Source: an uncultured bacterium (lineage in GTDB: Bacteria > Bacteroidota > Ignavibacteria > UBA10030 > BY39). From it: a stretch of DNA of 64,000 nt. The notes under the pieces are model-generated. The model did not search any database. It had not been told where the DNA came from and saw only the letters and a program-made list of their open reading frames with translations. The stretch lies in assembly GCA_937967455.1 (NCBI GenBank), contig CALCJK010000016.1:27485-91484 (forward strand). The letters are read 5' to 3'. Both the position numbers and the translations under genes were made by a program. Positions 1 through 64,000 of the stretch are shown one piece after another (the stretch's first letter is position 1; each line of letters begins with the position of its first letter).

Positions 1-1
1 T

Positions 2-448
2 TTTTTCATTTTTTTAGTCGCAACAAATAGTTGCAGGAAAAAATCTGAATTAGAAAAATTAATTCCAGAGAAATTAGGTAATTTTGAACTGGAACAGATT
101 GAGCATAATACTGAAAATATTTTAATCCATTCTACAATAAAACCCACAAATAACTTAAAAGCAACATATTTATTTAAACAAAATTCTGCTGAACTTTATT
201 TGTATAGCTATAAAGATACTATAAGTGCTATTTCCGCATTTCACTATATTATGAGAGAATTGAGATCGGATACAGTTAATTACAAACATATTATACCTCG
301 ATTTGATGTGAATATATTCTTTATAATGGCATTAAAGGATGATAAAGCTAATTATGTTTTCACGAAATCAAGGTATATTTACTGGTTAAATTGTGATAAA
401 CGCTCAGGTGAGAATATTATTAAAGATCTTATAAATTATAGTCGTTGA
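2..448 (+). CDS. hypothetical lipoprotein, 5'-truncated by the window edge
   Basis: The reading frame is open from position 2 through the TGA at 446-448, so the 82-aa track ORF at 200-448 is just the tail of this longer frame. The N-terminal residues FFIFLVATNSCRKK look like the end of a signal peptide with a lipobox-like cysteine. No family recognised. Confidence 0.4.
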   Translation, partial: FFIFLVATNSCRKKSELEKLIPEKLGNFELEQIEHNTENILIHSTIKPTNNLKATYLFKQNSAELYLYSYKDTISAISAFHYIMRELRSDTVNYKHIIPRFDVNIFFIMALKDDKANYVFTKSRYIYWLNCDKRSGENIIKDLINYSR

Positions 449-506
449 TAATTATTTAAATTCTTTTTATATTTATCTAAATTTAAATTAAACATAAGAT
501 AATAAA

Positions 507-580
507 GCGCCAGTAGCTCAACTGGATAGAGCATCAGCCTACGGAGCTGAGGGTTAGGGGTTCGACTCCCTTCTGGCGCG
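507..580 (+). tRNA. tRNA-Arg (anticodon ACG)
   Basis: The cloverleaf is readable by eye. The 7-bp acceptor stem pairs GCGCCAG (507-513) with CTGGCGC (573-579). The D arm is GCTC...GAGC, the anticodon stem TCAGC/GCTGA with loop CTACGGA (anticodon ACG), and the T arm contains GGTTCGACTCC. The discriminator is G580. No CCA is encoded. Confidence 0.85.
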
Positions 581-604
581 CATTATTAATTAATTAACTA
601 TTCG

Positions 605-1720
605 ATGGATTCTGCAGAAAAAGACAAAATATTAATAGTTGATGATGAAGAAATCCTCAGATTTCTGATATCTTCAAAGTTGGAGGAGGCGGGATTTAAA
701 GTTGATACTGCATCAAATGGTATGATATGTTTACAAAAACTTCCAGCTTTCCAGCCAGATCTTATAATCCTTGATATAAATATGCCACTTATGGATGGCA
801 TTTCAACAGCGCTTGAAATTAGAAAAAATAAATCTTTCTCTAAAATTCCGATAATCTTTCTGACTGGCGCAGATTCAACTGATTCAGTACGTGCTGCTTT
901 TGAAGCAGGTGGCGATGAATTTCTATCTAAACCAATTAACGCAGATGAACTTTTAATCAGAATCAACGCTCTTTTGAGAATGTACAGAGCCGAAGTGGAA
1001 GCTGAAAATCTATCACGGAAATTTCATTATTTGCTTATACAGGATTTTTTAAATTATTCTACTGCCGTTAAGTTACCACTAACAATGCTTGCTGAAGAAT
1101 CACTCGGACCTCTAAATGAACAACAAAAAGAAATTGTTAATTTAGCTATTAAAGCATTAAATGAAAATATACAACTCCTGCAGGAAACGGCTCTTTTTAT
1201 AAAATTAGATCCAACCAAAATTGCAATTAATCGTAAACCTCAAAATATTATCAAGCTGATAAATGAGAACATACAAAAATTCAATATATTGATTGATAAA
1301 AAAAATATTGTGTTATATACCGATTTCCCATCTGATGAGCTAATACTTGAAATAGATGAAGAACACATTAAACAATCACTATTTTTGCTATTAAATTATG
1401 TGATAGAGCGGGTACCTAATAGAAGTAATATTCATCTTGGAGTATCGCTGATGGATGGCTTGTCTGGAGAAGAAAAATATTTTAAATTTTCCATCAAGGA
1501 TTCCAGTGAACCAATAAGTGAAGATGAAATTAATCTTTTAATCGATCGGTACGAACAAGCCAGATGGAATAAAATAAGCATGGAAAAAAACTTATCACTC
1601 ACTATTTGCAAACTCGTTATTGAGGCACATAATGGCAAATTCTGGTGCGAAAGTAAAGAGGATGGCAATTATTATAATTTTTCAATACCGATGAATCTAC
1701 TCAATAATAAAAATTTGTAA
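605..1720 (+). CDS. response-regulator receiver domain fused to a degenerate histidine-kinase-like (DHp + HATPase_c-like) region
   Basis: The N-terminus is a canonical CheY-like receiver: the DD pair in ILIVDDEE, the phospho-acceptor Asp in DLIILDINMP, and a conserved Lys in LSKP. The C-terminal half aligns by eye to the catalytic half of the sensor kinase at 30855-32627 (NLSLTICKLVIEAHNGKFW against GLGLWICKEIVEAHKGRIW). The G1 box reads DSSEP instead of DxGxG. The G2 box has lost its glycines, and the H-box histidine appears replaced. Confidence 0.75.
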   Translation: MDSAEKDKILIVDDEEILRFLISSKLEEAGFKVDTASNGMICLQKLPAFQPDLIILDINMPLMDGISTALEIRKNKSFSKIPIIFLTGADSTDSVRAAFEAGGDEFLSKPINADELLIRINALLRMYRAEVEAENLSRKFHYLLIQDFLNYSTAVKLPLTMLAEESLGPLNEQQKEIVNLAIKALNENIQLLQETALFIKLDPTKIAINRKPQNIIKLINENIQKFNILIDKKNIVLYTDFPSDELILEIDEEHIKQSLFLLLNYVIERVPNRSNIHLGVSLMDGLSGEEKYFKFSIKDSSEPISEDEINLLIDRYEQARWNKISMEKNLSLTICKLVIEAHNGKFWCESKEDGNYYNFSIPMNLLNNKNL

Positions 1721-1729
1721 GGCAATCTG

Positions 1730-2122
1730 ATGGAAATATCAATTTTGAAATCTTCAATTTTAATCGTGGATGACTCCGATTATATTAAAGCTATTACAAG
1801 CACTCTCTTAAAAAGAGAAGGTTTCACAAATATTTTTGTTGCAAGCGATGGAATCTCTGCTCTTGAAAAATTTAAGGAAATTAATCCGGACATTGTTATC
1901 CTTGATATAATGCTACCCAAAATGAATGGTCTGGATGTTTTATTAGAAATGAGGAAGTTAAATCCACAGGCAAAAATTATTGTTATCTCATCCCTTGCAA
2001 CAATAGAAAATATACAGCAAGCAAAAAATTTAGGTGCAGCATATTATCTTGTTAAACCTTTCGATAATCAATACTTTATAAAAGTTGTAATAGATTTACT
2101 AACTACAAAAGGAAAGGAGTAG
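1730..2122 (+). CDS. single-domain CheY-like response regulator
   Basis: ILIVDDSDYIK, the phospho-acceptor Asp in DIVILDIMLPKMNG, and the conserved Lys in LVKPF. At 130 aa it is receiver only. It begins 10 nt after the upstream stop. Confidence 0.85.
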   Translation: MEISILKSSILIVDDSDYIKAITSTLLKREGFTNIFVASDGISALEKFKEINPDIVILDIMLPKMNGLDVLLEMRKLNPQAKIIVISSLATIENIQQAKNLGAAYYLVKPFDNQYFIKVVIDLLTTKGKE

Positions 2123-2124
2123 CT

Positions 2125-2448
2125 ATGTTATGTCCTACTTGTAACAACGAAAACGCCCCTCAAAGATTATATTGTGCTAAATGTGGAAGTATGTTAAATT
2201 CTAAAAGACACTTTTGTGGATTTGTTAATAACGAATCAGATATTTATTGTGGTGGTTGTGGCATGATTTTGAAAGAATCTGAGGTAAAACCTGATGTTGA
2301 TATTAAAGGTAAAAATATTTTTAGCCTAAATACCGAATTAATAACCGAAGAGGATATAAAAAATATTCTTGAGGAGTGTTCATTACAGTTTACATCCAGG
2401 AAATCATCTCTAACTCAGGAAGAAATAGAAAAATTATTCAAATCATAA
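2125..2448 (+). CDS. small double zinc-ribbon protein
   Basis: Two CxxC...CxxC pairs (CPTCN...CAKCG and FCGF...YCGGCG) sit in the first 50 aa. An RBS-like AAAGGAAAGGAG lies upstream. The start is 3 nt after the upstream stop. Confidence 0.5.
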   Translation: MLCPTCNNENAPQRLYCAKCGSMLNSKRHFCGFVNNESDIYCGGCGMILKESEVKPDVDIKGKNIFSLNTELITEEDIKNILEECSLQFTSRKSSLTQEEIEKLFKS

Positions 2449-2466
2449 AAACAAAAGGGAGTTGAT

Positions 2467-4149
2467 ATGTTATTTGATGAAGATATCGCCTTTATTACAA
2501 ACTTAATTACCAAGAATATTTTAGATAAAACGCAATACGAGAGATTGCAAAAAACTTTGAAAGAAAGCCCAAACCGTACCTGTACTGATGTGCTAGTTGA
2601 AGAATTTGGTATTTCAGATAGTTTGATAAGACAGGAGATTGCAAAATTATATAACATTCCAGAAGTTGTCATAAATGAGGGAAACATTACATTAAAAGAA
2701 AGTTTATTATCTAACGCAACTTGCATAAAATATCGATTAATTCCTGTGAGTGTAATGGGTACGGAGCTGACTGTAGCTTTTATAAACTCACCATACAAAA
2801 ATTTGCTTGAATTATTAAAGCAGGAGGCTAAAAAAGTAATAATTCCTGTGGTAATTTCTTATTCAAATTTTAAGAACCTTTTGAAGTCATCTGCTAAAGA
2901 AGAACAAGTAAAAATTGTTAGTAAAATAAATTTCGAGCAATTTGATATTCGTAAAGTAAGTAAGGATAAAATATTAGAGGCACACAAACTCGGGCGATTA
3001 CCATCTATTGAAACTTTACTCGACGAAATAATCATTCAAGCATTAAATGCAAATGCACACGATATCCACTTTGAAACCTTGGAAAATGAACTCCGCGTAA
3101 GAATTGATAAAGATGGTGTGTTTGAAAGATTGGTTTCTTTCCCAAAGGAGTTTATTGAATTTTTTGGCAATGTTATTAAAACTAAAAGTGGACTTAATAC
3201 TTTTGAAAGAAAAAAACCACAAGAAGGCTCGTATACTGTTGAAATCGGAAATAATGAAATAGATATTCGTGTTATTACTTTACCAGTACTCTTTGGAGAA
3301 AGAATAGCACTCAGGTTATTTATTAAGAAAGCAACCATTAAACCAATTGAAGACCTGGGATTTTTAAATAAAGATCTTGATAATATACTTTATCTGTTAA
3401 ATAAACCCTTTGGCTTGATTTTAATTACAGGCCCTGCAAGCAGTGGTAAAAGTACATCTCTTTATGGGATGGTGAGTGAGTTAAATCGACCAGAAAAAAA
3501 TATTATTACTGTTGAAGATCCCATCGAGTTTAAACTTGATTTTGCTACTCAGGTAAATCTCGGTACCGATTCATCATCAAATTTGGAAATTTTAAAAGCA
3601 ATTTTAAAACAAAGACCTAATGTTATAATGCTTAGCGAAATTCGTGATGCTGAGACTGGGATTATTGCTGCTGAGGCTGCTTTAAATGGAAATCTTGTGC
3701 TCTCCACAATGCTTGCGGACAGTGCAATCGGTACTATCCCGCAATTATTACACAAGGGTATTCCAAACCACTGGCTGGCACCAACTTTACTCGGAGTAAT
3801 AAGTCAAAAATTGGTAAGAAAAATTTGTAACGATTGTAAAGAAGAGTATATCCCATCCAGAGAGGAACTTCAAAGAATTGGGATTCAAGATGTTAATCTT
3901 GAATTAAAATTTTATAGAGGGAAAGGCTGTTCAAATTGTGGTGGGACTGGCTATAGTGGTAGAACCATAATTTATGAGATATTAATAGTTGATGAGGAAA
4001 TGAGAAATCAAATTTTTCAGGACCCTTCAATTAAAAAATTGAAAGAAATAGCAATCAATGGTGGTTTTAAAAATATTAGATATAATGCAGTTAAAAAAAT
4101 TCTTCTTGGAGATGTTTCAACATCAGAAGTCGTTAGAGCATTAGGATGA
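2467..4149 (+). CDS. GspE/PilB-family secretion/pilus ATPase with N-terminal GspE_N-like domain and C-terminal tetracysteine motif (atypical motifs)
   Basis: Walker A reads GPASSGKST, the Asp box/Walker B region reads [12 protein letters not shown], and the C-terminus carries CNDCK...CSNCGG (CxxC...CxxC). The N-terminal roughly 110 aa resemble a T2SS-E N-terminal domain. The His-box region reads [11 protein letters not shown], so the usual His is missing. Confidence 0.8.
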
Positions 4150-4622
4150 AACAGGAACAGAAAAGATATGAATATTGGATGGAAATTGCCCTCAGAGAAG
4201 CAGAAAAAGCCTATGAAAATGATGAAGTTCCAGTTGGAGCCATCATTGTTTTTTCAAATCAAATTATAGGTAAAGGTTATAATCAGATTGAAAAATTGCA
4301 GGATCCGACTGCGCATGCAGAGATGATCGCAATTACAGCAGCTGCATCATACTTGAAATCGCGTAGGTTTGAAGGTTGTGAGATGTATGTAACGCTTGAA
4401 CCCTGTGCAATGTGTGCAGGAGCAATAGTTTTAGCCCGTATTCCAACACTGATTTTTGGAGCGTATGATAATAAAGCTGGTGCCTGTACTTCTCTTTATA
4501 CAATAGTAAACGATATTCGATTAAACCATCGTGTACATACAAAAGGTGGGATTTTAGAGGATAAATGTAGTAATTTGCTAAAGGAATTTTTTCTTACAAA
4601 AGCCCGTAAAAATAGTGTTTAA
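4146..4622 (+). CDS. tadA: tRNA-specific adenosine deaminase
   Basis: The CMP/dCMP-deaminase zinc motifs HAEMIAI and PCAMCAGAI are present. The size (158 aa) fits. The start codon overlaps the upstream stop as ATGA. Confidence 0.85.
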
Positions 4623-4750
4623 ATAATTGCTTTTTAATTCAAATTTTCTTATAATCCACTTGAAGCCTGGCAGTTGTGTCACCACCGCCTCCCGATTAAA
4701 TATATATGTTCTGATAATAAAGATTTAAAAATAAAAAAAGGAGTTGTTAT

Positions 4751-7700
4751 ATGAAAAAGATAATTTACTTTTTGTTCTACATTATTATTTTATTAGTAAT
4801 TTTCTATGATGATGCTAAATCACAACAGGTTTTATTATATGAAGGATTTGAGTCACCTGCATCTCCAGGATTACCACCAGGATGGACAACTACAACAATC
4901 CGTCGTCCAACTGGTGACTGGTTCGATACGACTTTAGTTGCTAATTCGGGTTCACAGGTATGTTATAATATTGATGCAACAAAAGAACAAATATTATACA
5001 CTCCTTCAATTAATTTTACAGGTTATTTAGCTGATTCAATTATATTTTATGCTAGAAGATCATCATCATTTAATGCGATCTTAAGTTGGGAAGTATCAAC
5101 AAACAATGGAAGTACTTGGGAATTAATTGACACACTCGTATATTCTATTCCTACTGGTGGTTTCAAAAAATATTCTTTTAAAATTCCCTCATTTGTTGAT
5201 AATTTGAGTAATGTCAAATTTAGATATAGGAATCAGGGTAATGGAACTGGAGCTGGTGGAACTATTCGAATTGATGATGTTACAATTTATGGTTTGAAAA
5301 CAGCAATTGACGATGGTGATGGAACTGCAACATTAGTAAATGATGGCGCAGGAATATTAAATGGATCACCAATATTTTCTAGGAACAGTTCAGGGCAAAC
5401 AATAAAAGTAACAATTACAGGTTTATCAGTAGGATTATTGGATCAAGTTCGTCTCACTGTCCCATCCGATTTCTCAGGCTTTAGTGGTAGCAATGTTACT
5501 CTTGGCGGTGCATTTGCTGGTAAATCAACAAGCATAGTTGGTAACAAAATAACTGTACTCAATGCTGCATTAGGAACAACTCCTGGTACAATTACTATCT
5601 CAAATCTAACATCCCCGAATCCGGTGGGTTCGGCACTGAATGGAAACTCAACCTGGTTAGTAGAAACTGCAAAATTAGGTGGGACTTTAACACCTATCCT
5701 CGTTTCACCAATTTCATATACAATAATTCCAATTTCTAATATCAAAACTGGTGGAGTTGATGGTTATGGTAATAGCGACGACGGTAATACACCGGTAATG
5801 TTGGGACAGATTGTTGCAGTTAGTGGGGTTGCAACAATTGAACATCAAGTTTTGAACACTGCAAGTTATACAAGCTTTTACATACAGGAAGGCACATACG
5901 GGTTACAGGTATTTAGAAATGCTGCACCAGTTGTAACCTGGGTAAGGGGCGATCAGTTAATATTAAGAGGTACAATAGGGCAATATAATGGTGGTATGCA
6001 AATAGTCCCATTCAGTGGAACTTCACCCAATTTCTTTAATCTGGGTGCTGGTACAATGCCAAGTCCGTTAATTCTTACAAACGCTTCAGATATAACTGAA
6101 CAGTATGAAGGAAGGTTAATTCAGCTAAATAATGCAACCTTCGATTCTGCCGGTCAGACATTTATTGGTAGTGCGGTAGATCGTGGTATGAATAATTTTA
6201 GGACATCACCGGTTGATACAGGTACTTTGTTTATACATGGTTCTAACACAGCTGTAGTAGGCAAAACAATTCCTGCATCTGCAAATATTCTCGGTGTGGT
6301 ACATCAGCGTAATGATATAATTGGTGCAGGGCAAACAAAATATAAAATTGCAATCCGAAATATGGCAGACCTTGGACTTAATCCTGCTGATGGTTCAGGT
6401 ACAGCTACGATAAGTCCAACTCAACAGATTGTTGGTACCACATCGTTGACACAGACCATTGTACTCAAAGGTGATGGAGTTAATACAATAGGTGGAATGA
6501 GTGTAACAATACCATCAAGTTGGACCTGGACTGGGAATGCCGCTCATGTCGATATTTCAGGACCTGGTTTTGCATCAGCATCAAAAGCAATTAGTGGAGA
6601 TGGAAGTTCAGGAAATCCCTGGGTTATTACACTTGAACCAACGGCAGTAACAAATTCAGACACTGGAATTGTTACAATTACAAATTTGACAGCTCCATCG
6701 GTTACAGGTTCAACCACATTTTTTATTAAAACCAAAGGTGTTGGTGGTACATATGAAGCAATCGGTGTTCAACCAACTGTTACAATAATTACAGCCCCAG
6801 CTACGCTTCCATTTGTAGAGATTTTTGATTATCCAACAGGAGATAAGCTTACTGATCACGACTGGAGTGCACATAGTGGTGCTGGAACTAATTCAATAAC
6901 GGTAAATGCAGATCCGTTAATTTATAGCGGTTACATTCATTCTGGTGTTGGTAAATCTGTTACTTTAACTACATATGGCGAGGATGTTAACAGAGTATTT
7001 GAATCTGTTAACACCGGATCTATTTATGCTTCGTTTATGGTAAAATTCGATACAGCATTGGCTTCACCCGAATATTTCTTCCACTTGAGTCCTGCTGGAG
7101 TACCAACTACTCATACTGCAAGAATTTATTTCAAAAAAGATCCATCTGGAAATATTGCTTTTGGTGTAACCAAAGGTGCGGCACCTGATACTGGATGGAC
7201 AGCTTATAATTATTCATTAGGTACTACATATTTATGTGTGTTGAAATATACATTTAATACAGGCTCGACTACTGACGATGAAATTAAACTCTGGATTAAT
7301 CCTGACTTGAGCGGATCAGAACCAACAGCTGATATAATTTATACAACTTCAACCAATGATCCAAGCAATTTAGGTACTGTTGCACTACGGCAGGGTGCAG
7401 GCAATTCTACACCTGCAGTAACAATTGGTGGTTTGAGAATAGCAACAAGCTGGATACCGTCAAGCTCGACTTCTTTAAATATTGTCTATAACCAGGGATG
7501 GAATATGATTTCTGTGCCGGTTATAGTTCCAGACTTCAGAAAATCTGTTGTCTTCCCAACAGCTGTCTCCTCAGCTTTTGCGTTTGATAATGGATATAAA
7601 ACAAAAGATACTTTGGAAAATGGAGTAGGTTACTGGTTGAAATTTGCCTTTAACCAAACTGTTTCGATGGATGGTATACCTCGCATTTCAGATAGCTGCA

Positions 7701-8635
7701 ATGTTAAACAGGGATGGAATATGATTGGAACATTGAGTGTTCCCGTTTTAGTCAGTCAAGTGACTCCTGGTTCTGGAGTAACGATTCTTTCACAATTCTA
7801 TGGTTATCTTAATGGTTATCAAACTGTAGATACACTGAAACCAGGTAAAGCTTATTGGGTTAAAGTATCCGCTGATGGTAAGTTGTATTTGAATTCTACA
7901 TTAAAATATTCGAAACAAAGAGATGCGTTATTGGAAAAAGTTAAGAAATTAAATACAATTACAATTAAAGATGCTGCTGGATCAATACAAACACTGTACT
8001 TTGGGGAAGATGAGAATTTATTAGCGAATATTGATTATTTCGAACTTCCACCTGCAGCACCTGCAAATGTATTTGATGTTAGGTATCAAACAAATCGTTT
8101 TGTTGAGCTCTTTTCATCAAAATCTAATTCTGTGGAATCTTATCCAGTATCAATATCTGGAGCTGTTTATCCGCTTACAATTGAATGGAGTATTAATAAC
8201 TCGAATGATCTTGTTTACGAATTAAGCCAGGTTATCGATCAGGATCAAAGAAATCACATTACACTTAATCAATCAGGAAGTATTCAGATTACAGATAATA
8301 ATGTTATCGGATTACAGCTTAAAGCTGGTGGTAAAGAATTAATGCCCAAAGAATTTGGGTTGAGCCAGAATTATCCAAATCCGTTTAATCCAACAACAAA
8401 AATGATTATTTCACTACCTAAGAATGCCTATGTGAAATTAGCTATTTATGATATATTGGGTAGAGAAGTTGAAAAATTAATTGATAAGGATATGACAGCT
8501 GGTAATCATACGGTTGAAATTAGCTTAAATTCAACGAAATCACTACCAAGTGGTGTATATTTTGCGAAAATGACCGCAAAATCAGCAGATTATGAAAATT
8601 TGAATTTTGTGCGGAAGATCACAATTTTGAAGTAA
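4751..8635 (+). CDS. large secreted protein with T9SS C-terminal sorting domain (function unknown)
   Basis: A signal peptide (MKKIIYFLFYIIILLVIF) leads a Gly/Thr/Ser-rich body. The C-terminus carries the Por-secretion-tail signature QNYPNPFNPTT...LAIYDILGREV...LPSGVYFAKM. A strong RBS AAAGGAG is present. An internal duplicated GWNMI...GYWLKF / GWNMIG...AYWVKV module is visible. Confidence 0.7.
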   Translation: MKKIIYFLFYIIILLVIFYDDAKSQQVLLYEGFESPASPGLPPGWTTTTIRRPTGDWFDTTLVANSGSQVCYNIDATKEQILYTPSINFTGYLADSIIFYARRSSSFNAILSWEVSTNNGSTWELIDTLVYSIPTGGFKKYSFKIPSFVDNLSNVKFRYRNQGNGTGAGGTIRIDDVTIYGLKTAIDDGDGTATLVNDGAGILNGSPIFSRNSSGQTIKVTITGLSVGLLDQVRLTVPSDFSGFSGSNVTLGGAFAGKSTSIVGNKITVLNAALGTTPGTITISNLTSPNPVGSALNGNSTWLVETAKLGGTLTPILVSPISYTIIPISNIKTGGVDGYGNSDDGNTPVMLGQIVAVSGVATIEHQVLNTASYTSFYIQEGTYGLQVFRNAAPVVTWVRGDQLILRGTIGQYNGGMQIVPFSGTSPNFFNLGAGTMPSPLILTNASDITEQYEGRLIQLNNATFDSAGQTFIGSAVDRGMNNFRTSPVDTGTLFIHGSNTAVVGKTIPASANILGVVHQRNDIIGAGQTKYKIAIRNMADLGLNPADGSGTATISPTQQIVGTTSLTQTIVLKGDGVNTIGGMSVTIPSSWTWTGNAAHVDISGPGFASASKAISGDGSSGNPWVITLEPTAVTNSDTGIVTITNLTAPSVTGSTTFFIKTKGVGGTYEAIGVQPTVTIITAPATLPFVEIFDYPTGDKLTDHDWSAHSGAGTNSITVNADPLIYSGYIHSGVGKSVTLTTYGEDVNRVFESVNTGSIYASFMVKFDTALASPEYFFHLSPAGVPTTHTARIYFKKDPSGNIAFGVTKGAAPDTGWTAYNYSLGTTYLCVLKYTFNTGSTTDDEIKLWINPDLSGSEPTADIIYTTSTNDPSNLGTVALRQGAGNSTPAVTIGGLRIATSWIPSSSTSLNIVYNQGWNMISVPVIVPDFRKSVVFPTAVSSAFAFDNGYKTKDTLENGVGYWLKFAFNQTVSMDGIPRISDSCNVKQGWNMIGTLSVPVLVSQVTPGSGVTILSQFYGYLNGYQTVDTLKPGKAYWVKVSADGKLYLNSTLKYSKQRDALLEKVKKLNTITIKDAAGSIQTLYFGEDENLLANIDYFELPPAAPANVFDVRYQTNRFVELFSSKSNSVESYPVSISGAVYPLTIEWSINNSNDLVYELSQVIDQDQRNHITLNQSGSIQITDNNVIGLQLKAGGKELMPKEFGLSQNYPNPFNPTTKMIISLPKNAYVKLAIYDILGREVEKLIDKDMTAGNHTVEISLNSTKSLPSGVYFAKMTAKSADYENLNFVRKITILK

Positions 8636-8681
8636 GATTATCACTATTTTAGTTACAAGAGAAGCACCGCTCTTAAAAAAT

Positions 8682-8716
8682 AATGTCCCGGCTCGAAATT
8701 TATGAGCTGGGACATT
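8682..8716. terminator. 13-bp hairpin (AATGTCCCGGCTC / GAGCTGGGACATT, 9-nt loop) in the gap between two T9SS cargo genes; possible terminator or attenuator
   Basis: The inverted repeat has one G-U position. The T-tract follows on the minus strand (AUUAUUUUUUAA) rather than clearly on the plus strand, so the direction is ambiguous. Confidence 0.3.
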
Positions 8717-8803
8717 ATGAAAAATATATAAAGCCCAGCGACTATATTAATTAGGATCAAAAAAGTTTTTCTGAAAAATGAAAATTCTAAAAGGAGTAAT
8801 ACC

Positions 8804-10189
8804 ATGAAAACCAGATATTTTATAACTTTTATTTTTATATTTTTATTCTGTTCTTTTCACCTTTTTAGTTATGATGGTGAGACCTACAGATCTTTTTCTC
8901 CTGTGAATCTGGCTACAGCAGAGAAAGCTGTTAAAAAACAAGTAAGCGCAAGTGAATGGAGTTTTACCTTTACAAATAATACAAATTATAGTGTTAATGG
9001 ATTGTATTTCGAATCAGCATCGAGTATTATTAATATTGACGATATTGGATTGTTTAACACTGTATCAAATTTGACAGCTGATCGTAAGAAGTGGCAATTT
9101 AATGGAACAGCTACAATTTCTCCAGGTCAATCTGTGGTAATAAAAGGGACTGGAACAAAGAAAGCATTAAAAATTTCAAAATGGTATTGGACTGTGAACG
9201 GTAATCGTGTTGGTTTTGTAAATAGATCATCACCTCCAGGTGAACAGAAATTTTTCTTGCCGATGCCAAATATCTCAAATTTAGGTGAAGAACTTTTTAA
9301 ACGCACTGACCTTTCAAAAGGGCTTGTTATTGGTATACCTCAAACGGTAAAAAATACAAATTATGCATGGGTTAGAATCAAGAAATGGAAGGATTTGCAG
9401 AAAAACTTAATTGATAATACTGGTATGCACATAGGGAATCCTCAAGGATTCAAAAGCTTTATTGATGGTAAACCAATTAAAGGTGAACAAAAATTATTAT
9501 CACCTAAAAAATTTAATGATAGATTATTTGCAGAACTTTTAACATTAAAATTTAACATTGCGGCAAGTAAATATGGTAGAACACCTGTAGGTTTTGATAA
9601 TTTAATTTACAATGATCCGACAAGTCCACTAAATGGATTGACAATTAATCAGATTGCCCTCAAAGCAGATTCGGCAATGACGTTCTACACAAAATTTTCA
9701 ACTGGTATGTTTATTATTTTGGAACAGACTATTAACAGAATTAACCGTGCCTTTGAAGGAGAAATTGATACTGTGAGTTTTGGTGCTAAAACAGTTTTTA
9801 CCGGAACTAGAGGATTGAGTGAAGTCAACTTTTTAACGGCTGGAAGGACCTCTTCAACAGTAACTTTGATTGAAAGAGAAAGTTTGCTAGATGAGGAATC
9901 TACATTTGAAATACCAGTACAAAATTATCCGAATCCTTTTAACCCAAAAACAATAATTGAATTTAAATTAAATAATGATGCGTTGGTAAGTTTGAAAGTT
10001 TATGATATGTTGGGAAGAGAAATTGCGGTATTGGCAGATGATGAGATGTTTGATGCAGGAGTGAATAGTGTTGAATTTGATGGGCAAAATTTAGCAGCTG
10101 GTATTTACTTTTACCAATTGATTGTTCGAGATGTAGATACGCAAGATTTGCTCTTTAAAACAGCAAAAAAGATGATTTTAAACAAGTAG
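8804..10189 (+). CDS. secreted protein with T9SS C-terminal sorting domain (function unknown)
   Basis: It has a signal peptide and an RBS AAAAGGAG. The C-terminal QNYPNPFNPKT...LKVYDMLGREI...AAGIYFYQL tail is present. It shares a roughly 160-aa pre-tail module with the next gene. Confidence 0.7.
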   Translation: MKTRYFITFIFIFLFCSFHLFSYDGETYRSFSPVNLATAEKAVKKQVSASEWSFTFTNNTNYSVNGLYFESASSIINIDDIGLFNTVSNLTADRKKWQFNGTATISPGQSVVIKGTGTKKALKISKWYWTVNGNRVGFVNRSSPPGEQKFFLPMPNISNLGEELFKRTDLSKGLVIGIPQTVKNTNYAWVRIKKWKDLQKNLIDNTGMHIGNPQGFKSFIDGKPIKGEQKLLSPKKFNDRLFAELLTLKFNIAASKYGRTPVGFDNLIYNDPTSPLNGLTINQIALKADSAMTFYTKFSTGMFIILEQTINRINRAFEGEIDTVSFGAKTVFTGTRGLSEVNFLTAGRTSSTVTLIERESLLDEESTFEIPVQNYPNPFNPKTIIEFKLNNDALVSLKVYDMLGREIAVLADDEMFDAGVNSVEFDGQNLAAGIYFYQLIVRDVDTQDLLFKTAKKMILNK

Positions 10190-10359
10190 GACAAAAAATT
10201 GCCTATTTTTTGTGATTTAGGGCATTTTTTAGAATATTTTTTTAAAAAAAATTAACTAACCACTTGCATCAAATCAAAGAAAATTATATATTATAGCAAA
10301 ACTCATTGCTATTTAATGGGTTAGCAAAATTATTAATATGTAAAGTCGAGTATAAAAAT

Positions 10360-12741
10360 ATGAAGCTACCCAAAAAGTTTTTAATTGCAAATATTATTCT
10401 GTTAATAAAGAGTTTTGTAGCACTTTCGCAATGGCCATGTTCTTCTAACGAGGCTTTACCAGTTGTAACTGAAGCAAATAATCAATGGAATCATAGTGTT
10501 TTACTCGACGGTGATGGAGATATCATATATTTATGGCAAGACAAGCGTTCAGTGACTTATGAAAATGTTTATCTACAGTGTTTCAAAAAGATAGGTGTTT
10601 CAGATTGGCAAGTTGGTGGAATTCCAGTTGCTAATTCAACTGGAAATCAATCAGGTGCACGCGCAATTGCTACAAATACTGGTGTTATAGTTGTATGGCA
10701 TGATAATCGAAAAGGGACAGACTACGATATATATGCTCAAAAGTTTGATAAGTCTGGAACTGCATTATGGGCTGCTAATGGTATAGTAATTTGTAATGCC
10801 TCAGGTAATCAGCAGAATCCAAGAATAGTTCCAGATAATCAAAATGGTGTAATAATTGTTTGGCAAGATAGGAGGAACGGAACAGACAATAATATTTACG
10901 CACAAAGAATTAACTCAAATGGACAAATACAATGGACTTCAAATGGAGTAATAGTCTGTTCTGCACCATATGATCAATTTAATCCTGAAGTAGTTACTGA
11001 CGGAAATGGTGGTGCTATAGTAGCATGGCACGACTATAGATCAGGTAATGGATATATAGATATTTATGCTCAAAGAATTTCATCGACAGGGACAATGATA
11101 TGGCAGGCAAACGGTGTTCCGATTACAACAGCAAGCAATAATCAATACAATTTACAGATAATACAAGATGGATATAAAGGTGCAATTATTGTTTGGCAGG
11201 ATCGGCGAAATTTAACAAACGATGAATTGTATGGTCAAAGAGTTAGCCCTTCGGGTGCTATACTCTGGCAACTCAATGGTAGCCCAATATCTACAGGGAG
11301 TGGTTTCAAATCTTATCCCAAACTTGCATCCAATAGTAATGGCGGTGCTTATGTAGTTTGGCAGGATAATCGGAATGGCATCGATTACAATATCTATATA
11401 CAGAATGTTTCATTATTTGGGGAACTATTGTGGACCGCAAATGGTGTTCCTGTTTGTAGTGCTACGGGACATCAATACTATCCTCAGATTGGATCCGATA
11501 CCAATGGTAATGCTATTGTAGTATGGCAAGATAAGAGAAATGGTAATGACTTTGATATTTATGCTCAGAGGCTTGATGCAAATGCAGTTCCAAAATGGAC
11601 AGTGAATGGAGTTCCGGTTCAAGTAGCACCTTATGATCAAATTGAACCCAAAATTGTAATGGATGAGGATGGTGGAGCTATCATATCATGGACTGATTAC
11701 AGGGTAGGTAATAGTTATTCAGATATTTATGCTCAGAGAATAGGTGTTAATGGTAAAATTGCGGGTGGTTGTTTTAGAACCTTTACTCAAGGTGATTTTA
11801 TAATGAAGGGAAATCGACTTAAAGTTTCTTCTAGTGTACCGCGCCCAATGCCGAATGGTGGAAATGTTAGAGATACACTATTTAAGCGTGGTTTATTCCC
11901 ACAGGGAATTGTCATAGGTATCGCTAAACCGGAAAGTTCCTCTGTTTATGGTTGGATTAGATTACAAAGAAGTTCAAATGTTCGCCGTTTTCTCCCACAA
12001 TCTGGTTATCCCAGACCTTTTGATATGAGAGGAACAAAATATTTTATCAAAGAATTAAAGAATCCAACCCAAAGAATATATGACAACCATCTTGTAGGTG
12101 AATTGTTAACACTTAAATTAAATTTAGCAGCAAGCGATAATGGCATAATTCAAAGTGGACTTGGAGAAATTATATATTATGATACCACTAAAGGTAATGG
12201 TTTTAACGGGAAATCTATTCGAAGAATAGTTGCAATCGCTGACAGTGCTTTAACTAAGTGGAGAAGCTATCCTGGCTTTAACTACTTGTTACTTGACTCT
12301 GTGCTAACAAGGATCAATAATGCTTTTTATGGACCAATCGATACTATTTCTGTCACACCACTTAAATTAAAGAATGTTAGAAGTGTATATAGTATCCCAT
12401 ATTTGCGCCTCGATAATACAAATCCTAAATCTCCTGTTTTACTATCACATTATGAACCTGATGATCAACCACAATCACTTAAGTTATTCCAAAATTATCC
12501 TAATCCTTTTAATCCTTACACAACAATCGAATTTGAACTTACAGAGCCAGCAATTGTAACTTTGATTATTTATAATACATTGGGTCAGGAAATTACCAGA
12601 TTGCTAGATAACGAAGAGATTGAATCTGGTAGAAATTCAGTTACTTTCGACGCTTCAGGCTTGGCAAGTGGAATTTATTTTTACAATCTCATTGTTAACC
12701 ATTCAATACAACATACCAGAAGAATGTTACTGTTAAAGTGA
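10360..12741 (+). CDS. secreted repeat protein (eight tandem ~58-aa WQDxRNG...DIYAQR repeats, probable beta-propeller) with T9SS C-terminal sorting domain
   Basis: The track ORF starts at 10306. The signal-peptide-like MKLPKKFLIANIILLIKSFVALSQ begins at the in-frame ATG at 10360. Eight repeats follow and the C-terminal tail reads QNYPNPFNPYT...LIIYNTLGQEI...ASGIYFYNL. Confidence 0.7.
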   Translation: MKLPKKFLIANIILLIKSFVALSQWPCSSNEALPVVTEANNQWNHSVLLDGDGDIIYLWQDKRSVTYENVYLQCFKKIGVSDWQVGGIPVANSTGNQSGARAIATNTGVIVVWHDNRKGTDYDIYAQKFDKSGTALWAANGIVICNASGNQQNPRIVPDNQNGVIIVWQDRRNGTDNNIYAQRINSNGQIQWTSNGVIVCSAPYDQFNPEVVTDGNGGAIVAWHDYRSGNGYIDIYAQRISSTGTMIWQANGVPITTASNNQYNLQIIQDGYKGAIIVWQDRRNLTNDELYGQRVSPSGAILWQLNGSPISTGSGFKSYPKLASNSNGGAYVVWQDNRNGIDYNIYIQNVSLFGELLWTANGVPVCSATGHQYYPQIGSDTNGNAIVVWQDKRNGNDFDIYAQRLDANAVPKWTVNGVPVQVAPYDQIEPKIVMDEDGGAIISWTDYRVGNSYSDIYAQRIGVNGKIAGGCFRTFTQGDFIMKGNRLKVSSSVPRPMPNGGNVRDTLFKRGLFPQGIVIGIAKPESSSVYGWIRLQRSSNVRRFLPQSGYPRPFDMRGTKYFIKELKNPTQRIYDNHLVGELLTLKLNLAASDNGIIQSGLGEIIYYDTTKGNGFNGKSIRRIVAIADSALTKWRSYPGFNYLLLDSVLTRINNAFYGPIDTISVTPLKLKNVRSVYSIPYLRLDNTNPKSPVLLSHYEPDDQPQSLKLFQNYPNPFNPYTTIEFELTEPAIVTLIIYNTLGQEITRLLDNEEIESGRNSVTFDASGLASGIYFYNLIVNHSIQHTRRMLLLK

Positions 12742-12786
12742 TGTTTTAAGTCGAAAATTTATTATTAAATAAAAAAGTGTTTTATT

Positions 12787-15700
12787 ATGAATAGAATTTT
12801 AATTGTTTTGTTCTTTTCTTTTTATTTTTTTAATTCAGGTGGTTCATCAGAATTATATAAACAAGTAAAAATATTTATTCCCGATCAAACTTCTTTTCAA
12901 AGACTTTTAGAAACTGGAATTGATCTCGAGGGAGCTGAAGGTAAGATAGGTGATTGGTTTCAGGTAGTAGTTAATGAAGAAGATTTAAAATTATTAAATC
13001 AAACTGGATTAACTTATTATATTATCATTGATGATTATTCAAAATTTTTAGAAAATCGCCTTTATAAAGGTCCATATAACGCTTTAGGTTTTGGTTACGG
13101 AAGTATGGGGGGATATTATACATATAGTGAAATCATTCAACAGCTTGATTCTATGAAGCTACTCTACCCCGATCTAATAACTGCTAAACAAATTATCGGT
13201 ATATCCATTCAGGGAAGGAATATTTATGCAGTGAAAATTTCAGATAATCCAGATATTAATGAAACTGAGGAGCCATCTGTACTATATACCGCTCTCACAC
13301 ATGCGCGTGAACCGCAAGGTATGATGACTATAATTTACTACATGTGGTGGCTTCTGGAAAATTATTCTTCTAATTCTGAAGCAAATTATTTGGTAAATAA
13401 TCGTCAGATATGGTTTATTCCAGTCATCAATCCCGATGGTTATTATTATAATCAGACCACTAATCCAAATGGTGGTGGACTGTGGCGTAAAAATCGAAGG
13501 AATAATGGAGATGGTTCATATGGAGTGGATTTAAATAGAAATTTTGGACCTTATGCATACTGGAATGCTCCTAACGGTGGATCAAGTACGACACCTTCGT
13601 CTGATACATATCGTGGTGTAGCTCCATTTTCTGAGCCAGAAACAAATACAATCCAAAACTTTTTAGCCGGCAAAAATATTCGTGCCTGTTTAAACTATCA
13701 TACATATAGTAATTTGCTGATTTATCCATATGGTGCTTTAGTTAGAGAAACTCCTGATTCCTTGATTTATAGGGAATATGCAAAAGATATGACTAAATAT
13801 AATCGTTATGTGTATGGTACAGATCAACAGACAGTTGGATATGCTACCAGAGGTAATAGTGATGATTATATGTACGATGGGGACATACCAAACAATGGGA
13901 AAATTTTTGCTATGACGCCTGAAGTTGGTTCGAGTAGTGATGGTTTTTGGCCACCAACTCCTAGGATTCTACCGCTCGCTCTCGAGAATCTTTATCCGAA
14001 TAAATATTTATCCAAAGCAGTAGGTGCATTTCCTCAAATGTTAACTCATAATGTCAATGATAGTTCAGGAGATAATTTTATAGACCGTGATGAAAAATTT
14101 ATATTAAATATAGTATACCGAAACAAGGGTTTGGACTCAGCAAAAAATTTATCATTACAATTGTCTACTTTAAGTGAGGATTTGATAATTCCAGCTGAAC
14201 CAATTTACATCGATAATATTCCTCCTCTCTCAAATCAAATTGTAAATTTTGATTGTAGAGTTAAGAAACGAGCTACTACCGGTGTAAGTACAAAAATATT
14301 TCTAACAACTATTGATAATTCAGGATATATATCGTATGATACATTAAATATTTTGATCGGAAAGTTAAATTTGGCTTTTTCTGATAGCGCCAATGATGGT
14401 ACAATTAACTGGGATACTGGAATAAGCTGGGGGCTATCAAATGATGCGCAATCTCCACCGTTCAGTTTTACAGATAGCCCGAGTGGGAACTATGCTAATA
14501 ACACTGATAACAGCCTGACACTTCTAAATAATAGAAAATTGGCTTCAAGTTCTATGATTAAACTGCTCTTTTCTGCTAAATGGAACATTGAAGCTAAATA
14601 TGATTTCGCTATGGTTGAAGTATCCAGTAACGGAGGTACATCTTGGACGTCAGTAAATGGAAAATATACAAAACCTGGTAGCGGTGTGGGAGTACAAACA
14701 ATTGGTACATATGGTTACGACGGTATACAATCAAGCTGGATAGAGGAGGAAATGGATCTATCCCCATTTGCATCATCGCAATTCAAAATACGTTTTCGGC
14801 TACGCAGTGATGGTAGTGTAAATGCAGATGGTTTTTATGTAGATAATATTAGATTATTATATTGTAAAGTGGACAGTGCAAAATTTGCTGAAATGGCTTA
14901 CACTCCACCCTTAATTGATTTTGGAAATGTTCATGTGTATAATACAAAAGATTCAAGCATCCTGATTCAAAATCTCTTAACTTCTAACGACTCACTTCGA
15001 TGCAATATACAATTAAAGTATGGTATTGATTTTATTTTGGGTTCTCAATCAAATTTTTCAATACCAGTCGGCTCTGAAGAAAATCTACAAGTAACATTTT
15101 ATCCCCAGTCGGTAGGATTGATTACTGATACTTTAATTATTAATCATTCAAGTGATGTGTATGATAATCCAGTTTTGGTTCCTTTACTTGGTAATTCGAT
15201 AATATCAAATAGTTTTTTTGCTGATTTGATTATTAAATATAATTTGAATTTAGATACACTATATTTTGGGGCAGAGGATGGTGCAAGCGATACCCTGGAT
15301 CCAGATTTTGGAGAAATTGAACTCGATGAATTACCACCACAAGGAGTATATGATGCAAGATGGTCTATCAATGGAACAAATGGTTCCAAAATAGACATTA
15401 GGGATACAATTTCTGAAACCAAAATTAAAAATATTTATAGATTAAGATATCAGCTCTCGCAGCAAAATGACACAATCATAATTAAATGGAATAAAAACAA
15501 GTTTGGATCTGGTTCATTTATACTTAAGGACTCTATTACGAATGGTGATTTAGTTTTAATGGATATGAAAAAGAATGATTCATTAATAATAGTTGGTGAA
15601 GATGCTTCTCCCTTGTTGATATTCCATGAAATAAATCCTTTACTTGTAGTTAAGGTTAATAAGGGGTGGAATATTATTTCAGTACCAACTGAATTGGATT

Positions 15701-16779
15701 TTTATCATAAAAATTTTGTTTTTCCTGGTTCTGTTTCTTTAGCTTTTGGTTATAATAATTCTGAAGGTTACTATTCTGTTGATACTTTATCCATTGGAAA
15801 AGGTTATTGGCTAAAATTTAAGTCCGATAGGGAATGTTTGTTTACAACTTCACAAATATTAATAGATACAATTTCACTGACGCAGGGGTGGAATTTGATT
15901 GGAGCAATTGGTAAAAACATTAAAGTTGAGAACATCGAAACAGTACCAGAAAATATTATTTCTTCTCCTATTTATGGTTACTTTGATGGTTATAAGATGG
16001 CCGATACCTTAAAACCAGGTTATGGATTCTGGCTGAAATCCGATCAAAATGGTAAATTAATACTTAATGCACTTAATTCTAACAATAATCTTTCTAAAAT
16101 TAGAATCAACAATGAGTTCATTAATTCTTTACTAATCACTGATAATTTAGGTAATCAGGGTCAATTGTATTTTACACTAAATAATTTAGAAAACATTGCT
16201 TATTATACACTACCACCTTTACCTCCAATTGAAATTTTTGATGTTAGATTTAAATCTCAAAGATTTATTGAATTAATTGATGGTATCAATAATATCTCTA
16301 GTGAAATTCATGTTCAAACCAATAACTATCCTATTAAAATTTCTATTGAGAATGAACTCAGGAAAGATGTTAATTTAATTTTAAGGATAAAAGCTTCAGA
16401 TGGCAAAACAAAAGATTATCCTTTAATTTGTTTTTCCTCCATAACAATCTCTAATCCAGATGATAGAATATTCTTAATAAACTCCAAAATTGAAGACAAT
16501 AAAGATAATCTTCCGGGCGAATATTATCTTGCTCAGAATTATCCAAACCCATTTAATTCAAAGACGCTTATTCAATATTCAATTCCAGAAAATACATACG
16601 TATCATTGAAGCTTTATGATATACTTGGGCAAGAAATGAAGAGTTTGATAGGTCAATATCAAACAAAAGGATATTACACATACGAGTTCAATGCCGAAGG
16701 TTTACCCACAGGAGTATATTTTTATAAACTTCAAGCCGGGAGGTTTGTAAGTATAAAAAAATTGGTTTTAATAAGGTAA
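12787..16779 (+). CDS. M14-family zinc carboxypeptidase domain protein with long C-terminal extension and T9SS sorting domain
   Basis: After the signal peptide come the M14 hallmarks: THAREPQG (the HxxE zinc ligands), IPVINPDGYYY, and NYHTYSNLLIYPYG (the third zinc ligand). The tail is AQNYPNPFNSKT...LKLYDILGQEM...PTGVYFYKL. Confidence 0.75.
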   Translation: MNRILIVLFFSFYFFNSGGSSELYKQVKIFIPDQTSFQRLLETGIDLEGAEGKIGDWFQVVVNEEDLKLLNQTGLTYYIIIDDYSKFLENRLYKGPYNALGFGYGSMGGYYTYSEIIQQLDSMKLLYPDLITAKQIIGISIQGRNIYAVKISDNPDINETEEPSVLYTALTHAREPQGMMTIIYYMWWLLENYSSNSEANYLVNNRQIWFIPVINPDGYYYNQTTNPNGGGLWRKNRRNNGDGSYGVDLNRNFGPYAYWNAPNGGSSTTPSSDTYRGVAPFSEPETNTIQNFLAGKNIRACLNYHTYSNLLIYPYGALVRETPDSLIYREYAKDMTKYNRYVYGTDQQTVGYATRGNSDDYMYDGDIPNNGKIFAMTPEVGSSSDGFWPPTPRILPLALENLYPNKYLSKAVGAFPQMLTHNVNDSSGDNFIDRDEKFILNIVYRNKGLDSAKNLSLQLSTLSEDLIIPAEPIYIDNIPPLSNQIVNFDCRVKKRATTGVSTKIFLTTIDNSGYISYDTLNILIGKLNLAFSDSANDGTINWDTGISWGLSNDAQSPPFSFTDSPSGNYANNTDNSLTLLNNRKLASSSMIKLLFSAKWNIEAKYDFAMVEVSSNGGTSWTSVNGKYTKPGSGVGVQTIGTYGYDGIQSSWIEEEMDLSPFASSQFKIRFRLRSDGSVNADGFYVDNIRLLYCKVDSAKFAEMAYTPPLIDFGNVHVYNTKDSSILIQNLLTSNDSLRCNIQLKYGIDFILGSQSNFSIPVGSEENLQVTFYPQSVGLITDTLIINHSSDVYDNPVLVPLLGNSIISNSFFADLIIKYNLNLDTLYFGAEDGASDTLDPDFGEIELDELPPQGVYDARWSINGTNGSKIDIRDTISETKIKNIYRLRYQLSQQNDTIIIKWNKNKFGSGSFILKDSITNGDLVLMDMKKNDSLIIVGEDASPLLIFHEINPLLVVKVNKGWNIISVPTELDFYHKNFVFPGSVSLAFGYNNSEGYYSVDTLSIGKGYWLKFKSDRECLFTTSQILIDTISLTQGWNLIGAIGKNIKVENIETVPENIISSPIYGYFDGYKMADTLKPGYGFWLKSDQNGKLILNALNSNNNLSKIRINNEFINSLLITDNLGNQGQLYFTLNNLENIAYYTLPPLPPIEIFDVRFKSQRFIELIDGINNISSEIHVQTNNYPIKISIENELRKDVNLILRIKASDGKTKDYPLICFSSITISNPDDRIFLINSKIEDNKDNLPGEYYLAQNYPNPFNSKTLIQYSIPENTYVSLKLYDILGQEMKSLIGQYQTKGYYTYEFNAEGLPTGVYFYKLQAGRFVSIKKLVLIR

Positions 16780-16921
16780 ATCTGTCCAATCAAATCGATC
16801 CCTCAAATCAATAAAATATTTCGAGAAGTAAAGTTTTATTCTGGAATAATAAATCCAGTTCATTAATTTTTAAATTATTTGAGAGTGATATGAAAAATTC
16901 TTATATTGTTCTAAATTGTAT

Positions 16922-16995
16922 GCCCCCGTAGCTCAGTAGGATAGAGCAGCGGTTTCCTAAACCGCGTGTCGGAGGTTCGAATCCTCTCGGGGGTA
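16922..16995 (+). tRNA. tRNA-Arg (anticodon CCT)
   Basis: The acceptor stem pairs GCCCCCG with CGGGGGT, using a G1-U72 wobble. The D arm is GCTC...GAGC and the anticodon stem GCGGT/ACCGC with loop TTCCTAA (CCT). The T arm contains GGTTCGAATCC. No CCA is encoded. Confidence 0.8.
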
Positions 16996-17026
16996 CATCT
17001 AATAATTAATAAAACACTTTTCTAAA

Positions 17027-18730
17027 ATGAGAATATCTAAAAGTTTCATACCAACATTAAAAGAAGTGCCATCGGATGCAATAATTCCAAGCCATCAGTT
17101 AATGCTGAGAGCTGGCATGATGCGACAATTGGCTGCAGGAATTTTTTCTTTTTTACCCCTTGGTTACAGAGTAATGAAAAAAGTAATGGATTTAATTCGT
17201 GAAGAGATGGATGCAATTGGTGGACAGGAATTTCATCTTCCAGCACTTAATCCTATAGAAATATGGGAAAAAACTGGTAGAGTTGAAGCCTTCGGGGATA
17301 CACTTTTTCAACTAAAAAATCGACCCCTTGTGCTTGCTCCAACGCATGAAGAAATAATTGGCTGGATTGCTGCTAATCATATTGAATCTTACAAAGATTT
17401 ACCACAAATATGGTATCAGATACAGACCAAGTTTCGTAACGAACCACGTCCCAGATCGGGTGTACTTCGAGGAAGGCAGTTTGTAATGAAAGACTCTTAT
17501 AGTTTAGATGCTAACTGGGAAGGTTTAGATAAAAGTTATGATCTCCATGCCGAAGCTTATAAAAAAATATTTAGCAGAGCAGGTTTGAAGTTCTTTATTG
17601 TTGGAGCTTCCAGTGGAGCTATGGGAGGAACAGGATCACAGGAATTTATGGTTGAATCAGAATCTGGCGAAGATACATGTGCAATTTGTGATGTATGTGG
17701 TTATGCTGCAAATCTGGAAGTTGCAACTTCAAATGTTGAAAAAGCTTCAAGAGTTCCAGCAGATTTGAAGTTAAAAGAAATTCATACACCAAATGTAAAG
17801 ACAATTGATGAATTGAAAAATTTCTTAAAAGTTGATGAAAGTATATTGGCAAAATCCCTTGTCTACATTCAAGATAGAACTCCATATTTAATTCTTCTGA
17901 TGGGGAATGATCAGCTCAATGAAACTAAGCTCCAATCAATATTGGGTACAAATGCACGTCCTGCACATCCAGATGAATTACTTGAATTAACTGGAGCAGA
18001 TGCAGGTTCTATTGGTCCAATTGGATTAAAAGGCTTTAAAATCATAGTCGATAAACGCCTTGAGAATGCCAATGGACTTGTTTCTGGATTAAATAAAAAC
18101 GATTACCATGTAGCTAATATAGATTTGATGCGTGATGTAAAAGTAGATGGTTACTATGATCTTAGAACAGTCGAAGCTGGAGAACCTTGTTCACAGTGCA
18201 ATTCTCCACTTAGAATTGTAAATGCAATTGAACTTGGGCACATATTTAAATTGGGTACGAAGTATGCGGATTCTTTGAACGCTAAATTTTTAGACGTTAA
18301 TGGTGAAATGAAACCTATAATTATGGGTAGCTATGGTATTGGTGTTGAAAGAATCATTGCCTGTAGCATTGAACAAAGCCATGATGAAAATGGTATAATA
18401 TGGCATAAATCAATCGCTCCATTTATTGTACATTTAATTTTAGTGAATTCTAACATTGAAAAAGTAGTAGAGATTGCTGAGGAAATTTATAATAAGTTGA
18501 ATGAAAATCATATAGATGTAATATATGATGATCGAATAAATGTTAGTCCTGGATATAAATTTAAAGATGCTGATTTGCTTGGTATGCCACTTCAAATTAT
18601 TGTTGGCGAAAAAAACATTGTGAATCATAAAATTGAAGTAAAAGAAAGAAAAACTAATAATAGACAGATCATTGATATTGATGATGTTGTACCTTTTGTG
18701 AAAAAATTTTTAATTGAAAATGATAAATGA
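17027..18730 (+). CDS. proS: prolyl-tRNA synthetase
   Basis: The N-terminus is typical of bacterial ProRS (MRISKSFIPTLKEVPSDA...SHQLMLRAGMMRQ). Class II motifs are present, and the anticodon-binding C-terminus includes an editing-like insertion. Confidence 0.9.
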   Translation: MRISKSFIPTLKEVPSDAIIPSHQLMLRAGMMRQLAAGIFSFLPLGYRVMKKVMDLIREEMDAIGGQEFHLPALNPIEIWEKTGRVEAFGDTLFQLKNRPLVLAPTHEEIIGWIAANHIESYKDLPQIWYQIQTKFRNEPRPRSGVLRGRQFVMKDSYSLDANWEGLDKSYDLHAEAYKKIFSRAGLKFFIVGASSGAMGGTGSQEFMVESESGEDTCAICDVCGYAANLEVATSNVEKASRVPADLKLKEIHTPNVKTIDELKNFLKVDESILAKSLVYIQDRTPYLILLMGNDQLNETKLQSILGTNARPAHPDELLELTGADAGSIGPIGLKGFKIIVDKRLENANGLVSGLNKNDYHVANIDLMRDVKVDGYYDLRTVEAGEPCSQCNSPLRIVNAIELGHIFKLGTKYADSLNAKFLDVNGEMKPIIMGSYGIGVERIIACSIEQSHDENGIIWHKSIAPFIVHLILVNSNIEKVVEIAEEIYNKLNENHIDVIYDDRINVSPGYKFKDADLLGMPLQIIVGEKNIVNHKIEVKERKTNNRQIIDIDDVVPFVKKFLIENDK

Positions 18731-20150
18731 AAAGGTTTTAAAATTCATTGTAGGAAATATTTATCGAGATTCACCGGTTCTCAAATATATAAAAAATCCA
18801 TATAACAGCGAGTTAGTTGCTGGAGTTTATTATGCACAGAAAGATGATATTGAATTAGCAATTCAAAGTTCAATTAGTGCATATAGTAGTTTTCGGTACA
18901 CACCTTCGTATAAGCGTTCCGAAATACTTGAAAAAGTAGCAAATATCATCAGCGATTGTAAATCTGAGCTGGCCAGTATTATGACAGCTGAGAGTGGAAA
19001 ACCAATAACATATTCAAATGCTGAAGTTGATAGAGCAATTTTTACATTTAAATATGCCTCTGAGGAAGCAAAAAGGATTAATGGCGAAGTTATTCCACTT
19101 GATCTAGCTCGAAATTCTGAAAGAAGATATGGTATTGTAAAAAAATTTCCTATAGGACCGATTTTAGCAATAACACCTTTTAATTTTCCGCTAAATCTTG
19201 TTGCACATAAAATTGCACCTGCAATTGCATCAGGAAATACTGTTGTTTTAAAACCAGCCCCACAAACTCCAATAATAGCAATTAGATTAACTGAAATATT
19301 AATCGAGGCTGGCTTGCCTGAAGGTGTTGTGAATATTGTCCCTTGTGAAAATGATCTTGCTGAAATGATGGTACGCGACGATAGATTTAAGATGTTAACT
19401 TTTACAGGAAGCGCTAAAGTTGGTTGGTATCTGAAATCGATTGCTGGTAAAAAGAAAGTATTACTCGAGCTTGGTGGAAATGCAGCAGCTGTGGTGGATG
19501 AATCAGCTGATATTGACTATGCTGTGAAGAAAATAGTGCTTGGAGCATATGGGCAGGCTGGACAGAGTTGTATTAAAGTTCAAAGGGTTTATGTCCATAA
19601 AAATATTTATGATATCTTTGTATCAAAATTGTTATCAGAAACCAATAAAATCATTTTTGGAGATCCTACACAACCTGATACTATTTCAGGACCACTAATT
19701 GATGAAACCGCAGCAACAAGAGTTCAGGATTGGATTCAAGAGGCAATAACGAACGGTGCAAAATTGCTAACAGGCGGTAAAAGAAATCAATTGTTAATTG
19801 AACCCACCATACTAACTGATGTTACACCAAATATGAAAGTTTTTAACGAAGAGATATTTGGTCCTGTGTTAACTCTTCATAAATTTGAGGAATTTAATCA
19901 GGTTATCGAAGCTGTAAATAATACAAGTTATGGTTTGCAGGCGGGAATTTTTTCAAATAATTATAACAACGTATTTTATGCTTATGAAAATCTTGATGTA
20001 GGTGGAGTTGTTATTAACGATTTCCCAACATATCGTATAGATCATATGCCATATGGTGGTATAAAGGATTCGGGTTTAGGACGTGAAGGGCTAAAGTACG
20101 CAATTGAAGAGATGACCGAGTCCAAACTTTTGATTTTAAATTTTATCTAA
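18714..20150 (+). CDS. NAD(P)-dependent aldehyde dehydrogenase family protein
   Basis: ALDH hallmarks are the catalytic-Glu box LELGGNAA, the catalytic-Cys box GQAGQSC, and FGPV. The start overlaps proS by 17 nt and could instead be the Met two codons downstream. Confidence 0.8.
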   Translation: MKMINEKVLKFIVGNIYRDSPVLKYIKNPYNSELVAGVYYAQKDDIELAIQSSISAYSSFRYTPSYKRSEILEKVANIISDCKSELASIMTAESGKPITYSNAEVDRAIFTFKYASEEAKRINGEVIPLDLARNSERRYGIVKKFPIGPILAITPFNFPLNLVAHKIAPAIASGNTVVLKPAPQTPIIAIRLTEILIEAGLPEGVVNIVPCENDLAEMMVRDDRFKMLTFTGSAKVGWYLKSIAGKKKVLLELGGNAAAVVDESADIDYAVKKIVLGAYGQAGQSCIKVQRVYVHKNIYDIFVSKLLSETNKIIFGDPTQPDTISGPLIDETAATRVQDWIQEAITNGAKLLTGGKRNQLLIEPTILTDVTPNMKVFNEEIFGPVLTLHKFEEFNQVIEAVNNTSYGLQAGIFSNNYNNVFYAYENLDVGGVVINDFPTYRIDHMPYGGIKDSGLGREGLKYAIEEMTESKLLILNFI

Positions 20151-20189
20151 TCTGATCATTACAAAAAGTTTACTTGAGGAACTGTATCG

Positions 20190-23100
20190 ATGCGAGAGTT
20201 TATACATTTACATAATCATTCAGATTATAGTTTGCTTGACGGTGCTGCAAGTATAGAAGCTTTAATTTCTAAAACTATCGAGTATAATATGCCTGCTGTG
20301 GCACTTACAGATCACGGTGTTATGTTTGGAGCTGTGGAGTTTATTCGAAAGGCAAAAGATGCAGGTATAAAACCCATAATAGGTTGTGAATTTTATGTGG
20401 TTACACAGGGCAGCAGATTTGAGAAACAGATTAATAATCAAAAACTAAAAGCAGGGAAAGGTAGGGGAATTTATCAACACCTTGTTTTACTTGCTAAGAA
20501 TTATCAGGGTTATAAAAATTTAATCAAGCTAACAACCTATGGACATCTTGAAGGATTTTATTACAAACCAAGAATTGATTTAGAGTTAATAAGAAAATAT
20601 TCAAATGGTTTGATTGCTCTCTCTGCTTGTCAATCAGGAATTGTTTCATCTCATATCTTAGAAGATGATGAAGAATCAGCTACGAATTCAGCATTGATTT
20701 ATAAAGAAATATTTCAAGATGATTTTTATCTTGAAATTCAAAACCACAATTTAGAATATGAAAAAAAGATTCTTGAGAAAATTCCACTTTTAGCTAAAAA
20801 GCTTGGAATAAAATTAATCGCAACTAATGATATTCATTATATTCGTCAGCAGGATGCAATTGCACACAATGTGTTATTGCTTATTTCAGAAGTTTCCGCA
20901 AATAGTGGAGTTGATTATAAGAAGTTAAAATACCAAACTGACCAGCTTTACTTTAAATCTTCTGATGAAATGTGTGAATTGTTCAAAGATTTTCCTGAAG
21001 CAATAAAATCCACTCTGGAGGTCAACGAAAAGGTTGAAAATTACGAAATAAGACCAAAAGAACCTTATTTACCAAATTATCCTATTCCTGAAGATTTAAA
21101 TGTTCTGAATCACGATCAATATCTGGCTGAGCTCGTTTACAGTAAAATAGGTGAAAGATACTCAACTATTACTCCAGAAATTGAAGCTCGCGTTAAATAT
21201 GAGTTAGATGTAATTAAAAAGATGAAGTATTCAAATTACTTTTTGGTTGTTCAGGATTTTATAAATGCTGCTCGTAAAATGGGCGTTTGTGTCGGACCTG
21301 GAAGAGGTAGTGCAGCAGGAAGTGTGGTATCGTACATATTGGGAATAATTGATGTAGATCCGTTTAAATATGATTTAATTTTTGAAAGGTTCCTAAATCC
21401 TGATCGCCAAACCTTACCCGATATTGATATTGATTTTGCTGATAATAAGAGGGATATGGTAATTGAATATGTAAGGAAAAAATATGGAGAAAATTCTGTA
21501 GCACAAATAATAACATTTGGAACACTGTCCTCTCGAGCGGTTATTAGAGATGTTGGGAGAGTATTGGGTATAGAACTAAGTGTAATAGATTCCATCTCCA
21601 AATTAATACCACAAATTCAGGGTAAGGTTTTAAAACTGGATGAAGCTATTAATTCCGTTCCTGAACTTAAATGGGTAAAAGAAAGCAATGATCCTAAAAT
21701 AATTGAACTAGTTGAAATATCAATGGTTCTTGAAGGATTAAACAGGAATGCATCAATGCATGCATCAGGAATAGTAATTGCTCCAGGTGATATAAGCGAT
21801 TATGTGCCTCTTTATGCTACACCTCAAACTGCTCCTATGACTCAGTATGCTATGAACGAACTCGAGAGTGTAGGACTCTTAAAAATGGATTTTTTAGGTT
21901 TACGTACATTAACCATCAACGAAAATACAATAAATCTTATAAAGCAAAATCAAAATGTTGAAATAGATCTAAAAAAAATTCCTGAAAATGATCAAAAAGT
22001 ATTTGAAATATTTCAAAAAGGACATACCACAGGAGTATTCCAGTTTGAATCTCAGGGTATGCGGGAGTCGCTTATAAAACTTAAACCAACTTCTATTAAC
22101 GAGCTTGTTGCAATGAACGCTCTATATCGTCCTGGTCCAATGCAAATGATTGATGATTATATTAAAAGAAAGAAAGGAATACAGAAAATCCAGTATCTGC
22201 ATCCAAAAATGGAACCAATTCTAAAAGAGACATATGGTGTTATGGTATACCAGGAACAGGTGATCAGAATTGCAAATGAAATTGCTGGTTTATCACTTGC
22301 AGAAGCAGATCGTATGCGTAGAGCAATAGGGAAAAAAGATGCAGCCTCAATGGCTAATATGAAAAGTAAATTTATCCAGGGTGCAAAGTCAAAAGGGATT
22401 AGCGAAAAAATTGCAAATGAAATCTTTGAAATGATAGAAAAATTTGCAAACTATGGTTTTAATAAATCGCATAGTGTAGCATATGCAGTTTTAGCATATC
22501 AAAATGCCTATCTTAAAACTTATTTTCCAGTTGAATTTATGGCAGCAACTATGTCCGCAGAAATTGGAAATACTGATTATATAGTAGAATTAATTGAAGA
22601 AGCACATCGACTGGGAATTAAGATCTTGCCTCCTGATGTTAATGAGAGCGATATTGACTTCAAGATTACAAAAGACGGGATTAGGTTTGGATTAAGTGCT
22701 ATTAAAAATGTTGGAGTTGGTGCAGTGGAAAAAATAATCGAGGCGAGAGAATCAGGTAAGTTTAAAAATTTATTCGATTTTTGCACGCGTGTGGGTTCAA
22801 AAAGTGCAAATAAGAAAATTCTTGAGAGTTTAACAATGGCAGGAGCATTTGACTCTATCAACAAAGATAGGGCAAAAATATTCGCTTCTATTGAAAAAGC
22901 AATTCAATTTGGACAAAAACATAAAGAAAATATAATTCGTGGGCAAAGTACTCTATTTGAATCTTCTGCTAATTCAGATATTACTTTCGAGTATCCTTCG
23001 CTAGTTGATGCAAAACCCTGGACAGATACAGAAATATTAGCAAATGAAAAAAAAGTTTTAGGTTTTTATATATCAGGTCATCCACTTAGAAAATATGAAA

Positions 23101-23648
23101 GGGAAATAAAAGCCACATCTAATGTAAAATTTTCCTCCTTGGAAACTGTTAAAAATGGAACTATAGTTAAAAATTCAGGTATTGTCGTGGAGATTAAGAA
23201 AAAGTATGATCGCAACAACAAGTTGATGGCTTTTATTACACTTGAAGATTTTACAGGTAAAGCTGAAGTTACTGTCTTCTCAAAAGTTTATGATAAATAT
23301 GCAAATCTCCTGAAAGAAGATGCAATGCTCTATGTTATTGGTAGATTTGATAGGGGTAAAATCCTTGCCGAAGAGTTTTATACAGTAGAGGATTTAAAAG
23401 AAAAATTTGTAAAAGGTATTGTGATATCTCTTGATATAAACAAATCTGATTTGTCGTCCGTGGATGAATTAAAAAAACTCTTTGAGAAAAGTAAAGGTAA
23501 GTATACACCGATTATTGAAGTGAGTGGTTTTGAGAATGAAAAGATTAGAGCATTTAGTTTGGACGCTAAATATAAAATTAGTCTTGAACAAACTTTTCTT
23601 GAAAAAATTCAGAAGGTTAAAGGTGTTGAATCTATTCGTTTTTCATAA
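20190..23648 (+). CDS. dnaE: DNA polymerase III alpha subunit
   Basis: The N-terminus has the PHP domain FIHLHNHSDYSLLDG. The 1152-aa length and the polymerase core motifs fit. Confidence 0.92.
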   Translation: MREFIHLHNHSDYSLLDGAASIEALISKTIEYNMPAVALTDHGVMFGAVEFIRKAKDAGIKPIIGCEFYVVTQGSRFEKQINNQKLKAGKGRGIYQHLVLLAKNYQGYKNLIKLTTYGHLEGFYYKPRIDLELIRKYSNGLIALSACQSGIVSSHILEDDEESATNSALIYKEIFQDDFYLEIQNHNLEYEKKILEKIPLLAKKLGIKLIATNDIHYIRQQDAIAHNVLLLISEVSANSGVDYKKLKYQTDQLYFKSSDEMCELFKDFPEAIKSTLEVNEKVENYEIRPKEPYLPNYPIPEDLNVLNHDQYLAELVYSKIGERYSTITPEIEARVKYELDVIKKMKYSNYFLVVQDFINAARKMGVCVGPGRGSAAGSVVSYILGIIDVDPFKYDLIFERFLNPDRQTLPDIDIDFADNKRDMVIEYVRKKYGENSVAQIITFGTLSSRAVIRDVGRVLGIELSVIDSISKLIPQIQGKVLKLDEAINSVPELKWVKESNDPKIIELVEISMVLEGLNRNASMHASGIVIAPGDISDYVPLYATPQTAPMTQYAMNELESVGLLKMDFLGLRTLTINENTINLIKQNQNVEIDLKKIPENDQKVFEIFQKGHTTGVFQFESQGMRESLIKLKPTSINELVAMNALYRPGPMQMIDDYIKRKKGIQKIQYLHPKMEPILKETYGVMVYQEQVIRIANEIAGLSLAEADRMRRAIGKKDAASMANMKSKFIQGAKSKGISEKIANEIFEMIEKFANYGFNKSHSVAYAVLAYQNAYLKTYFPVEFMAATMSAEIGNTDYIVELIEEAHRLGIKILPPDVNESDIDFKITKDGIRFGLSAIKNVGVGAVEKIIEARESGKFKNLFDFCTRVGSKSANKKILESLTMAGAFDSINKDRAKIFASIEKAIQFGQKHKENIIRGQSTLFESSANSDITFEYPSLVDAKPWTDTEILANEKKVLGFYISGHPLRKYEREIKATSNVKFSSLETVKNGTIVKNSGIVVEIKKKYDRNNKLMAFITLEDFTGKAEVTVFSKVYDKYANLLKEDAMLYVIGRFDRGKILAEEFYTVEDLKEKFVKGIVISLDINKSDLSSVDELKKLFEKSKGKYTPIIEVSGFENEKIRAFSLDAKYKISLEQTFLEKIQKVKGVESIRFS

Positions 23649-23677
23649 TATAGTAAAACAAAAAATAAAGGAGCAAA

Positions 23678-24001
23678 ATGAAACCAATTACAATCACAGA
23701 TGAAACATTTGAAAATGAAGTATTAAAATCAGATAAGCCAGTATTGATAGATTTCTGGGCTATTTGGTGTGGACCATGTAAAATGATTGCACCAATAGTC
23801 GATGAAATTGCAAATGAATATAATGACAAGTTAAAAGTATGTAAATTAGATGTGGATGCGAATCCAAAATCAGCAATGCAATATGGAATTAGAAGTATTC
23901 CAACATTGTTGATATTTAAAAATGGTCAGGTTGTGGAACAAATAGTTGGTGCGATACCTAAAAATAAGCTAGTCGAAAAAATACTACCTCATATTAATTG
24001 A
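23678..24001 (+). CDS. trxA: thioredoxin
   Basis: The WCGPCK active site is present, the size is 107 aa, and AAAGGAG sits 8 nt upstream. Confidence 0.9.
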
Positions 24002-24025
24002 TTATTCTAACTTTAGAAAGGAATA

Positions 24026-24058
24026 ACTGCCCGATAGGTTTCGGGCAGTTTTGTTTTA
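24026..24058. terminator. bidirectional rho-independent terminator between convergent trxA and valS
   Basis: A GC-rich stem ACTGCCCG/CGGGCAGT with loop ATAGGTTT is followed by TTTTGTTTT on the plus strand and by an A/T-rich run on the minus strand. Confidence 0.6.
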
Positions 24059-26761
24059 TAAGAGATTTTCTAAATTTTTTCTTAATTTGGAAAGAGTTAA
24101 TCTAAAATTTTCTAACTTCCTTTTTTCGTTTTCAACAATCTCCTGAGGGGCTTTTTCTATGAAATTCTGATTGGATAATTTTTTCTCAATACCTTGTATC
24201 ATTGAATCAACTCTATCAATTTCCTTTTGAATCCGGTTTTTTTCTATCTCTAAATCTATAATACCTTCTAATGGTATGTAAATTTCTGTATTATCTACAA
24301 CAGCTGAAGCTGAGTGTTTTGGTCTTTGATCAGTAACAATTACTTCAGAAGCCTTGGTTAAACGTTTTAAATAAATTTCATAGTTCTTTACTAACTTTTC
24401 TTCCGCAGTTTTGTGAAAATTCATTAATATTTTAATTTCCTGGTTTATAGGTACATTTAGTTCGCCCCTGATTGTTCTGATAGCATTCACAACATTTTGC
24501 ATAAATAATGTATTTTTTTCAATATCTTTGTTGATCCAGGAATTCTGGCATTCTGGAAATTTTGAAATCATTATACTTTCTCCAGAATTTCTTTTTGCAA
24601 TATTTTGCCAGATTTCTTCTGTGACGAATGGCATAAAAGGATGTAGCATTTTCAAAATTTGTTCATAGATATAGAAAGCTCTTTCTAAAATATTTTTACT
24701 AACTGCATATTGTTCATTTTTATATAATCTAGATTTTATCATTTCAAGATACCAGTCGCAGTAATCATGCCATATAAAATCGTAGAGTATTTTTGTGGCA
24801 TTGTTAATATGAAAGTTTTCTAATGAGTCGTTAAGATCCGTTATTGTAGAATTTAGTTTCGATAAAATCCATTTATCGGATAAATCCAGATCTTTATCGT
24901 TAACTTCATCGGAAGATTTATAGTAAAAATCTGGTATCTGCTCTGAATTCATTATGAGGAAACGACCAGCATTCCAAATTTTATTTGCAAAGTTTCTTCC
25001 AATTTCACATTTTTCGTTTGAATATAAAACATCCTGGCCAAGAGGTGCAAGATAAAGTATTGTAAATCTTAATGCGTCTGCCCCATATTCTGAAATCACA
25101 TCTAAAGGATCAGGAGAATTTCCTAAGGACTTGCTCATTTTTCTGCCTTGAGAATCTCTTATAATGCTGGTGAAATATACATTTTTAAATGGTACAATTT
25201 CTTCGTCTTTTGTCCTCTTCGAGCCATCGGGTAGAGGGATATCTCCGGCAAATTCCATGGCAGCCATAATCATTCTTGCTACCCAGAAAAATATTATATC
25301 TGGACCAGTAACTAGGGTATCTGTGGGATAAAAGTATCTGAGGTCTTCATTATCATGAGGCCATCCGAGTGTAGAAAATGGCCATAACCAGGATGATGCC
25401 CAGGTATCAAGCACATCATCATCTTGCCTGTAGCTCTTGCTCCCACAATTTGTACAAGCTTCCTCGGGTTCTTTCTTACTGGCAACTATTTGATTACATG
25501 AGTTACAGTACCAAATTGGAATACGATGCCCCCACCAGAGTTGACGAGAAATACACCAATCCCTAATGTTATTCATCCAGTGTTCGTAAACTTTGACCCA
25601 TCTGTCTGGATAAAATTTAATAGTACCATTAAGCACTACTCTCAAAGCTGGTTCAGCTAAAGGCTTCATCTTTATAAACCATTGATCGGATAGATATGGC
25701 TCTATAATTGTGTTACATCGATAACACCTACCGACTGCATGAGTATGTGGTTCAATTTTATCTATTAATCCAAGATTTTCTAAATCTTTAACCACTTCCA
25801 TTCTTGCTTCAAATCTATCTTTTCCTCGATACTTTTCTGGTGCATTTTCATTTAAATTTGCAGATATATCGAATATATTGATTTGTTCTAAATTGTTTCT
25901 GATTCCTATCCAGTAATCATTTGGATCGTGTGCTGGTGTAACTTTTACTATGCCTGTTCCAAATGATGGGTCAACAAAATCATCTGCAATAATTGGAATT
26001 TTTCTATTAGTAAGTGGGAGATTGACATATTTACCAATAAGTTGCTGGTATCTCTGATCCCCAGGATTTATAGCGACAGCGGTATCTCCAAGCATTGTCT
26101 CTGGACGTGTTGTGGCAACAACTATATATTGATCTGAATCAGTTAAAGGATATTTTATATACCAGAGATGTCCATTCTGTTCTATGTGGTTTACTTCATC
26201 ATCACTTATTGCAGTATGATCTTTAGGACACCAGTTTACAATATATTTACCTTTGTAAATTAAGCCTTTCTTATATAATCTTATAAATACTTCTTGTACA
26301 GCTTCTGATAAACCCTCATCCATTGTAAATCTTTCTCTATCCCAGTCACATGAAGCTCCTAATTTTTTCAGTTGCTTGATAATCGTACCTCCGTATTCAT
26401 TTTTCCATTGCCAAACTCTTTCTAAGAATTTTTCTCTACCTAATTTTTGTCGAGTTATTCCTTCTTTTAGAAGTGCTTTCTCGACAACATTTTGAGTTGC
26501 AATTCCCGCATGATCAGTACCAGGCATCCATAAAGTTTCATATCCTTGCATTCTTTTCCATCTTATAAATACATCCTGGATAGTGTTGTTTAACACATGA
26601 CCCATAGTAAGTATACCAGTTATATTAGGCGGAGGTATTACTATTGTGTATGGCTTCTTTTTTGGGTTCGCTTTAGCGTGAAAAAATTTTTGCTTTTCCC
26701 AATAACTATACCACTTCTCTTCGGCTTCCTTGGGATTATATGTTTTTTCTAAATGGGGCAT
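24056..26761 (-). CDS. valS: valyl-tRNA synthetase
   Basis: The HIGH region (PPPNITGILTMGHVL) and the KMSKS region (KMSKSLGN) are present. The C-terminal coiled coil and the 901-aa length fit. Confidence 0.92.
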   Translation of the reverse strand: MPHLEKTYNPKEAEEKWYSYWEKQKFFHAKANPKKKPYTIVIPPPNITGILTMGHVLNNTIQDVFIRWKRMQGYETLWMPGTDHAGIATQNVVEKALLKEGITRQKLGREKFLERVWQWKNEYGGTIIKQLKKLGASCDWDRERFTMDEGLSEAVQEVFIRLYKKGLIYKGKYIVNWCPKDHTAISDDEVNHIEQNGHLWYIKYPLTDSDQYIVVATTRPETMLGDTAVAINPGDQRYQQLIGKYVNLPLTNRKIPIIADDFVDPSFGTGIVKVTPAHDPNDYWIGIRNNLEQINIFDISANLNENAPEKYRGKDRFEARMEVVKDLENLGLIDKIEPHTHAVGRCYRCNTIIEPYLSDQWFIKMKPLAEPALRVVLNGTIKFYPDRWVKVYEHWMNNIRDWCISRQLWWGHRIPIWYCNSCNQIVASKKEPEEACTNCGSKSYRQDDDVLDTWASSWLWPFSTLGWPHDNEDLRYFYPTDTLVTGPDIIFFWVARMIMAAMEFAGDIPLPDGSKRTKDEEIVPFKNVYFTSIIRDSQGRKMSKSLGNSPDPLDVISEYGADALRFTILYLAPLGQDVLYSNEKCEIGRNFANKIWNAGRFLIMNSEQIPDFYYKSSDEVNDKDLDLSDKWILSKLNSTITDLNDSLENFHINNATKILYDFIWHDYCDWYLEMIKSRLYKNEQYAVSKNILERAFYIYEQILKMLHPFMPFVTEEIWQNIAKRNSGESIMISKFPECQNSWINKDIEKNTLFMQNVVNAIRTIRGELNVPINQEIKILMNFHKTAEEKLVKNYEIYLKRLTKASEVIVTDQRPKHSASAVVDNTEIYIPLEGIIDLEIEKNRIQKEIDRVDSMIQGIEKKLSNQNFIEKAPQEIVENEKRKLENFRLTLSKLRKNLENLL

Positions 26762-26787
26762 CTTTCTTGGAACCTTGTTTTTTTATG

Positions 26788-29064
26788 TTAAAATTTTTTA
26801 AAATACTTTCCAATGTTTCCTGCTTTATCATAAATTTCTACTTCTAGAGAATATAAATTTTTTATACTTTGTTCTACCAATTGGTATTTAAGAGTTTTTT
26901 TCTCTTCATCAATTTCAGGTATTACAAATTCATTATTAATATAAAATTTAATTTTATTGTAATCTATTCCAGATAGATCATCTTTGAATTTTAACGATAT
27001 AAATGAAGTTTTTCTTGTTTTCTTAATATTTAATAATCCAATAAACGGGGGGGATGTATCCCTTAATAGTGCAACATCTGTTAATGTACTAGAAAATTTT
27101 GCCTTTAGATAATTTGATTCAATACCACCATTCCAATTTTGTATGATCCATTTTCCATTCTTTGCAAAATAGATCCTATCCGATTCTGAACCTGATCTCA
27201 CTAAAATCTCGATACCTTTTTTTAGTGGTACATCCTGAGGATTAAATTTGTAAATTTTTATTCCATTTTCTTCAACCGAATCTATTGTAATTATAAAATC
27301 CTCAAAAATTGAATTTTTATCATAATTAATTATTATCTTTCCGCTATCAATGTTAAATGAATCTGCTTTATTAGCTACTAACGGATAAATAAAAAATTTT
27401 CCTGTAGTTCCTATTATTTGATTGTCATTCAGGTTTATAGCTTTAATTTCTCTATGTCCTTTATACTGCGGGTTTGGTTCTATATATCCTATATATTCAT
27501 TGTCTTTTGTTTTTTTTAAGGCTATTTCTCTAACCTTACTGCCTTCTGCTAAAATCACATTTATATTTGATAGAATTGGTTGTTTTGTTTTAAGTATACA
27601 CTTGATTTTATTTTTGTAAATTTCATGGTGAATTGAAAAATTTCCAGTCTTATTTACAGGTTTGTAAATTATTGGTATTGTAGTTTTTCTTTCGTTGTTT
27701 ACTCCCCAAATTTTTATATAATCATTTTTTCTTGTTTGTAGATGAATTACTAGTATGGAATCTAGTATCTTGAAATCTCTTTTTTTAAATTCTAATTTTT
27801 TAATATTTTTTTTCGTTTCATTTTTTATCTCGATAATAATAGATTCAAGTTTTTCGATGTTTTCACATTCTAATTTAATTAGCGAATCTGATATGCTCAA
27901 AAGTTGTATTGATGGGGAGTTGTCAACTATTAGTGTGCCGCTTATAGTTGATTCGTTTTGTGAGAAATCGCTAATAACAATTTTAAATGTATTTGTGTGA
28001 TTAGATAATTTGGAACAATCGATAATTCCACTTCCATATGGGAAACGATTGTAAATTGGTAGATTATTACCATGTTCGACATATAATTTTTGGAATTTCC
28101 CTTTTCTTTTTTTAATAAGATTTAGATCATAGTGTAAAAGTATTTGGTCTGAGAATTCTGATGGTATTCTATCGTATTGAAGTTGATAAATTAGAGAATC
28201 GTTTAGAAAAAGTTTTATTTTATAAACGCCTGTTCTGGAAGAATATTCATTACCAAAGTCTTTTGTCTCAATTCCAAGTTTAATTTTGCCTTTTACTATA
28301 ATCGGTTTTGAAATTTTATAATTTTGAGCATTACTTTGAATGTTTATAAAATAATATTCTTCTTTGCCAAAAACACTCGAATATTCTCCAGCAGGAGCTA
28401 TGTACAATTTTTTAATTAGAGGCGGTGTACTATCATTAATTTTAAGATTTGTAAAAAGTGCGGGGTTCACAGGATTCAAATTTTCATCCAGAATTTCAAA
28501 ATGTAGATGTGGAGGACCAGCGCCTGTGCCACCAGTGTATGCAATAAATTCATTTTTCTCAACAGGGAGAACCGAGGAATCTAACCAGACATCAACAAAA
28601 TAACTTGCTCTTTTTATTTGTTCCTTATATAATACAGTTTTTATCTTACTACTGAAATCTTTTAAATGTGCATAGGTGGTATAATAACCATCATTGTGAC
28701 GCAGATAAAGCATTTTTCCGTATCCATTTGGAAGAATTTGAATCCTAGCTACATAACCCGATCTGGATGCAAAAACTTTAAAACCCTCCTTTAAGTGAGT
28801 ACTAATATCAATTCCACCATGAAAATGTGTTGGTCTATATTCTGCAAATGATGAGGTAATTTTGTAGCTTGCATCAGTTGGCCAAATATATTCCGTTAAA
28901 TCAGGCGTTAATTTACTAAATGGTTCGTAGACTAAATTGATGGGATCGTTGTTCTTTACTGAAGAGTTTCCATAGTAGTTGTGATTATTTATTTTATCAA
29001 AATTAAAAATTAAATAAACAAACAAAACAATGTAAAATTGTATTTTATATTTGAGCACTATCAA
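26788..29064 (-). CDS. large secreted M23-family metallopeptidase domain protein with ~550-aa uncharacterised C-terminal extension
   Basis: A signal peptide is followed by the M23 motifs HFHGGIDI (HxxxD) and PPHLHFEI (HxH). The remainder has no recognised motif. Confidence 0.7.
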   Translation of the reverse strand: MIVLKYKIQFYIVLFVYLIFNFDKINNHNYYGNSSVKNNDPINLVYEPFSKLTPDLTEYIWPTDASYKITSSFAEYRPTHFHGGIDISTHLKEGFKVFASRSGYVARIQILPNGYGKMLYLRHNDGYYTTYAHLKDFSSKIKTVLYKEQIKRASYFVDVWLDSSVLPVEKNEFIAYTGGTGAGPPHLHFEILDENLNPVNPALFTNLKINDSTPPLIKKLYIAPAGEYSSVFGKEEYYFINIQSNAQNYKISKPIIVKGKIKLGIETKDFGNEYSSRTGVYKIKLFLNDSLIYQLQYDRIPSEFSDQILLHYDLNLIKKRKGKFQKLYVEHGNNLPIYNRFPYGSGIIDCSKLSNHTNTFKIVISDFSQNESTISGTLIVDNSPSIQLLSISDSLIKLECENIEKLESIIIEIKNETKKNIKKLEFKKRDFKILDSILVIHLQTRKNDYIKIWGVNNERKTTIPIIYKPVNKTGNFSIHHEIYKNKIKCILKTKQPILSNINVILAEGSKVREIALKKTKDNEYIGYIEPNPQYKGHREIKAINLNDNQIIGTTGKFFIYPLVANKADSFNIDSGKIIINYDKNSIFEDFIITIDSVEENGIKIYKFNPQDVPLKKGIEILVRSGSESDRIYFAKNGKWIIQNWNGGIESNYLKAKFSSTLTDVALLRDTSPPFIGLLNIKKTRKTSFISLKFKDDLSGIDYNKIKFYINNEFVIPEIDEEKKTLKYQLVEQSIKNLYSLEVEIYDKAGNIGKYFKKF

Positions 29065-29726
29065 TAGGATGATTTTACTGAATTATTGATTTTAATGATC
29101 CCACTAATTTCAGCTTCTAAGATGTCTCCATCTACCACCTGAGCAACACCCGCAGGTGTTCCAGTAAAAATTAAATCACCTCTTTCAAGAGTAAATATCG
29201 AAGATATATATTCAATAAGTTGGTCAATTTTAAATATCATTTTATTAGTTGTATCCTGTTGTCGAATTTTGCCGTTAACTTTGCAAACTAATTCTAATTG
29301 ATGAGGATCATCAATTTGGTCAGCTAATATGACATCGGAAATTGGAGCAGATGTATCGAATCCTTTTGCAATTGTCCAGGGTAATCCTTTTTTCTTAGCC
29401 TCATCCTGCACATCTCGTAAAGTCATATCAAGTCCCACTGCATATCCTAAAACATATTCATATGCATCTTTTTTGCTAATATTTTTACCTTCTTTAGCAA
29501 TAACAACCACTAATTCAACCTCATGATGTAAATTATGTGAAATCTTAGGTATATGTATAATATCTCCATTGTATATTAATGCAGTTGACGGTTTCAGAAA
29601 TAATACAGGTTTTTGTGGGATTTCAGATTTCATCTCGGCGGCATGTTCTATATAATTGCGACCAATACATAGAATTTTACCTACTGAAATTAATTCGTTG
29701 GTATTTTTAATCTTAACTTGTTTCAT
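29061..29726 (-). CDS. fumarylacetoacetate hydrolase (FAH) family protein
   Basis: The FAH-fold motifs HHEVELVVVI, VGLDMTLRD and GDLIFTGTPAGV are present. The size is 221 aa. Confidence 0.75.
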   Translation of the reverse strand: MKQVKIKNTNELISVGKILCIGRNYIEHAAEMKSEIPQKPVLFLKPSTALIYNGDIIHIPKISHNLHHEVELVVVIAKEGKNISKKDAYEYVLGYAVGLDMTLRDVQDEAKKKGLPWTIAKGFDTSAPISDVILADQIDDPHQLELVCKVNGKIRQQDTTNKMIFKIDQLIEYISSIFTLERGDLIFTGTPAGVAQVVDGDILEAEISGIIKINNSVKSSY

Positions 29727-29849
29727 AAAATTTTAGAAAATATAATCACAAATTTGTTATTCTGCAAAATTTAGTTTTTGCATTTTTTTAAAAATTATAC
29801 TTTATTAGGTACAAATTATATGTTTAATTATTTCGTTTATTATTAAATT

Positions 29850-30851
29850 TTGGCTAAAAATTATAAATCCGCTGGTGTAAACATAAAAGTTGGAAATGAT
29901 TTTGTTGAAAACCTTAAGGTAAAAGTAAGATCAACATACAATGATGGTGTTGTTTCAGAAATTGGAGCATTTTCTGGTTTGTTTGATGGAAGATTTAAGG
30001 ATTATAAACATCCTTTATTAGTCGCAAGTACTGATGGGGTTGGAACAAAATTAAAAGTAGCATTTATGATGAATAAACACGATACGATTGGTGAAGATCT
30101 TGTAAACCATTGTGTAAATGATATAGCTGTGTGTGGGGCAGAACCTCTCTTCTTCTTGGATTATTTTGCAATAGGTAAGTTAAATTTGAATGTAGGTGAA
30201 CAAGTTATTGATGGAGTTATTCGCGCTTGTAGAATGAATGGCTGTGCACTGATAGGCGGTGAAACTGCTGAAATGCCTGGAATTTATAATGATGGTGAAT
30301 ATGATCTTGCTGGAACAATTATTGGTGTTGTAGAAAAGTCAAAATTAATCGATGGTAATAAAATATCGACAGGTGATAATTTGATTGCCATTCCTTCAAC
30401 GGGATTACATACTAATGGTTATTCGTTAGCTCGTGAAGTTTTGTTTGAACGTTATGAGGTGGATGATTTCATTGAGGAATTAGGAATGAGGTTAGGAGAT
30501 TGCCTCTTAAAAGTTCATAGGTCTTATCTTAATGTTATCAAAGCAGTTAAGGATACGACTGGCCTTCATGGTATTGCTCATATTACGGGTGGCGGAATAA
30601 AAGATAATACAATGAGAATTATTCCAAAAGGGTTGGACCTTGAAATTGACTGGTTCAGCTGGGATAGACCAGCAATTTTCCAATTAATTCAGCGGTTGGG
30701 TGAGGTTTCTGAGGATGAGATGCGGCAAACATTTAATTTAGGTGTTGGACTTGTAATAGTAGCTTCTCCTCGTGCTACAGAGAAAATTATGAATTTATTA
30801 ATAGACCTAAATGAAAAACCATTTTTAATTGGGAAGGTAGTAAATAGATAA
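29850..30851 (+). CDS. purM: phosphoribosylformylglycinamidine cyclo-ligase (AIR synthetase)
   Basis: The N-terminus YKSAGVNI and the PurM-family motifs STDGVGTKL and GGETAEMPG are present. Confidence 0.88.
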   Translation: MAKNYKSAGVNIKVGNDFVENLKVKVRSTYNDGVVSEIGAFSGLFDGRFKDYKHPLLVASTDGVGTKLKVAFMMNKHDTIGEDLVNHCVNDIAVCGAEPLFFLDYFAIGKLNLNVGEQVIDGVIRACRMNGCALIGGETAEMPGIYNDGEYDLAGTIIGVVEKSKLIDGNKISTGDNLIAIPSTGLHTNGYSLAREVLFERYEVDDFIEELGMRLGDCLLKVHRSYLNVIKAVKDTTGLHGIAHITGGGIKDNTMRIIPKGLDLEIDWFSWDRPAIFQLIQRLGEVSEDEMRQTFNLGVGLVIVASPRATEKIMNLLIDLNEKPFLIGKVVNR

Positions 30852-30854
30852 ATC

Positions 30855-32627
30855 ATGCAAAACGAAAAATTTGGAAATAAAGATAAAAATTTGTTTAAAG
30901 CCTATAACCTTACAAATAGGTTAAGTACTTTAAATGAAATAACACTTCAAATTGATGCTGCGGGAAATAAACAAGAGATTTATGAAATAATCAGGAATGA
31001 AACACATTGGTTAATAAATTCTGAAGTACTTGCTCTTGCAACATTAAGTCAAATTCAAACAACATACCAGATAATTTCATTATCATCAATCTCAGACGCT
31101 TCTGGATTACATGAGAGCTATTTTACACTTGAAGAAGGTTCGCCAGGTTGGGTGATTCGGAACCAAAATCCAATAAGATCTAAAATTGCAGATGTCCCAC
31201 AATATAGTCACACTCTTGAAGGCAAATATGAAGATTTGGGTATTCATAATTTAATGATTGTTCCAATTAAAAGTGGGCAAAATAAAGTTGGAGCATTTAT
31301 TTTTGGGACAACGGATGAGAACGAATATACAGAAGATGATCTTATCATATCTCAGTTATATGGTTTACAAGTTGCAGTAGCTTTAAATAATGCTTCATTT
31401 GTTGAGGATGCAAGGAAAAGAATTTCACAAATAGAATCTATGAATGAAATTTCTAGAATTCTCAATACTACACTCAATATAAATCAATTGTTGGAGCAAA
31501 CCGCTCAAGCAATTCAGAAGAACTTTAATTATTTTGATGTTACTTTATTTTTATTATCCAAGGATCAAACAGAATTGATATTAAAAGCCCATTCTGGTAG
31601 TTATGCAGATTTTTTGCCAAGAGATTATAGACAAAAGATCACAGAAGGGATAATTGGATGGGTTGCAAGAAATGGTGAGTATGCACTTGTAAACGATGTC
31701 ACCCAGGATCCAAGATATAAATCCTACGAATATCATTCCACGAAGTCTGAACTTGCGCTACCTATAAAAATCGAAGGTGAACTTGTAGGAGTTATGAATA
31801 TTGAAGAGAAGAATTTATATGCTTTTGATGAGATGGATGTTGTTGTTTTACAGACATTATGTGAACAGATTGCAGGTGCTCTCAAAAATGCTAAATTGTT
31901 TGAGGAAGTAAAATCAGCAAACGAAAAACTTCAAGAACTTGATACAATGAAATCTGAGTTTTTGGGAATTGTTTCTCATGATTTTAGATCTCCACTTTCA
32001 AGCATTATACTTGCGGGTAAATCACTTCTGAAAAATGAGGAAATACAGAACAATCAAAGGTTTAGAGAATATTTACAACTTATTGTGGATCAAGCTAATA
32101 GATTAAACCAATTGGCAGAGGATACGCTTCAAATTACAAAAATTGAATCGGGTCAGGTGTCCATTACCTGGAAAATTGTTAATACTGAAAGAATGCTCAA
32201 AGAGGCAATTTCTGCAGTGAGAATATCTAACAGGCATAAAGTAAGTTACTATATTGATCCAAATGTATCATATGTTCAGGCTGACCCAGCAAAATTAAGA
32301 CAGGTTGTTCAAAATCTTATCTCCAATGCTGTTAAATATTCCCCCAATGGTGGAAATATTAACATTGAGATAAAAGAGCATAATAAAGATGAGATATTGT
32401 TTTCTATTTCAGATGAAGGTATAGGAATTAAACCTGAACAGAAAGAAAAATTATTCCAGAAGTTTTCAAGAGTTGATTCTGAACATACTAAAACTATTAA
32501 AGGTACTGGTCTAGGGCTCTGGATCTGTAAAGAAATTGTTGAAGCACATAAAGGCAGAATCTGGGTCGAAAGCGAATTTGGGAAAGGGAGCATATTCAAG
32601 TTTGTAATTAAAAAGCTTGAGAGCTAA
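30855..32627 (+). CDS. GAF-domain sensor histidine kinase
   Basis: Two GAF-like regions are followed by an intact H-box (EFLGIVSHDFRSPL), an N-box (NLISNAVKYSP), G1 (DEGIGI) and G2 (GTGLGLWICKEIVEAHKGRIW). Confidence 0.8.
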   Translation: MQNEKFGNKDKNLFKAYNLTNRLSTLNEITLQIDAAGNKQEIYEIIRNETHWLINSEVLALATLSQIQTTYQIISLSSISDASGLHESYFTLEEGSPGWVIRNQNPIRSKIADVPQYSHTLEGKYEDLGIHNLMIVPIKSGQNKVGAFIFGTTDENEYTEDDLIISQLYGLQVAVALNNASFVEDARKRISQIESMNEISRILNTTLNINQLLEQTAQAIQKNFNYFDVTLFLLSKDQTELILKAHSGSYADFLPRDYRQKITEGIIGWVARNGEYALVNDVTQDPRYKSYEYHSTKSELALPIKIEGELVGVMNIEEKNLYAFDEMDVVVLQTLCEQIAGALKNAKLFEEVKSANEKLQELDTMKSEFLGIVSHDFRSPLSSIILAGKSLLKNEEIQNNQRFREYLQLIVDQANRLNQLAEDTLQITKIESGQVSITWKIVNTERMLKEAISAVRISNRHKVSYYIDPNVSYVQADPAKLRQVVQNLISNAVKYSPNGGNINIEIKEHNKDEILFSISDEGIGIKPEQKEKLFQKFSRVDSEHTKTIKGTGLGLWICKEIVEAHKGRIWVESEFGKGSIFKFVIKKLES

Positions 32628-32965
32628 TTAAGTGTGGAATATAGTTTCTCAAGTTTGACCCTAAGATTTTCATAAAATTCTTGCCACTTTGTAATGTCTT
32701 TATTATAAGCCTCTGTTGTGTATTTTAAATCACTTACGGTAAAATTATATTTTTTTAAAATTGTGTATAAAGTAGAATCTGTCTCTGGTTTTGAAAGTGA
32801 TTTGCTGTCTGCAAATTCAATACCTGGATTTATTTGTAGTTCCAGATAAATATCTGCAAATTGTTCTGGTGGGATAATTGTGTATTTAGTTTCTTTATTA
32901 CAGCCAATAGTTAAGAGAAAAATAAAGAAGAATGTTTTATAAGTTAAAATATAGTTTATATTCAT
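32624..32965 (-). CDS. small lipoprotein (function unknown)
   Basis: The N-terminus MNINYILTYKTFFFIFLLTIGC has a lipobox. The gene overlaps the 3' end of glnA by 29 nt. Confidence 0.4.
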   Translation of the reverse strand: MNINYILTYKTFFFIFLLTIGCNKETKYTIIPPEQFADIYLELQINPGIEFADSKSLSKPETDSTLYTILKKYNFTVSDLKYTTEAYNKDITKWQEFYENLRVKLEKLYSTLN

Positions 32966-34301
32966 ATGGATGTGGCATAGTAGCTATTGATTTTATGTCG
33001 TGTTGCTTTGTTGAAATCCATTGTTTTATAAGGTCATCAGTAAAAACATTTCCTTTTTTAAGAAATTCTTGGTCGTTATTGAGTGCTTCTAATGATTCTT
33101 CTAAGTTTTTTGGGAGGAATTTTATATTTTGGTTTGAATAAACATTTGTATCGACCGGACCAAGCCCTTCTTTTATTGGATCAATTTTTTTGGCTATTCC
33201 ATCTAATCCTGCCATCAGCATCGCGCTCATTAAGAGATATGGATTTGCAGTTGCATCTGGAGGTCTATACTCAAAACGTGCTTCTTCAGGGTTGTGAACA
33301 TAGGAAGGTATGCGTATTGCTGCCGAGCGATTTGCTTTCCCGAATGTAATTGCGACTGGAGCTTCAAATCCAGGCACTAGTCGTTTATATGAATTAGTAC
33401 TAGGATTTGTAAAAGCACATAAAGCGGGTGCATGGATTAATAATCCTCCGATAAATGATAATGCTAAATCATTTAAATTACCGTATCTATCTTTTTCATA
33501 AAAAATATTCTTATTGTTTTTCTTTAAGTATTGATGTACATGTAAACCGTTGCCGGCTTGTTGAAACATTGGTTTAGGCATAAATGTGATAAAAATGTTG
33601 TGTTGCCGAGCAAGGTTGAATAATAAATATTTCGCTAAAACTATTTTGTCACTAATTGTAAGCAGGTTATCAAATTGTATCTCTATTTCTTGCTGCCCCC
33701 TTTCACCCGCTTCGTGATGATGATACTTAACATCAATTCCCATCTGCTGAAAAAGCATTGTTGCTTCGTCTCTAAAATCATCGTAAATATCAAATGGATT
33801 TGCTGCATGGTAAGCATTCTGAAAAAATTCTTCTTCATGTTCAACTCGATAGAATGATGAGGCGGTTCTTGTATCAAACTCAACTTTTGAGAAAATATAA
33901 AATTCAAATTCTGGTCCCCAAAGTGATTCATCAGCAATTCCTGTTTGTAGCAAGTAATCCTGTGCTTTTCTGGCAACAAATCTACCGTCCTGGTTAAATC
34001 TCGATTTCTGTGAATCAGTTAAATGTATTTCTGTAAAAACACTTAGGGTTGGAATGTTGCGGAATGGATCTATTATGGCAGTAGCAATATCTGGTAATAA
34101 TATCATATCACTTTGTTCAACTTTTGAAAAACCATAACTTGATCCATCAAAACCTATCCCTTCTTTAATTAAACTTTCTAGTAATCCATCTTTGCATGGT
34201 AGAGTTATGTGATGTAATCTACCTACTAGATCTATTGTTTTTAAATCGATAAACTTAATTTGTTGATCTTTAATAATTTCCTTTAATTTTTCAATTTCCA
34301 T
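32937..34301 (-). CDS. glnA: glutamine synthetase family protein (type I-like)
   Basis: The N-terminal beta-grasp region, the catalytic motifs GPEFEFYIF and HHHEAGERGQQEI, and RIPSYVHNPEEARFEYRPPDATANPYL all parallel E. coli GlnA. Confidence 0.8.
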   Translation of the reverse strand: MEIEKLKEIIKDQQIKFIDLKTIDLVGRLHHITLPCKDGLLESLIKEGIGFDGSSYGFSKVEQSDMILLPDIATAIIDPFRNIPTLSVFTEIHLTDSQKSRFNQDGRFVARKAQDYLLQTGIADESLWGPEFEFYIFSKVEFDTRTASSFYRVEHEEEFFQNAYHAANPFDIYDDFRDEATMLFQQMGIDVKYHHHEAGERGQQEIEIQFDNLLTISDKIVLAKYLLFNLARQHNIFITFMPKPMFQQAGNGLHVHQYLKKNNKNIFYEKDRYGNLNDLALSFIGGLLIHAPALCAFTNPSTNSYKRLVPGFEAPVAITFGKANRSAAIRIPSYVHNPEEARFEYRPPDATANPYLLMSAMLMAGLDGIAKKIDPIKEGLGPVDTNVYSNQNIKFLPKNLEESLEALNNDQEFLKKGNVFTDDLIKQWISTKQHDIKSIATMPHPYEYKLYFNL

Positions 34302-34438
34302 ATTTTAGCAAATTATTATTTATTTAATTTTTAATTTTCAAAAAATATAACTATTTTAATTATCATTTACAATTTGCTATTAATTAGTTCCAGCATTAAA
34401 TTATCGTGTAATTTATTAAGAAAATCAGAATATATATA

Positions 34439-36052
34439 ATGCATCTTTACCATGAACATGGAAATCTGAATTCTCAAATCCAAAATAAAATCAATCATTA
34501 TAAAATATTTAAAGAATTACCCTTTCTCCCTGAGGAAAGAGAGACCACAACTATATTATTGGGTGGATTTACAATGAAGCACGACTTGCTTGTGCGTGCA
34601 GCCATTGAGGGTTTAGGTTATAAAGTTCAACATCTTCCAACTCCACAAATTCAAGCCTATCATACTGGTAGAGAATTTTGTAACAATGGAATGTGTAATC
34701 CAGCATATTTTACAATTGGTAATCTAATCCAATTTCTTTTTCAATTAACCCAGAAAGGATTGTCGAAGCAAGAAATTTTAAAAGATTATGTTTTTCTAAC
34801 AGTTGGGGCTTGTGGTCCATGTAGATTTGGTATGTATGAAAATGAATATCGATTAGCACTAAGAAATGCAGGATTCGAAGGATTTAGAGTATTGGTATTT
34901 CAACAAGTAAGTGGATTTAAGCAGACAGATGAAAATAGTGGTTTGGTTATGAATGAAGAGTTTTTCCTTGGTATTATTAAAGCAATATTAATAGCTGATT
35001 TGTTGAATGATTTTTATTATAAAGTTAAACCTTATGAGATTTTACAAGGAGAAACTGATTCGATTCTCGATAAATTAATAAAGGATATTTATAAAGATCT
35101 TAAATCTGAGCAAGGATTACTAAAAAATTTGTTAAAGATATACAAAATCCAAGATAATAAACTTTATTTTCTAATACTAAGAGAGTTGTTAGTTAATAAA
35201 TATCGACGTACTTTATCTTTTGCAACCAGTGAATTAAAAAAAATTAAGGTAGATAATTTAAGAGAGATGCCAATTGTAAAGATTACAGGTGAATTCTGGG
35301 CGCAAACTACAGAAGGTGATGGCAATTTTAAGATCTTTAAATATCTATTGAATGAAGGTGCCGAGATTATAATTGAGCCAATTACCAACTGGTTGCTTTA
35401 TCTTCTTTTCGATGCAAATCAATACTTAACTGATAGAAGAAAAATTATTAATGATAATTTTTCTAAAAAGGTTTCTTATTATAAAAACAGGTTATTGATT
35501 AAATTTGGAGAAAGATTAATCAATTATACATATAATAAATTCAGGAAATATTTATTGAATATACCGGAGAAATTAAGCGATCAGTATTTATTGGCTTCAC
35601 TGGCGGATGCATATTATAACAGTCATGCAAAAGGTGGAGAAGGGCATTTAGAAGTGGCTAAGAGTATATACTATACAAAAAATTATCTCGCACATATGAT
35701 ATTGTCAGTTAAGCCATTCGGTTGTTTGCCAAGCACACAGAGTGATGGTGTACAAGCTTTAGTAACAGCAAAATATCCCGAAATGATATTCTTACCAATC
35801 GAAACATCAGCTGAAGGTGAAATTAATGCTTATAGTCGTCTTCAGATGGCTTTGAGTGAAGCAAAACAAAAATGTAATTTAGAGATAGAATATGCATATG
35901 AAAAAACTAATTTAACAAAAGAAAAAATTCAAAATTTTTTATATAAAAATCCAGAATTTATGCAAGCTGGTTTTAAAGTAAAGAAACATCCTGGTATAAT
36001 ATCCAGAGCAGCAAATTTTATTTATCAGATGAGCAACATAATTAAAGAATAA
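34439..36052 (+). CDS. Cys-rich hypothetical protein, putative partner or dehydratase-component-like subunit of the downstream HgdC-like double ATPase
   Basis: The cysteine motifs are FCNNGMCNP, VGACGPCRFGMY and KPFGCLPSTQ. No family could be confirmed. It is tightly coupled to the next gene (13-nt gap). Confidence 0.4.
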   Translation: MHLYHEHGNLNSQIQNKINHYKIFKELPFLPEERETTTILLGGFTMKHDLLVRAAIEGLGYKVQHLPTPQIQAYHTGREFCNNGMCNPAYFTIGNLIQFLFQLTQKGLSKQEILKDYVFLTVGACGPCRFGMYENEYRLALRNAGFEGFRVLVFQQVSGFKQTDENSGLVMNEEFFLGIIKAILIADLLNDFYYKVKPYEILQGETDSILDKLIKDIYKDLKSEQGLLKNLLKIYKIQDNKLYFLILRELLVNKYRRTLSFATSELKKIKVDNLREMPIVKITGEFWAQTTEGDGNFKIFKYLLNEGAEIIIEPITNWLLYLLFDANQYLTDRRKIINDNFSKKVSYYKNRLLIKFGERLINYTYNKFRKYLLNIPEKLSDQYLLASLADAYYNSHAKGGEGHLEVAKSIYYTKNYLAHMILSVKPFGCLPSTQSDGVQALVTAKYPEMIFLPIETSAEGEINAYSRLQMALSEAKQKCNLEIEYAYEKTNLTKEKIQNFLYKNPEFMQAGFKVKKHPGIISRAANFIYQMSNIIKE

Positions 36053-36065
36053 CAATTATTTTAAT

Positions 36066-39000
36066 GTGAGAGAGCATTTAAAAAATATTTCATTAGTTGC
36101 AGGTATTGATATAGGTTCTACTACAATTAAAGGTTTGGTAGTCGATATTGAATCTGACACAATACTCTGGCAATGGTATGAAAGACACGAAACTAGAGTT
36201 GTCGAAAAGTTTCTGGAAGTGCTGCGGAAAATTGAAGAAGACCTGAACCTTGGGGCTGGTGAATTTTTTATTTATATGACTGGAAGTGGGGCAAATAATT
36301 TGTATCAAATAGTGAATGCAAAGTATGTTCAGGAAGTACATGCTATTTCTTTAATTGTTGAAAAGTACCATCCAGAAGTACATTCAATCATTGAGTTGGG
36401 TGGACAAGATGCAAAAATGATATTCTTTAAAGAGTTGCATGGTAAACGCAAGAAATATGCAACTATGAATGATAAGTGTGCTGGTGGCACAGGTGCTGTT
36501 ATTGATAAGATTATAGCTAAATTGAATATTTCTCACGAGGAAATTCAGAATTTGCGATATAATGGAGTTAAATTACATCAGGTTGCAGGTAAATGTGGAG
36601 TCTTTGCTGAAACTGATATTAACTCGCTTCAAAAACAGGGAATACCTAAAAATGAATTAATAGCTTCGCTATTTGAGTCGATTGTACAGCAAAATTTATC
36701 TGTACTTACAAGAGGTAATACGCTCTATCCAGAAGTTTTGCTCTTGGGTGGTCCAAACACATTTCTGCCAGGTTTGGTTGAAGCTTGGCAGGATAATATT
36801 CCTAGAATTTGGGAAGAAAGGAAAATTCACTTACCAGAAAATATAGATCCCAAATCACTGATTAAAGTTCCGCTCAATTCTGAATATTATGCCGCACTTG
36901 GTGCTATAGAATTTTTTAAAACAGATACTTACCCAGTTTGTATATACAAGGGTCTTACAGAAATAGTTGCCTTGGTGGAAAGTGATCGTCGCAATTTGAA
37001 ATCAAAATTTAGTGGAATGGGTTTGGTCAATACTAAAGATGAATTAAAATCTTTCATCGAAGAATATAAGATTCCTGAATTTAAAGAACCTGAAATTATT
37101 GGTATAGATAAGCTTGACGTTTTTATTGGCTTGGATGGAGGCTCTACATCTACAAAAGCAGTCATATTAAATAAAAATAAAGAGCTTGTTGCAAAAGAAT
37201 ATAGACTTTCAAAAGGGAATCCAATTGAGGACACAAGGGAAATATTTAAGAAGTTTAAACAAAAATTTGAGATGTTAAATGTTGAATTAAATGTTTTAGG
37301 AGTTGGTGTTACTGGATATGCCAAAGATATTTTAAAAGATTGTATTGGTGCGGATGTGGCGCTTGTTGAAACCGTTGCACATATGAAATCGGCTTTGCAT
37401 TATTTTGAGGATGTTGATGTAATTTGTGATGTAGGTGGGCAGGATATTAAAATAATAATTTTGAAGGATAAAAGAGTAGTTGATTTCAAATTAAATACAC
37501 AATGCTCAGCTGGAAATGGATATTTCTTACAGGCAACAGCTGAAAGTTTAGGTATAGATGTAAACCAATATGCTGAAGTAGCTTTTAAAGCTAAAAGAGC
37601 ACCAGAGTTCAGTTATGGTTGCGCAGTATTTTTGCAATCTGATATCGTTGACTTTCAAAGGCAAGGATGGAAACCTGAAGAGATATTAGCTGGACTTGCA
37701 AAAGTTTTGCCTAAAAATATTTGGCTATACATAGCACAAATGCCTAATATGGCAAAATATGGTTCAAGGTTTGTGCTACAGGGCGGCACACAATATAATT
37801 TAGCGGCTGTAAAAGCTCAAATTGATTTTATTAAGGAAAGATTTGCAAATATGAAAATCAATCCTCTAATTAAAATACATCCACATACAGGGGAAAGTGG
37901 TGCAATTGGAGTTGCTTTGGAAGCTCTGGAAAATTATCAAAGAGTAAAAAGGTCAAATTTTATAGGCTTTGATGCAATAGAATCAATAAAATACGAAACA
38001 AAGCGAGACGAAGAGACAAAATGCTACTTTTGTAAGAATCAGTGCTTGAGAACATTTATAGATATAATTACTTCACTTAATATTAAAAATGATAATTCAA
38101 ATAATTTCCCGTTTAAGCACGGTCCTGAACAATTACGCTCAGCTCGTGTAGAATTTGCTCAATTTACTGTTGATAATCAAGACCTCCGTGAAGTCAAAAA
38201 GGAGAGAATTATCATTGCTACCTGCGAAAAAGGCACTGTGGAAAATGCAAAATCTGTACAAGAAATTCAAAAGAAGATTGATGATATAAAAAATGTTAAT
38301 CCCAACCTTGTAGAATTTGCAGCAAAAAAAGTTTGGGAACCAACCAAGCCTAAATTAGTATCAGACCAAATACATATTGTAGTATTCACAAAGAAAGCTA
38401 AAATCAAGAGAAATTTAAAATTACAGCGTGATAGTGTAGTTATAGGGATTCCAAGATTACTCAATCTCTACTCATTCAATCCGTTCTTTAGTGCTTATTT
38501 TGAAAGTTTAGGTATAAAACCCGGCAATATTATTTATTCAGATTTTACCTCGGAAAAACTTTTTAAAGAAGGTTCAAGGCGTGGAACAATTGATCCATGC
38601 TATCCAAGCAAGCTTGCTATGGCACACATACATAATCTATTATTTGTCCACCATAAAAAGAAGAAACTTGATTATATTTTTTTCCCAAGTATCGACAGTA
38701 TGCCAAGCGATATGCAAAATTGTGTGGATCATCGTGGATGTCCAACAGCTGTTGCGACCCCATTTTCAACATATGCAGCCTTTACCAGAGAAAAAGATAT
38801 TTTTGAAGAATTTGGAGTGGGATATTTAAATCCCTTTTTAAACATGGGTGAACCAAAATTACTTGAGTTACAACTCTTTGAATATTTCGAATATATACTG
38901 GGGTTGACAAAGTCTGAAAATAAAAAAGCGGTGGAATGTGCTTACAAGGCGCTTTATACATTTCAAGATATTTTAAGAAGAAAAGGTAAGGAAGTCCTCC

Positions 39001-39575
39001 AGATGCTTGAAAGAGAAAACAGGATTGGTATTGTTGTTCTTGCTCGTCCTTATCATAATGATCCAGGTATAAATCATGGTATACTTGAGGAATTTCAAAA
39101 ACTTGGGTATCCTATTCTATCACAAGATTCTTTGCCAACAGATGAGGAAACGCTTAAGAAAGTTTTTAAGGATGACGAGGTACATCCAATGGAAATTAGT
39201 GATGTATGGAAGAACTCATATAGTGAAAACACAAATCGAAAAATCTGGGCAGCGAAGTTTGTTGCAAGACACCCAAATTTGGTTGCACTCGAGCTATCGA
39301 ATTTCAGGTGCGGACACGATGCACCTATATACTCGCTAATTCAGGATATCATAGAAATGAGCGGTAAACCATATTTTTGTTTTAAGGATATCGATGAAAA
39401 CAAACCAAAAGGTTCTATAAAAATTAGAATCGAAACAATTGCCTATTTCCTCAAAGAATATAAACAAATTTTCAAACCAGCCGAATCGGTATTGCAAGAA
39501 GATTTTATTAAAAGACAAAAATTTAATATTGATAAATTTATGATTACAAACTCTGCGCTAAAGAATAAAAATTAA
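36066..39575 (+). CDS. tandem BadF/BadG/BcrA/BcrD-type (HgdC-like) ATPase domains fused to a ~450-aa uncharacterised C-terminal domain
   Basis: Two actin-fold ATPase starts are present, VAGIDIGSTTIKGLVVD and FIGLDGGSTSTKAVILN. Each is followed by a pair of conserved cysteines (KCAGGTGAVIDK / GKCGVFAETD, and QCSAGNGYFLQ / YGCAVFLQSD), as in the [4Fe-4S]-bridging activators of 2-hydroxyacyl-CoA dehydratases. Confidence 0.7.
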   Translation: MREHLKNISLVAGIDIGSTTIKGLVVDIESDTILWQWYERHETRVVEKFLEVLRKIEEDLNLGAGEFFIYMTGSGANNLYQIVNAKYVQEVHAISLIVEKYHPEVHSIIELGGQDAKMIFFKELHGKRKKYATMNDKCAGGTGAVIDKIIAKLNISHEEIQNLRYNGVKLHQVAGKCGVFAETDINSLQKQGIPKNELIASLFESIVQQNLSVLTRGNTLYPEVLLLGGPNTFLPGLVEAWQDNIPRIWEERKIHLPENIDPKSLIKVPLNSEYYAALGAIEFFKTDTYPVCIYKGLTEIVALVESDRRNLKSKFSGMGLVNTKDELKSFIEEYKIPEFKEPEIIGIDKLDVFIGLDGGSTSTKAVILNKNKELVAKEYRLSKGNPIEDTREIFKKFKQKFEMLNVELNVLGVGVTGYAKDILKDCIGADVALVETVAHMKSALHYFEDVDVICDVGGQDIKIIILKDKRVVDFKLNTQCSAGNGYFLQATAESLGIDVNQYAEVAFKAKRAPEFSYGCAVFLQSDIVDFQRQGWKPEEILAGLAKVLPKNIWLYIAQMPNMAKYGSRFVLQGGTQYNLAAVKAQIDFIKERFANMKINPLIKIHPHTGESGAIGVALEALENYQRVKRSNFIGFDAIESIKYETKRDEETKCYFCKNQCLRTFIDIITSLNIKNDNSNNFPFKHGPEQLRSARVEFAQFTVDNQDLREVKKERIIIATCEKGTVENAKSVQEIQKKIDDIKNVNPNLVEFAAKKVWEPTKPKLVSDQIHIVVFTKKAKIKRNLKLQRDSVVIGIPRLLNLYSFNPFFSAYFESLGIKPGNIIYSDFTSEKLFKEGSRRGTIDPCYPSKLAMAHIHNLLFVHHKKKKLDYIFFPSIDSMPSDMQNCVDHRGCPTAVATPFSTYAAFTREKDIFEEFGVGYLNPFLNMGEPKLLELQLFEYFEYILGLTKSENKKAVECAYKALYTFQDILRRKGKEVLQMLERENRIGIVVLARPYHNDPGINHGILEEFQKLGYPILSQDSLPTDEETLKKVFKDDEVHPMEISDVWKNSYSENTNRKIWAAKFVARHPNLVALELSNFRCGHDAPIYSLIQDIIEMSGKPYFCFKDIDENKPKGSIKIRIETIAYFLKEYKQIFKPAESVLQEDFIKRQKFNIDKFMITNSALKNKN

Positions 39576-39589
39576 GCAGTCCTAAAATT

Positions 39590-40468
39590 ATGATAAGTGA
39601 AAAAATCTGGACGATAAAAAGATTGCTGGAATGGGCTACAAGCTATCTTAATGAGAAAGGAATCGATGATTCACGTTTAAATGCAGAGCTTTTATTGTGT
39701 CATGCACTCAAATATCAAAATCGGATAGATTTATACTTACATTTTGATAAACCACTTAGACAAAGCGAGTTAGATATATTTAAAGTTTTTTTGAAAAGAA
39801 GATTAACTGGAGAGCCGGTTCAATATATTATAGGCGAAACAGAATTTATGGGATTTAAATTTAAGGTTGATTCAAGAGTTTTAATCCCTCGCCCTGAGAC
39901 CGAGCTATTAGTTGAATCTGTACTTAAGTTATTAAAAAAAATTAAGAAACCGGGATTAAAAATTCTCGAGATCGGAACTGGATGCGGAAATATTTCTATC
40001 AGTATCGCCAAATTATTTCCTGATTTAGAAATTACAGCAATCGATTCCAGTAAATCAGCTCTTGAAGTTGCTGAACTCAACATTAAGAACCATGGATTAT
40101 CACAAAATATTAAATTAATGTTCATAAATATATTTGATGATGTACCAAAATTAAGGAATTTTGATATTATCGTATCTAATCCACCCTATATTTCGATTGA
40201 TGAATATCAGATATTGTCGGATGAAATTAAAAACTTTGAACCCAAAATTGCATTAACAGATGGAAAAGATGGTTTATCTTATCATTATAGAATTGCTGAT
40301 ATTGGAAGAAGTTTACTGAATGAAATTGGATGGCTCTTTCTGGAAATTGGATATGATCAAAAAGAAGAAGTGGTTAATATTCTGGAAAAGTTTGGATATT
40401 TTGATGTTGAAGTTATGCAAGACTATGGAGGCAATGATAGAATAGTAAAAGCAAAATGGAGCCGATAA
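39590..40468 (+). CDS. prmC: release-factor glutamine N5-methyltransferase
   Basis: The NPPY motif (VSNPPYIS), the SAM-binding [10 protein letters not shown], and the HemK-like N-terminus are present. Confidence 0.85.
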
Positions 40469-40932
40469 TGAGGGCTTTAGTACAAAGAGTTTTGGAAGCC
40501 AGTGTAGAAGTTGATTCCAAGATTATAGGTAAAATAAACAAAGGCATTTTAATTTTTTTAGGTGTTTCTAATAATGATGTTGAAAAAGATGCATATTACC
40601 TTGCAGAAAAATGTGCAAACCTGCGAATATTCGAGGATGAGCAGGGCAAAATGAATCTATCTGTACGAGATGTAAATGGTAGTGCACTTGTAGTTTCTCA
40701 ATTTACACTTTATGCCGATACAAGCAGGGGAAACCGTCCAAGTTTTAGCGAAGCAGCATCTCCACAAAAGGGGGAAGAATTGTATAACATATTTTTAGAA
40801 TATCTTAAGAATATACTCGGAAATGAAAAAGTAGCAAACGGAATATTCAGAGCTATGATGAAAATATATTTAATAAACGATGGTCCCGTAACAGTAATGG
40901 TAGAATCAAAGAATAAAGGTAAATTACAATGA
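40456..40932 (+). CDS. dtd: D-aminoacyl-tRNA deacylase
   Basis: MRALVQRV...[17 protein letters not shown] matches the DTD family. The size is 158 aa. Confidence 0.88.
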
Positions 40933-41669
40933 AAATAATCCATTTATTTTTAATCATCTTAATCTTTTTAAGTTACACTTACTCACAAAATATTACAATT
41001 CAATACGAAGAAATGAAATACAAGAGTTTTAAAATTTCCTTCCAAAAAGATTTAAATTTGGAGGAAGTTAAATCAATAGGTGACCAATTGGATCATTACT
41101 TGAATCACTGGAAAAACATATTAAAAATTAAGAAAGTTAGAAATGTAGAATTTCGTTTATATAAATCTGAAAAAGCTTACAAAAACAAGTCAAATGTTAA
41201 CTTTAATCAGGAAGTTTTTCTTTATAAAGATATTATTCACTTATCTCCCAAAATTTTTGATAGAAATTATTTATTAACTGATAAGTTGTTAGCAAATGCT
41301 GTTGTTTTGGCTTTATTAAAAGAATCGGGTAAAAAAGGTTGTCCAAAATGGTTGATTGAATCTTATGCGATATATTTGTCTGGAATGAGAGATGCTGATC
41401 AACAAAGCACAATTAATATCTCTTATAGTCTTAAAGATTTTAAACAAGAATATTCTCAACTCAAGAAGGAAAGTCAATACAAAGCATTTTTGTCAAAGAG
41501 CTCAGTATTTTTTGAGTTTGTAAATAAAAGATATGGTAGTGAGAGATTAAATTATTTATTTAGACTGTTTAATGGTAAAAGGTCAGAGGAACAAGCTTTT
41601 GAGATGGCTTTTGGAGAGAAGTTTGATGAAATCGAAAGAGCCTGGAAGGTTTATCTCAGAAAAAATTAG
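40929..41669 (+). CDS. hypothetical secreted protein
   Basis: It has a signal peptide ([20 protein letters not shown]). No family recognised. Confidence 0.4.
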
Positions 41670-41688
41670 AAGTGCAAAAAAAGTTCTA

Positions 41689-42585
41689 ATGCTATTTCTA
41701 GATGGAGTCGGAGTAGGGAACAAAAATCCTGATAAAAATCCTTTTTTTAAAACAGACTTTCCAGCATTAAAATTTATACTTAATGAACGAATGCCTCATA
41801 TCAATAAACATTCAATTAGAGATAATTATGTTTTTTATAAAAATATCAATGCTACACTTGGTATTGCTGGATTGCCTCAGAGTGGAACAGGACAGACGGC
41901 ATTATTGTGCGGTATGAACGCAGCAAGATTTATTGGTAAACATTTTGGACCCTATCCTTATTCAACTTTAGTTGATGTATTAGCTAATAAAAATATTTTT
42001 CTGCAAGTAGAAATTTCAGGAAAAAAGCCTTTTTATGTGAATGCTTATCCGCCGAAATATTTTGATTATATTAAGAATAGAAAATCACACCGTACAGCTA
42101 CAACATTAGCTTGGACCTTATCTGGGAATAGTTTAAATGATTTTAGAAAATTAAGAAAATCTGAAGCTTTATCATCTGATATTACAGGTGAAAGATGGAA
42201 TAATCTCGGTTTCCCTAAGATTGATGAAATTAATCCAGAAGAAGCAGGGAAAAGGTTGGTAAGTTTTTTTAAAAATTATGACTTTGTTTTTTTTGAGTAT
42301 TTTTATACAGATCATGCGGGTCATCATCAATCAATGGAAAAAGCAACCGAAGAGTTAAAAAAAATAGATTCTTTAATTGCAGGTATATTGAGCAGCTTTA
42401 ATAAAAATGAGATGACGCTGATTATTACAAGCGATCATGGAAATATTGAAGACCTATCTGTAAGAACTCATACAAGGAATCCAGTACCTTTAATTGTTTA
42501 TGGGGAAATGGCAAAACGTATAAATTCAGGTATCAAAAATATCTCACAAATAACTCCAGAAATTATAAAATTTTTTAATGAATAA
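41689..42585 (+). CDS. alkaline-phosphatase-superfamily metalloenzyme domain protein (ApgM/phosphopentomutase-like)
   Basis: The track ORF begins at 41572 inside the previous gene. The in-frame ATG at 41689 gives MLFLDGVGVGN, which is metalloenzyme-like. The C-terminal ITSDHGNIEDL...HTRNPVPLIVYG resembles cofactor-independent mutases. Confidence 0.5.
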   Translation: MLFLDGVGVGNKNPDKNPFFKTDFPALKFILNERMPHINKHSIRDNYVFYKNINATLGIAGLPQSGTGQTALLCGMNAARFIGKHFGPYPYSTLVDVLANKNIFLQVEISGKKPFYVNAYPPKYFDYIKNRKSHRTATTLAWTLSGNSLNDFRKLRKSEALSSDITGERWNNLGFPKIDEINPEEAGKRLVSFFKNYDFVFFEYFYTDHAGHHQSMEKATEELKKIDSLIAGILSSFNKNEMTLIITSDHGNIEDLSVRTHTRNPVPLIVYGEMAKRINSGIKNISQITPEIIKFFNE

Positions 42586-44964
42586 ATGTTTGCCAATAAA
42601 CCAGCAGTTAAAATTTTAATTCTATTTGCTGTTGGGATTATTTTAGGCAAATTCATTAATCTAGTATCCTACATAACGTTATATATCGGAATATTATTAA
42701 TAATTTTATTGTTTATTACTTATAAATGGAACCGAAACGTTTTATTTACTATTTCATTAGGGACTCTATTAATATTTTTGGGTTTTATAAAATTTTATTT
42801 TGATGCTCGTTATATCCATAATAATCGAATCGATAATTTCATCTCACGCAGTGATGTATTGATAGTAAAGGGCAGAATAACTGATCAACCTATCAAGAAA
42901 ACAAAATATCTCCAGTTTGTTATCGATGCTGATACTTTAATTACTAATGATTCATTATTTATTGTATCAGGTGGTGCTCAAATCATTATACCGTTAGAAA
43001 AAATTAGAGATATTAACCGTTTTAGGTTCGGATATAGAACCACGATTTTTTCTGGCTTATACGCTTTGAGAACTGCAAGAAATCCTGGTGAATTCGATAT
43101 GAAAAATTATCTGGAAGCATATGATATTTATGCAAGAATTCAACTTGATGACGATGAAAAAATATTAATTGACAGTTCAGCTGACAAAAGTTTACTATCA
43201 ATTATATACTCTTTGCGCTCCCTGATTGCTAAAAATATCGAAACTCAAATTGGTGGTTTAGAAGCTACATTTTTGAAGGGAATTTTAATTGGGGATAGAA
43301 GCGAAATTCCATTTGAGTTGAAAGAATCATTTGTAAATTCTGGTGTAGTACATATTCTTGCTGTATCTGGTCTGCATGTGGGAATAATAACTTTTGTTAT
43401 CATAGCTGTTTTTAACCTTTTTCGCCTTCCCGAAAGGATTAGATATCTATTAACTATGTTTTGTTTGGTTTTTTATATCTTTTTAACAGGTGGTTCTGCT
43501 TCAGTCATCCGAGCAACTATAATGGCAGTAATCTTAATGGGTTCGTTTGTGTTTCAACGGAAATTTAATATCTATAACTCTATTGCAGTTGCTGCTTTGA
43601 TAATTCTAATACTTGATTCCAGGCAAATATTTTCTCCAGGATTTCAATTATCGTTTGTTGCAGTAATATCAATTGTAGTACTTTATCCAAAAATTTCCAA
43701 TTTAAAAAATTATTTACCGGAAAACTTAAAACAGATGAAGGTTTTGAAATATATCATTGCATTATTTTCTGTATCATTTACATCAGCTATTGGGACACTT
43801 CCGTTTACATCATACTATTTTGGTAAGATATCAATAATTGGACTTGTTGCTAACTTGTTAATTGTTCCGTTGATGGGAATTGTGCTATCTGTTGGTGTTG
43901 CGTTTACAGTGTTCAGCTTTATTAGCAGCTCAATATCCAGCTTATTTTCTGAAGTTACAAAATTACTTTCAACAATTTTATTATATTCTGTTAATTATTT
44001 TGGATCTTTGAAATATTCTCACATTAACTCATATTTTTCACTGAGTGGTGGGCTACTGTATTATTTTTGGATATTTTATATTGTTACTATAAAAAAACAG
44101 AAAATTTTGGGCAGGATAGTTATAGGAATGCTGCTAATATTAAATATTTATGTTTTTTCCACCATATTTGAAAAATCAAATCTAGAATTTTTATTCTTTG
44201 ATGTAGGTCAAGGAGATGCAATTTTCATAAGAACGCCTGAGAATAAAACAATTTTAATTGATGCTGGTATGAAAAATCCTAATTATGATGCTGCACAATG
44301 GTTCATTAAACCATATTTGTTAAGGAATAATATTAAAAGGTTAGATCTTGTAATTAATTCTCATCCACATTCTGACCACCTCGGTGGTATTCCAACAATG
44401 TTGCGTAATCTTAATGTTACCCGTATGATTGATGCAGGTTCAGCGGAAAGATCAGATATGTATAATGAATACAAAAAATTATTGGATTCATTGAAGATTA
44501 ATTATGTTATAAAAACTCGAGGTGATACAATTTTTATTGATGATAAAATTCGTTTATATGTTTTGAATCCTTCTGCAAAAATTTTAAGCACAAGTAATTT
44601 GAATAATCATTCAATCGTTTTAAAGATATTGTATAAAAAGACCTCTATTATTTTAACAGGTGATATTGAGTCGGAATATGAAATGGAATTAGCTGAGTTA
44701 TATAAAGAATTTTTGAAATCGGATGTTTTTAAATGTCCACATCATGGAAGTAATACAAGCAGTAGTAAAGATTTTATTAAGTTTGTAAATCCAAAATATG
44801 CCATTATTTCTGTTGGTCAAAACAATAAATATGGCCATCCATCTAAAGAAGTATTAGACAGATTGAAGCATATGGATATAAATATTTTTAGAACTGATCA
44901 GCATGGTGCGATATTGTTTCATTCTGATGGGGAGGAAGTATGGAATGTTGATTGGAGGGAATAA
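42586..44964 (+). CDS. comEC: DNA internalisation competence protein ComEC/Rec2
   Basis: The body is polytopic membrane. The C-terminus has a metallo-beta-lactamase domain with HPHSDHLGG. The length is 792 aa. Confidence 0.85.
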   Translation: MFANKPAVKILILFAVGIILGKFINLVSYITLYIGILLIILLFITYKWNRNVLFTISLGTLLIFLGFIKFYFDARYIHNNRIDNFISRSDVLIVKGRITDQPIKKTKYLQFVIDADTLITNDSLFIVSGGAQIIIPLEKIRDINRFRFGYRTTIFSGLYALRTARNPGEFDMKNYLEAYDIYARIQLDDDEKILIDSSADKSLLSIIYSLRSLIAKNIETQIGGLEATFLKGILIGDRSEIPFELKESFVNSGVVHILAVSGLHVGIITFVIIAVFNLFRLPERIRYLLTMFCLVFYIFLTGGSASVIRATIMAVILMGSFVFQRKFNIYNSIAVAALIILILDSRQIFSPGFQLSFVAVISIVVLYPKISNLKNYLPENLKQMKVLKYIIALFSVSFTSAIGTLPFTSYYFGKISIIGLVANLLIVPLMGIVLSVGVAFTVFSFISSSISSLFSEVTKLLSTILLYSVNYFGSLKYSHINSYFSLSGGLLYYFWIFYIVTIKKQKILGRIVIGMLLILNIYVFSTIFEKSNLEFLFFDVGQGDAIFIRTPENKTILIDAGMKNPNYDAAQWFIKPYLLRNNIKRLDLVINSHPHSDHLGGIPTMLRNLNVTRMIDAGSAERSDMYNEYKKLLDSLKINYVIKTRGDTIFIDDKIRLYVLNPSAKILSTSNLNNHSIVLKILYKKTSIILTGDIESEYEMELAELYKEFLKSDVFKCPHHGSNTSSSKDFIKFVNPKYAIISVGQNNKYGHPSKEVLDRLKHMDINIFRTDQHGAILFHSDGEEVWNVDWRE

Positions 44965-45058
44965 AGATATTATATGTTATTTATCTTTCTAAAAATTCGT
45001 AAAAAATTTTGTTTCAGTCCATCTTTTTAATTATTTTAAATAAAAAAGGTTAAGAAGG

Positions 45059-46699
45059 ATGGATAAAATCCATAAAAAGTATATGGAATGGATGGAAAAA
45101 ATTTTATCTCCATTCTTGAGTAAGAATATGGAAAGAAAAAAATCCTTTACTACGGATTCTAATATAAATATAGAAAGATTATATTTACCTAAAGAAATTG
45201 ATTATGAAAATGAAATAGGTTTTCCTGGAGATTATCCGTTCTTGCGTGGCGTGTATCCAACAATGTATAGAGGTCGCCTCTGGACAATGCGCCAGTATGC
45301 TGGATTTGGTAATGCAGAGGAAACAAATAAAAGATTTCACTTTTTGTTAAATCATGGCACTACTGGACTTTCAGTTGCGTTCGATTTGCCAACTCAAATA
45401 GGTTACGATTCTGATCATGATTATGCTGAAGGTGAGGTTGGTAAGGTTGGTGTTGCAATCGATTCGCTTGAAGATATGGAGGTGCTTTTTAATGGAATTG
45501 AATTAAAAAAGATCTCTACATCGATGACTATCAATGCAACTGCTGCTATTTTACTCTGTATGTATGTAGCTATCGCTAAAAAACAAAATGCTGATTTATC
45601 AAAGATTTCGGGAACGATACAAAATGATATTTTAAAAGAATATATATCCCGCGGAACTTACATCTATCCTCCTGAACCTTCAATGAGATTGGTTACAGAT
45701 ATTTTCAGCTGGTGTAATAGTAATTTACCCAGATGGAACACCATCTCAATCAGTGGATATCATATTCGGGAAGCTGGTGCAAATGCAGTTCAGGAGGTAG
45801 CTTTTACACTGGCAAATGCAATAGCTTATGTTTCGGCAGCAATTGATGCAGGACTTGATGTCAATAATTTTGGTTCTCAGTTATCTTTCTTTTTTAACTC
45901 GCACAATAATTTCTTTGAGGAAATTGCAAAGTTTAGAGCAGCACGACGACTTTGGGCAAAAATTATGCGAAATAAATTCAATGCTAAGAATCCAGAATCA
46001 ATGAAATTGCGCTTTCATGCACAAACTGCAGGTTCAACCTTAACTGCTCAACAAATCGATAACAATATTATAAGGGTAACATTACAAGCTCTTGCTGCTG
46101 TTCTTGGAGGTTGTCAGTCGCTTCATACAAATAGTAAAGATGAAGCCCTGTCTCTTCCAACTGAGGATTCAGTCCAGCTTGCTTTACGTACACAACAAAT
46201 CATTGCTTATGAAAGTGGTGTAACAGATACAATCGATCCACTTTGTGGTTCATATTTTATTGAGGAATTAACCAATCGGATTGAACAAAATGCAATGGAA
46301 TACATTGAAAAGATCCAGAATCTTGGTGGTTCTGTAAAAGCAATCGAATCAAAATTTTATCAAAATGAGATTGCAAATAGTTCGTATGAATATCAAAAAG
46401 CTATAGAGAAGAAAGAAAAAATAATTGTTGGGTTAAATGAATTTGTAACTGAAAGTAAAATTCAACCAAAAATTTTAAGAATCGAGCAAACAATTAGAGA
46501 TAAGCAAATTCAAAGACTCAAGGCTCTAAAACAGAAGAGGAATAATCAGGAAGTTCGGCAAAAGTTGGAAGATTTGAAACGTGTTGCAGAAACATCACAA
46601 AACTTAATTCCAAAAATACTGGATGCTGTAGAATCGTATGCAACGCTTGGCGAAATATCAGATGCTTTAAGAGATGTTTGGGGTGAATATAAAGAATGA
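45059..46699 (+). CDS. methylmalonyl-CoA mutase family, catalytic (large, N-terminal) subunit without B12-binding domain
   Basis: [30 protein letters not shown] and [21 protein letters not shown] match the TIM-barrel substrate domain of acyl-CoA mutases. The protein ends before a B12 (DxHxxG) domain would begin. Confidence 0.8.
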
Positions 46700-46715
46700 A
46701 GGAAGTCAATATCAA

Positions 46716-48257
46716 ATGAATCAAAGAGATATAATATTAGTATTAGATTTTGGTTCGCAATATACACAGCTGATTGCACGCAGAATAAGGGAAGTTGGTG
46801 TTTATTCTGAAATTGTCCCGTATTCAATTTCGGTTGAGGAAATTAAGAAAATTAATCCACGTGGATTAGTATTTTCTGGTGGTCCTGCAAGTGTCTATGG
46901 AGTAAATTCACCAGTTCCTGATGGAGAGATTTTTAGTTTGAATATTCCAATACTTGGGATATGTTATGGACTACAATTGATTTGCTCTATGTTGGGTGGA
47001 AAAATTAAACAAGCTAAAGTACGCGAATTTGGAAAAGCGGAAATGTTTCTGGATAGCAATTCTAATTTATTTTCAGGATTAAATGAAAAAATAAATGTTT
47101 GGATGAGCCATTCGGATATTGTTACAGAAATTCCCGATTCTTTTAAAATTATTGCCCGCACAGAAGCATCTCAATTCTGTGCAATAGAAGACTCAAAAAA
47201 GAGAATATTTGGTGTTCAATTCCATCCCGAAGTAGTGCATACAGAAAATGGTATAAACATTTTTAAGAATTTTGTTTATAAAATTTGTGAATGTTCTGGA
47301 ACATGGAGTCCAAAATATTTTATTGATAATAAAATCGAAGAAATTAATAAAATAGTTGGAAATAAAAAAGTAATTTGTGCAATAAGTGGTGGAGTTGATT
47401 CAACAGTCCTTGCTGTGTTAATGAACAAGGCAATCGGTAAGAATTTATATTGCTTCCATATTAATAATGGAGTTATGAGGGAATCAGAAAGTGAAGATGT
47501 TGTATCAAGTTTTAGGAAGTTTTTCAATATAGATATTGATTATATTGATGCAACAGAAGAATTCTTATCTCGTCTTGCTGGAGTTGAAGACCCTGAAATG
47601 AAGAGAAAAATCATTGGAAATACTTTTATAGAAATTTTCGAGAGAGAAGCAATTAAAATAGGGAATATAGCTTATCTTGCACAGGGAACTTTATACCCTG
47701 ATGTCATTGAATCGAGTTCTGCTACTTCTCCATCTGTAAAAATAAAATCACACCATAATGTAGGCGGATTACCTGAGAAGATGCACTTAAAATTGATTGA
47801 ACCCCTCAGAGAATTATTTAAAGACGAAGTTAGAAAAATTGGCAGTGAATTGAAAATCCCTGAAGAAATGTTGAATCGTCATCCATTCCCCGGTCCAGGT
47901 TTAGCTGTTCGTATCATCGGTGAAGTTACAAGAGAAAAACTTGAGATACTCCGTAAAGCTGACTCAATCTTCATAGAGGAAATCAAAAAAGCTGATCTTT
48001 ATAAAGATATCTGGCAGGCATTTGCTGTATTACTTCCGGTGCAAACAGTTGGCGTAATGGGTGATGAAAGAACTTATGAAAATGTTATAGCATTAAGAGC
48101 TGTTTCAAGTGTGGACGGCATGACCGCTGATTGGTATAAAATGCCACTGGACTTACTCGAAAAAGTTTCTAATAGAATTATTAATGAAGTTCATGGAATT
48201 AATCGTGTAGTATATGATATAAGTTCCAAACCACCAGCTACTATAGAATGGGAATAG
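46716..48257 (+). CDS. guaA: GMP synthase (glutamine-hydrolysing)
   Basis: [27 protein letters not shown] matches the E. coli GuaA N-terminus. The PP-loop SGGVDS is present. The track start (46674) is replaced by the ATG at 46716. Confidence 0.9.
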
Positions 48258-48264
48258 ATATACT

Positions 48265-49098
48265 ATGAAAAAATATCTCCGTTTTATAAAAATTGAGCAC
48301 ACATTATTTTCACTACCTTTAGTCTACGCTGGAGTATTTCTCGCAGTTGAAGATTTTCCATCCTCGAAATTATTGATTTTAGTACTATTAGCGGCAATTG
48401 GTGCAAGAATATTTGCAATGTCGATAAATAGAATCATTGATGCTGAAATCGATAAGAGAAATGCTCGTACAAAAAATCGAGAAATACCTTCCAATCAAAT
48501 GAATATATTTGAAGGATTTGCAATTGCGATTGCTGGATTGATAATTTATTTATCTTCAGCATATTATATTTCTATCTTTTGCTTTTTTCTTTCTCCAATA
48601 CCATTAATTATTTTTGTAATTTACCCTTACTTGAAAAGGTTTACAAAATTAGCACACTTCGGTGTTGGATTAGGACTTTCAATGGCACCACTGGGAGGGT
48701 GGTTTGCAGTAAAAAATAGTTTTGAACAATTACATATTGGTTTGTTATTACCTTTGTTTACTTTTTTTTGGGCAACAGGCTTCGATATTATATATTCCAC
48801 TCTTGATGAATCGTTTGATAAAAAAGAGGGACTATTTTCTTTCCCGGCTGTTTATGGTTCACAAAAAGCACTAAAATTTTCAGCTCTTTTACATGTACTT
48901 TCATTTATTGTGTTAATTATTACCTATATAATTACAATAAATAAAATTGCTGCGCTTCCGTTTTTGTTATTCACAGGTTACTTGCTGTATCTTGAACAAA
49001 AAAAATCTACAGATGTCGAACTTGCATTTTTTAAGATAAATGCAATAGTAGGATTTGTCGTTTTTATTATGATCATGATGAAAGGAATAAAATTATGA
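48265..49098 (+). CDS. UbiA-family aromatic prenyltransferase (MqnP-like candidate)
   Basis: A polytopic membrane protein with the prenyltransferase Asp-rich region NRIIDAEIDKRNARTKNR. It overlaps ubiX and lies just upstream of the UbiD-like gene. Confidence 0.75.
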   Translation: MKKYLRFIKIEHTLFSLPLVYAGVFLAVEDFPSSKLLILVLLAAIGARIFAMSINRIIDAEIDKRNARTKNREIPSNQMNIFEGFAIAIAGLIIYLSSAYYISIFCFFLSPIPLIIFVIYPYLKRFTKLAHFGVGLGLSMAPLGGWFAVKNSFEQLHIGLLLPLFTFFWATGFDIIYSTLDESFDKKEGLFSFPAVYGSQKALKFSALLHVLSFIVLIITYIITINKIAALPFLLFTGYLLYLEQKKSTDVELAFFKINAIVGFVVFIMIMMKGIKL

Positions 49099-49646
49099 AA
49101 ATTGCTGTAGGAATTACAGGATCATCAGGTGCAATATTTGCAGTGGAATTTTTGAAGAATTGCCCTGCAGAAAAGTTTTTGGTAGTATCTAAGTGGGGTA
49201 AAGTGGTGCTTAAAGATGAAGTTGGACTAACAGACAAGGATCTTAAGCCTTATATTAAAAGACAATTTTCAAATGATGATCTTACTTCACCATTAGCTTC
49301 AGGAACAAATTCGATCGATGCTGTAATTATTATCCCATGTACAACATCTACAATTGGAAAAATTGCTTCTGGTATTGGTGATACACTCTTAACAAGAATG
49401 GCACAGGTCGCATTAAAAGAAAAAAGGAAACTCATATTGTGTGTTAGGGAAACTCCGCTCTCAACAATTACACTTGAACAAGCATGGAAATTATCAAGAG
49501 ATGGTGTGATAATTATGCCTATATCTCCACCATTGTATTTTAAACCACAAAATATACAGGAATATGTTGATGCATTTGTAAATAAGCTGAATGGCGTATT
49601 AGGAGTTCAGGAAATTAAGGGTTGGAGGTATGAAGAGTTAGAATGA
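49095..49646 (+). CDS. ubiX: flavin prenyltransferase UbiX/Pad1 family
   Basis: The N-terminus reads MKIAVGITGSSGAIFA. The size is 183 aa. Confidence 0.85.
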   Translation: MKIAVGITGSSGAIFAVEFLKNCPAEKFLVVSKWGKVVLKDEVGLTDKDLKPYIKRQFSNDDLTSPLASGTNSIDAVIIIPCTTSTIGKIASGIGDTLLTRMAQVALKEKRKLILCVRETPLSTITLEQAWKLSRDGVIIMPISPPLYFKPQNIQEYVDAFVNKLNGVLGVQEIKGWRYEELE

Positions 49647-51460
49647 TCAGAAAATTCACTTCTTTAAAAGAATTTGTGTTTTATCTTGAATCTATTGGTG
49701 ATTTGCATCGCATTCAAGTCGAAGCAGATCCATACCTAGAAACCACTGAAGTTGCAATACGGGCATTAAAAGAGAACAAACCTGCCATACTTTTTGAAAA
49801 TCCCAAAGGGGCAAAGTTTCCACTTGCTATGAATATTCTGGCAAGTGAAAAAAGAATTGAACATGCCCTTGGTGTTCATCCTGAAGAGTTGGGAGAAAAA
49901 TTAATAAAATTTATCGAAATTATTTTTCCCCCGAATTTTAAAGTTTTATTGAAACATAGTTCAATGTTGTTTAGATTTCTTCGTGCAATACCTAAAAAAT
50001 CTCATGGGTTTTCACAGGATGTGATCAAAGACCCAGATTTATCACAGCTACCAATACAAAAATGCTGGCCAGGTGATGGTGGAAAATTTATTACTCTTGG
50101 ACAAGTAATTACTTATGACCCATTAAGTAAAAAAAGGAATATTGGCATTTACAGGATGCAAGTTTTTGATAATGTATCGACTGGTATGCACTGGCAAATT
50201 CAGAAAGGTGGTGGTTTTCATTATTATCAAGCTCAAAAACTAAATCAACCACTCGAAGTTGCTGTAGTAATAGGTAGTGATCCAGCACTTTTGCTCGCCA
50301 GTGTAGCAGCACTACCTGAAGGTATTGATGAAGTTTTATTTGCAGGTTTTTTACGAAATGATAGGATTCGGTTAACAAAAGCTAAAACAATTTCAATTGA
50401 TGTCCCATCTAATGCTGAATTTATTTTGGAAGGTAAAATCTCACCTACGGAATCAAGATTAGAAGGACCTTTTGGAGATCATTTTGGCCATTATTCGGCA
50501 GAATCTAATTTTCCAGTTTTTAGGTTAAGTGCAATCACTCACAGAAAAGATCCAATTTATCCGGGTACTATTGTAGGCAAACCACCAATGGAGGATAAAT
50601 TTTTAGGGAATGCAACTCAGCAAATTCTTGGTCCACTTATTCGACTAATCCATCCTGAGATTAAAAGTTTATGGGCATATTACGAAGCGGGATTTCATAA
50701 CCTGCTTGTAATTGCAATAGAAGAAAGGTACGAAAAGGAAGCTCTCAAAACAGCCCTCTCAGTAGTAGGTGAAGGTCAGCTCTCACTAACTAAATGTGTA
50801 ATTACTGTTTCTGCAGATGTTAACCCAAGAGATTGGAGTGCTGTATTAAATGAAATTAAACAGAATTTTGATCCGAAGTATGATTTTGTAATGGTTCCAA
50901 AAGTTCCACTGGATACACTCGACTTTACAAGTTACAAGATGAACCTCGGAAGTAAAATGATTATTGATGCGTGTAAGAAGAGAACTCGGAAATATGATAC
51001 ACAAAATATCCCAAAATATAATGTCAAAGATGTGATGCAATATCTATTAAATCTTAACAATCGAATACTTGATGTAAATATTTTACAAGATACATTGTTA
51101 ATTGTTAAAGTAAATTCAAACATTTTTGGAATAGAAACACCAGAACAATCCATTGGTAAGAAAATTGTCCAGAAAATTATTTTAGATCCACAATTTTCAG
51201 ATTATAAAATAATTGCAGTTGTTAGCGAAGATGTGAATATTCACGATCAGGAAAGTTATATCTGGGGTATTTTCACACGATTTGACTGTGAAAGGGATAT
51301 AATTTTCAAAGAACAAAAATTAATTGGAATATCACCTGTGTATTCTGGACCTATGGGAGTTGATGCAACCTGGAAATATGGTTATCCAAAACCATTATTG
51401 ATGGATGAGTCAATTATCAGGTTAGTAGACAATAAATGGAATACATATTGGAAAAAGTGA
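49643..51460 (+). CDS. UbiD-family (prFMN-dependent) decarboxylase
   Basis: The size (605 aa) and a UbiD-like N-terminal region fit. It is translationally coupled to ubiX. Confidence 0.8.
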   Translation: MIRKFTSLKEFVFYLESIGDLHRIQVEADPYLETTEVAIRALKENKPAILFENPKGAKFPLAMNILASEKRIEHALGVHPEELGEKLIKFIEIIFPPNFKVLLKHSSMLFRFLRAIPKKSHGFSQDVIKDPDLSQLPIQKCWPGDGGKFITLGQVITYDPLSKKRNIGIYRMQVFDNVSTGMHWQIQKGGGFHYYQAQKLNQPLEVAVVIGSDPALLLASVAALPEGIDEVLFAGFLRNDRIRLTKAKTISIDVPSNAEFILEGKISPTESRLEGPFGDHFGHYSAESNFPVFRLSAITHRKDPIYPGTIVGKPPMEDKFLGNATQQILGPLIRLIHPEIKSLWAYYEAGFHNLLVIAIEERYEKEALKTALSVVGEGQLSLTKCVITVSADVNPRDWSAVLNEIKQNFDPKYDFVMVPKVPLDTLDFTSYKMNLGSKMIIDACKKRTRKYDTQNIPKYNVKDVMQYLLNLNNRILDVNILQDTLLIVKVNSNIFGIETPEQSIGKKIVQKIILDPQFSDYKIIAVVSEDVNIHDQESYIWGIFTRFDCERDIIFKEQKLIGISPVYSGPMGVDATWKYGYPKPLLMDESIIRLVDNKWNTYWKK

Positions 51461-51491
51461 AAAAATTATTAAATAAAATAGTATCAAAAAT

Positions 51492-53351
51492 ATGAAAATT
51501 AATTTTATAGATAAATCCTTAATACCAATCTGGGAAAAAATACAGAATTCTGAAAGATTGTCGTTTGAAGATGGAATTAAGCTGTTTCAAACAAACGATT
51601 TAATTTCACTTGGTAAAATGGCTAATTGGTATAGCTTTACTAAAAGTGGTGATTCTGTTTATTTCGTGTTGAACAGAAAAATTGAACATACAAATATTTG
51701 TGTTCTTTCCTGTAAATTCTGTGATTTTGCTAAGAAAAAAGGTGAACCCGGTGCTTATGAAATGACAACGGAAGAGATATTATCCAAGCTTTCTGATGAA
51801 ATACAGGAGGTTCATATAACTGGTGCAATGCCACCTGATTGGAATTGGGAAAGATATATAGATATCGTTAAATCAATTCACTCTAAATTTCCAAAAATTG
51901 ATATTAAAGCGTATACAGCGGTTGAAATTGATTTTTTCCATAAGAAATTTAAAATACCAGTTGAGAATATTCTGCTCGAGTTGAAAGATGCTGGATTAAA
52001 AACTTTACCTGGTGGAGGAGCAGAGATATTTTCAGAACGAGTTCGTCGATTGCTTTTCAATCAAAAAATTGGAGAAAAACGCTGGCTTGAGATTCATAAA
52101 ATTGCGCATAGACTTGGAATTCCAAGTAATGCAACCATGCTATATGGACATATAGAAACTGTTGAAGAGAGAGTGTCACATTTGGTAAAACTTCGGAAAG
52201 CTCAAGACGAATCTGGAGGATTTCTGAGCTTTATCCCACTTGCATTTCAACCTGGTGAAACAGGTATAAAACCAAAAGAGGATTTCACTTCGGCAATTGA
52301 TGATCTTAAAACTATTGCTGTAAGTCGTTTGATGCTTGATAATATTCCACATATAAAAGCTTACTGGGTAATGTTAACTGAAGAGGTGGCTGCGGTTGCA
52401 TTGAATTTCGGAGCAGACGATATCGATGGAACAGTTGGCGAAGAACACATAGCACACGATGCTGGTGCAATTAGTCCAATGAAGTTAGCGAAAGAACAAA
52501 TTATCAGAATAATTAAAGAAGCCGGAAAAGTAGCTGTCGAAAGAGATGTGTTTTATAATCCAATAAAAATATATGGAAATAAAATTATAGGCAAAATTCC
52601 TTATTTAAATTCAATTCCAATTTATCACAACCTGAAAATCGAAGGATATAAAACTGTAACACTCTTTCCAAGCCAACTTGGTAAAATGATTGCTAATGGT
52701 GATATTAGTGCTGGGCTGATATCTCTTGTTGATTATTTTAAAAATAAGGATAAATTAAAAATTTCTAAATGGTGTGTATCGAGTCGTAATAAAGTTCAAA
52801 GTGTGATACTCTTTTCCAAATTTTCCTGGGAAAACTTACATAAGAAAAGAATTGGAATATCTGAAGAAACATCAACTTCAGTACTTTTACTAAAAATTTT
52901 ACTTTTGAAGAAGTACAATGTAAAAGCTGATTTTGAAATATTTAACCCTTCATTGAAAAACTATTCTGAGTACGATGCGATTTTATTAATTGGTGATAAT
53001 GCTCTTAGAGAACTATACAACCCTAAAAAGGATTTTAGCTATACTTATGATCTTTCAGAGGAGTGGTATAGCTGGCAGGGATTACCCTTTGTGTTTGCTG
53101 TTTGGGTTGAAAAGCAGAATTTTACTGATGAAATAATCGTTGATGATATTATTATTAAGCAGAATATAGATAAGAATTTATCTAACATTGGAAATATAAT
53201 TAGCTATTACAAAAGTACAATTTCTTTATCAGATGACAAATTAATTGAATACATTAAAGGATTTAAGTATGAGATTAATGAGGAAGAAAATTTAGCTATT
53301 AATAAATTCCAGAATTTACTTGAGGAAATTAATGTATGCTTGAAAGTATAA
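51492..53351 (+). CDS. radical-SAM menaquinone (futalosine-route) enzyme of the MqnC/MqnE family fused to a C-terminal MqnA/MqnD-fold domain
   Basis: The N-terminal half has CVLSCKFCDF (Cx3Cx2C) and parallels the next gene throughout. The C-terminal roughly 250 aa begin IIGKIPYLNSIPIYHN and contain PFVFAVWV, as in MqnA-type chorismate dehydratases. Confidence 0.7.
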   Translation: MKINFIDKSLIPIWEKIQNSERLSFEDGIKLFQTNDLISLGKMANWYSFTKSGDSVYFVLNRKIEHTNICVLSCKFCDFAKKKGEPGAYEMTTEEILSKLSDEIQEVHITGAMPPDWNWERYIDIVKSIHSKFPKIDIKAYTAVEIDFFHKKFKIPVENILLELKDAGLKTLPGGGAEIFSERVRRLLFNQKIGEKRWLEIHKIAHRLGIPSNATMLYGHIETVEERVSHLVKLRKAQDESGGFLSFIPLAFQPGETGIKPKEDFTSAIDDLKTIAVSRLMLDNIPHIKAYWVMLTEEVAAVALNFGADDIDGTVGEEHIAHDAGAISPMKLAKEQIIRIIKEAGKVAVERDVFYNPIKIYGNKIIGKIPYLNSIPIYHNLKIEGYKTVTLFPSQLGKMIANGDISAGLISLVDYFKNKDKLKISKWCVSSRNKVQSVILFSKFSWENLHKKRIGISEETSTSVLLLKILLLKKYNVKADFEIFNPSLKNYSEYDAILLIGDNALRELYNPKKDFSYTYDLSEEWYSWQGLPFVFAVWVEKQNFTDEIIVDDIIIKQNIDKNLSNIGNIISYYKSTISLSDDKLIEYIKGFKYEINEEENLAINKFQNLLEEINVCLKV

Positions 53352-54412
53352 TAAATAAAATAAATTCAAGTGAGAGAATAAATTTTGATGAGGCATTATA
53401 TCTTTTACGAAGAACTGATATTCTAGATCTTGGTGAACTTGGAAATATTATTAGGTTTCGAAAAAATCCTGATCCACATGTTACATTTGTTGTGGATACA
53501 AATCCAAATTATACAAATGTGTGTACAATTGATTGTATATTTTGTGCTTTTTATCGCCATCCAGGAGAAGAAGGAGAATATACTCTTTCTATCGATGAAT
53601 TAATTCAGAAGTTTAAAGAATCAGCAAACAAGGGTGTTACAACAATCTTACTTCAAGGTGGAGTAAACCCCAATTTGCCATTGGATTATTATCTTGAACT
53701 GGTTTATCGGACACGTAATGAAGTTCCAGAGATTCACCCTCATTTTTTTTCTGTTTCAGAAATTGTTGGAATGGCTGAGGTATCAAAACTTCCGATAGAA
53801 GAAGTTTTGCAGAGATTGTGGGATGCTGGTTTAAGAACTATCCCTGGTGGAGGTGCTGAAATTTTATCAGATCGGATTAAGAAAAAAATCTCGCATAAGA
53901 AAGAAACTTCCGAGCAATGGCTGAACGTTATGCGAGTTGCACATCGAATTGGATTTAAAACTACGGCAACTATGATGTATGGGCACCTCGAAACGGATGA
54001 AGATATTATTCTGCATCTGGAAAGTCTACGAAAATTGCAAGACGAAACACAGGGTTTTACTGCATTCATTCCCTGGTCTTTTAAGCCAGGTAATACCCCG
54101 CTTGAAAAAATTATACCACATTATGCATCAAGCACCAGATATTTACAAATAATTGCATTATCCAGAATTTATCTGGATAATTTTCCTCATGTTCAAGCAT
54201 CATGGTTTTCAGAAGGTAAAAAAATTGGCCAGATAGCACTACATTTTGGTGCTGACGATTTTGGCGGAACATTACTCGAAGAGAATGTCCATGCAGCAGC
54301 CAATTATGTAAGTAAATCCAATACTGATGAAGTTATTAGTTTGATAAAGAAAGCAGGTTTTATTCCTGTACAAAGAACAACTCTATACGAGATATTAAAG
54401 ATATATAATTGA
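53336..54412 (+). CDS. radical-SAM menaquinone (futalosine-route) enzyme, MqnC/MqnE family
   Basis: It has CTIDCIFCAF (Cx3Cx2C) and strong end-to-end similarity to the N-terminal half of the previous gene (GGGAEI..., TATMMYGH..., FGADDFGGT...). Confidence 0.75.
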   Translation: MLESIINKINSSERINFDEALYLLRRTDILDLGELGNIIRFRKNPDPHVTFVVDTNPNYTNVCTIDCIFCAFYRHPGEEGEYTLSIDELIQKFKESANKGVTTILLQGGVNPNLPLDYYLELVYRTRNEVPEIHPHFFSVSEIVGMAEVSKLPIEEVLQRLWDAGLRTIPGGGAEILSDRIKKKISHKKETSEQWLNVMRVAHRIGFKTTATMMYGHLETDEDIILHLESLRKLQDETQGFTAFIPWSFKPGNTPLEKIIPHYASSTRYLQIIALSRIYLDNFPHVQASWFSEGKKIGQIALHFGADDFGGTLLEENVHAAANYVSKSNTDEVISLIKKAGFIPVQRTTLYEILKIYN

Positions 54413-54416
54413 TGAA

Positions 54417-55772
54417 ATGGAAATCGAACCAATTATTACTCCACTAAACATTGAGCTATCTCCTATTGAGCTTTTCAGGCGTCTTGAACTAAAACGAGGT
54501 AATGTATTGCTTGAAAGCTCATTATATCATCCGCAAATTTCAAATCAATCAATAATTGCCTTTAACCCGAAAAAGATTATTGAATTGGAAACCTCTGATC
54601 TAAAAATACCTTCAAATACAAATTATTTTATTGAGGAATATTTACAAGAACTAAGACAGATGTTTAATGCATATAAAACATCAAATAACAAATATTTTCC
54701 AGGAGGTTTAATTGGTTACTTTAGCTACGATTTTGGATTGAGATTTGAGAATGTCATATCAAAAAATGAGTCTTTAATTGATTTACCTGAATTGTTTTTT
54801 GGAGTATATGAAAATGCATTAGTCTATGATCATGATTCAAAGCGTTGGTTTGCAACAGGGATTGAAGATGTTAATCAGATAATAAAGTTAGTTTATGAGC
54901 GATTGAATCAGAAACCGTTACTTGTAGACTCACAGGAATCTGTAAATTTAAAATCAAATTTTTTGTACAATGATTACATAAATGCAGTTAATAAAGTTAA
55001 AGATTATATTAAAAATGGAGATATATATCAGGCAAATCTTACCCATCAATTTTATGGACACACAGAAGAAAAAGCAATTGATATATATACGAAGTTGCGA
55101 CTAACAAATCCAGCTCCATATTCTGCTATATTATGTGTCGATAAAGATAGGTATATTTTAAGTTCTTCTCCAGAATTATTCCTTGATGTTGATGGTAAAC
55201 GAGTTCAGACCAGACCAATTAAAGGTACGATTCAGCGCGGAAAAACAATTGAAGAAGACGAAAAATTGAAAGAGCAACTTCTTTCAAGTAAAAAAGATGA
55301 AGCAGAATTAGTTATGATAGTAGATCTTGAGAGAAATGATTTGAATCGAGTTTGTAAAACAAATAGTGTACAGGTTAATCCATTAAAACAAATTGAGACT
55401 TTTGCAAGTGTTCATCATCTATTTTCCTGTATTTTTGGTGAACTTGATGATGAATCTGATGTTTTTGATTTAATAAGAGCTTCTTTTCCTGGTGGTTCAA
55501 TAACAGGTGCGCCAAAAATTCGAGCAATGCAAATAATTAATGAGCTTGAACCACATAAAAGAGGCATTTATACAGGATCGATAGGTTATATAGGTTTTAA
55601 TAACAAAGCAAAATTTAATATAGCAATTCGAACTATTGCATATAATAAAGGTAAAATTGCAATTGGTCTCGGTGGTGGAATTGTTGCAGATAGCATACCT
55701 GAGCTTGAATATCAAGAAACATTGCACAAAGGCAAGGCAATATTTGAAGCAATCGGAGCGAAGATTTTATGA
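54417..55772 (+). CDS. chorismate-utilising enzyme, aminodeoxychorismate synthase component I-like
   Basis: RPIKGTIQRG and MIVDLERNDL match the PabB/TrpE core. FPGGSITGAPKIRAMQII is present. The size is 451 aa. Confidence 0.75.
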   Translation: MEIEPIITPLNIELSPIELFRRLELKRGNVLLESSLYHPQISNQSIIAFNPKKIIELETSDLKIPSNTNYFIEEYLQELRQMFNAYKTSNNKYFPGGLIGYFSYDFGLRFENVISKNESLIDLPELFFGVYENALVYDHDSKRWFATGIEDVNQIIKLVYERLNQKPLLVDSQESVNLKSNFLYNDYINAVNKVKDYIKNGDIYQANLTHQFYGHTEEKAIDIYTKLRLTNPAPYSAILCVDKDRYILSSSPELFLDVDGKRVQTRPIKGTIQRGKTIEEDEKLKEQLLSSKKDEAELVMIVDLERNDLNRVCKTNSVQVNPLKQIETFASVHHLFSCIFGELDDESDVFDLIRASFPGGSITGAPKIRAMQIINELEPHKRGIYTGSIGYIGFNNKAKFNIAIRTIAYNKGKIAIGLGGGIVADSIPELEYQETLHKGKAIFEAIGAKIL

Positions 55773-56569
55773 TTATTTTTTTAAACGGGGATTTTATAGA
55801 AAAGAACAATGCTAAAGTTAATCCTTTTAATTCGGGATTTTTATATGGGAAGGGATTTTTTGAGACATTTCGAGTAATTAAAAAAAAACCTATTTTGTTG
55901 AGAGAACATATAGAACGACTTAATAAATCTCTGGAGTTTTTTAATTTTGAAAAAGTTAATTATGATTACATCGAAACAGTTATCAATCAATTAATTGAAA
56001 TTAACAATCTAAATTCAGCACGAGTAAGAGTAACTGTAAATCATAATTTAGTAAACGGAAACAATATCTTGGTTAATATTGATGAGTTCAAACCAACATT
56101 TGGAGAATTTGTTTCAGTTATGGTTTTTGATAGTAAAATTATACATGGTGACATAATCCGAATGCACAAATCTACAAGTTATTTATATAATGATTTTGCT
56201 TATGAAGAAGCTAAAGCATTTGGTTATGATGAAGCAGTTTTTGTTGATAATCTAAATCACATAATCGAAGGTACAAGGACAAATGTTTTTATTGTAAAGA
56301 ATGGGGCGGTTTATACACCCTCACTTGATTGTGGAATTTTACCAGGAATTACAAGAAAATTTGTTATTGAAAGCGGTAGAGAGGCAGGTATTATTGTTAA
56401 GGAAAAGTTAATTTCCTACGATGAATTTTTGTATGCCGATGAGATTTTCTTGACTAATTCCTTAAATGGTATCATAAAAGTGAAGAAGGTTAATGATAGA
56501 CTAATTGATAATTTCCTTTTTGCAAAAAAATTTGAAATAATTTTTAAAGATAAACTGGAATTTTATTAA
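55769..56569 (+). CDS. class-IV aminotransferase fold protein, aminodeoxychorismate lyase-like
   Basis: FFETFRV and GILPGITRK are present, and the size (266 aa) fits PabC. It is translationally coupled to the upstream PabB-like gene. Confidence 0.65.
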   Translation: MIIFLNGDFIEKNNAKVNPFNSGFLYGKGFFETFRVIKKKPILLREHIERLNKSLEFFNFEKVNYDYIETVINQLIEINNLNSARVRVTVNHNLVNGNNILVNIDEFKPTFGEFVSVMVFDSKIIHGDIIRMHKSTSYLYNDFAYEEAKAFGYDEAVFVDNLNHIIEGTRTNVFIVKNGAVYTPSLDCGILPGITRKFVIESGREAGIIVKEKLISYDEFLYADEIFLTNSLNGIIKVKKVNDRLIDNFLFAKKFEIIFKDKLEFY

Positions 56570-56585
56570 AATAAGGATATTAATT

Positions 56586-57125
56586 ATGGCAATTTTAAAA
56601 GAAGAAGAGTTCAGGTTGGAAAATGTTTTAAGAATAGCGCAACAAATGTCAGCTGCTGCAAGGACTGCTCCTAAAGCTAGAGGCATTGATAACCTCATTA
56701 TTGCAATTGTAGATAAAGAAGGGATAAAAAAAATTGCAGAGAGAATGCAAGAGTTATCAAAGCAAGGTGAGGGATTTTCTTTTTTTTCTCGAGATGCAAA
56801 CAATATATTGAATTGTGAGTTTTTGTTATTGATCGGAACCAGAATTAAAAGTTTGGGCTTAAAAAATTGCAATCTGTGTGGATTTGATAGTTGTGAGGAA
56901 AAAGATAAACACCCCAAAATACCATGTGTATTTAATGTAAACGATTTAGGTATTGCGATTGGTTCGGCTGTAAGTATAGCGGCAAATAATCGTATTGATA
57001 ATCGTGTAATGTATTCAGTTGGTTTTGCAGCTGTTAATTTAAATTTACTTGGTGAAGATGTAAATATAGCATTTGGGATACCATTAAGTATATCTTCTAA
57101 GAATATATTTTTTGATCGTAAATAA
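56586..57125 (+). CDS. Cys-containing hypothetical protein (ferredoxin-domain-like)
   Basis: It has the cysteine motif CNLCGFDSC...IPC. No firm family assignment. Confidence 0.35.
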   Translation: MAILKEEEFRLENVLRIAQQMSAAARTAPKARGIDNLIIAIVDKEGIKKIAERMQELSKQGEGFSFFSRDANNILNCEFLLLIGTRIKSLGLKNCNLCGFDSCEEKDKHPKIPCVFNVNDLGIAIGSAVSIAANNRIDNRVMYSVGFAAVNLNLLGEDVNIAFGIPLSISSKNIFFDRK

Positions 57126-57139
57126 AAAGGAGAAGATTT

Positions 57140-57643
57140 ATGAGAAATATGACAAAATTGAATCTAGAAGCAGCTTTTGCGGGTGAAAGTCAGGCATATA
57201 TGAAGTATACAATATATGCTGAAAAAGCAGAAAGAGAAGGATTTCACAAAGTTGCTAAGTTATTCAGAGCAATTGCATTTGCTGAAAAGATTCATGCTAC
57301 AAACCATTTTCGTGTACTTGAAAAAATTAGAAGTACCACTGAGAATCTTTATGATGCTGCTGCGGGCGAAAATTATGAAGTAGAAGAAATGTATCCAGCT
57401 TTTGATGCAGTTGCGAGGTTACAAAATGAAAAAGTTGCGGTTCAGTCATTCTACTATGCAGTTACAGCTGAAAAAGTACATGAGTCGATGTACAAGAAAG
57501 CAAAGGAATCAGTAGAAAAAGGAGAAGATATCATTGCGAACAATATTTATGTATGTCCAGTATGTGGTCATACAGTAATTGATGAAGTACCTGATAAATG
57601 CCCTGTTTGTGGATTGTCGAAGGAAAAATATGAGAAGTTTTAA
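57140..57643 (+). CDS. rubrerythrin
   Basis: The ferritin-like di-iron region (EAAFAGESQAYMKY, FAEKIHA) is followed by a C-terminal rubredoxin-like CPVCGH...CPVCG. The RBS is AAAAGGAG. Confidence 0.85.
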   Translation: MRNMTKLNLEAAFAGESQAYMKYTIYAEKAEREGFHKVAKLFRAIAFAEKIHATNHFRVLEKIRSTTENLYDAAAGENYEVEEMYPAFDAVARLQNEKVAVQSFYYAVTAEKVHESMYKKAKESVEKGEDIIANNIYVCPVCGHTVIDEVPDKCPVCGLSKEKYEKF

Positions 57644-59022
57644 TTGGTAATTTGATGTTCTTTTCCTAGTTCTGGAATGATTATTTTAATATCGGTTATT
57701 TTTTCCTGAACTTTAGTTTGTATCCATTTCATTCCTTCTGGTTCACCATGTACAAGTATTAGCGTTTTTGGCTTTAAAATTTTTACAAGGTTAATTAATT
57801 CTTCCCGATTAGAATGAGTTGAGAACCTAAAGTAATCAACATCGCACATTATTTTAATTTCTTCAGTCGATGCGGTTAGTTTAATAACATCATTTTTGTT
57901 TGAGTTTAATATTCTATAACCTGGTGATTTGGGATCCAGATAACCAACGAAGAATATTGCAAAATTCTTATATTTTAACCATCTTTGTGCGAGTAAATAA
58001 GATACTGTGTTTTCAAAAACCATTCCACTTGAGGCTAACACTATACTTGGGACTTTAAAATACTTGTCACTTAATAGATTTTCTTGGTTTAGTTGCGATT
58101 GAGGTATATTTTTTAATATTATTTTATTGTTAGTACGTTTGGAGGTGTATCTGTGTAAATCATATATTGAAGAAATTTCTGTACCTAATCCTCCTGTATA
58201 AACATCAAGTTCTGGAATTGAACCTTTTTTCATCAGAGTATTTAACAGGGCAAGCATTTCCTGTAGTTTTCCTAGTGCAAAAACAGGAATTAAAATCGAT
58301 CCTCCGTTGTCAACAATTTTATTTATTGCTTTTATAAAACGTTTGATTTCCTCTTTTCTGGTTATAGTAGTTTCATTTGTTGCCGTAGTACATTCAAGGA
58401 TTAGAATATCAATATTTTCATTTGGGTAATCAGCACCAGCCATAATGGTTTGTTTACTTGCACATGTGTCGCCAGTGAAGAATATTTTATGATTGGCTGT
58501 TTTCAATAAAAATCCTGCTGATCCAAGTATATGACCTGCATCAAAAACCGAAATCTCTATAGGTTTGATAGATTTGTGATGATATCCTTCTAATTCAATA
58601 CTTTCTTTAACTTTTATTATATTAAATGTTTCAATTAGCAAATCAATTTGTTCTCTGGGATAATATGGAAGTGGATCTGTATCTAAAATTTCTTTTTGTG
58701 ATAAGAACAAACTATTGTGTAGCATCACTTCTGCTATATCTCGCGTCTGTGGAGTTGTATATATTTTAATATGGGGATATTTTTGTATTAAATATGGTAG
58801 AGCTCCAATATGGTCAATATGTGAATGAGAAATTAACGCATAATCTGTGTCAAAATTTTTGAGTATTTCAAAATCAGGTAGTGATTCAATACCTTTTTTT
58901 TCCGGATGTAATCCTGCTTCAAGAATTATTCCTGTTCCGTTCACATTTAAATAATAACAATTTGCGCCAATTTCTTTTTCGCCACCAATTAATGTGAATG
59001 ATATTTTATCATTTTTAAGCAT
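57640..59022 (-). CDS. metallo-beta-lactamase fold hydrolase, beta-CASP-like
   Basis: The MBL motif HSHIDHIGALP is present. The roughly 460-aa length fits beta-CASP RNA-metabolising MBL proteins. Confidence 0.7.
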   Translation of the reverse strand: MLKNDKISFTLIGGEKEIGANCYYLNVNGTGIILEAGLHPEKKGIESLPDFEILKNFDTDYALISHSHIDHIGALPYLIQKYPHIKIYTTPQTRDIAEVMLHNSLFLSQKEILDTDPLPYYPREQIDLLIETFNIIKVKESIELEGYHHKSIKPIEISVFDAGHILGSAGFLLKTANHKIFFTGDTCASKQTIMAGADYPNENIDILILECTTATNETTITRKEEIKRFIKAINKIVDNGGSILIPVFALGKLQEMLALLNTLMKKGSIPELDVYTGGLGTEISSIYDLHRYTSKRTNNKIILKNIPQSQLNQENLLSDKYFKVPSIVLASSGMVFENTVSYLLAQRWLKYKNFAIFFVGYLDPKSPGYRILNSNKNDVIKLTASTEEIKIMCDVDYFRFSTHSNREELINLVKILKPKTLILVHGEPEGMKWIQTKVQEKITDIKIIIPELGKEHQITN

Positions 59023-59883
59023 CTAAATTAATTCGATGTTTGGAATGTTAGATATAAGTCCACGTTCATAAGCTAATTTATAAAGTAATTCAAGTGCAGA
59101 TTTTCCGTTTTCTCCCATGTCGATTGTTAACTGGCTAACGTACATCTTTACAAATTTTTCTCCTAAATTGCGATCAAGTCCACGACCAAATTTTAAAGAG
59201 TAATTTATTGCAGCATCCAAGTTGTTATAACCAAATTCTATGCTTTCCTTCAGTGCTTTGGAAATTTTATATGCCAACTCTTTTCCTAAATCTTTTCTTA
59301 TTACATCTAATCCAAGTGGTAAAGGTAGACCTGATGTAAAGTTGTTCCAGTATTCTCCAAAGTCGATTATTTTATGGAAACCTAAATTCCTAAAAGTTAA
59401 TTGGCCTTCATGAATAATTACTCCTGCATCAAATTCACCATTGTTAATTCTTTCCATAATTTGATCAAAAGGAATATCGATATTATAAATATCCTCAGTA
59501 AAAATTTTAAATAAAAGTGTAGCTGTAGTTAAAGCTCCTGGTGTAGCAACTCTTTTACCTTTTAATTCTTCAACCGATTTATAATTTTTTGAGATAAGTA
59601 CAGGACCATAACATTCCCCCATGCTTGCACCAGTTCTCATAATCCAATATTTTTCCGAAACGATTGGATAGGCATGTGCGCTGATTGCAGTTATTTCAAG
59701 TTCACCTCTGATAGCTCTTTGGTTTAAGGATTGAATATCTTCTAATACATGTTCAATTTTATAATCATCAATTTTTACATTTCCTGATGCGATTCCATAA
59801 AACATAAATGCGTCGTCAGGATCAGGACTATGTCCAATTTTTAAAACTTTATTATTCATTATAACCTCATAATTTTGTCCCAT
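59023..59883 (-). CDS. MqnA/MqnD-family menaquinone biosynthesis protein (probably 1,4-dihydroxy-6-naphthoate synthase, MqnD)
   Basis: LKIGHSPDPDDAFMFYG resembles the conserved N-terminal motif of the MqnA/MqnD family. It is co-operonic with menG. Confidence 0.65.
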   Translation of the reverse strand: MGQNYEVIMNNKVLKIGHSPDPDDAFMFYGIASGNVKIDDYKIEHVLEDIQSLNQRAIRGELEITAISAHAYPIVSEKYWIMRTGASMGECYGPVLISKNYKSVEELKGKRVATPGALTTATLLFKIFTEDIYNIDIPFDQIMERINNGEFDAGVIIHEGQLTFRNLGFHKIIDFGEYWNNFTSGLPLPLGLDVIRKDLGKELAYKISKALKESIEFGYNNLDAAINYSLKFGRGLDRNLGEKFVKMYVSQLTIDMGENGKSALELLYKLAYERGLISNIPNIELI

Positions 59884-60574
59884 AATAAATTGTAACTATA
59901 CCGAATGTTAATGTTTTGTGCTGTACGTTCGTAAAACCTATTTCTTCCAAAATTTTGTTTAATTCCGTTCCTTCAGGAAATTGCATTACTGTATTTGGTA
60001 AATATGTATAAGCAATTTTGTTCTTGGAAATAAGTTTTCCAATCAATGGTAAAATATTTCGAAAGTAAAAAAAGTAAATTTTTTTGAAAATTATATTTTT
60101 TGGTTTAGAAAATTCAAGTATAATTAACTTTCCATTTTTTGCGAGTACTCTATGAATTTCAGATAATCCTTTTTTTAGATTATTAAAATTCCTGATTCCA
60201 AAAGCTGTAATGGCAGCTTGGAATGATTCATTTTTGAATGGTAGATATTCAGCGTTTGCTTTTTGAAAAAATATTTTCTTCTGTAATTCTGCTTTTTCTA
60301 TTTTGACTTTTGCAATTTCTAACATATTTTCAGCTATGTCGATACCAATAACTGTCTTACATCCATATTTTGCTGCAATTATTCCAAAATCTCCTGTTCC
60401 ACAAGCGACGTCTAATATTAGTTCTGGAGCTGGTAGTCCTAAGAATTTAATGGCTCTTCTTCGCCAATAAAAATCCATTCCACCGCTCAAAAAATGATTT
60501 AAAAAATCATATGTTTTGGCAATGGAATTGAAAAGATTTGCTACCTGAGATGTCGTATATTTTTTATCCACCAT
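59867..60574 (-). CDS. ubiE: demethylmenaquinone / ubiquinone C-methyltransferase
   Basis: MVDKKYTTSQVANLFNSIAKTYDFLN parallels the E. coli UbiE N-terminus. The SAM motif LDVACGTGDF is present. The track start (60628) is replaced by the internal Met at 60574. Confidence 0.85.
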   Translation of the reverse strand: MVDKKYTTSQVANLFNSIAKTYDFLNHFLSGGMDFYWRRRAIKFLGLPAPELILDVACGTGDFGIIAAKYGCKTVIGIDIAENMLEIAKVKIEKAELQKKIFFQKANAEYLPFKNESFQAAITAFGIRNFNNLKKGLSEIHRVLAKNGKLIILEFSKPKNIIFKKIYFFYFRNILPLIGKLISKNKIAYTYLPNTVMQFPEGTELNKILEEIGFTNVQHKTLTFGIVTIYYGTKL

Positions 60575-60703
60575 TTTGCTAAATTTGTTTTTAAGATAAC
60601 CAAAGATTTTTAAAAATACAAGATACATTATTTGATTTTAAGTGCTACTATTATTATAATTAATATGTTAAATAAAAATATTAGATGTTTTATGATAATA
60701 GTG

Positions 60704-61708
60704 ATGAAGAAACATGCCACTAAAGATGATATTCAGAATGTACTCGATCGAATTCTGGAAATGGGATATAATTACCAGATTTCTTATAGTGAAGGAAATA
60801 CATTGATAGTTGTTCTGGATAGCCAGCCAGAACTTGGTAAAGAAAAATTTATTTTTATGAAGAATGTTGATAATGTTATTCAAATAAATAAACCTTATAA
60901 ATTAACAAGCAGGGAATTTAAATCAGATAACACAGTTATTGATGTAGATGGTATAAAAATAGGCGGTGAAGAAATAGTTGTTATTGCTGGACCTTGCTCG
61001 ATTGAAAACGAAGATCAGTTAATGTTATCAGCTGAAATTGTTAAAAATGCTGGGATAAAATTTCTACGAGGTGGTGCTTTCAAACCTAGAACTAGCCCTT
61101 ACTCATTTCAGGGATTGGGAGAAGGTGGATTAAAGTTACTTGCTAAGGCAAGAGAAAAAACAGGTTTAAAAATTGTAACCGAGGTTATGGATTCAGCTGA
61201 AGTAGATATAGTTGCTGATTACGCAGATGTATTACAGATTGGTGCTCGTAATATGCAAAATACAAAATTACTTCAGATTCTAGGTAAACTTCGTAAACCC
61301 ATTTTATTGAAAAGAAGCTTTTCTGCTACATTGAACGAATTTTTATTAAGTGCAGAATATATATTGAACAAAGGAAATGAAAATGTAATCTTATGTGAGA
61401 GAGGAATCAGAACATTTGTAGAATACACACGAAATACGCTCGATTTAAATATAGTTCCGGCTATAAAACAAATTTCACACCTTCCAATTATTGTTGATCC
61501 AAGTCACGGTACGGGTAAATCAGAATATGTAATACCAATGAGTAGAGCAGCAATAGCAGCTGGTGCTGATGGTTTGCTTGTTGAAATGCATCCAAATCCT
61601 GAAAACGCAAGCTCGGATGGTGAACAATCACTAACACCTCAAAATTTAACAAAATTGGTACAAGAAATAAAAGTTATTGCCAACTCAATTGGTCGAAAGA
61701 TTTTATAA
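60704..61708 (+). CDS. 3-deoxy-7-phosphoheptulonate (DAHP) synthase, type I-beta, with N-terminal ferredoxin-like/ACT-type regulatory domain
   Basis: The core reads GPCSIENEDQ...LRGGAFKPRTSPYSFQGLG...VDPSH, which is KDO8PS/DAHPS I-beta-like. It is preceded by a roughly 70-aa N-terminal domain (KDDIQNVLDRILEMGYNYQISYSEGNTLIVV). The start is chosen at MKKH (60704). Confidence 0.8.
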   Translation: MKKHATKDDIQNVLDRILEMGYNYQISYSEGNTLIVVLDSQPELGKEKFIFMKNVDNVIQINKPYKLTSREFKSDNTVIDVDGIKIGGEEIVVIAGPCSIENEDQLMLSAEIVKNAGIKFLRGGAFKPRTSPYSFQGLGEGGLKLLAKAREKTGLKIVTEVMDSAEVDIVADYADVLQIGARNMQNTKLLQILGKLRKPILLKRSFSATLNEFLLSAEYILNKGNENVILCERGIRTFVEYTRNTLDLNIVPAIKQISHLPIIVDPSHGTGKSEYVIPMSRAAIAAGADGLLVEMHPNPENASSDGEQSLTPQNLTKLVQEIKVIANSIGRKIL

Positions 61709-61713
61709 ATCTG

Positions 61714-62433
61714 ATGATTCAATTATTAAATGTAACAAAGAAATTTAATTTAACACTCGCTGTTGATAATATTTCTCTTGAAGTGCCAGCTGGACAATTT
61801 TTAGGATTTCTTGGGCCAAATGGAGCTGGTAAAACAACAACTATTAAGATGATGACGGGACTTTTTAATCCTACTTCAGGCAGAATTGTAATAAATGGAT
61901 ATGATGTAGTTAAAAACCCAATTGAAGCTAAAATGAATATAGGATATATTCCTGACCAGCCTTATTTATACGATAAGTTAACAGGTAGGGAATACCTTTA
62001 TTTTTGTGGAGGGTTGTATAAAATTCCATTAAACAGGTTAGATAAAGTGGTGGATGACATAATAAAAATTTTTGAGATTCAAGAATGGATTGATAAAAGA
62101 ATAGAAAGTTATTCCCAGGGTATGGCGCAGAGGGTTGTTTTTGCAGCAGCATTATTGCACAATCCAAAAGTTATTATAATTGATGAACCTATGGTTGGTC
62201 TCGATCCCAGAAGTGCTAACATAATAAAAGAAATTCTAAAAGAAAAGTGTAAGCATGGTAGTGTTGTATTTATGTCCACGCATATTTTATCTGTTGCTGA
62301 AGAATTGTGCCATCGAATTGTGTTTATTAAAAATGGAAGGATTATGCTCGATTATGAAATCGAAGAATTAAAAAAAATTCAAAAGCAGAATAACCAGAAA
62401 CTTGAAGATTTTTATTTAGAATTCATTGGATAA
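61714..62433 (+). CDS. ABC transporter ATP-binding protein
   Basis: Walker A LGPNGAGKTTT, the signature-like YSQGMAQRV, and Walker B IIIDEP are present. Confidence 0.85.
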   Translation: MIQLLNVTKKFNLTLAVDNISLEVPAGQFLGFLGPNGAGKTTTIKMMTGLFNPTSGRIVINGYDVVKNPIEAKMNIGYIPDQPYLYDKLTGREYLYFCGGLYKIPLNRLDKVVDDIIKIFEIQEWIDKRIESYSQGMAQRVVFAAALLHNPKVIIIDEPMVGLDPRSANIIKEILKEKCKHGSVVFMSTHILSVAEELCHRIVFIKNGRIMLDYEIEELKKIQKQNNQKLEDFYLEFIG

Positions 62434-64000
62434 TGTTGAAAGAATTTACTCATCTTTTATTTTATAAACTAAAATCTAATCTAAAATTATCGTTTGATTT
62501 TAGTCTACAGGGATTAATAAAAAATATTGGTACATTATTTCTTTATTCAATATTTATTTACGGGGCATATAAATTTACATTTCATTCAATTAACTATTTA
62601 TTATTACAAGCTAAAGTAGGCTTATATCTTCTCCATAAATTTCTCTCAATTATATTTTTTGTTTTCTTTTTAAGTGTTCACATTGGCAATGTTATAATAT
62701 CCTATTCTACATTTTATAAATCTAAGGAAGTTTTATATCTATTTAGTAAACCTGTAAACTTCACAAATATTTTTTTATTAAAATTTTTGGATAATTTCTT
62801 TTACAGTTCTACTACATTATTGGTAATTGGTATTGCAGTAATATATGCTTATGGCAATTATTTTTTTGTTCCTATGTATTTTTATTTTGTTGTTTTAATT
62901 CTAATTTTTTTCCCATTTTTATTAATTGCAGCAACATTAGCAGTTATTATATTATTTTTATTAATTAAATTACTGAACAGATTTGAACCCCAAAAAGTAT
63001 TTCTTTCACTTATATTTGTATATATTTTAGTACTTTTAGCATATTTTAATTTATCAAGCCCTTTTACATTAGTAGAGAATGCATTGCGTTATTCAATTTC
63101 TGAGCAATCAATTTCGCAATTTGAATCTCCTTTTTTGAAATACTTACCAAATTATTGGATTTCTGAGTTTCTTTATTGGTGGGTAAAGGGAAACAAATTA
63201 GTGAGTATTTATTATGCGTTATTAGTTTTCTCTATCTCGGTGTTGATGCTTTTGTTTGTTTGTTATCTTGCTTCAATTTATTATCGGAAAAGTTTTTTAA
63301 TTTTGCAGGATCTCAATATTTTTTCCATTAGATCAGGAATTAAAAAAAATATATTTCGGAAACAAATATTTTCAGATATTCAACAAGATGTTATTTTAAA
63401 AAAAGAGTTTCTTCAATTTTTCAGAGAGCCAAGCCAATGGTTACATTTATTGATTATGATATTATTTATGTCACTGTTTTGTATTAGTATAATGAACTAT
63501 GAATATAAAACAAGTGATCCAATTTTAAAGACAGTCTCTTATATTTCTATTTTTATTTTTGTTGCTTTTTTAATTGCTTCACTATCTTTAAGATTTATTT
63601 TTCCAGCTTTGAGTATTGAGTATAAAAACTTTTGGAAAATAAAGTCAGCCCCTCTTAATATCAACAAATTTTATATAATGAAATTATTTTATTATGCAAT
63701 TCCAACCATTCTGTTAGCAGTATTATTAATATTATTTTCACATTTGCAATTTATGAAATATACATTATTGTTTAAAATTTCATTAATTTCGATATTAATA
63801 ACATCATTTGTTCTGACTGTTATAAATTATTCGAGCGGTGGTTATTTTGTTAATTATTCTGAAAAAAGTGCAGTTAGGATTGCTTCTACTCAAGCGGCTT
63901 CTTTAGTTTTTTTACTGAGTTTGATTTATATGGGGATTGTATCACTATTTTTATCAATAACGGCATATAAGTATTTTGAAGCTTTGAAATTAAATATGAT
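62433..64000 (+). CDS. polytopic ABC-exporter permease-like membrane protein, 3'-truncated by the window edge
   Basis: An ATG overlaps the upstream stop (TAATG). The frame then stays open for more than 520 codons to the end of the window. The translation is very hydrophobic, with many predicted TM segments. This ORF is absent from the track because it has no stop in the window. Confidence 0.5.
   Translation, partial: MLKEFTHLLFYKLKSNLKLSFDFSLQGLIKNIGTLFLYSIFIYGAYKFTFHSINYLLLQAKVGLYLLHKFLSIIFFVFFLSVHIGNVIISYSTFYKSKEVLYLFSKPVNFTNIFLLKFLDNFFYSSTTLLVIGIAVIYAYGNYFFVPMYFYFVVLILIFFPFLLIAATLAVIILFLLIKLLNRFEPQKVFLSLIFVYILVLLAYFNLSSPFTLVENALRYSISEQSISQFESPFLKYLPNYWISEFLYWWVKGNKLVSIYYALLVFSISVLMLLFVCYLASIYYRKSFLILQDLNIFSIRSGIKKNIFRKQIFSDIQQDVILKKEFLQFFREPSQWLHLLIMILFMSLFCISIMNYEYKTSDPILKTVSYISIFIFVAFLIASLSLRFIFPALSIEYKNFWKIKSAPLNINKFYIMKLFYYAIPTILLAVLLILFSHLQFMKYTLLFKISLISILITSFVLTVINYSSGGYFVNYSEKSAVRIASTQAASLVFLLSLIYMGIVSLFLSITAYKYFEALKLNM

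Follow-up and report, generated by a model that had tools for sequence, protein, structure and literature searches.

When a gene for a PilB/GspE-like ATPase stands among genes for receiver domains, does it belong to a pilus or secretion operon, or to a regulatory system of another kind? The locus that raises this question is a string of five plus-strand genes at positions 605–4622 of the 64,000-nucleotide (64 kb) stretch of Ignavibacteria DNA analysed here (the window). The cluster looks like a signalling module not described before, and not like a piece of an operon for a pilus or for secretion. Four genes would make up the module, encoding a receiver (REC)-pseudokinase, a CheY-like protein, a Zn-ribbon adaptor and a PilB-like ATPase, with tRNA-Arg(ACG) on one side and tadA on the other; we put the probability of this reading at roughly 0.55. 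No description of a module of REC, Zn-ribbon protein and ATPase was found in the literature searched. The tight packing of the genes had been noted in an earlier, sequence-only reading, and the ORF coordinates agree with it. The ATGA overlap given there (4 nt, shared by genes 4 and 5) stands, but the gaps of 10, 3 and 19 nt are differences between coordinates, the true intergenic spacers being 9, 2 and 18 nt. This spacing suggests that the string is co-transcribed; no terminator or promoter was assignable when these were looked for at the gene string.

We analysed the relation of gene 4 (2467..4149, plus strand, 560 aa) to known assembly ATPases. Its assignment to the PilB/GspE superfamily is borne out by Pfam T2SSE (304 bits), by a weak MshEN match in the N-domain, by a match to PilB TIGR02538 (379 bits over residues 10–557), and by Thermus PilF and Vibrio GspE as the best solved-structure matches (E about 1e-83 to 1e-78). 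However, the NCBIfam scores for PilB and GspE were about half of the equivalog cutoffs, and TfpB (NF053534) scored 288 bits, far under its cutoff of 850. Like PilB and GspE, the protein has an MshEN/GSPII-like N-domain, N2 and C-terminal ATPase domains, Walker A (GPASSGKS, aa 322–329), Asp-box Glu (E350/E354), catalytic Glu (E391), two Arg fingers (R268/R283) and a tetracysteine Zn site (C454/C457/C488/C491). In contrast, its His box (aa 407–420; 3685..3726, plus strand, placed by a gap-free HMMER alignment to Thermus PilF) departs from the canonical TGHLVxSTLHTNDA, with both histidines replaced: the positions of H413 and H420 of G. metallireducens PilB, the latter of which contacts the gamma-phosphate (PMC5424180), are taken by Asn409 and Leu416. 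In a motif survey of 120 homologues the loss was shared by others, and the His-less proteins form a monophyletic clade (200/200 neighbour-joining (NJ) bootstraps), in which the replacement residues are fixed (N/T-G-N...ST-M-L), and the Walker A, the four-Cys site, the Arg fingers and both the Asp-box and the catalytic Glu are invariant. Since both His-box histidines are lost and all other catalytic residues kept, the enzyme probably still binds ATP, but with hydrolysis that is slow or uncoupled between subunits; this would suit a switch more than a power motor, although the His-box loss may lower activity less than assumed. The RLG c-di-GMP motif of MshEN is also absent from the N-domain, as judged from the N-domain alignment. 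Neither the His-box loss nor the missing c-di-GMP motif had been noticed earlier. We also found 418-aa ATPase paralogues, which have no N-domain and no accompanying Zn-ribbon gene.

The absence of a pilin, a PilC/GspF platform, a secretin and a prepilin peptidase from the 64 kb, claimed before, agrees with both of our scans: T2SSF, N_methyl, secretin and peptidase_A24 gave no Pfam match in any of the 40-odd ORFs of at least 110 aa in the window, and a six-frame regex search of it found no pilin-type signal. The same is true upstream of position 1, named beforehand as the place where linked pilus genes would make this an ordinary operon fragment. A 9.5-kb contig with an identical ATPase reaches about 4 kb beyond the window start, and encodes there an ECF sigma factor, an 83-aa protein, a T9SS-secreted phosphatase/fn3 protein and a 155-aa protein, with no pilus genes. 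Among the loci sampled, PilC was found within about 10 kb of the gene 4-clade ATPases in 0/14, in contrast to 46/62 loci of other (canonical PilB) lineages, and the clade was always flanked by a REC and/or Zn-ribbon gene; the genome scan matched at least 600 stretches, so that these loci are a sample and not a census. The clade also separates from the PilC-linked PilB in 200/200 bootstraps of a simple, midpoint-rooted NJ tree. Orphan status is compatible with action on a pilus: PilT and similar pilus motors are normally encoded away from pilC, another member of the Ignavibacteria (L052) has a canonical PilB–PilC–pilin locus, whose PilB retains the RLG c-di-GMP motif, and Melioribacter carries pilB/pilC/pilT/pilQ (PMC3534657).

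Gene order is kept in orthologous loci with ATPase identities of 81%, 56% and 52%. Across phyla the conserved unit is three genes, REC, Zn-ribbon (DZR) and ATPase, present whole or in part in other Bacteroidota (L004, L009, L010, L012), in Planctomycetota (L096) and in lineages of 54–74% GC (L098–L101); one locus (L093) has the Zn-ribbon and ATPase genes only, and in L096 the REC gene follows that of the ATPase. The trio is adjoined by a gene for the CheY-P phosphatase CheX in L098, which also has DivIVA as a neighbour, and by a genuine or CheA-like kinase in L012, L100 and L096; further neighbours are STAS and the CheA-like protein (L096) and a WYL regulator (L004). PilC is missing from all of these loci. 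The core of the sequence-only reading, a signalling or motor-regulation module instead of a classical T2SS or T4P, is upheld by the separate clade, the missing PilC linkage and the sub-cutoff scores. Its five-gene unit is not: relatives keep the order of the four module genes, with tadA standing apart in L002 and L003.

The other of the two most informative features of the locus, besides the His-box loss, is in gene 3 (2125..2448, plus strand, 107 aa), whose zinc-ribbon identity is supported by Pfam DZR (double zinc ribbon). Residues 1–50 form the double ribbon and 52–69 a disordered linker; a helix at 75–88 bears ITEEDIKNILEE, and another at 98–104 bears a terminal motif, LTQEEIEKLF (aa 96–105; 2410..2439, plus strand), located by a motif pattern search and overlooked before. 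The AF2 model (pLDDT about 90 in the ribbon and below 50 in the linker, with two short helices) has the shape expected for a tethered linear motif. The motif fits the N-terminal ‘EIDAL’ peptide of FliM/FliY (LSQAEIDALL), which is the docking site of CheY~P (PMC6946799, PMC9126983). The FliM N-termini of E. coli, Ralstonia and Azospirillum match the same pattern. So do 11 of the 1341 ORFs in the loci fetched, each of which encodes a Zn-ribbon protein; in the window the gene 3 motif is the sole match in six frames. Alignments indicate that a C-terminal SQxEIDxLF is conserved throughout the Zn-ribbon family, without background occurrences. As in the flagellar switch, a gene for a single-domain CheY-like protein adjoins that for the motif-bearing protein, and the peptide is predicted to hang from a flexible linker, as it does in FliM. 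Unlike in FliM/FliY, where the motif is N-terminal and belongs to a C-ring protein, it is here C-terminal on a Zn-ribbon protein, and the partner machine of the putative binding would be a PilB-like ATPase and not a rotor. Docking of CheY is suggested by a resemblance over 10 residues, to a pattern set post hoc. The ATPase FlhG, too, is reported to bind this class of motif, so that the peptide could contact the ATPase rather than CheY.

Both receiver domains claimed for the operon were recovered, in genes 1 and 2, and all RECs retain their phosphorylation residues. Gene 2 (1730..2122, plus strand, 130 aa) is a single-domain CheY-like response regulator (Response_reg, 97 bits) with D12, D13, D57, S87 and K109 retained. 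Its I95, A103, Y106 and V108 are the same as in E. coli CheY; the match at I95, A103 and V108 is weak evidence, because receivers are commonly hydrophobic there. Gene 1 (605..1720, plus strand, 371 aa) gave Response_reg (102 bits), a weak HATPase_c (31.5 bits) and no Pfam match to HisKA. Its REC is phosphorylatable (D13/D14, the D57-equivalent, T and K present). The term pseudokinase proved apt: in an alignment with genuine histidine kinases and three orthologues, the DHp/CA fold is retained, but a Gln (inside QDFLN) replaces the phospho-acceptor His, and the N-box Asn has gone together with the G1 and G2 boxes, in all four orthologues aligned. QDFLN keeps the Asn at His+4, the phosphatase-specific residue of HisKA (PMC3510030). 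The gene 1 protein would most likely dock to, or dephosphorylate, the gene 2 CheY. Caulobacter DivL is a pseudo-histidine kinase that binds the single-domain response regulator DivK~P. Like DivL, gene 1 lacks the phospho-acceptor His in its DHp/CA-like module and adjoins a single-domain receiver gene; unlike DivL, it has an N-terminal REC and a Gln instead of Tyr in place of the His, has also lost the ATP-binding boxes, and keeps the phosphatase Asn at +4.

For the four-gene module we propose that an unlinked kinase (a hybrid histidine kinase or CheA-like) would phosphorylate the CheY-like protein, and possibly the gene 1 REC. CheY~P may then dock on the Zn-ribbon protein at its FliM-like C-terminal peptide(s), as motif identity suggests, and this protein, judging from co-occurrence, may rest on the MshEN-like N-domain of the ATPase, which has lost the c-di-GMP motif. 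Docking would gate how the hexameric ATPase assembles or runs through its ATP cycle, and the ATPase would regulate a pilus machine or serve as an autonomous switch. The likeliest target would be the platform of a T4P/T2SS-like machine encoded elsewhere, on which the ATPase may act as an accessory or competing motor. In archaea CheY~P acts on the archaellum machine through the adaptor CheF (PMC9126983), which likewise combines a small dedicated adaptor, a machine of the type IV filament superfamily and a PilB/FlaI-type ATPase. However, the Zn-ribbon protein is no relative of CheF, whose mode of CheY binding differs, and the archaellum genes are clustered, whereas the present locus has no linked filament genes. 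Inputs to PilB-type N-domains are known from c-di-GMP on MshEN (PMC5013675) and, reportedly, from the Xanthomonas adaptor PilZ–FimX (PMC8389850); the proposed input would also reach such a domain through a small adaptor, but as phospho-CheY via a Zn-ribbon protein, with the contact suggested by co-occurrence, and in gene 4 without the c-di-GMP motif. Further reports describe Acinetobacter TfpB, a PilB paralogue encoded away from pilC that can act on the same pilus, and receivers that bind and regulate PilB directly (Synechocystis PixE/PATAN-REC with PilB1, and Xanthomonas DrdR). They resemble the module either in an ATPase gene unlinked to pilC or in receivers associated with a PilB-type ATPase; TfpB/PilB1-type motors retain the His box, unlike gene 4, and none of these systems is described as having a Zn-ribbon/EIDAL adaptor.

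Gene 4 might instead encode an ordinary PilB/GspE assembly ATPase, with PilC/GspF, pilins and secretin elsewhere and with receivers that tune its expression or activity. Its similarity to PilB and GspE runs full length, its Walker A, catalytic Glu, Arg fingers and four-Cys site are intact, Ignavibacteria have pilC and pilin loci, and canonical pilB clusters of other phyla also adjoin CheY-like genes (L027, L048, L067). However, the PilC-linked loci of Ignavibacteria own a PilB of a different clade, with canonical His box and c-di-GMP motif, and the halved equivalog scores, the loss of histidines highly conserved over the superfamily and the lack of PilC in the 14 loci make this explanation unlikely. 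Possible, if doubtful, is a pilus-independent ATP-driven switch, in which CheY~P gates the hexamer via the Zn-ribbon adaptor and the target is exopolysaccharide output, cell polarity or division, or T9SS/gliding. It has an analogy in M. xanthus, whose PilB reportedly can work as a signalling protein (PMC5544727). The complete lack of pilus gene linkage among the lineages sampled, the neighbours DivIVA, CheX, STAS, CheA-like protein and WYL regulator, and the loss of the gamma-phosphate-sensing His, better suited to a switch than to a motor, all favour it. Yet the neighbourhoods yield no conserved non-pilus partner, the four-Cys site, Arg fingers and hexamer-type architecture are traits of a platform-engaging motor, and true pilus motors often have unlinked genes (pilT, tfpB).

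The degenerate His box and the catalytically dead gene 1 beside it could also mark a decaying, non-functional PilB paralogue with two-component neighbours by chance. This is highly improbable, and effectively ruled out by the conservation of the full-length ORF (98% to about 40% identity, more than 100 clusters), of the Walker A, Glu, Arg-finger and Cys residues together with the fixed His-box replacements, and of the gene order between families. Defence islands often hold small Zn-ribbon proteins and NTPases, and tRNA genes, one of which lies upstream here, are common integration sites, as an anti-phage or conflict system of NTPase, Zn-ribbon protein and receivers would have it. We regard such a system as extremely improbable: PADLOC matched the receiver domains only, and weakly, leaving genes 3 and 4 without a match, nucleotide composition is flat, the synteny with housekeeping genes holds from genus to genus, and Pfam scans found no integrase or mobile-element genes in the window.

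Gene 5 (4146..4622, plus strand, 158 aa), left unnamed before, encodes the tRNA adenosine(34) deaminase TadA (NF008113; 168 bits, cutoff 150). As a housekeeping neighbour it stands outside the conserved module, from which three inserted genes separate it in L002 and L003; of the five-gene operon once proposed, the four module genes remain. At the other end, the ATG of gene 1 lies 23 nt downstream of the end of tRNA-Arg(ACG) (507..581, plus strand; ARAGORN and sequence), a gene absent from the earlier account and found in the identical position in L001, L002 and L008. So short a spacer leaves no space for a conventional promoter, and the tRNA is probably co-transcribed with gene 1. tRNA-Arg(ACG) is the substrate of TadA, and the two genes stand at opposite ends of the string.

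Five plus-strand genes follow a tRNA-Arg(ACG) gene (507-581) in the window. Gene 1 (605-1720) encodes a 371-aa protein with a Pfam Response_reg match of 102 bits and a weak HATPase_c match, gene 2 (1730-2122) a CheY-like receiver (REC) of 130 aa (Response_reg, 97 bits), gene 3 (2125-2448) a 107-aa protein with a double zinc ribbon (Pfam), gene 4 (2467-4149) a PilB/GspE-like ATPase of 560 aa (Pfam T2SSE, 304 bits), and gene 5 (4146-4622) the 158-aa tRNA adenosine(34) deaminase TadA. The five ORFs and the 4-nt ATGA overlap described in the sequence-only reading stand, but its gaps of 10, 3 and 19 nt were coordinate differences, the true spacers being 9, 2 and 18 nt. Since the tRNA ends 23 nt before the ATG of gene 1, the string is, judging from the spacing, probably co-transcribed with it. 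Searching 1-5200 for sigma-70 promoters yielded 27 sites, no more than the 27.3 expected from shuffles, Bacteroidota-type promoters lying outside the tool's models; no terminator was found 3' of tadA, where folding of 4618-4752 gave z = 0.5.

The nearest proteins to those of the module come from Ignavibacteria MAGs. The same reading had proposed a survey of relatives for the five-gene order. The order is conserved for the four signalling genes: tRNA-Arg(ACG) followed by the REC-pseudokinase, CheY, Zn-ribbon and ATPase genes is retained at ATPase identities of 81% (related locus L001), 56% (L002/L003) and 52% (L008). Gene 5 is a genuine tadA: it scores 168.4 bits with the NCBIfam equivalog NF008113 (cutoff 150), and the zinc-site motifs HAEMIAI and PCAMC are in its translation. 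tadA lies directly 3' of the ATPase gene in the window, L001 and L008, but is ~6 kb away from it in L002/L003, where a TonB receptor, a DUF4154 protein and a hybrid kinase stand between the two. We therefore consider tadA a neighbour that has no functional part in the module.

ATPases of the PilB/GspE type count as motors dependent on a PilC/GspF platform, with a His box that is considered an almost universal element of catalysis. By most of its motifs gene 4 is a member of this secretion-NTPase superfamily. The Walker A motif, the Asp-box Glu, an atypical Walker B with the catalytic Glu, and the Arg fingers of the PilB/GspE/PilT superfamily are present; the Walker A Lys, Asp-box Glu, catalytic Glu, and R268 and R283 (spaced as Arg fingers) are invariant in an alignment of gene 4 homologues, as are C454, C457, C488 and C491 of the tetracysteine zinc motif. 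Gene 4, however, departs from the norm of the superfamily in its family scores, His box, MshEN c-di-GMP motif and genomic linkage. Its scores stay below the curated cutoffs for type IV-A PilB (TIGR02538; 379.4 versus 675.65 bits) and T2SS GspE (TIGR02533; 360.5 versus 630.25 bits), at about half of the cutoff in both cases, and for the accessory T4P extension ATPase TfpB (NF053534; 287.6 versus 850 bits).

Gene 4 aligns without gaps to Thermus PilF, whose His box at the aligned site is TGHLVIATLHTNDA, and both histidines of the TGH...ST-L-H-T motif are replaced in it: where Geobacter PilB has H413 and H420, gene 4 has Asn and Leu. H420 of Geobacter PilB touches the gamma-phosphate and is responsible for cooperativity between chains, and the superfamily as a whole strongly conserves a histidine in the His box (PMC5424180). 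Both histidines are absent in all but one of the 120 best homologues with a readable motif, a set that includes a family of ~418 aa without the N-domain; canonical PilB-like proteins of the comparison sample keep the His-box histidine, except in L065, where the pattern failed. Gene 4 thus reads as a constrained variant and not as decay, because its other catalytic residues are invariant and the replacement Leu of the His box is itself fixed; a pseudogene was rejected on this conservation. A simple neighbour-joining tree with midpoint rooting grouped the ATPases linked to REC and Zn-ribbon genes in a clade distinct from the PilB proteins that are linked to PilC, the Ignavibacteria PilB of L052 and L035 being among the latter, and the His-less ATPases in a single subclade, each in 200/200 bootstraps.

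The PilB of L052, an Ignavibacteria locus with a classical set of PilB (canonical His), PilC and pilin, has the full MshE-type c-di-GMP motif (RIGDLLVEKGLLTPAQLQAALEEQ). The class therefore does possess a classical PilB-PilC-pilin locus, and Melioribacter was reported to carry pilB, pilC, pilT and pilQ (PMC3534657). The motif tested, RLGxx(L/V/I)(L/V/I)xxG(L/V/I/F)(L/V/I)xxxxLxxxLxxQ, is absent in full or relaxed form from gene 4 and from every ATPase of the REC/Zn-ribbon clade examined, and the MshEN Pfam match of gene 4 (20.9 bits) is under the cutoff of 23.1. With the motif missing, control by c-di-GMP through MshEN was rejected for this clade.

We then compared the surroundings of these ATPases. 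With Pfam, neither T2SSF nor a pilin, secretin or prepilin peptidase was detected in any window ORF of 110 aa or more, and a regex search of its six frames found no pilin-type signal, confirming what had been claimed for the 64 kb from sequence alone. The identical ATPase is present on public contigs, one of which (9.5 kb) reaches ~4 kb beyond window position 1. PilC/GspF and pilin genes immediately upstream, or in an obviously linked locus, had been named as the finding that would make this a fragment of an ordinary pilus operon. As far as the available sequence goes, this check was negative: the ~4 kb examined encode an ECF sigma factor, a small protein, a T9SS-secreted phosphatase/fn3 protein and a 155-aa protein, and no pilus genes. 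The linkage to PilC/GspF, pilins and secretin that marks T4P and T2SS is thus missing from the window, from ~4 kb upstream and from 14 loci of the clade. Among the matches listed, PilC occurs in 0 of 14 loci with module-clade ATPases, versus 46 of 62 PilB-like loci of other lineages, where it lies within a few genes of the PilB-like gene; the comparison loci are mostly a random sample from a profile scan (at least 600 stretches) and not a census. PilC was likewise not found in any sampled Zn-ribbon-family locus (L093, L096, L098-L101). The idea of an orphan ATPase under receiver control that belongs to signalling rather than to a T2SS or T4P was therefore largely right, given a clade without linked PilC, but incomplete.

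It had missed the His-box loss and a FliM-like motif in the protein encoded by gene 3. In databases the family of this protein goes by no more than 'hypothetical' or 'zinc ribbon domain-containing'. Its members all have four CxxC-type pairs within residues 1-50, then a linker that varies, and two conserved short motifs, the second of which lies within a few residues of the C-terminus. In gene 3 the motifs are ITEEDIKNILEE and LTQEEIEKLF (aa 96-105; C-terminal peptide SSLTQEEIEKLFKS). The family consensus of the second is (L/V)(S/T)Qx(D/E)(I/L)Dx(L/I)F. After clustering at 50% identity, 52 of 104 short representatives match a strict form of the terminal motif, most of the others being one position off by eye. 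The terminal motif of gene 3 resembles EIDAL, the peptide at the N-terminus of FliM/FliY on which CheY~P docks (PMC6946799, PMC9126983). The pattern derived from the Zn-ribbon proteins fits the FliM N-termini of E. coli (ILSQAEIDALL), Ralstonia (FLSQEEIDALL) and Azospirillum (TLSQEEIDRLL), 3 out of 3. It matches 11 of 1341 ORFs of the fetched loci, all 11 of them Zn-ribbon proteins, and has no match in the six frames of the window besides gene 3. Defined as L-S/T-Q-x-E/D-I/L-D/E-x-L-L/F on a flexible segment, a candidate docking peptide is present in sequence at the C-terminus of gene 3, and the AF2 model has a ribbon with pLDDT of ~90, a disordered linker (<50) and a short helix at each of the two motifs. 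As modelled, the protein has the shape of a linear motif on a tether.

The MinD-type ATPase FlhG reportedly binds EIDAL as well. The gene 3 peptide could, therefore, contact the ATPase rather than CheY. A second family of His-box-less ATPases from Ignavibacteria bears on where the Zn-ribbon protein acts. These ~418-aa proteins (L006 9604-11257, L007, L011, L094 9630-11257, L095) form a two-gene unit with their own REC wherever the upstream gene was identified (L006, L007, L094, L095; in L094 the two genes overlap by 4 nt), no REC being found upstream in L011, and neither a Zn-ribbon gene nor PilC was found within 10 kb of them. That they are without both the N-domain and the Zn-ribbon gene suggests that the Zn-ribbon protein works on the ATPase N-domain.

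The receivers of the module keep the phosphorylation residues: the acidic pocket D12/D13, the phospho-acceptor D57, T/S87, K109 and an aromatic residue at 106 are present in the REC of gene 1, in gene 2 and in 13 other module-linked RECs. Gene 2 also shares I95, A103, Y106 and V108 with E. coli CheY. The designation of gene 1 as a pseudokinase was borne out. It has no HisKA Pfam match, its phospho-acceptor His is a Gln (QDFLNYST), the N-box Asn is Tyr/Phe/His, DxGxG has become DSSEP and GxGLG has become EKNLS; the His, N, G1 and G2 losses are seen in 4/4 orthologues aligned with genuine kinases. The QDFLN segment retains an acidic residue at +1 and Asn at +4, and the +4 residue is needed specifically for the phosphatase activity of HisKA proteins (PMC3510030). 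With moderate confidence, gene 1 may be a kinase-dead dock or a phosphatase for CheY, in a role comparable to that of CheX, a CheY-P phosphatase encoded within the module of L098. The only genuine kinase of the window, a GAF-GAF-HisKA-HATPase histidine kinase without an adjacent response regulator (30855-32627), is a candidate input kinase for the module, though unlinked.

The three-gene unit of REC, ~105-aa Zn-ribbon protein and ATPase also occurs in more distant Bacteroidota, in one case (L012) with a genuine hybrid histidine kinase on its 3' side. A word-indexed search with the Zn-ribbon protein alone gave 6 close homologues, and the family came into view by profile and exhaustive representative searches, with 638 representatives at E <= 1e-10 in the exhaustive profile search. 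A T2SSE ATPase lies directly downstream of every family member sampled (L100, L101 and L093 among them), except in L102, where the contig ends within the next ORF. In L098/L099 (74% GC) the order is REC-DZR-ATPase-CheX-DivIVA, DZR being the double zinc ribbon, and in L096 (Planctomycetota) the REC follows the ATPase, with a CheA-like Hpt-HATPase protein nearby. The CheX and DivIVA neighbours (L098 7345-8443) of the high-GC loci, or the STAS and CheA-like neighbours (L096 5926-7711) in Planctomycetota, are possible clues to the input and output of the module. Other Bacteroidota have tandem REC/Zn-ribbon/ATPase units (L004 6877-12237, L005, L009 1716-6569, L010 7554-12295), which pair an ATPase with a canonical His box with one lacking it; the two may work together or may have subfunctionalised once the unit was duplicated. 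Tandem PilB genes with reciprocal His-box variants also stand beside PilC in Omnitrophota and Planctomycetota (L030, L038, L039, L046, L048, L057, L061, L078), copy 1 having TGH..STLHTTT (STLHTNSA in L039 and L057) and copy 2 TG(Q/E)..STLHTN.

Among known systems, the module is most like PilZ-FimX, PixE and DrdR, in which a small adaptor or receiver controls PilB via its N-domain, and it also resembles the logic of CheY-FliM and CheY-CheF. The part of the literature that was searched holds no description of the trio, the His-box-less PilB clade or the Zn-ribbon/EIDAL family; the paper on MshEN does mention numerous additional MshEN proteins, as well as fusions with REC, CheA and CheX (PMC5013675). 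An anti-phage defence system was rejected with PADLOC, which gave nothing for gene 3 or gene 4 and otherwise only weak matches, to receiver domains and, in gene 5, to a deaminase domain (dCTPase model, 33 bits).

The gene layout, its conservation, the clades, the motifs lost and kept and the lack of linked pilus genes are direct results; the mechanism built on them is inferred. Taken as a signalling route, an unlinked kinase would phosphorylate the module CheY, and CheY~P would dock on the EIDAL-like peptide(s) of a Zn-ribbon adaptor held by its ribbon on the ATPase N-domain. Docking would gate assembly or the ATP cycle of the hexamer. Without the gamma-phosphate-sensing His, the ATPase may be a slow or uncoupled switch, and its target may be a T4P/T2SS-like platform encoded elsewhere or, alternatively, not related to pili. 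We give a probability of roughly one in four to the trio being a widespread undescribed signalling device, in which CheY~P docking by EIDAL logic on the Zn-ribbon adaptor controls a hexameric ATPase as an ATP-dependent switch independent of a pilus or secretion filament, with a branch in Ignavibacteria and other Bacteroidota further specialised by deletion of the His box. The significance lies in a multi-phylum ATPase clade without any linked platform gene, tied to a CheY-like receiver via a small Zn-ribbon protein. If docking is true, chemotaxis-type phospho-signalling reaches bacterial type IV filament ATPases via a dedicated adaptor, in parallel to flagellar CheY-FliM and archaellar CheY-CheF. 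The EIDAL-like peptide is a short testable handle, and the monophyletic branch without a His box offers a natural experiment on the role of the motif in these hexamers. Together they could explain many 'extra' MshEN/T2SSE paralogues, for example in Myxococcus xanthus, which has 22 MshEN-encoding genes (PMC5013675).

The remainder of the window encodes T9SS-sorted proteins, tRNA synthetases, DnaE, GlnA, ComEC and futalosine-pathway menaquinone genes. Four consecutive large proteins with T9SS C-terminal sorting domains (4751-16779; DUF5689, and M14 carboxypeptidase with a MAM domain) form a block syntenic in L001 and L008. A 537-aa ORF without a Pfam match (34439-36052) lies upstream of a BadF/BcrA-type CoA-enzyme activase. 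ComEC (42586-44964; Competence and metallo-beta-lactamase domains) is solitary, no further competence or pilus genes being found in the window. The futalosine-route genes (UbiA, UbiX/UbiD-like, MqnE/MqnC-type radical SAM, VitK2_biosynth and UbiE) are clustered on both strands at 48265-54412 and 59023-60628. Finally, tRNA-Arg(ACG) and tadA bracket the signalling genes, and TadA deaminates A34 of that very tRNA. The tRNA-Arg(ACG) position is kept in three related loci (tRNA sites at L001 8038-8112, L002 8052-8126, and L008 8029-8103 and 11739-11813), and L008 has an additional tRNA-Arg(TCG) immediately 5' of tadA. The bracketing may go back to an ancestral tRNA-tadA pair that insertions have separated, or may mean that tRNA and mRNA share a transcript.

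Follow-up and report, generated by a model that had tools for sequence, protein, structure and literature searches.

Two adjacent genes, here called R and A, that lie within the window (the whole 64-kb stretch of DNA that was analysed) probably encode a two-subunit, Ger-like enzyme of the PlsA/PlsR family, an ATP-dependent Fe-S radical-type reductase that would convert an acyl ester of membrane glycerolipids to an ether. Heterologous expression has established that PlsA/PlsR and Ger make ethers out of glycerolipid esters (PMC13159169, PMC12838417, PMC9702350), and the enzyme type is already known; judged from their sequences, R and A form a divergent two-subunit relative of PlsA-PlsR and Ger. 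The initial annotation had regarded the architecture of this pair as biochemically undefined, and so as plausibly novel. This interpretation was only partly right, because the architecture is that of the same characterised PlsA/PlsR and Ger enzymes and is no longer undefined. The ester-to-ether reading draws on the domain content, the cysteine pairs, the homology to PlsA/PlsR, the predicted fold, the linkage of the two genes and the lipid-related neighbours of their relatives.

Both open reading frames were recovered on the plus strand, 13 nt apart, as first annotated (Table 1). A protein 100% identical to A (P0121) is present in public MAG data, and we found no contig records encoding it. The flanking genes in the window (glnA, prmC, dtd, comEC and a mutase) are housekeeping genes, and the neighbouring genes examined provided no lipid context near the R/A pair, which counts against the ester-to-ether reading; no Tes, B12-radical-SAM or small-protein gene was found within the 64 kb. 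A scan of positions 34200-40600 for promoters and terminators yielded counts that were not above those of shuffled sequence. We set aside a defence-system or mobile-element reading of the region, as its GC content is like that of the remaining window and its neighbours are housekeeping genes.

Table 1. Positions of the R and A genes and of their predicted domains and conserved cysteines in the window.
Feature	Position	Strand	Description
R	34439..36052	+	ATG start; 537 aa; predicted PlsR-type second reductase/dehydratase subunit, HAD/BCR/DCCP-like fold
R invariant Cys span	34694..35725	+	C86 (34694-34696), C125 (34811-34813), C128 (34820-34822), C429 (35723-35725)
R-A spacer	36053..36065	+	13 nt, read from sequence
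A	36066..39575	+	GTG start; 1169 aa; predicted PlsA-type, Act1-Act2-Cys linker-Red1
ATPase domain 1	36093..36935	+	~aa 10-290; cluster Cys C138 (36477-36479), C177 (36594-36596)
ATPase domain 2	37122..37940	+	~aa 353-625; cluster Cys C480 (37503-37505), C519 (37620-37622)
Linker Cys motif	38022..38225	+	C653-x2-C656-x3-C660 ... C720; candidate extra Fe-S site
Red1, DUF2229/HAD-like	38442..39470	+	~aa 793-1135; C845 (38598-38600), C892 (38739-38741), C1082 (39309-39311)

Pfam searches matched A to BcrAD_BadFG in two stretches (E 7e-77, 259 bits; the second at residues 354-620) and to DUF2229 (PF09989; residues 793-1023, E 8.5e-49), with E-values far beyond chance, and the NCBIfam model TIGR00241 ('acyl-CoA dehydratase activase') also matched A twice. 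In phmmer searches the first ATPase domain matched HgdC (1HUX, E 2.8e-17) as well as HadI (4EHT) and MbdP, with both cysteines kept, and the second matched MbdQ (E 5.8e-26) and HgdC (E 2.8e-23), with both cysteines aligned. The pairs C138/C177 and C480/C519 of A align with C127/C166 of HgdC, which we take to be its cluster ligands, and all four were 100% conserved among 119 A homologues and present in the PlsA-type references. These results bear out the original description of two ATPase domains that each retain the HgdC cysteine pair, and a single chain could supply all four cysteines of a bridging cluster. Membership in a ROK or sugar-kinase family, which would have contradicted that description, was not observed: A scored below the Pfam gathering thresholds for both ROK (19.4 bits, cut-off 22.9) and FGGY_N (21.7 bits, cut-off 28.8).

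The C-terminal part of A, previously described as about 450 aa of unknown function, proved to be longer and assignable, as the ~540 aa beyond the ATPase domains consist of a conserved CxxCxxxC...C linker and the DUF2229 domain. An AF2 model of residues 631-1169 (pLDDT 77, with low confidence at the linker) was HadC/DCCP-like, its best matches being DCCP, HadC, MbdN and BzdN. The linker cysteines were 99-100% conserved among the 119 homologues, and C845, C892 and C1082 of the DUF2229 (Red1) domain were invariant. All 11 conserved cysteines of A, including those of Red1, were also present in the PlsA-type references, except that the linker motif, found in the Listeria, Haliovirga, Collinsella and Fusobacterium proteins, was missing from the Paraclostridium protein.

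R had been called Cys-rich, a label that does not fit a protein with only 6 cysteines in 537 residues, four of which (C86, C125, C128 and C429) were invariant among 36 aligned homologues. Both of the motifs ascribed to it, CxxxxC and CxxC, are present (C81-x4-C86 and C125-x2-C128), although C81 of the first is not conserved. The four invariant cysteines are predicted [4Fe-4S] ligands. No match to R was found in Pfam, in NCBIfam or among PDB sequences, where the rows at E 0.3-7 are noise, but the best fold matches of its model were HadC, DCCP, BzdN and MbdN/O. BLASTP detected no similarity between R and the C-terminal half of A, so that their relatedness is seen in the fold only.

We compared R and A with PlsA/PlsR-type references from Listeria, Haliovirga, Collinsella, Fusobacterium and Paraclostridium, a set without the validated C. 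perfringens, E. faecalis, T. maritima and D. alkenivorans enzymes. A was 30-35% identical to the PlsA-type references over ~890-1010 aligned residues, and aligned over 96% of its length with the PlsA-type proteins of Listeria monocytogenes, where the protein is fused, and of Haliovirga, Collinsella and Fusobacterium. R aligned end-to-end with the separate Fusobacterium PlsR-type protein (E 7e-16, residues 48-480) and with the C-termini of fused PlsA-type proteins (E 1e-17 to 1e-20), and hhalign matched it to PlsR (99.9%, E 8.4e-34). Its identity to PlsR-type proteins was 26-27%, with the motifs NNxxC(N/Y)P, GxCR, RPYE, GEG(H/W)L and PFGC(L/M)P in common, and the three cysteines that those proteins keep correspond in the alignment to C86, C128 and C429. 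On these alignments R is a full-length PlsR homologue, and because it is, the likely substrate is a membrane glycerolipid and not an acyl-CoA. The low identities of A and R to the references speak against the ester-to-ether reading, and do not reach the 41-55% found among the validated orthologues themselves (PMC12838417).

Within its own group A was 50-86% identical, and the R/A pair falls within a distinct, highly conserved branch of the PlsA/PlsR family, with carriers in the Ignavibacteriota, Bacteroidota, Acidobacteriota and Latescibacterota and in Brevibacillus. Several features are peculiar to the branch: a fourth invariant cysteine in R (C125), ~130-200 extra residues in R with insertions and the motifs FWAQTTEGDGN and PSTQSDG, a longer linker in A and, in many relatives, a conserved third small gene of 84-95 aa. 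The R protein of the window is without a ~60-aa N-terminal region.

R and A were adjacent in 74 of 88 related loci, including that of Brevibacillus, and in 9/9 genome loci obtained by a contig scan with one protein as query. Both gene orders were seen, and R-A fusions were likewise found in either order (P0272, P0288). A homologue of Tes, the tetraether synthase of archaea, lay within 10 kb of the pair in 8 of ~86 loci (L014, L015, L017, L023, L033, L054, L067 and L081), and the copy in L015 matched GDGT-MAS 7TOL with E 2.8e-64; that this adjacency extends to only ~9% of the related loci counts against the ester-to-ether reading. Neighbours were clustered on non-overlapping open reading frames (the high-GC R and A genes are full of shadow ORFs), and those that recurred, apart from Tes, are lipid-related too: an LMF1-like membrane protein at 11 loci, accA at 4 and squalene/phytoene synthase genes at 3, together with B12-binding radical SAM genes. 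No CoA-transferase, CoA-ligase, ferredoxin or amino-acid/aromatic pathway genes adjoined the pair in the window, nor did any recur beside it in ~90 related loci.

We propose that the two actin-fold ATPase domains of A would form an intramolecular pseudo-dimer that holds one [4Fe-4S] cluster on C138, C177, C480 and C519; the conservation of these ligands is seen in the sequence, and the formation of the cluster is suggested by analogy with HgdC and HadI. ATP hydrolysis would push a low-potential electron from this cluster, possibly by way of the linker CxxCxxxC...C motif, to a catalytic pair made up of the DUF2229 domain of A, with its three invariant cysteines, and R, with its four. Both modules have the predicted fold of the catalytic subunits of 2-hydroxyacyl-CoA dehydratases, benzoyl-CoA reductases and double-cubane proteins, and the conserved adjacency and natural fusions point to a heterodimer of R and DUF2229. 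The ester carbonyl would take up electrons one at a time, pass through a ketyl-type intermediate and be dehydrated to a vinyl ether, as has been proposed for PlsA/PlsR, and in Ger-type enzymes the vinyl ether is further reduced to a saturated alkyl ether according to the literature. The initially proposed ATP-driven, [4Fe-4S]-type electron-injecting activase is supported, as a double one that carries one catalytic-type domain in the same chain and is coupled to another, the product of the adjacent gene. As the final product we slightly favour saturated alkyl glycerol ethers over plasmalogens, which is the weakest step of this reading.

The features that set the branch apart could reflect a different substrate, a point against the ester-to-ether reading. 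An enzyme of the PlsA/PlsR family that acted on another ester or carbonyl (at the sn-2 position, in membrane-spanning tetraesters or in another lipid class), and so represented a functionally new branch, is unlikely in our view, even though the branch is both tight and distant from PlsA-type proteins, with its own cysteine, motifs, insertions and third gene, and has varied neighbours that include Tes, B12 radical SAM, squalene/phytoene synthase and LMF1-like genes. The literature, moreover, calls the source of sn-2 ethers unclear (PMC8788747). However, all Fe-S ligands and core motifs are common to the branch and PlsA/PlsR, nothing points to any particular alternative substrate, and S. usitatus, an apparent carrier of the branch, produces mono- and dialkyl glycerol ethers of the ordinary kind (PMC10087280).

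We consider it improbable that the pair makes up an enzyme like the 2-hydroxyacyl-CoA dehydratases or benzoyl-CoA reductases, with its activator fused on, that would use a CoA thioester in fermentation or in the breakdown of aromatics, along the lines of the initial annotation. HgdC, HadI and MbdP/Q are the nearest solved relatives of the ATPase domains, the nearest folds of R and DUF2229 include HadC, BzdN and MbdN/O, and database names read 'activator of 2-hydroxyglutaryl-CoA dehydratase', all of which would suit such an enzyme. However, HGD-D (PF06050) matched neither R nor A at E <= 0.01 and the likeness to that family was a remote one of fold, the NCBIfam benzoyl-CoA reductase subunit models scored far under their cut-offs (TIGR02259, 127.9 against 578; TIGR02261, 98.4 against 312.85; TIGR03192, 89.1 against 380.2), the genes expected for CoA-ester metabolism did not adjoin the pair, and the homology to PlsA/PlsR-type proteins was much stronger. 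Weakest is a DCCP-type reductase of small molecules with a fused DCCP-R-like ATPase, to which we give hardly any credence. DCCP was the best or near-best structural match for both R and the DUF2229 module; HadC was at least as good a fold match.

The ester-to-ether reading meets a published hypothesis in Solibacter usitatus, which produces iso-C15 mono- and diethers and brGDGTs without ElbD (PMC10087280). Its adjacent PlsR homologue Acid_0921 (589 aa) and PlsA homologue Acid_0922 (1188 aa) are 20.9% and 30.2% identical to C. perfringens PlsR and PlsA, respectively (PMC10087280, Table S5), and these 'PlsAR homologues' were proposed to form the ether bonds of brGDGTs (PMC10087280). Acid_0921/0922 agree with the window pair and its Acidobacteriota relatives in having two genes side by side, in their protein lengths, in the order that the locus numbers give and in how similar they are to the C. 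perfringens proteins, and on length, order and identity they appear to be of the same type as R/A. The two-gene type had already been noted in this species and is not novel (PMC10087280, Table S5), and an otherwise unrecognised PlsR partner is already known, Halamka et al. having listed that of S. usitatus. The literature has yet to settle on the producers of brGDGTs and on the enzyme behind their ether bonds (PMC10087280, PMC13274423). We tentatively suggest that the branch (R, A and often the small third protein) could be the missing ether-bond enzyme of brGDGT and alkyl-glycerol-ether synthesis, partnering a bacterial Tes homologue. If so, the Ignavibacteriota-like organism of the window would be an unrecognised ether-lipid producer; a literature search on ether lipids in Ignavibacteria returned nothing relevant.

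Several carriers of the branch, among them Vicingus and Brevibacillus, are described as aerobes. S. usitatus is also described as an aerobe (PMC10087280). The tested PlsA and Ger enzymes are oxygen-sensitive, and the aerobic carriers therefore count against the ester-to-ether reading. If the branch does form the ether bonds of brGDGTs, the fourth cysteine of R, the insertions and the small partner may allow an ATP-driven Fe-S reductase that is otherwise sensitive to oxygen to work in soil bacteria that are exposed to it, Solibacter for example.

For the window alone, the result is that two genes with poor names are now correctly annotated, and it does not amount to a new system. Its wider interest is that ether-linked and membrane-spanning bacterial lipids (brGDGTs) serve widely as palaeoclimate proxies, and that surveys of Pfam architectures detect only the 'BBD' protein of this branch, as R has no Pfam or NCBIfam model. 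A 2026 sponge preprint read BBD-only hits as being without a second reduction domain (10.64898/2026.06.23.733905). In the R/A branch the seemingly absent second reduction module is the neighbouring gene; whether the sponge hits belong to this branch is a separate matter. The physical linkage of the branch to bacterial Tes homologues in several phyla provides a concrete gene set for co-expression. The analysis also suggests Ignavibacteriota, Flavobacteriales relatives and Brevibacillus as possible ether-lipid producers.

Among known systems, DCCP ligates its [8Fe-9S] cluster with six cysteines in one subunit, whereas R and the DUF2229 domain have only four and three invariant cysteines. DCCP and DCCP-R of Carboxydothermus hydrogenoformans (PDB 6ENO, 7YYL) include an ATPase partner of the same family as A, but DCCP forms a homodimer, its reductase is a separate protein, and it was only 9-14% identical to the R/A modules in structural alignments. 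The 2-hydroxyacyl-CoA dehydratases (HadBC/HadI, HgdAB/HgdC) and class I benzoyl-CoA reductases (BzdNOPQ, MbdONPQ) have in common with R/A the ATPase fold, the cluster-bridging cysteine pair, the fold of the catalytic subunits and the logic of ATP-driven electron injection. Their activators, however, are separate homo- or heterodimers, whereas A is a fused tandem, and R/A differs from these systems in its lack of an HGD-D match and of a CoA-metabolism context and in its likely substrate, a lipid ester.

Ger, the glycerol ester reductase (Thermotoga maritima Tmari_0479; Desulfatibacillum alkenivorans SHJ90043), was set beside R/A by description only. A has the 'BBD' core (two PF01869 and PF09989), which is conserved in all alkyl-ether producers (PMC13159169), but in Ger all modules lie in one fused chain, with small HGD-D and DUF2229 Pfam matches towards its C-terminal end, whereas the corresponding module here is the separate R protein, with no Pfam match. 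As for Ger, saturated ethers are reported from an apparent carrier of the R/A type, S. usitatus (PMC10087280). Ger and PlsA are indistinguishable by sequence according to published work (PMC13274423, PMC11868695), and in E. coli PlsA/PlsR and Ger gave vinyl and alkyl ethers (PMC13159169, PMC12838417). PlsA/PlsR itself (CPE1195/CPE1194 in C. perfringens; fused in Enterococcus, Listeria and Bifidobacterium) is the anaerobic plasmalogen synthase. The R proteins of the branch are longer than PlsR (537-640 against 404-420 aa), lack a Pfam match and have a fourth invariant cysteine, the A proteins have a longer linker, and the order in the window is R-A where that in Fusobacterium is A-R. R/A nevertheless resembles PlsA/PlsR throughout its predicted parts, namely Act1, Act2, the CxxCxxxC...C linker, DUF2229 (Red1) and a PlsR-type module (Red2), and this PlsR-type module, as in C. 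perfringens and Fusobacterium, has a gene of its own beside that of the first protein.

The initial annotation described a two-gene module whose larger product carries a double BcrAD_BadFG ATPase, and this description held: both ORFs were present (encoding the proteins that we call R and A, see table), and BcrAD_BadFG was matched twice in A in a Pfam search (E 7e-77). DUF2229, which had been named along with that family, was matched at residues 793-1023 of A (E 8.5e-49), and the third family named, HGD-D, gave no match in the Pfam search. The ROK and FGGY matches of A were under threshold in this search, which argued against the alternative of a ROK or sugar-kinase assignment. Residue-level alignment placed C138/C177 and C480/C519 of A, one pair per ATPase domain, opposite C127/C166 of HgdC, which we take to be cluster ligands. 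All four were invariant in 119 homologues, confirming that each ATPase domain keeps its cysteine pair, as had been noticed initially. A linker motif, C653-x2-C656-x3-C660 followed by C720, was likewise invariant in the 119 homologues (C653 at 99%), as were C845, C892 and C1082 of DUF2229. The AF2 model of residues 631-1169 (pLDDT 77) had DCCP (double-cubane-cluster protein), HadC, MbdN and BzdN as its best matches, and together with the conserved cysteines it suggests that the C-terminal part of A, at first described as about 450 aa of unknown function, is a Cys-motif linker followed by a predicted catalytic-type HAD/BCR/DCCP-like domain.

Protein R had no sequence match in Pfam, NCBIfam or the PDB. 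Among its homologues, which number in the thousands (530-640 aa), the database name is sometimes 'activator of 2-hydroxyglutaryl-CoA dehydratase' and sometimes 'predicted nucleotide-binding protein', and both are misleading. Four of the six cysteines of R (C86, C125, C128 and C429) were invariant. The R profile matched 2291 clusters at 50% identity (E <= 0.001) from 1.84 billion representatives, and these matches included R-A fusions in both orders (R-A in the related protein P0272, A-R in P0288).

Upstream of the pair, glnA is divergently oriented, and prmC begins 15 nt past the end of the pair, followed by dtd and further housekeeping genes; the GC content of the R-A region was similar to that of the remainder of the window. 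The source organism was Ignavibacteriota-like, and the closest genome locus, that of 'Ignavibacteriae bacterium BY39', had the same neighbours and encoded R and A at 84% and 85% identity, respectively. Several large window proteins carry type IX secretion sorting tails; four in a row have such sorting domains at the C-terminus, and the fourth, an M14 carboxypeptidase, also contains a MAM-like domain. In a menaquinone gene run of the futalosine type, genes for a UbiA prenyltransferase, a UbiX-like flavoprotein and UbiD are followed by one in which a radical SAM MqnC/E-like part is fused to a VitK2_biosynth (MqnA/D-like) domain, and then by another radical SAM gene of the MqnC/E-like type. As listed, two other ORFs share 98 nt, and the true start of the second, which belongs to a metalloenzyme/phosphodiesterase family, is probably further downstream.

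Coordinates of the R-A pair, of other window features and of genes in related loci (L numbers)
Locus	Position	Strand	Feature
Window	34439-36052	+	R; ATG start, 537 aa
Window	36066-39575	+	A; GTG start, 1169 aa, 13 nt after R
Window	4751-16779		Type IX secretion run (1294, 461, 811, 1330 aa)
Window	40929-41669		ORF, first of overlapping two
Window	41572-42585		ORF, second of overlapping two
Window	48265-54412		Menaquinone gene run
Window	51492-53351		619-aa fusion in menaquinone run
L014	12358-14229		Tes homologue, Zn_ribbon_HMPTM + Radical_SAM
L015	2244-4190		Tes homologue, same domains
L017	6853-8940		Tes homologue, same domains
L023	6581-8248, 8399-10339		Two tandem Tes homologues, same domains
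L033, L054, L067, L081			Tes homologue
L038	183-1604		LMF1-like ('lipase maturation factor' families LMF1, LMF1_C)
L052	2909-4252		LMF1-like
L077	5523-6935		LMF1-like
L083	8376-9758		LMF1-like
7 more loci			LMF1-like
L012	11717-11992		84-95-aa protein
L014	11613-11894		84-95-aa protein
L016	11597-11884		84-95-aa protein
L017	6580-6834		84-95-aa protein
L009, L023, L024, L046, L055, L056, L085, L092, L093, L096			84-95-aa protein
L055	6393-9680	-	Second A-like gene
L069	17087-18778	-	Second A-like gene
L075	5729-7399	-	Second A-like gene
L009	9692-12330		A homologue (MFD09964 bin)
L011	1164-5687		Lanthipeptide-type dehydratase and PqqD/M50-like genes
L011	13722-14609		Diacylglycerol-kinase-family gene

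The module was identified through the ether-lipid literature, to which a text search with the name DUF2229 had pointed. Two BcrAD_BadFG domains, DUF2229 and a further HAD-like part make up the architecture of PlsA/PlsR, the anaerobic plasmalogen synthase, and of Ger, the glycerol ester reductase, and heterologous expression in E. coli gave ether lipids with each (PMC13159169, PMC12838417, PMC9702350, PMC8788747). According to published work, PlsA and Ger are inseparable by sequence (PMC13274423, PMC11868695). The initial interpretation was supported in part; the module is not a system of a new kind.

We took reference sequences from mislabelled chromosome pieces in a plasmid collection. In Listeria monocytogenes (1475 aa), Haliovirga and Collinsella the reference protein is fused, and in Fusobacterium animalis it is split into a pair (975 aa then 404 aa). 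Several PLSDB entries, including the Listeria 394-kb 'plasmid 2' (NZ_LR134399.1, our L010) and a Brevibacillus 1.38-Mb 'plasmid' (NZ_CP011076.1, our L011), are evidently chromosome pieces. The N-terminal ~1000 residues of the PlsA-type references aligned with A, and all eleven conserved A cysteines were present in them, except in a divergent Paraclostridium protein without the linker motif. R was matched by the Fusobacterium 404-aa protein (E 7e-16, residues 48-480) and by the C-terminal parts of the fused references (E 1e-17 to 1e-20), shared motifs and three cysteines with PlsR-type proteins in a multiple alignment, and was related to the PlsR-type profile with 99.9% probability (E 8.4e-34, 410 columns). 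PlsR-type partners go unnoticed because Pfam gives even the Fusobacterium protein only a sub-threshold DUF2229 fragment.

In S. usitatus, Halamka et al. recognised homologues of PlsR in Acid_0921 (589 aa) and of PlsA in Acid_0922 (1188 aa), with 20.9% and 30.2% identity, respectively, to the C. perfringens proteins (PMC10087280, Table S5), and the two were proposed to make the ether bonds of precursors of brGDGT, a bacterial branched tetraether lipid (PMC10087280). As their lengths, order and identity levels match those of the R-A branch, they are very probably of the same type. A 2026 sponge-symbiont preprint found 'Ger' hits with only the core of two PF01869 domains and PF09989, and judged a second reduction domain to be missing (10.64898/2026.06.23.733905); in the R-A branch, for which alone we state this, the second module is a neighbouring gene invisible to Pfam. 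Judged by homology, R-A appears to be a divergent member of the PlsA/PlsR-Ger family, already flagged in one acidobacterium.

Of the 88 loci examined overall, 74 had R and A side by side, and the two were adjacent in every one of the 9 genome loci and in Brevibacillus laterosporus. They stood in the order R-A in Ignavibacteriota and Acidobacteriota types and A-R in Flavobacteriales relatives and Brevibacillus. Homologues of Tes, the archaeal tetraether synthase, were encoded near R-A in loci from several phyla, and that of L015 matched the GDGT-MAS structure 7TOL (E 2.8e-64). As Tes homologues are scarce in bacteria, with only 456 hits in 13,919 bacterial genomes (PMC8941075), we infer from an informal reckoning that 8 adjacencies in ~86 loci are far above chance. 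B12-binding radical SAM genes occurred near R-A in 6 loci, and some accompanied the Tes homologues. Other recurrent neighbours were a gene for a 447-aa LMF1-like membrane protein (just upstream of R and divergent, 11 metagenome loci), accA (4 loci), two squalene/phytoene synthase genes with an amine oxidase (3 loci) and a sigma-54 response regulator (9 loci).

Directly 3' of A, at least 10 loci, from many Acidobacteriota- and Ignavibacteriota-type relatives, encode a small conserved protein of 84-95 aa (consensus MFEIYRE..YN.RYKVVYFTELNEHN..EINRALAGEHF.DGF...), which has no cysteines and no Pfam match and may be a third subunit or chaperone; its gene was missing from the window, the related locus L001, and the Flavobacteriales and Brevibacillus loci. 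A second A-like gene lay near R-A in opposite orientation in some loci, and that of L075, only 27% identical, may be a PlsA-type paralogue. The A homologue of L009 was found in three separate tblastn pieces, which suggests frameshifts in a pseudogene or an assembly error. In Brevibacillus laterosporus, Lant_dehydr_N/Lant_dehydr_C and PqqD/M50-like genes stand just upstream of A-R, and a diacylglycerol-kinase-family gene stands 2.5 kb downstream.

Our results show the domain composition and the conserved ligands, PlsA/PlsR-type homology of both proteins, HAD-like folds in models, tight genetic linkage of R and A, and a lipid-related gene neighbourhood among relatives. On the best-supported reading, R-A is probably an Fe-S ester reductase that is driven by ATP and has membrane glycerolipids as its substrate; Fe-S cluster formation (up to four [4Fe-4S] clusters per A-R pair), an A-R complex, the route of the electrons, and the nature of substrate and product are all predicted. 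For the product, Tes linkage and the S. usitatus lipids weakly favour a saturated alkyl ether. The recurrent neighbours of relatives, including Tes, B12 radical SAM, LMF1-like and accA genes, were absent from the window. It is possible, if unlikely, that R-A belongs to the same family and uses another lipid or ester substrate. An 'acyl-CoA dehydratase activase' domain was matched twice in A by NCBIfam, and scores against its benzoyl-CoA reductase equivalogs were far under cut-offs. The solved relatives of A are MbdQ/MbdP, HgdC, HadI and DCCP-R. A CoA-ester dehydratase or reductase is very unlikely, and a DCCP-type small-molecule reductase is still less likely. What matters about R-A is the correct annotation of both genes, a partner gene shown to escape domain databases, and a recurrent physical link of R-A to bacterial Tes homologues, which makes brGDGT ether-bond formation experimentally approachable.

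The R-A branch spans Ignavibacteriota, Bacteroidota, Acidobacteriota, Latescibacterota and Brevibacillus, with identities of 50-86% (A) and 45-84% (R) within it, and R of the window subgroup is without the ~60-aa N-terminal helix present in the 590-640-aa forms. Identity to the PlsA/PlsR-type references was 30-35% for A and 26-27% for R. In contrast to these references, branch R has a fourth cysteine (C125 in the window protein; CGPCRFG where they have GGGCR) and is ~130-200 residues longer, the linker of branch A is longer, and the motifs FWAQTTEGDGN and PSTQSDG are particular to the branch.

Follow-up and report, generated by a model that had tools for sequence, protein, structure and literature searches.

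The question raised by this locus is whether one long reading frame in it, 51492-53351, encodes two successive enzymes of menaquinone synthesis on a single polypeptide and, if so, whether the intermediate is handed directly from one to the other. We are highly confident of the first part of the answer, i.e., that the cluster belongs to the futalosine route, that the product of this frame has two catalytic domains, MqnE and MqnA, and that it is the outcome of a stop-loss fusion of single origin that is present clade-wide.

The menaquinone gene cluster

The window, i.e., the whole 64-kb stretch of DNA that was analysed, contains a near-complete set of genes for vitamin K2 (menaquinone) synthesis by the futalosine route, and its host is an uncultured, Ignavibacteria-like bacterium of the FCB group. 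This placement comes from the nearest relative, an 'Ignavibacteriae bacterium' MAG at 73% identity, and from T9SS sorting domains encoded by neighbouring genes. On the plus strand the order is mqnP-like, ubiX, mqnL, mqnE::mqnA and mqnC, while mqnD and menG occupy the minus strand (Table 1). The frames that the original prediction had placed in 48265-56569, and MqnD and MenG on the opposite strand, were exact in the ORF list, save for one boundary: a minus-strand frame does exist at the proposed end of MenG, 60574, but that position is an internal Met of the true frame, 59867-60628. The translational coupling claimed for the prenyltransferase, UbiX and UbiD genes could be seen in the sequence as 4-nt ATGA overlaps at mqnP/ubiX and ubiX/mqnL, with a third at pabB/pabC; mqnEA and mqnC overlap by 16 nt, and the remaining intergenic gaps are no longer than 31 nt. 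Scans for promoters and terminators across 44500-62500 did no better than chance (88 vs 89.9 and 7 vs 7.6, respectively) and are uninformative on operon boundaries.

Profile scores, Pfam and PDB matches all upheld the proposed MqnD, MenG, MqnL and UbiX assignments, and the two radical-SAM genes, described at the outset as paralogs, are MqnE (the fused gene) and MqnC (the next one), each scoring above its own equivalog cut-off. The MqnC product reaches 351.6 bits on the MqnE model and has its CX3CX2C motif at aa 63, and in almost every related locus its gene comes after mqnE-mqnA. By family, the UbiX-type protein is assigned the supply of prenyl-FMN to the decarboxylase. The MqnL-type decarboxylase has an additional C-terminal region of ~160 aa, in which aa 445-605 weakly resemble the protein's own UbiD C-terminal domain (E=0.005). 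The only PDB matches of MqnD were AF1704 (E=7e-76) and TTHA1568 of T. thermophilus (2CZL/3A3U, E=1e-49), with no MqnA structure among them, and menG adjoins mqnD in many related loci.

The proposal that the first and third genes catalyze late steps of the MqnP/MqnL type held for MqnL and for the UbiA-family membership of the prenyltransferase, but the latter fell far under the cut-offs of the MqnP models NF041584-6 (183-205 bits vs 375-430) and passed only the general UbiA-like model, TIGR01475. Most related loci have a prenyltransferase gene upstream of ubiX-mqnL-mqnE, and it is solely this conserved position and context that suggest the name MqnP. As anticipated, MqnB/MTAN was missing from the window: no PNP_UDP_1/MTAN or amidohydrolase domain was found among the Pfam-scanned ORFs of at least 110 aa, a set that left out a few short ORFs, all of them antisense within larger genes.

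Two genes that had gone unmentioned also sit within 48265-56569, one for a PabB-like protein, a chorismate user, and one for a PabC-like protein that is probably an aminodeoxychorismate lyase (170.9 bits on NF005800, under the cut-off of 308). Their candidacy as members of the mqn cluster was ruled out, as the window and one other locus, L031, were the only two in which they lie 3' of mqnC.

Table 1. Features of the cluster and of the fused gene (window positions; aa, residues of the encoded protein), followed by other Mqn fusions.
Feature	Position or protein	Strand	Basis or remark
UbiA-family polyprenyltransferase, MqnP-like by context	48265..49098	+	TIGR01475 ubiA_other 264.5 bits (cut-off 180.8); PF01040
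UbiX-family flavin prenyltransferase, MqnM-type	49095..49646	+	TIGR00421 165.9 bits (cut-off 108.9); ATGA overlaps both sides
UbiD-family decarboxylase, MqnL/SCO4490 type	49643..51460	+	TIGR03701 mena_SCO4490 518.1 bits (cut-off 495.9), aa 10-438
Fused MqnE::MqnA gene, predicted bifunctional chorismate dehydratase/aminofutalosine synthase	51492..53351	+	single unbroken ORF, 619 aa
MqnE domain, radical-SAM aminofutalosine synthase	51492..52565	+	aa 1-358; TIGR03700
CX3CX2C [4Fe-4S]/SAM cluster motif, CVLSCKFC	51699..51722	+	C70, C74, C77
MqnE-MqnA junction, ...IKIY-GNKI-IG...	52566..52586	+	aa 359-365
MqnA domain, chorismate dehydratase, Venus-flytrap fold	52587..53351	+	aa 366-619; PF02621
N373, ScMqnA Asn17 equivalent	52608..52610	+	alignment
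S437, ScMqnA Ser86 equivalent	52800..52802	+	alignment; Gly in window MqnD at same column
MqnC, cyclic dehypoxanthinyl futalosine synthase, radical SAM	53336..54412	+	358 aa; TIGR03699 475.2 bits (cut-off 428.1)
PabB-like aminodeoxychorismate synthase component I	54417..55772	+	TIGR00553 355.4 bits (cut-off 328.4)
PabC-like class IV aminotransferase-fold protein	55769..56569	+	PF01063 181 bits
MqnD, 1,4-dihydroxy-6-naphthoate synthase, standalone PF02621	59023..59883	-	PF02621 240.4 bits
MenG/UbiE-family demethylmenaquinone methyltransferase	59867..60628	-	TIGR01934 256.1 (cut-off 158.35); NF001244 254.1 (cut-off 216)
Other Mqn fusion E::C	P0122		protein libraries
Other Mqn fusion A-like::C	P0173, P0177		protein libraries
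Other Mqn fusion E::A::C	P0133, Myxococcota MAG		protein libraries
Other Mqn fusion PF02621::E::C	P0130		protein libraries
Other Mqn fusion D::E	P0163		protein libraries

Spread and origin of the fusion

The fusion was present in 120 of the 120 best protein clusters (90% identity; NCBI, JGI, ENA and Logan assemblies) and, among 80 related genome loci, in about 44, from independent species-level genomes, where a frame and stop test confirmed single ORFs of 617-639 aa. The junction gap was 0-8 aa in all fused loci; in the window the linker is very short, about 4-6 residues, and the junction corresponds to the tail of MqnE joined to the head of MqnA as these occur in the unfused sister genes. A one-base error could imitate such a fusion where the two genes are separate and overlapping, as they are in sister phyla, but the possibility that an error of assembly or sequencing, a lost stop or a frameshift, joined two separate genes into the long ORF is vanishingly small and is refuted by the recurrence of the same in-frame fusion, with a conserved junction peptide, across these independent assemblies and 136 aligned homologues.

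All fused members seen come from MAGs, and identity among them drops to about 40%. Both the MqnE tree and the MqnA tree placed them in one monophyletic group (43/43 on the latter). The fusion is the standard form of the gene in a large uncultured clade of the FCB group, and not a peculiarity of the window. Separate mqnE, mqnA and mqnC genes in the same order were found in Chloroflexota, Acidobacteriota, Zixibacteria, an Aquificota MAG and some Bacillota MAGs, and unfused mqnE/mqnA pairs typically overlap by 4-17 nt. Fusions in Chloroflexota, Acidobacteriota, Latescibacterota and others, which had been candidates on tblastn coverage, were rejected when the frame and stop test resolved them as separate adjacent genes.

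That the sister phyla have separate, coupled and overlapping mqnE and mqnA genes points to fusion by stop loss between neighbours. It arose a single time, when the stop codon separating two translationally coupled, overlapping genes was lost, and has been retained across a large clade. With its clean single origin, stop loss from overlapping genes here makes a textbook-quality example of how fusions originate, and the fusion may serve as a phylogenetic marker for the clade.

Identity of the two domains

Which radical-SAM enzyme the N-terminal half of the fused protein represents was settled by the TIGRFAM models: it scored 466.5 bits on TIGR03700, the MqnE model (aa 13-358; cut-off 434.55), 123 bits over its score on the MqnC model (343.8), with CofH at 299.4. 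A search of the PDB matched this half to MqnE of P. heparinus (6XI9, E=4.6e-82), and the three cysteines of its cluster motif, C70/C74/C77, are invariant in 136 fused homologues.

The C-terminal domain of ~250 aa, whose original signature motifs were located at ~aa 369-376 (IPYLNSIP) and ~533-539 (FVFAVWV), indeed belongs to PF02621 (aa 366-611, 164.7 bits). This family spans both MqnA and MqnD and has the fold of a periplasmic binding protein (PMC9672406), and no NCBIfam model matched either PF02621 protein of the window, the fused domain or the standalone MqnD (the library appears to have no models for such MqnA/MqnD proteins). These facts leave some room for a domain that is not a working dehydratase, i.e., an MqnD-type enzyme or a non-catalytic flytrap that delivers substrate to MqnE, but we consider this very improbable. 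The only PDB sequence matches of the domain were to MqnA (7AHR/2NXO, E=1.5e-23; 2I6E/6O9A, E about 7e-16), with no MqnD structure matched at E<=0.01, and in blastp its similarity to the MqnD of the window was much weaker than its resemblance to MqnA. In the S. coelicolor enzyme, ScMqnA, Asn17 orients the enolpyruvyl carboxylate and its replacement in N17D and N17S abolishes activity, as does S86A, and Asn17 and Ser86 of MqnA have been described as absolutely conserved (PMC9672406). The fused family shows no variation at the equivalents of these residues and of Gly151 (N373, S437 and G501), whereas the MqnD of the window has D, G and H at these columns. All MqnA sequences compared, 43/43 fused and 22/22 unfused, have N at the Asn17 column, and S411 and T462/S463 join the cysteines and the three MqnA residues as positions invariant both in a set of 72 fused homologues and in one of 136. 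MqnD has, moreover, a gene of its own in the cluster, and without the fused domain the cluster would be short of the first step of the pathway. No other MqnA-type gene was found in the window or in the 20-kb flanks of fused loci.

Structural comparisons gave the same answer. An AlphaFold2 (AF2) model built on an alignment of 136 more diverse sequences (pLDDT 88.0, pTM 0.89; pLDDT 91-94 at the junction, aa 351-370) confidently predicted a rigid two-domain fold, and replaced a first model from 72 close homologues (pLDDT 65.6, pTM 0.53), the radical-SAM half of which was unusable. In Foldseek the MqnE domain of the model aligned with 6XI9/6XIG (TMt 0.82-0.84, 39% identity), and the C-terminal domain was closer to MqnA (TMt 0.79-0.83, E about 1e-19) than to MqnD (TMt 0.70-0.77, E 1e-10 to 1e-12). 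The alignment of this domain came down on the side of MqnA, by PDB matches, Foldseek and conserved residues alike, and neither of the two outcomes that would have refuted the original prediction, an MqnC identity for the fused gene or a C-terminal domain unalignable with the MqnA family, was observed.

Function of the fused protein, and its precedents

Based on these assignments, the C-terminal domain would dehydrate chorismate to 3-enolpyruvyl-benzoate (3-[(1-carboxyvinyl)oxy]benzoate), which the N-terminal domain would combine with the SAM-derived 5'-deoxyadenosyl radical to form aminofutalosine. We infer that both activities are present, so that the whole protein is a predicted "chorismate to aminofutalosine" synthase, and that the fusion sets the stoichiometry at 1:1 and keeps the path of the intermediate short. 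The order of the domains, MqnE and then MqnA, is the opposite of the order of the reactions.

Channelling of 3-enolpyruvyl-benzoate, which the original prediction had taken a fusion to imply, is plausible, but the existence of Mqn fusions that join non-consecutive steps (E::C, A-like::C, D::E) means that fusion by itself does not imply it, and what fusions in this pathway follow may be the adjacency and co-expression of genes rather than the hand-off of a particular intermediate. There is not far short of an even chance that the protein is bifunctional but its fusion neutral, i.e., a stop-loss accident, either harmless or fixing 1:1 expression, from which the intermediate is released into solution without channelling, as where the two enzymes are separate. 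A single frameshift or stop loss in the overlapping ancestral genes suffices for such an accident, and most lineages manage with separate enzymes (MqnE stands alone in 81/150 representative clusters). Neutrality sits less easily with the retention of the fusion through such deep divergence, with a linker that stays so short and with the fixed domain arrangement predicted by AF2, and assisted hand-off would be useful for an enzyme reported to close around its product and grip it tightly (PMC9672406). Beyond plausible channelling lies a stronger proposal, which we regard as rather unlikely: that the MqnA domain is docked rigidly on the MqnE barrel and passes its product straight into the radical-SAM active site, that channelling is obligate with no free 3-enolpyruvyl-benzoate, and that Mqn fusions reflect a metabolon which is non-covalent where the genes are separate. 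If it were true, the varied fusions (E::A, E::C, A::C, E::A::C) would mirror a physical metabolon of the futalosine pathway.

The fused gene is an architectural variant of known enzymes, and with both enzymes and the pathway well known it leaves the biochemistry unchanged. Its relevance is modest and lies partly in annotation, since in public pipelines and databases the ~620-aa protein goes under the single name "aminofutalosine synthase MqnE", and pathway reconstruction with one name per gene would call MqnA, the first step, missing in a large uncultured clade. The fusion is also natural Rosetta-stone evidence for MqnA and MqnE working together, and gives experimenters a single chain on which to follow the transfer of tightly bound 3-enolpyruvyl-benzoate to a radical-SAM enzyme. 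The pathway, to our knowledge absent from humans, has come under discussion as a target for drugs in Helicobacter and Chlamydia. No mention of an MqnE-MqnA fusion was found in the literature covered, which included the MqnA mechanism paper (PMC9672406), work on futalosine evolution, a systematic survey of metabolic fusions and the report on the I. album genome, the original MqnE report (Mahanta 2013) being outside this coverage.

Compared with its standalone counterparts, the fused protein is familiar in its parts. Like the MqnE of P. heparinus (6XI9/6XIG, TIGR03700), with which its N-terminal 358 aa share 39% identity, it has the CX3CX2C motif and the CofH_C region, but the known enzyme is a single domain of ~380 aa, to which the window protein adds ~260 aa of MqnA directly afterwards. 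The latter has the same Venus-flytrap fold as MqnA of S. coelicolor (SCO4506, 7AHR) and D. radiodurans (DR0370, 2I6E/6O9A) and keeps Asn17, Ser86, Gly151 and the carboxylate-binding loop, but is only 23-25% identical in structure alignment, has Ser for Thr59 and Thr for Ser109 and, tethered to MqnE, lacks its own start codon. The unfused mqnE-mqnA-mqnC operons share this gene order, and their sequences are the nearest sisters on the tree, but they encode two polypeptides where the window's lineage has lost the stop.

A precedent within the same CofH/MqnC radical-SAM family is the bifunctional FO synthase FbiC/CofGH, in which two enzymes acting on one pathway intermediate are likewise fused. 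That protein, however, joins two radical-SAM domains, while the window protein joins a radical-SAM domain to a cofactor-free dehydratase and is not a member of the FbiC/CofGH model NF006687 (245 bits vs a cut-off of 1018). The other Mqn fusions (Table 1) draw on the same set of domains and are each annotated under one enzyme name, although their partners and order differ from those in the window and most of them link non-consecutive steps.

Domain identity and gene context

The plus-strand run at 48265-56569 had been read in the original prediction as a futalosine-route menaquinone cluster containing a fusion of MqnE (the radical-SAM aminofutalosine synthase) to MqnA (chorismate dehydratase), and our ORF map reproduced all of its coordinates, with MqnD and MenG confirmed on the opposite strand. 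Assignments based on NCBIfam/TIGRFAM and Pfam profiles (see table) made the fused gene, mqnEA, an MqnE and the next radical-SAM gene an MqnC. The genes of the run are tightly packed: mqnP/ubiX, ubiX/mqnL and pabB/pabC each overlap by 4 nt (ATGA), mqnEA and mqnC share 16 nt, and no other gap exceeds 31 nt. Eight pathway functions are held within 12.4 kb: MqnA, MqnE, MqnC, MqnD, the prenyltransferase, UbiX, the UbiD-type decarboxylase and MenG. As had been predicted, no MqnB/MTAN was found: a Pfam scan of window ORFs of at least 110 aa produced no PNP_UDP_1 match, and no amidohydrolase-type deaminase.

Coordinates of the cluster and other features of the window, with profile scores in bits (cut-offs in brackets)
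Feature	Position	Strand	Evidence or size
Proteins with T9SS tails	4751-16779	+	1294, 461, 811 and 1330 aa
ORF without Pfam match	34439-36052	+	537 aa
UbiA-like prenyltransferase	48265-49098	+	passes TIGR01475; far under cut-off of MqnP-specific models
UbiX	49095-49646	+	TIGR00421 165.9 (108.9)
SCO4490-type menaquinone decarboxylase (MqnL-type)	49643-51460	+	TIGR03701 518.1 (495.9); 605 aa
Decarboxylase extension	50976-51460	+	aa 445-605
MqnE + PF02621 (mqnEA)	51492-53351	+	TIGR03700 466.5 (434.55), aa 13-358; PF02621 164.7, aa 366-611
MqnA half of mqnEA	52587-53351	+	
MqnC	53336-54412	+	TIGR03699 475.2 (428.1)
PabB-like	54417-55772	+	TIGR00553 355.4 (328.4)
PabC-like, class IV aminotransferase-fold	55769-56569	+	PF01063 181
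beta-CASP metallo-beta-lactamase nuclease	57640-59022	-	460 aa
PF02621 protein (MqnD)	59023-59883	-	PF02621 240.4
UbiE/MenG methyltransferase	59867-60628	-	TIGR01934 256.1 (158.35)
DAHP synthase	60632-61708		

PF02621 spans both MqnA and MqnD, and each of the two window proteins was therefore compared with solved structures. The only PDB sequence matches of the fused C-terminal domain were chorismate dehydratases, namely Streptomyces coelicolor SCO4506 (7AHR, 2NXO and its mutants; E ~1e-23) and Deinococcus radiodurans DR0370 (2I6E, 6O9A; E ~7e-16), while those of the standalone gene were AF1704 and the characterised Thermus thermophilus MqnD, TTHA1568, and no others. The key residues likewise placed the C-terminal domain on the MqnA side. 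In MqnA, Asn17 and Ser86 have been described as absolutely conserved, the N17D, N17S and S86A variants are essentially inactive, and the substrate carboxylates are bound by Gly151, Thr59 and the Ser109-Ser112 loop (PMC9672406). By alignment, the window equivalents are N373, S437, G501, S411 and T460-S463, which are invariant in 72 fused homologues and also in 136 more diverse ones, bar T460 (kept in at least 90% of the latter). Among MqnA sequences from related loci, all 43 fused and all 22 unfused ones carry N in the Asn17 column; in the window MqnD, the Asn17, Ser86 and Gly151 columns read D, G and H. Of the solved structures, MqnE of Pedobacter heparinus (6XI9, E=4.6e-82) is nearest to the N-terminal half, whose radical-SAM cysteines C70, C74 and C77 are invariant in the 136 fused homologues. 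Given this conservation, both halves look catalytically competent at the level of sequence.

An AlphaFold2 model from a shallow alignment was poor in the radical-SAM half (pLDDT 65.6, pTM 0.53), and one from a 136-sequence alignment reached pLDDT 88.0 and pTM 0.89, with residues 351-370 at pLDDT 91-94. Because this pTM is so high for a two-domain chain of 619 residues, the way the two domains are oriented to each other can be taken as confidently predicted. In Foldseek searches of the PDB, the N-terminal half of the model matched MqnE (TMt 0.84, 39% identity); the C-terminal half scored higher with MqnA (TMt 0.79-0.83) than with MqnD (0.70-0.77), and no solved chain covered both domains. The cluster is an ordinary futalosine cluster, and each domain belongs squarely to a known family; what is unusual is the single-chain architecture, MqnE::MqnA.

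Among related loci, pabB-pabC lies directly 3' of mqnC only in the window and in locus L031, and the most fitting view of the pair is that of folate genes which draw on chorismate and sit in the same operon without belonging to the mqn set; no PabA partner for the PabB-like gene occurs in the window. Beside menG lies the gene of a DAHP synthase whose N-terminal regulatory domain is ferredoxin-like, and chorismate-related genes thus occur around the mqn genes. The decarboxylase extends ~160 aa beyond the TIGR03701 model; the added stretch weakly resembles the protein's own UbiD C-terminal domain (E=0.005) and is conserved, tblastn matches covering nearly all 605 aa in most related loci. The beta-CASP nuclease gene abuts mqnD on the minus strand with no gap, and may for that reason be co-transcribed with menG-mqnD. 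Its top NCBIfam matches, archaeal aCPSF1 (219.9 bits) and type VII CRISPR Cas14 (207.5), are both far under their cut-offs. The 537-aa ORF has no Pfam match at E<=1e-5.

Distribution and origin of the fusion

That the fusion call of the original prediction was correct follows from these domain assignments and from its recurrence. The best 120 clusters (90% identity) in a library of 5.8 billion proteins were all 614-666 aa with PF04055, PF19288 and PF02621. Full-length tblastn coverage had pointed to a fusion in many phyla, which was ruled out by a frame and stop-codon test applied to 80 loci, one genome per GTDB species. True single ORFs (617-639 aa, junction gap 0-8 aa) occurred in ~44 of the 80, all of them metagenome-assembled genomes (MAGs); their labels are Ignavibacteria, Ignavibacteriota, "Bacteroidota" or Chlorobi, apart from two given as delta-proteobacterium and Syntrophales. 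A separate mqnE with its own stop, followed by mqnA and mqnC, was found in Chloroflexota/Dehalococcoidia, Acidobacteriota, Latescibacterota, Eisenbacteria, Calditrichaceae, Zixibacteria, Bacillota and one Aquificota MAG; the Sulfurihydrogenibium, Bryobacteraceae and Nitrospirota loci had no mqnA beside mqnE. Most fused loci keep the block mqnP-ubiX-mqnL-mqnEA-mqnC, often with mqnD-menG close by. Another protein search, started from a fused representative of 41% identity, extended the family to candidate division KSB1 and to a few MAGs with Deltaproteobacteria or Smithellaceae labels.

The fused genes carrying deltaproteobacterial-type labels (L035, L042, P0364, P0372) could reflect lateral transfer, or mis-binning or mislabelling. 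L042 is nested within the Ignavibacteria-type clade, and L035 is the deepest branch of that clade and differs in synteny, with mqnL and mqnP on the opposite strand. The nearest homologue of the window protein (73% identity) belongs to an "Ignavibacteriae bacterium" MAG, which, together with the T9SS sorting domains nearby, places the organism in the FCB group. Each of the four very large proteins upstream ends in a Por_Secre_tail domain, and one of them, an M14 carboxypeptidase, also has a MAM-like domain. For cultured Ignavibacterium album, a full set of classical men genes has been reported (PMC3362086), which fits the absence of this species from the matches. The phylum therefore holds both menaquinone routes; its cultured type strains do not carry the fused gene, so far seen in uncultured relatives only.

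Neighbour-joining trees of the MqnE and of the MqnA domain each recovered the fused sequences as one monophyletic group, which in the MqnA tree took in 43/43 and excluded every unfused sequence. Their sisters were lineages with adjacent, separate mqnE and mqnA. In these lineages mqnA usually starts 4-17 nt before mqnE ends, as where an MqnE tail, ...VERDALYNEINVYDS and its stop, overlaps an MqnA head, MSTIARVGQIPYLN...; the fused junction, ...VERDVFYNPIKIY-GNKI-IGKIPYLN..., is an MqnE tail plus an MqnA head. The simplest history suggested by these sequences would be that a translationally coupled mqnE/mqnA pair underwent a single stop-loss or frameshift event and was then inherited vertically, perhaps with a degree of lateral transfer.

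Channelling, other fusions and novelty

MqnA dehydrates chorismate to 3-enolpyruvyl-benzoate, which MqnE combines with SAM to yield aminofutalosine (PMC9672406). As both reactions are known, the fused protein is predicted to perform both steps, and would convert chorismate via 3-enolpyruvyl-benzoate to aminofutalosine. Fusion might bring a gain beyond a fixed 1:1 stoichiometry, and an assisted hand-off of 3-enolpyruvyl-benzoate from the MqnA to the MqnE domain, akin to the channelling originally proposed, is suggested by the very short and conserved linker, by the rigid packing in the predicted model, and by the co-purification of MqnA with its product in a closed conformation, from which release needs opening of the active site (PMC9672406). 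Against this, an exhaustive search of 1.84 billion cluster representatives (50% identity), the best 150 of which were classified against the window's own domains, revealed many other futalosine-pathway fusions, several between non-consecutive steps. Fusion in this pathway may then be mainly a matter of which genes are neighbours in the operon, or a sign of a wider assembly of several enzymes.

Architectures among the best 150 representatives (E, A, C, D: MqnE, MqnA, MqnC, MqnD; :: joins domains in one chain; P numbers: library homologues)
Architecture	Number	Examples
E alone	81	
E + unassigned ~370-aa region	27	P0134-P0138, P0144-P0149 and others, e.g. P0135 (739 aa)
A-like::C	11	P0173, P0177; ~615-650 aa
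E::C	9	P0122, 733 aa; cluster includes Armatimonadota MAG
E::A	7	
E::A::C	1	P0133, 906 aa, Myxococcota MAG
PF02621::E::C	1	P0130, 1121 aa
D::E	1	P0163, 773 aa
C alone, fragments, duplicated domains	12	

The ~370-aa region C-terminal to MqnE has no Pfam match, shows only a weak, colinear similarity to MqnC (BLASTP E=0.03) and lacks a CxxxCxxC motif where one would be expected; judging from sequence, it may be a degenerate radical-SAM-like barrel.

The E::A architecture is visible in databases, under one enzyme name: the best 120 clusters are called only "aminofutalosine synthase MqnE" or "aminodeoxyfutalosine synthase". NCBIfam release 20 gave no family for either the standalone MqnD or the MqnA half, so that PGAP-style annotation cannot name MqnA or MqnD from these HMMs, and the fused protein is labelled MqnE alone. 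Each of the other fusions (P0122, P0173/P0177, P0133, P0130, P0163) is also annotated under a single enzyme name. Full-text searches and key pathway papers, other than the 2013 MqnE paper, yielded no mention of an E::A fusion. We rate it as an undescribed architecture of known enzymes, a modest finding that would not surprise a specialist, and one that is useful for annotation and as an experimental handle.
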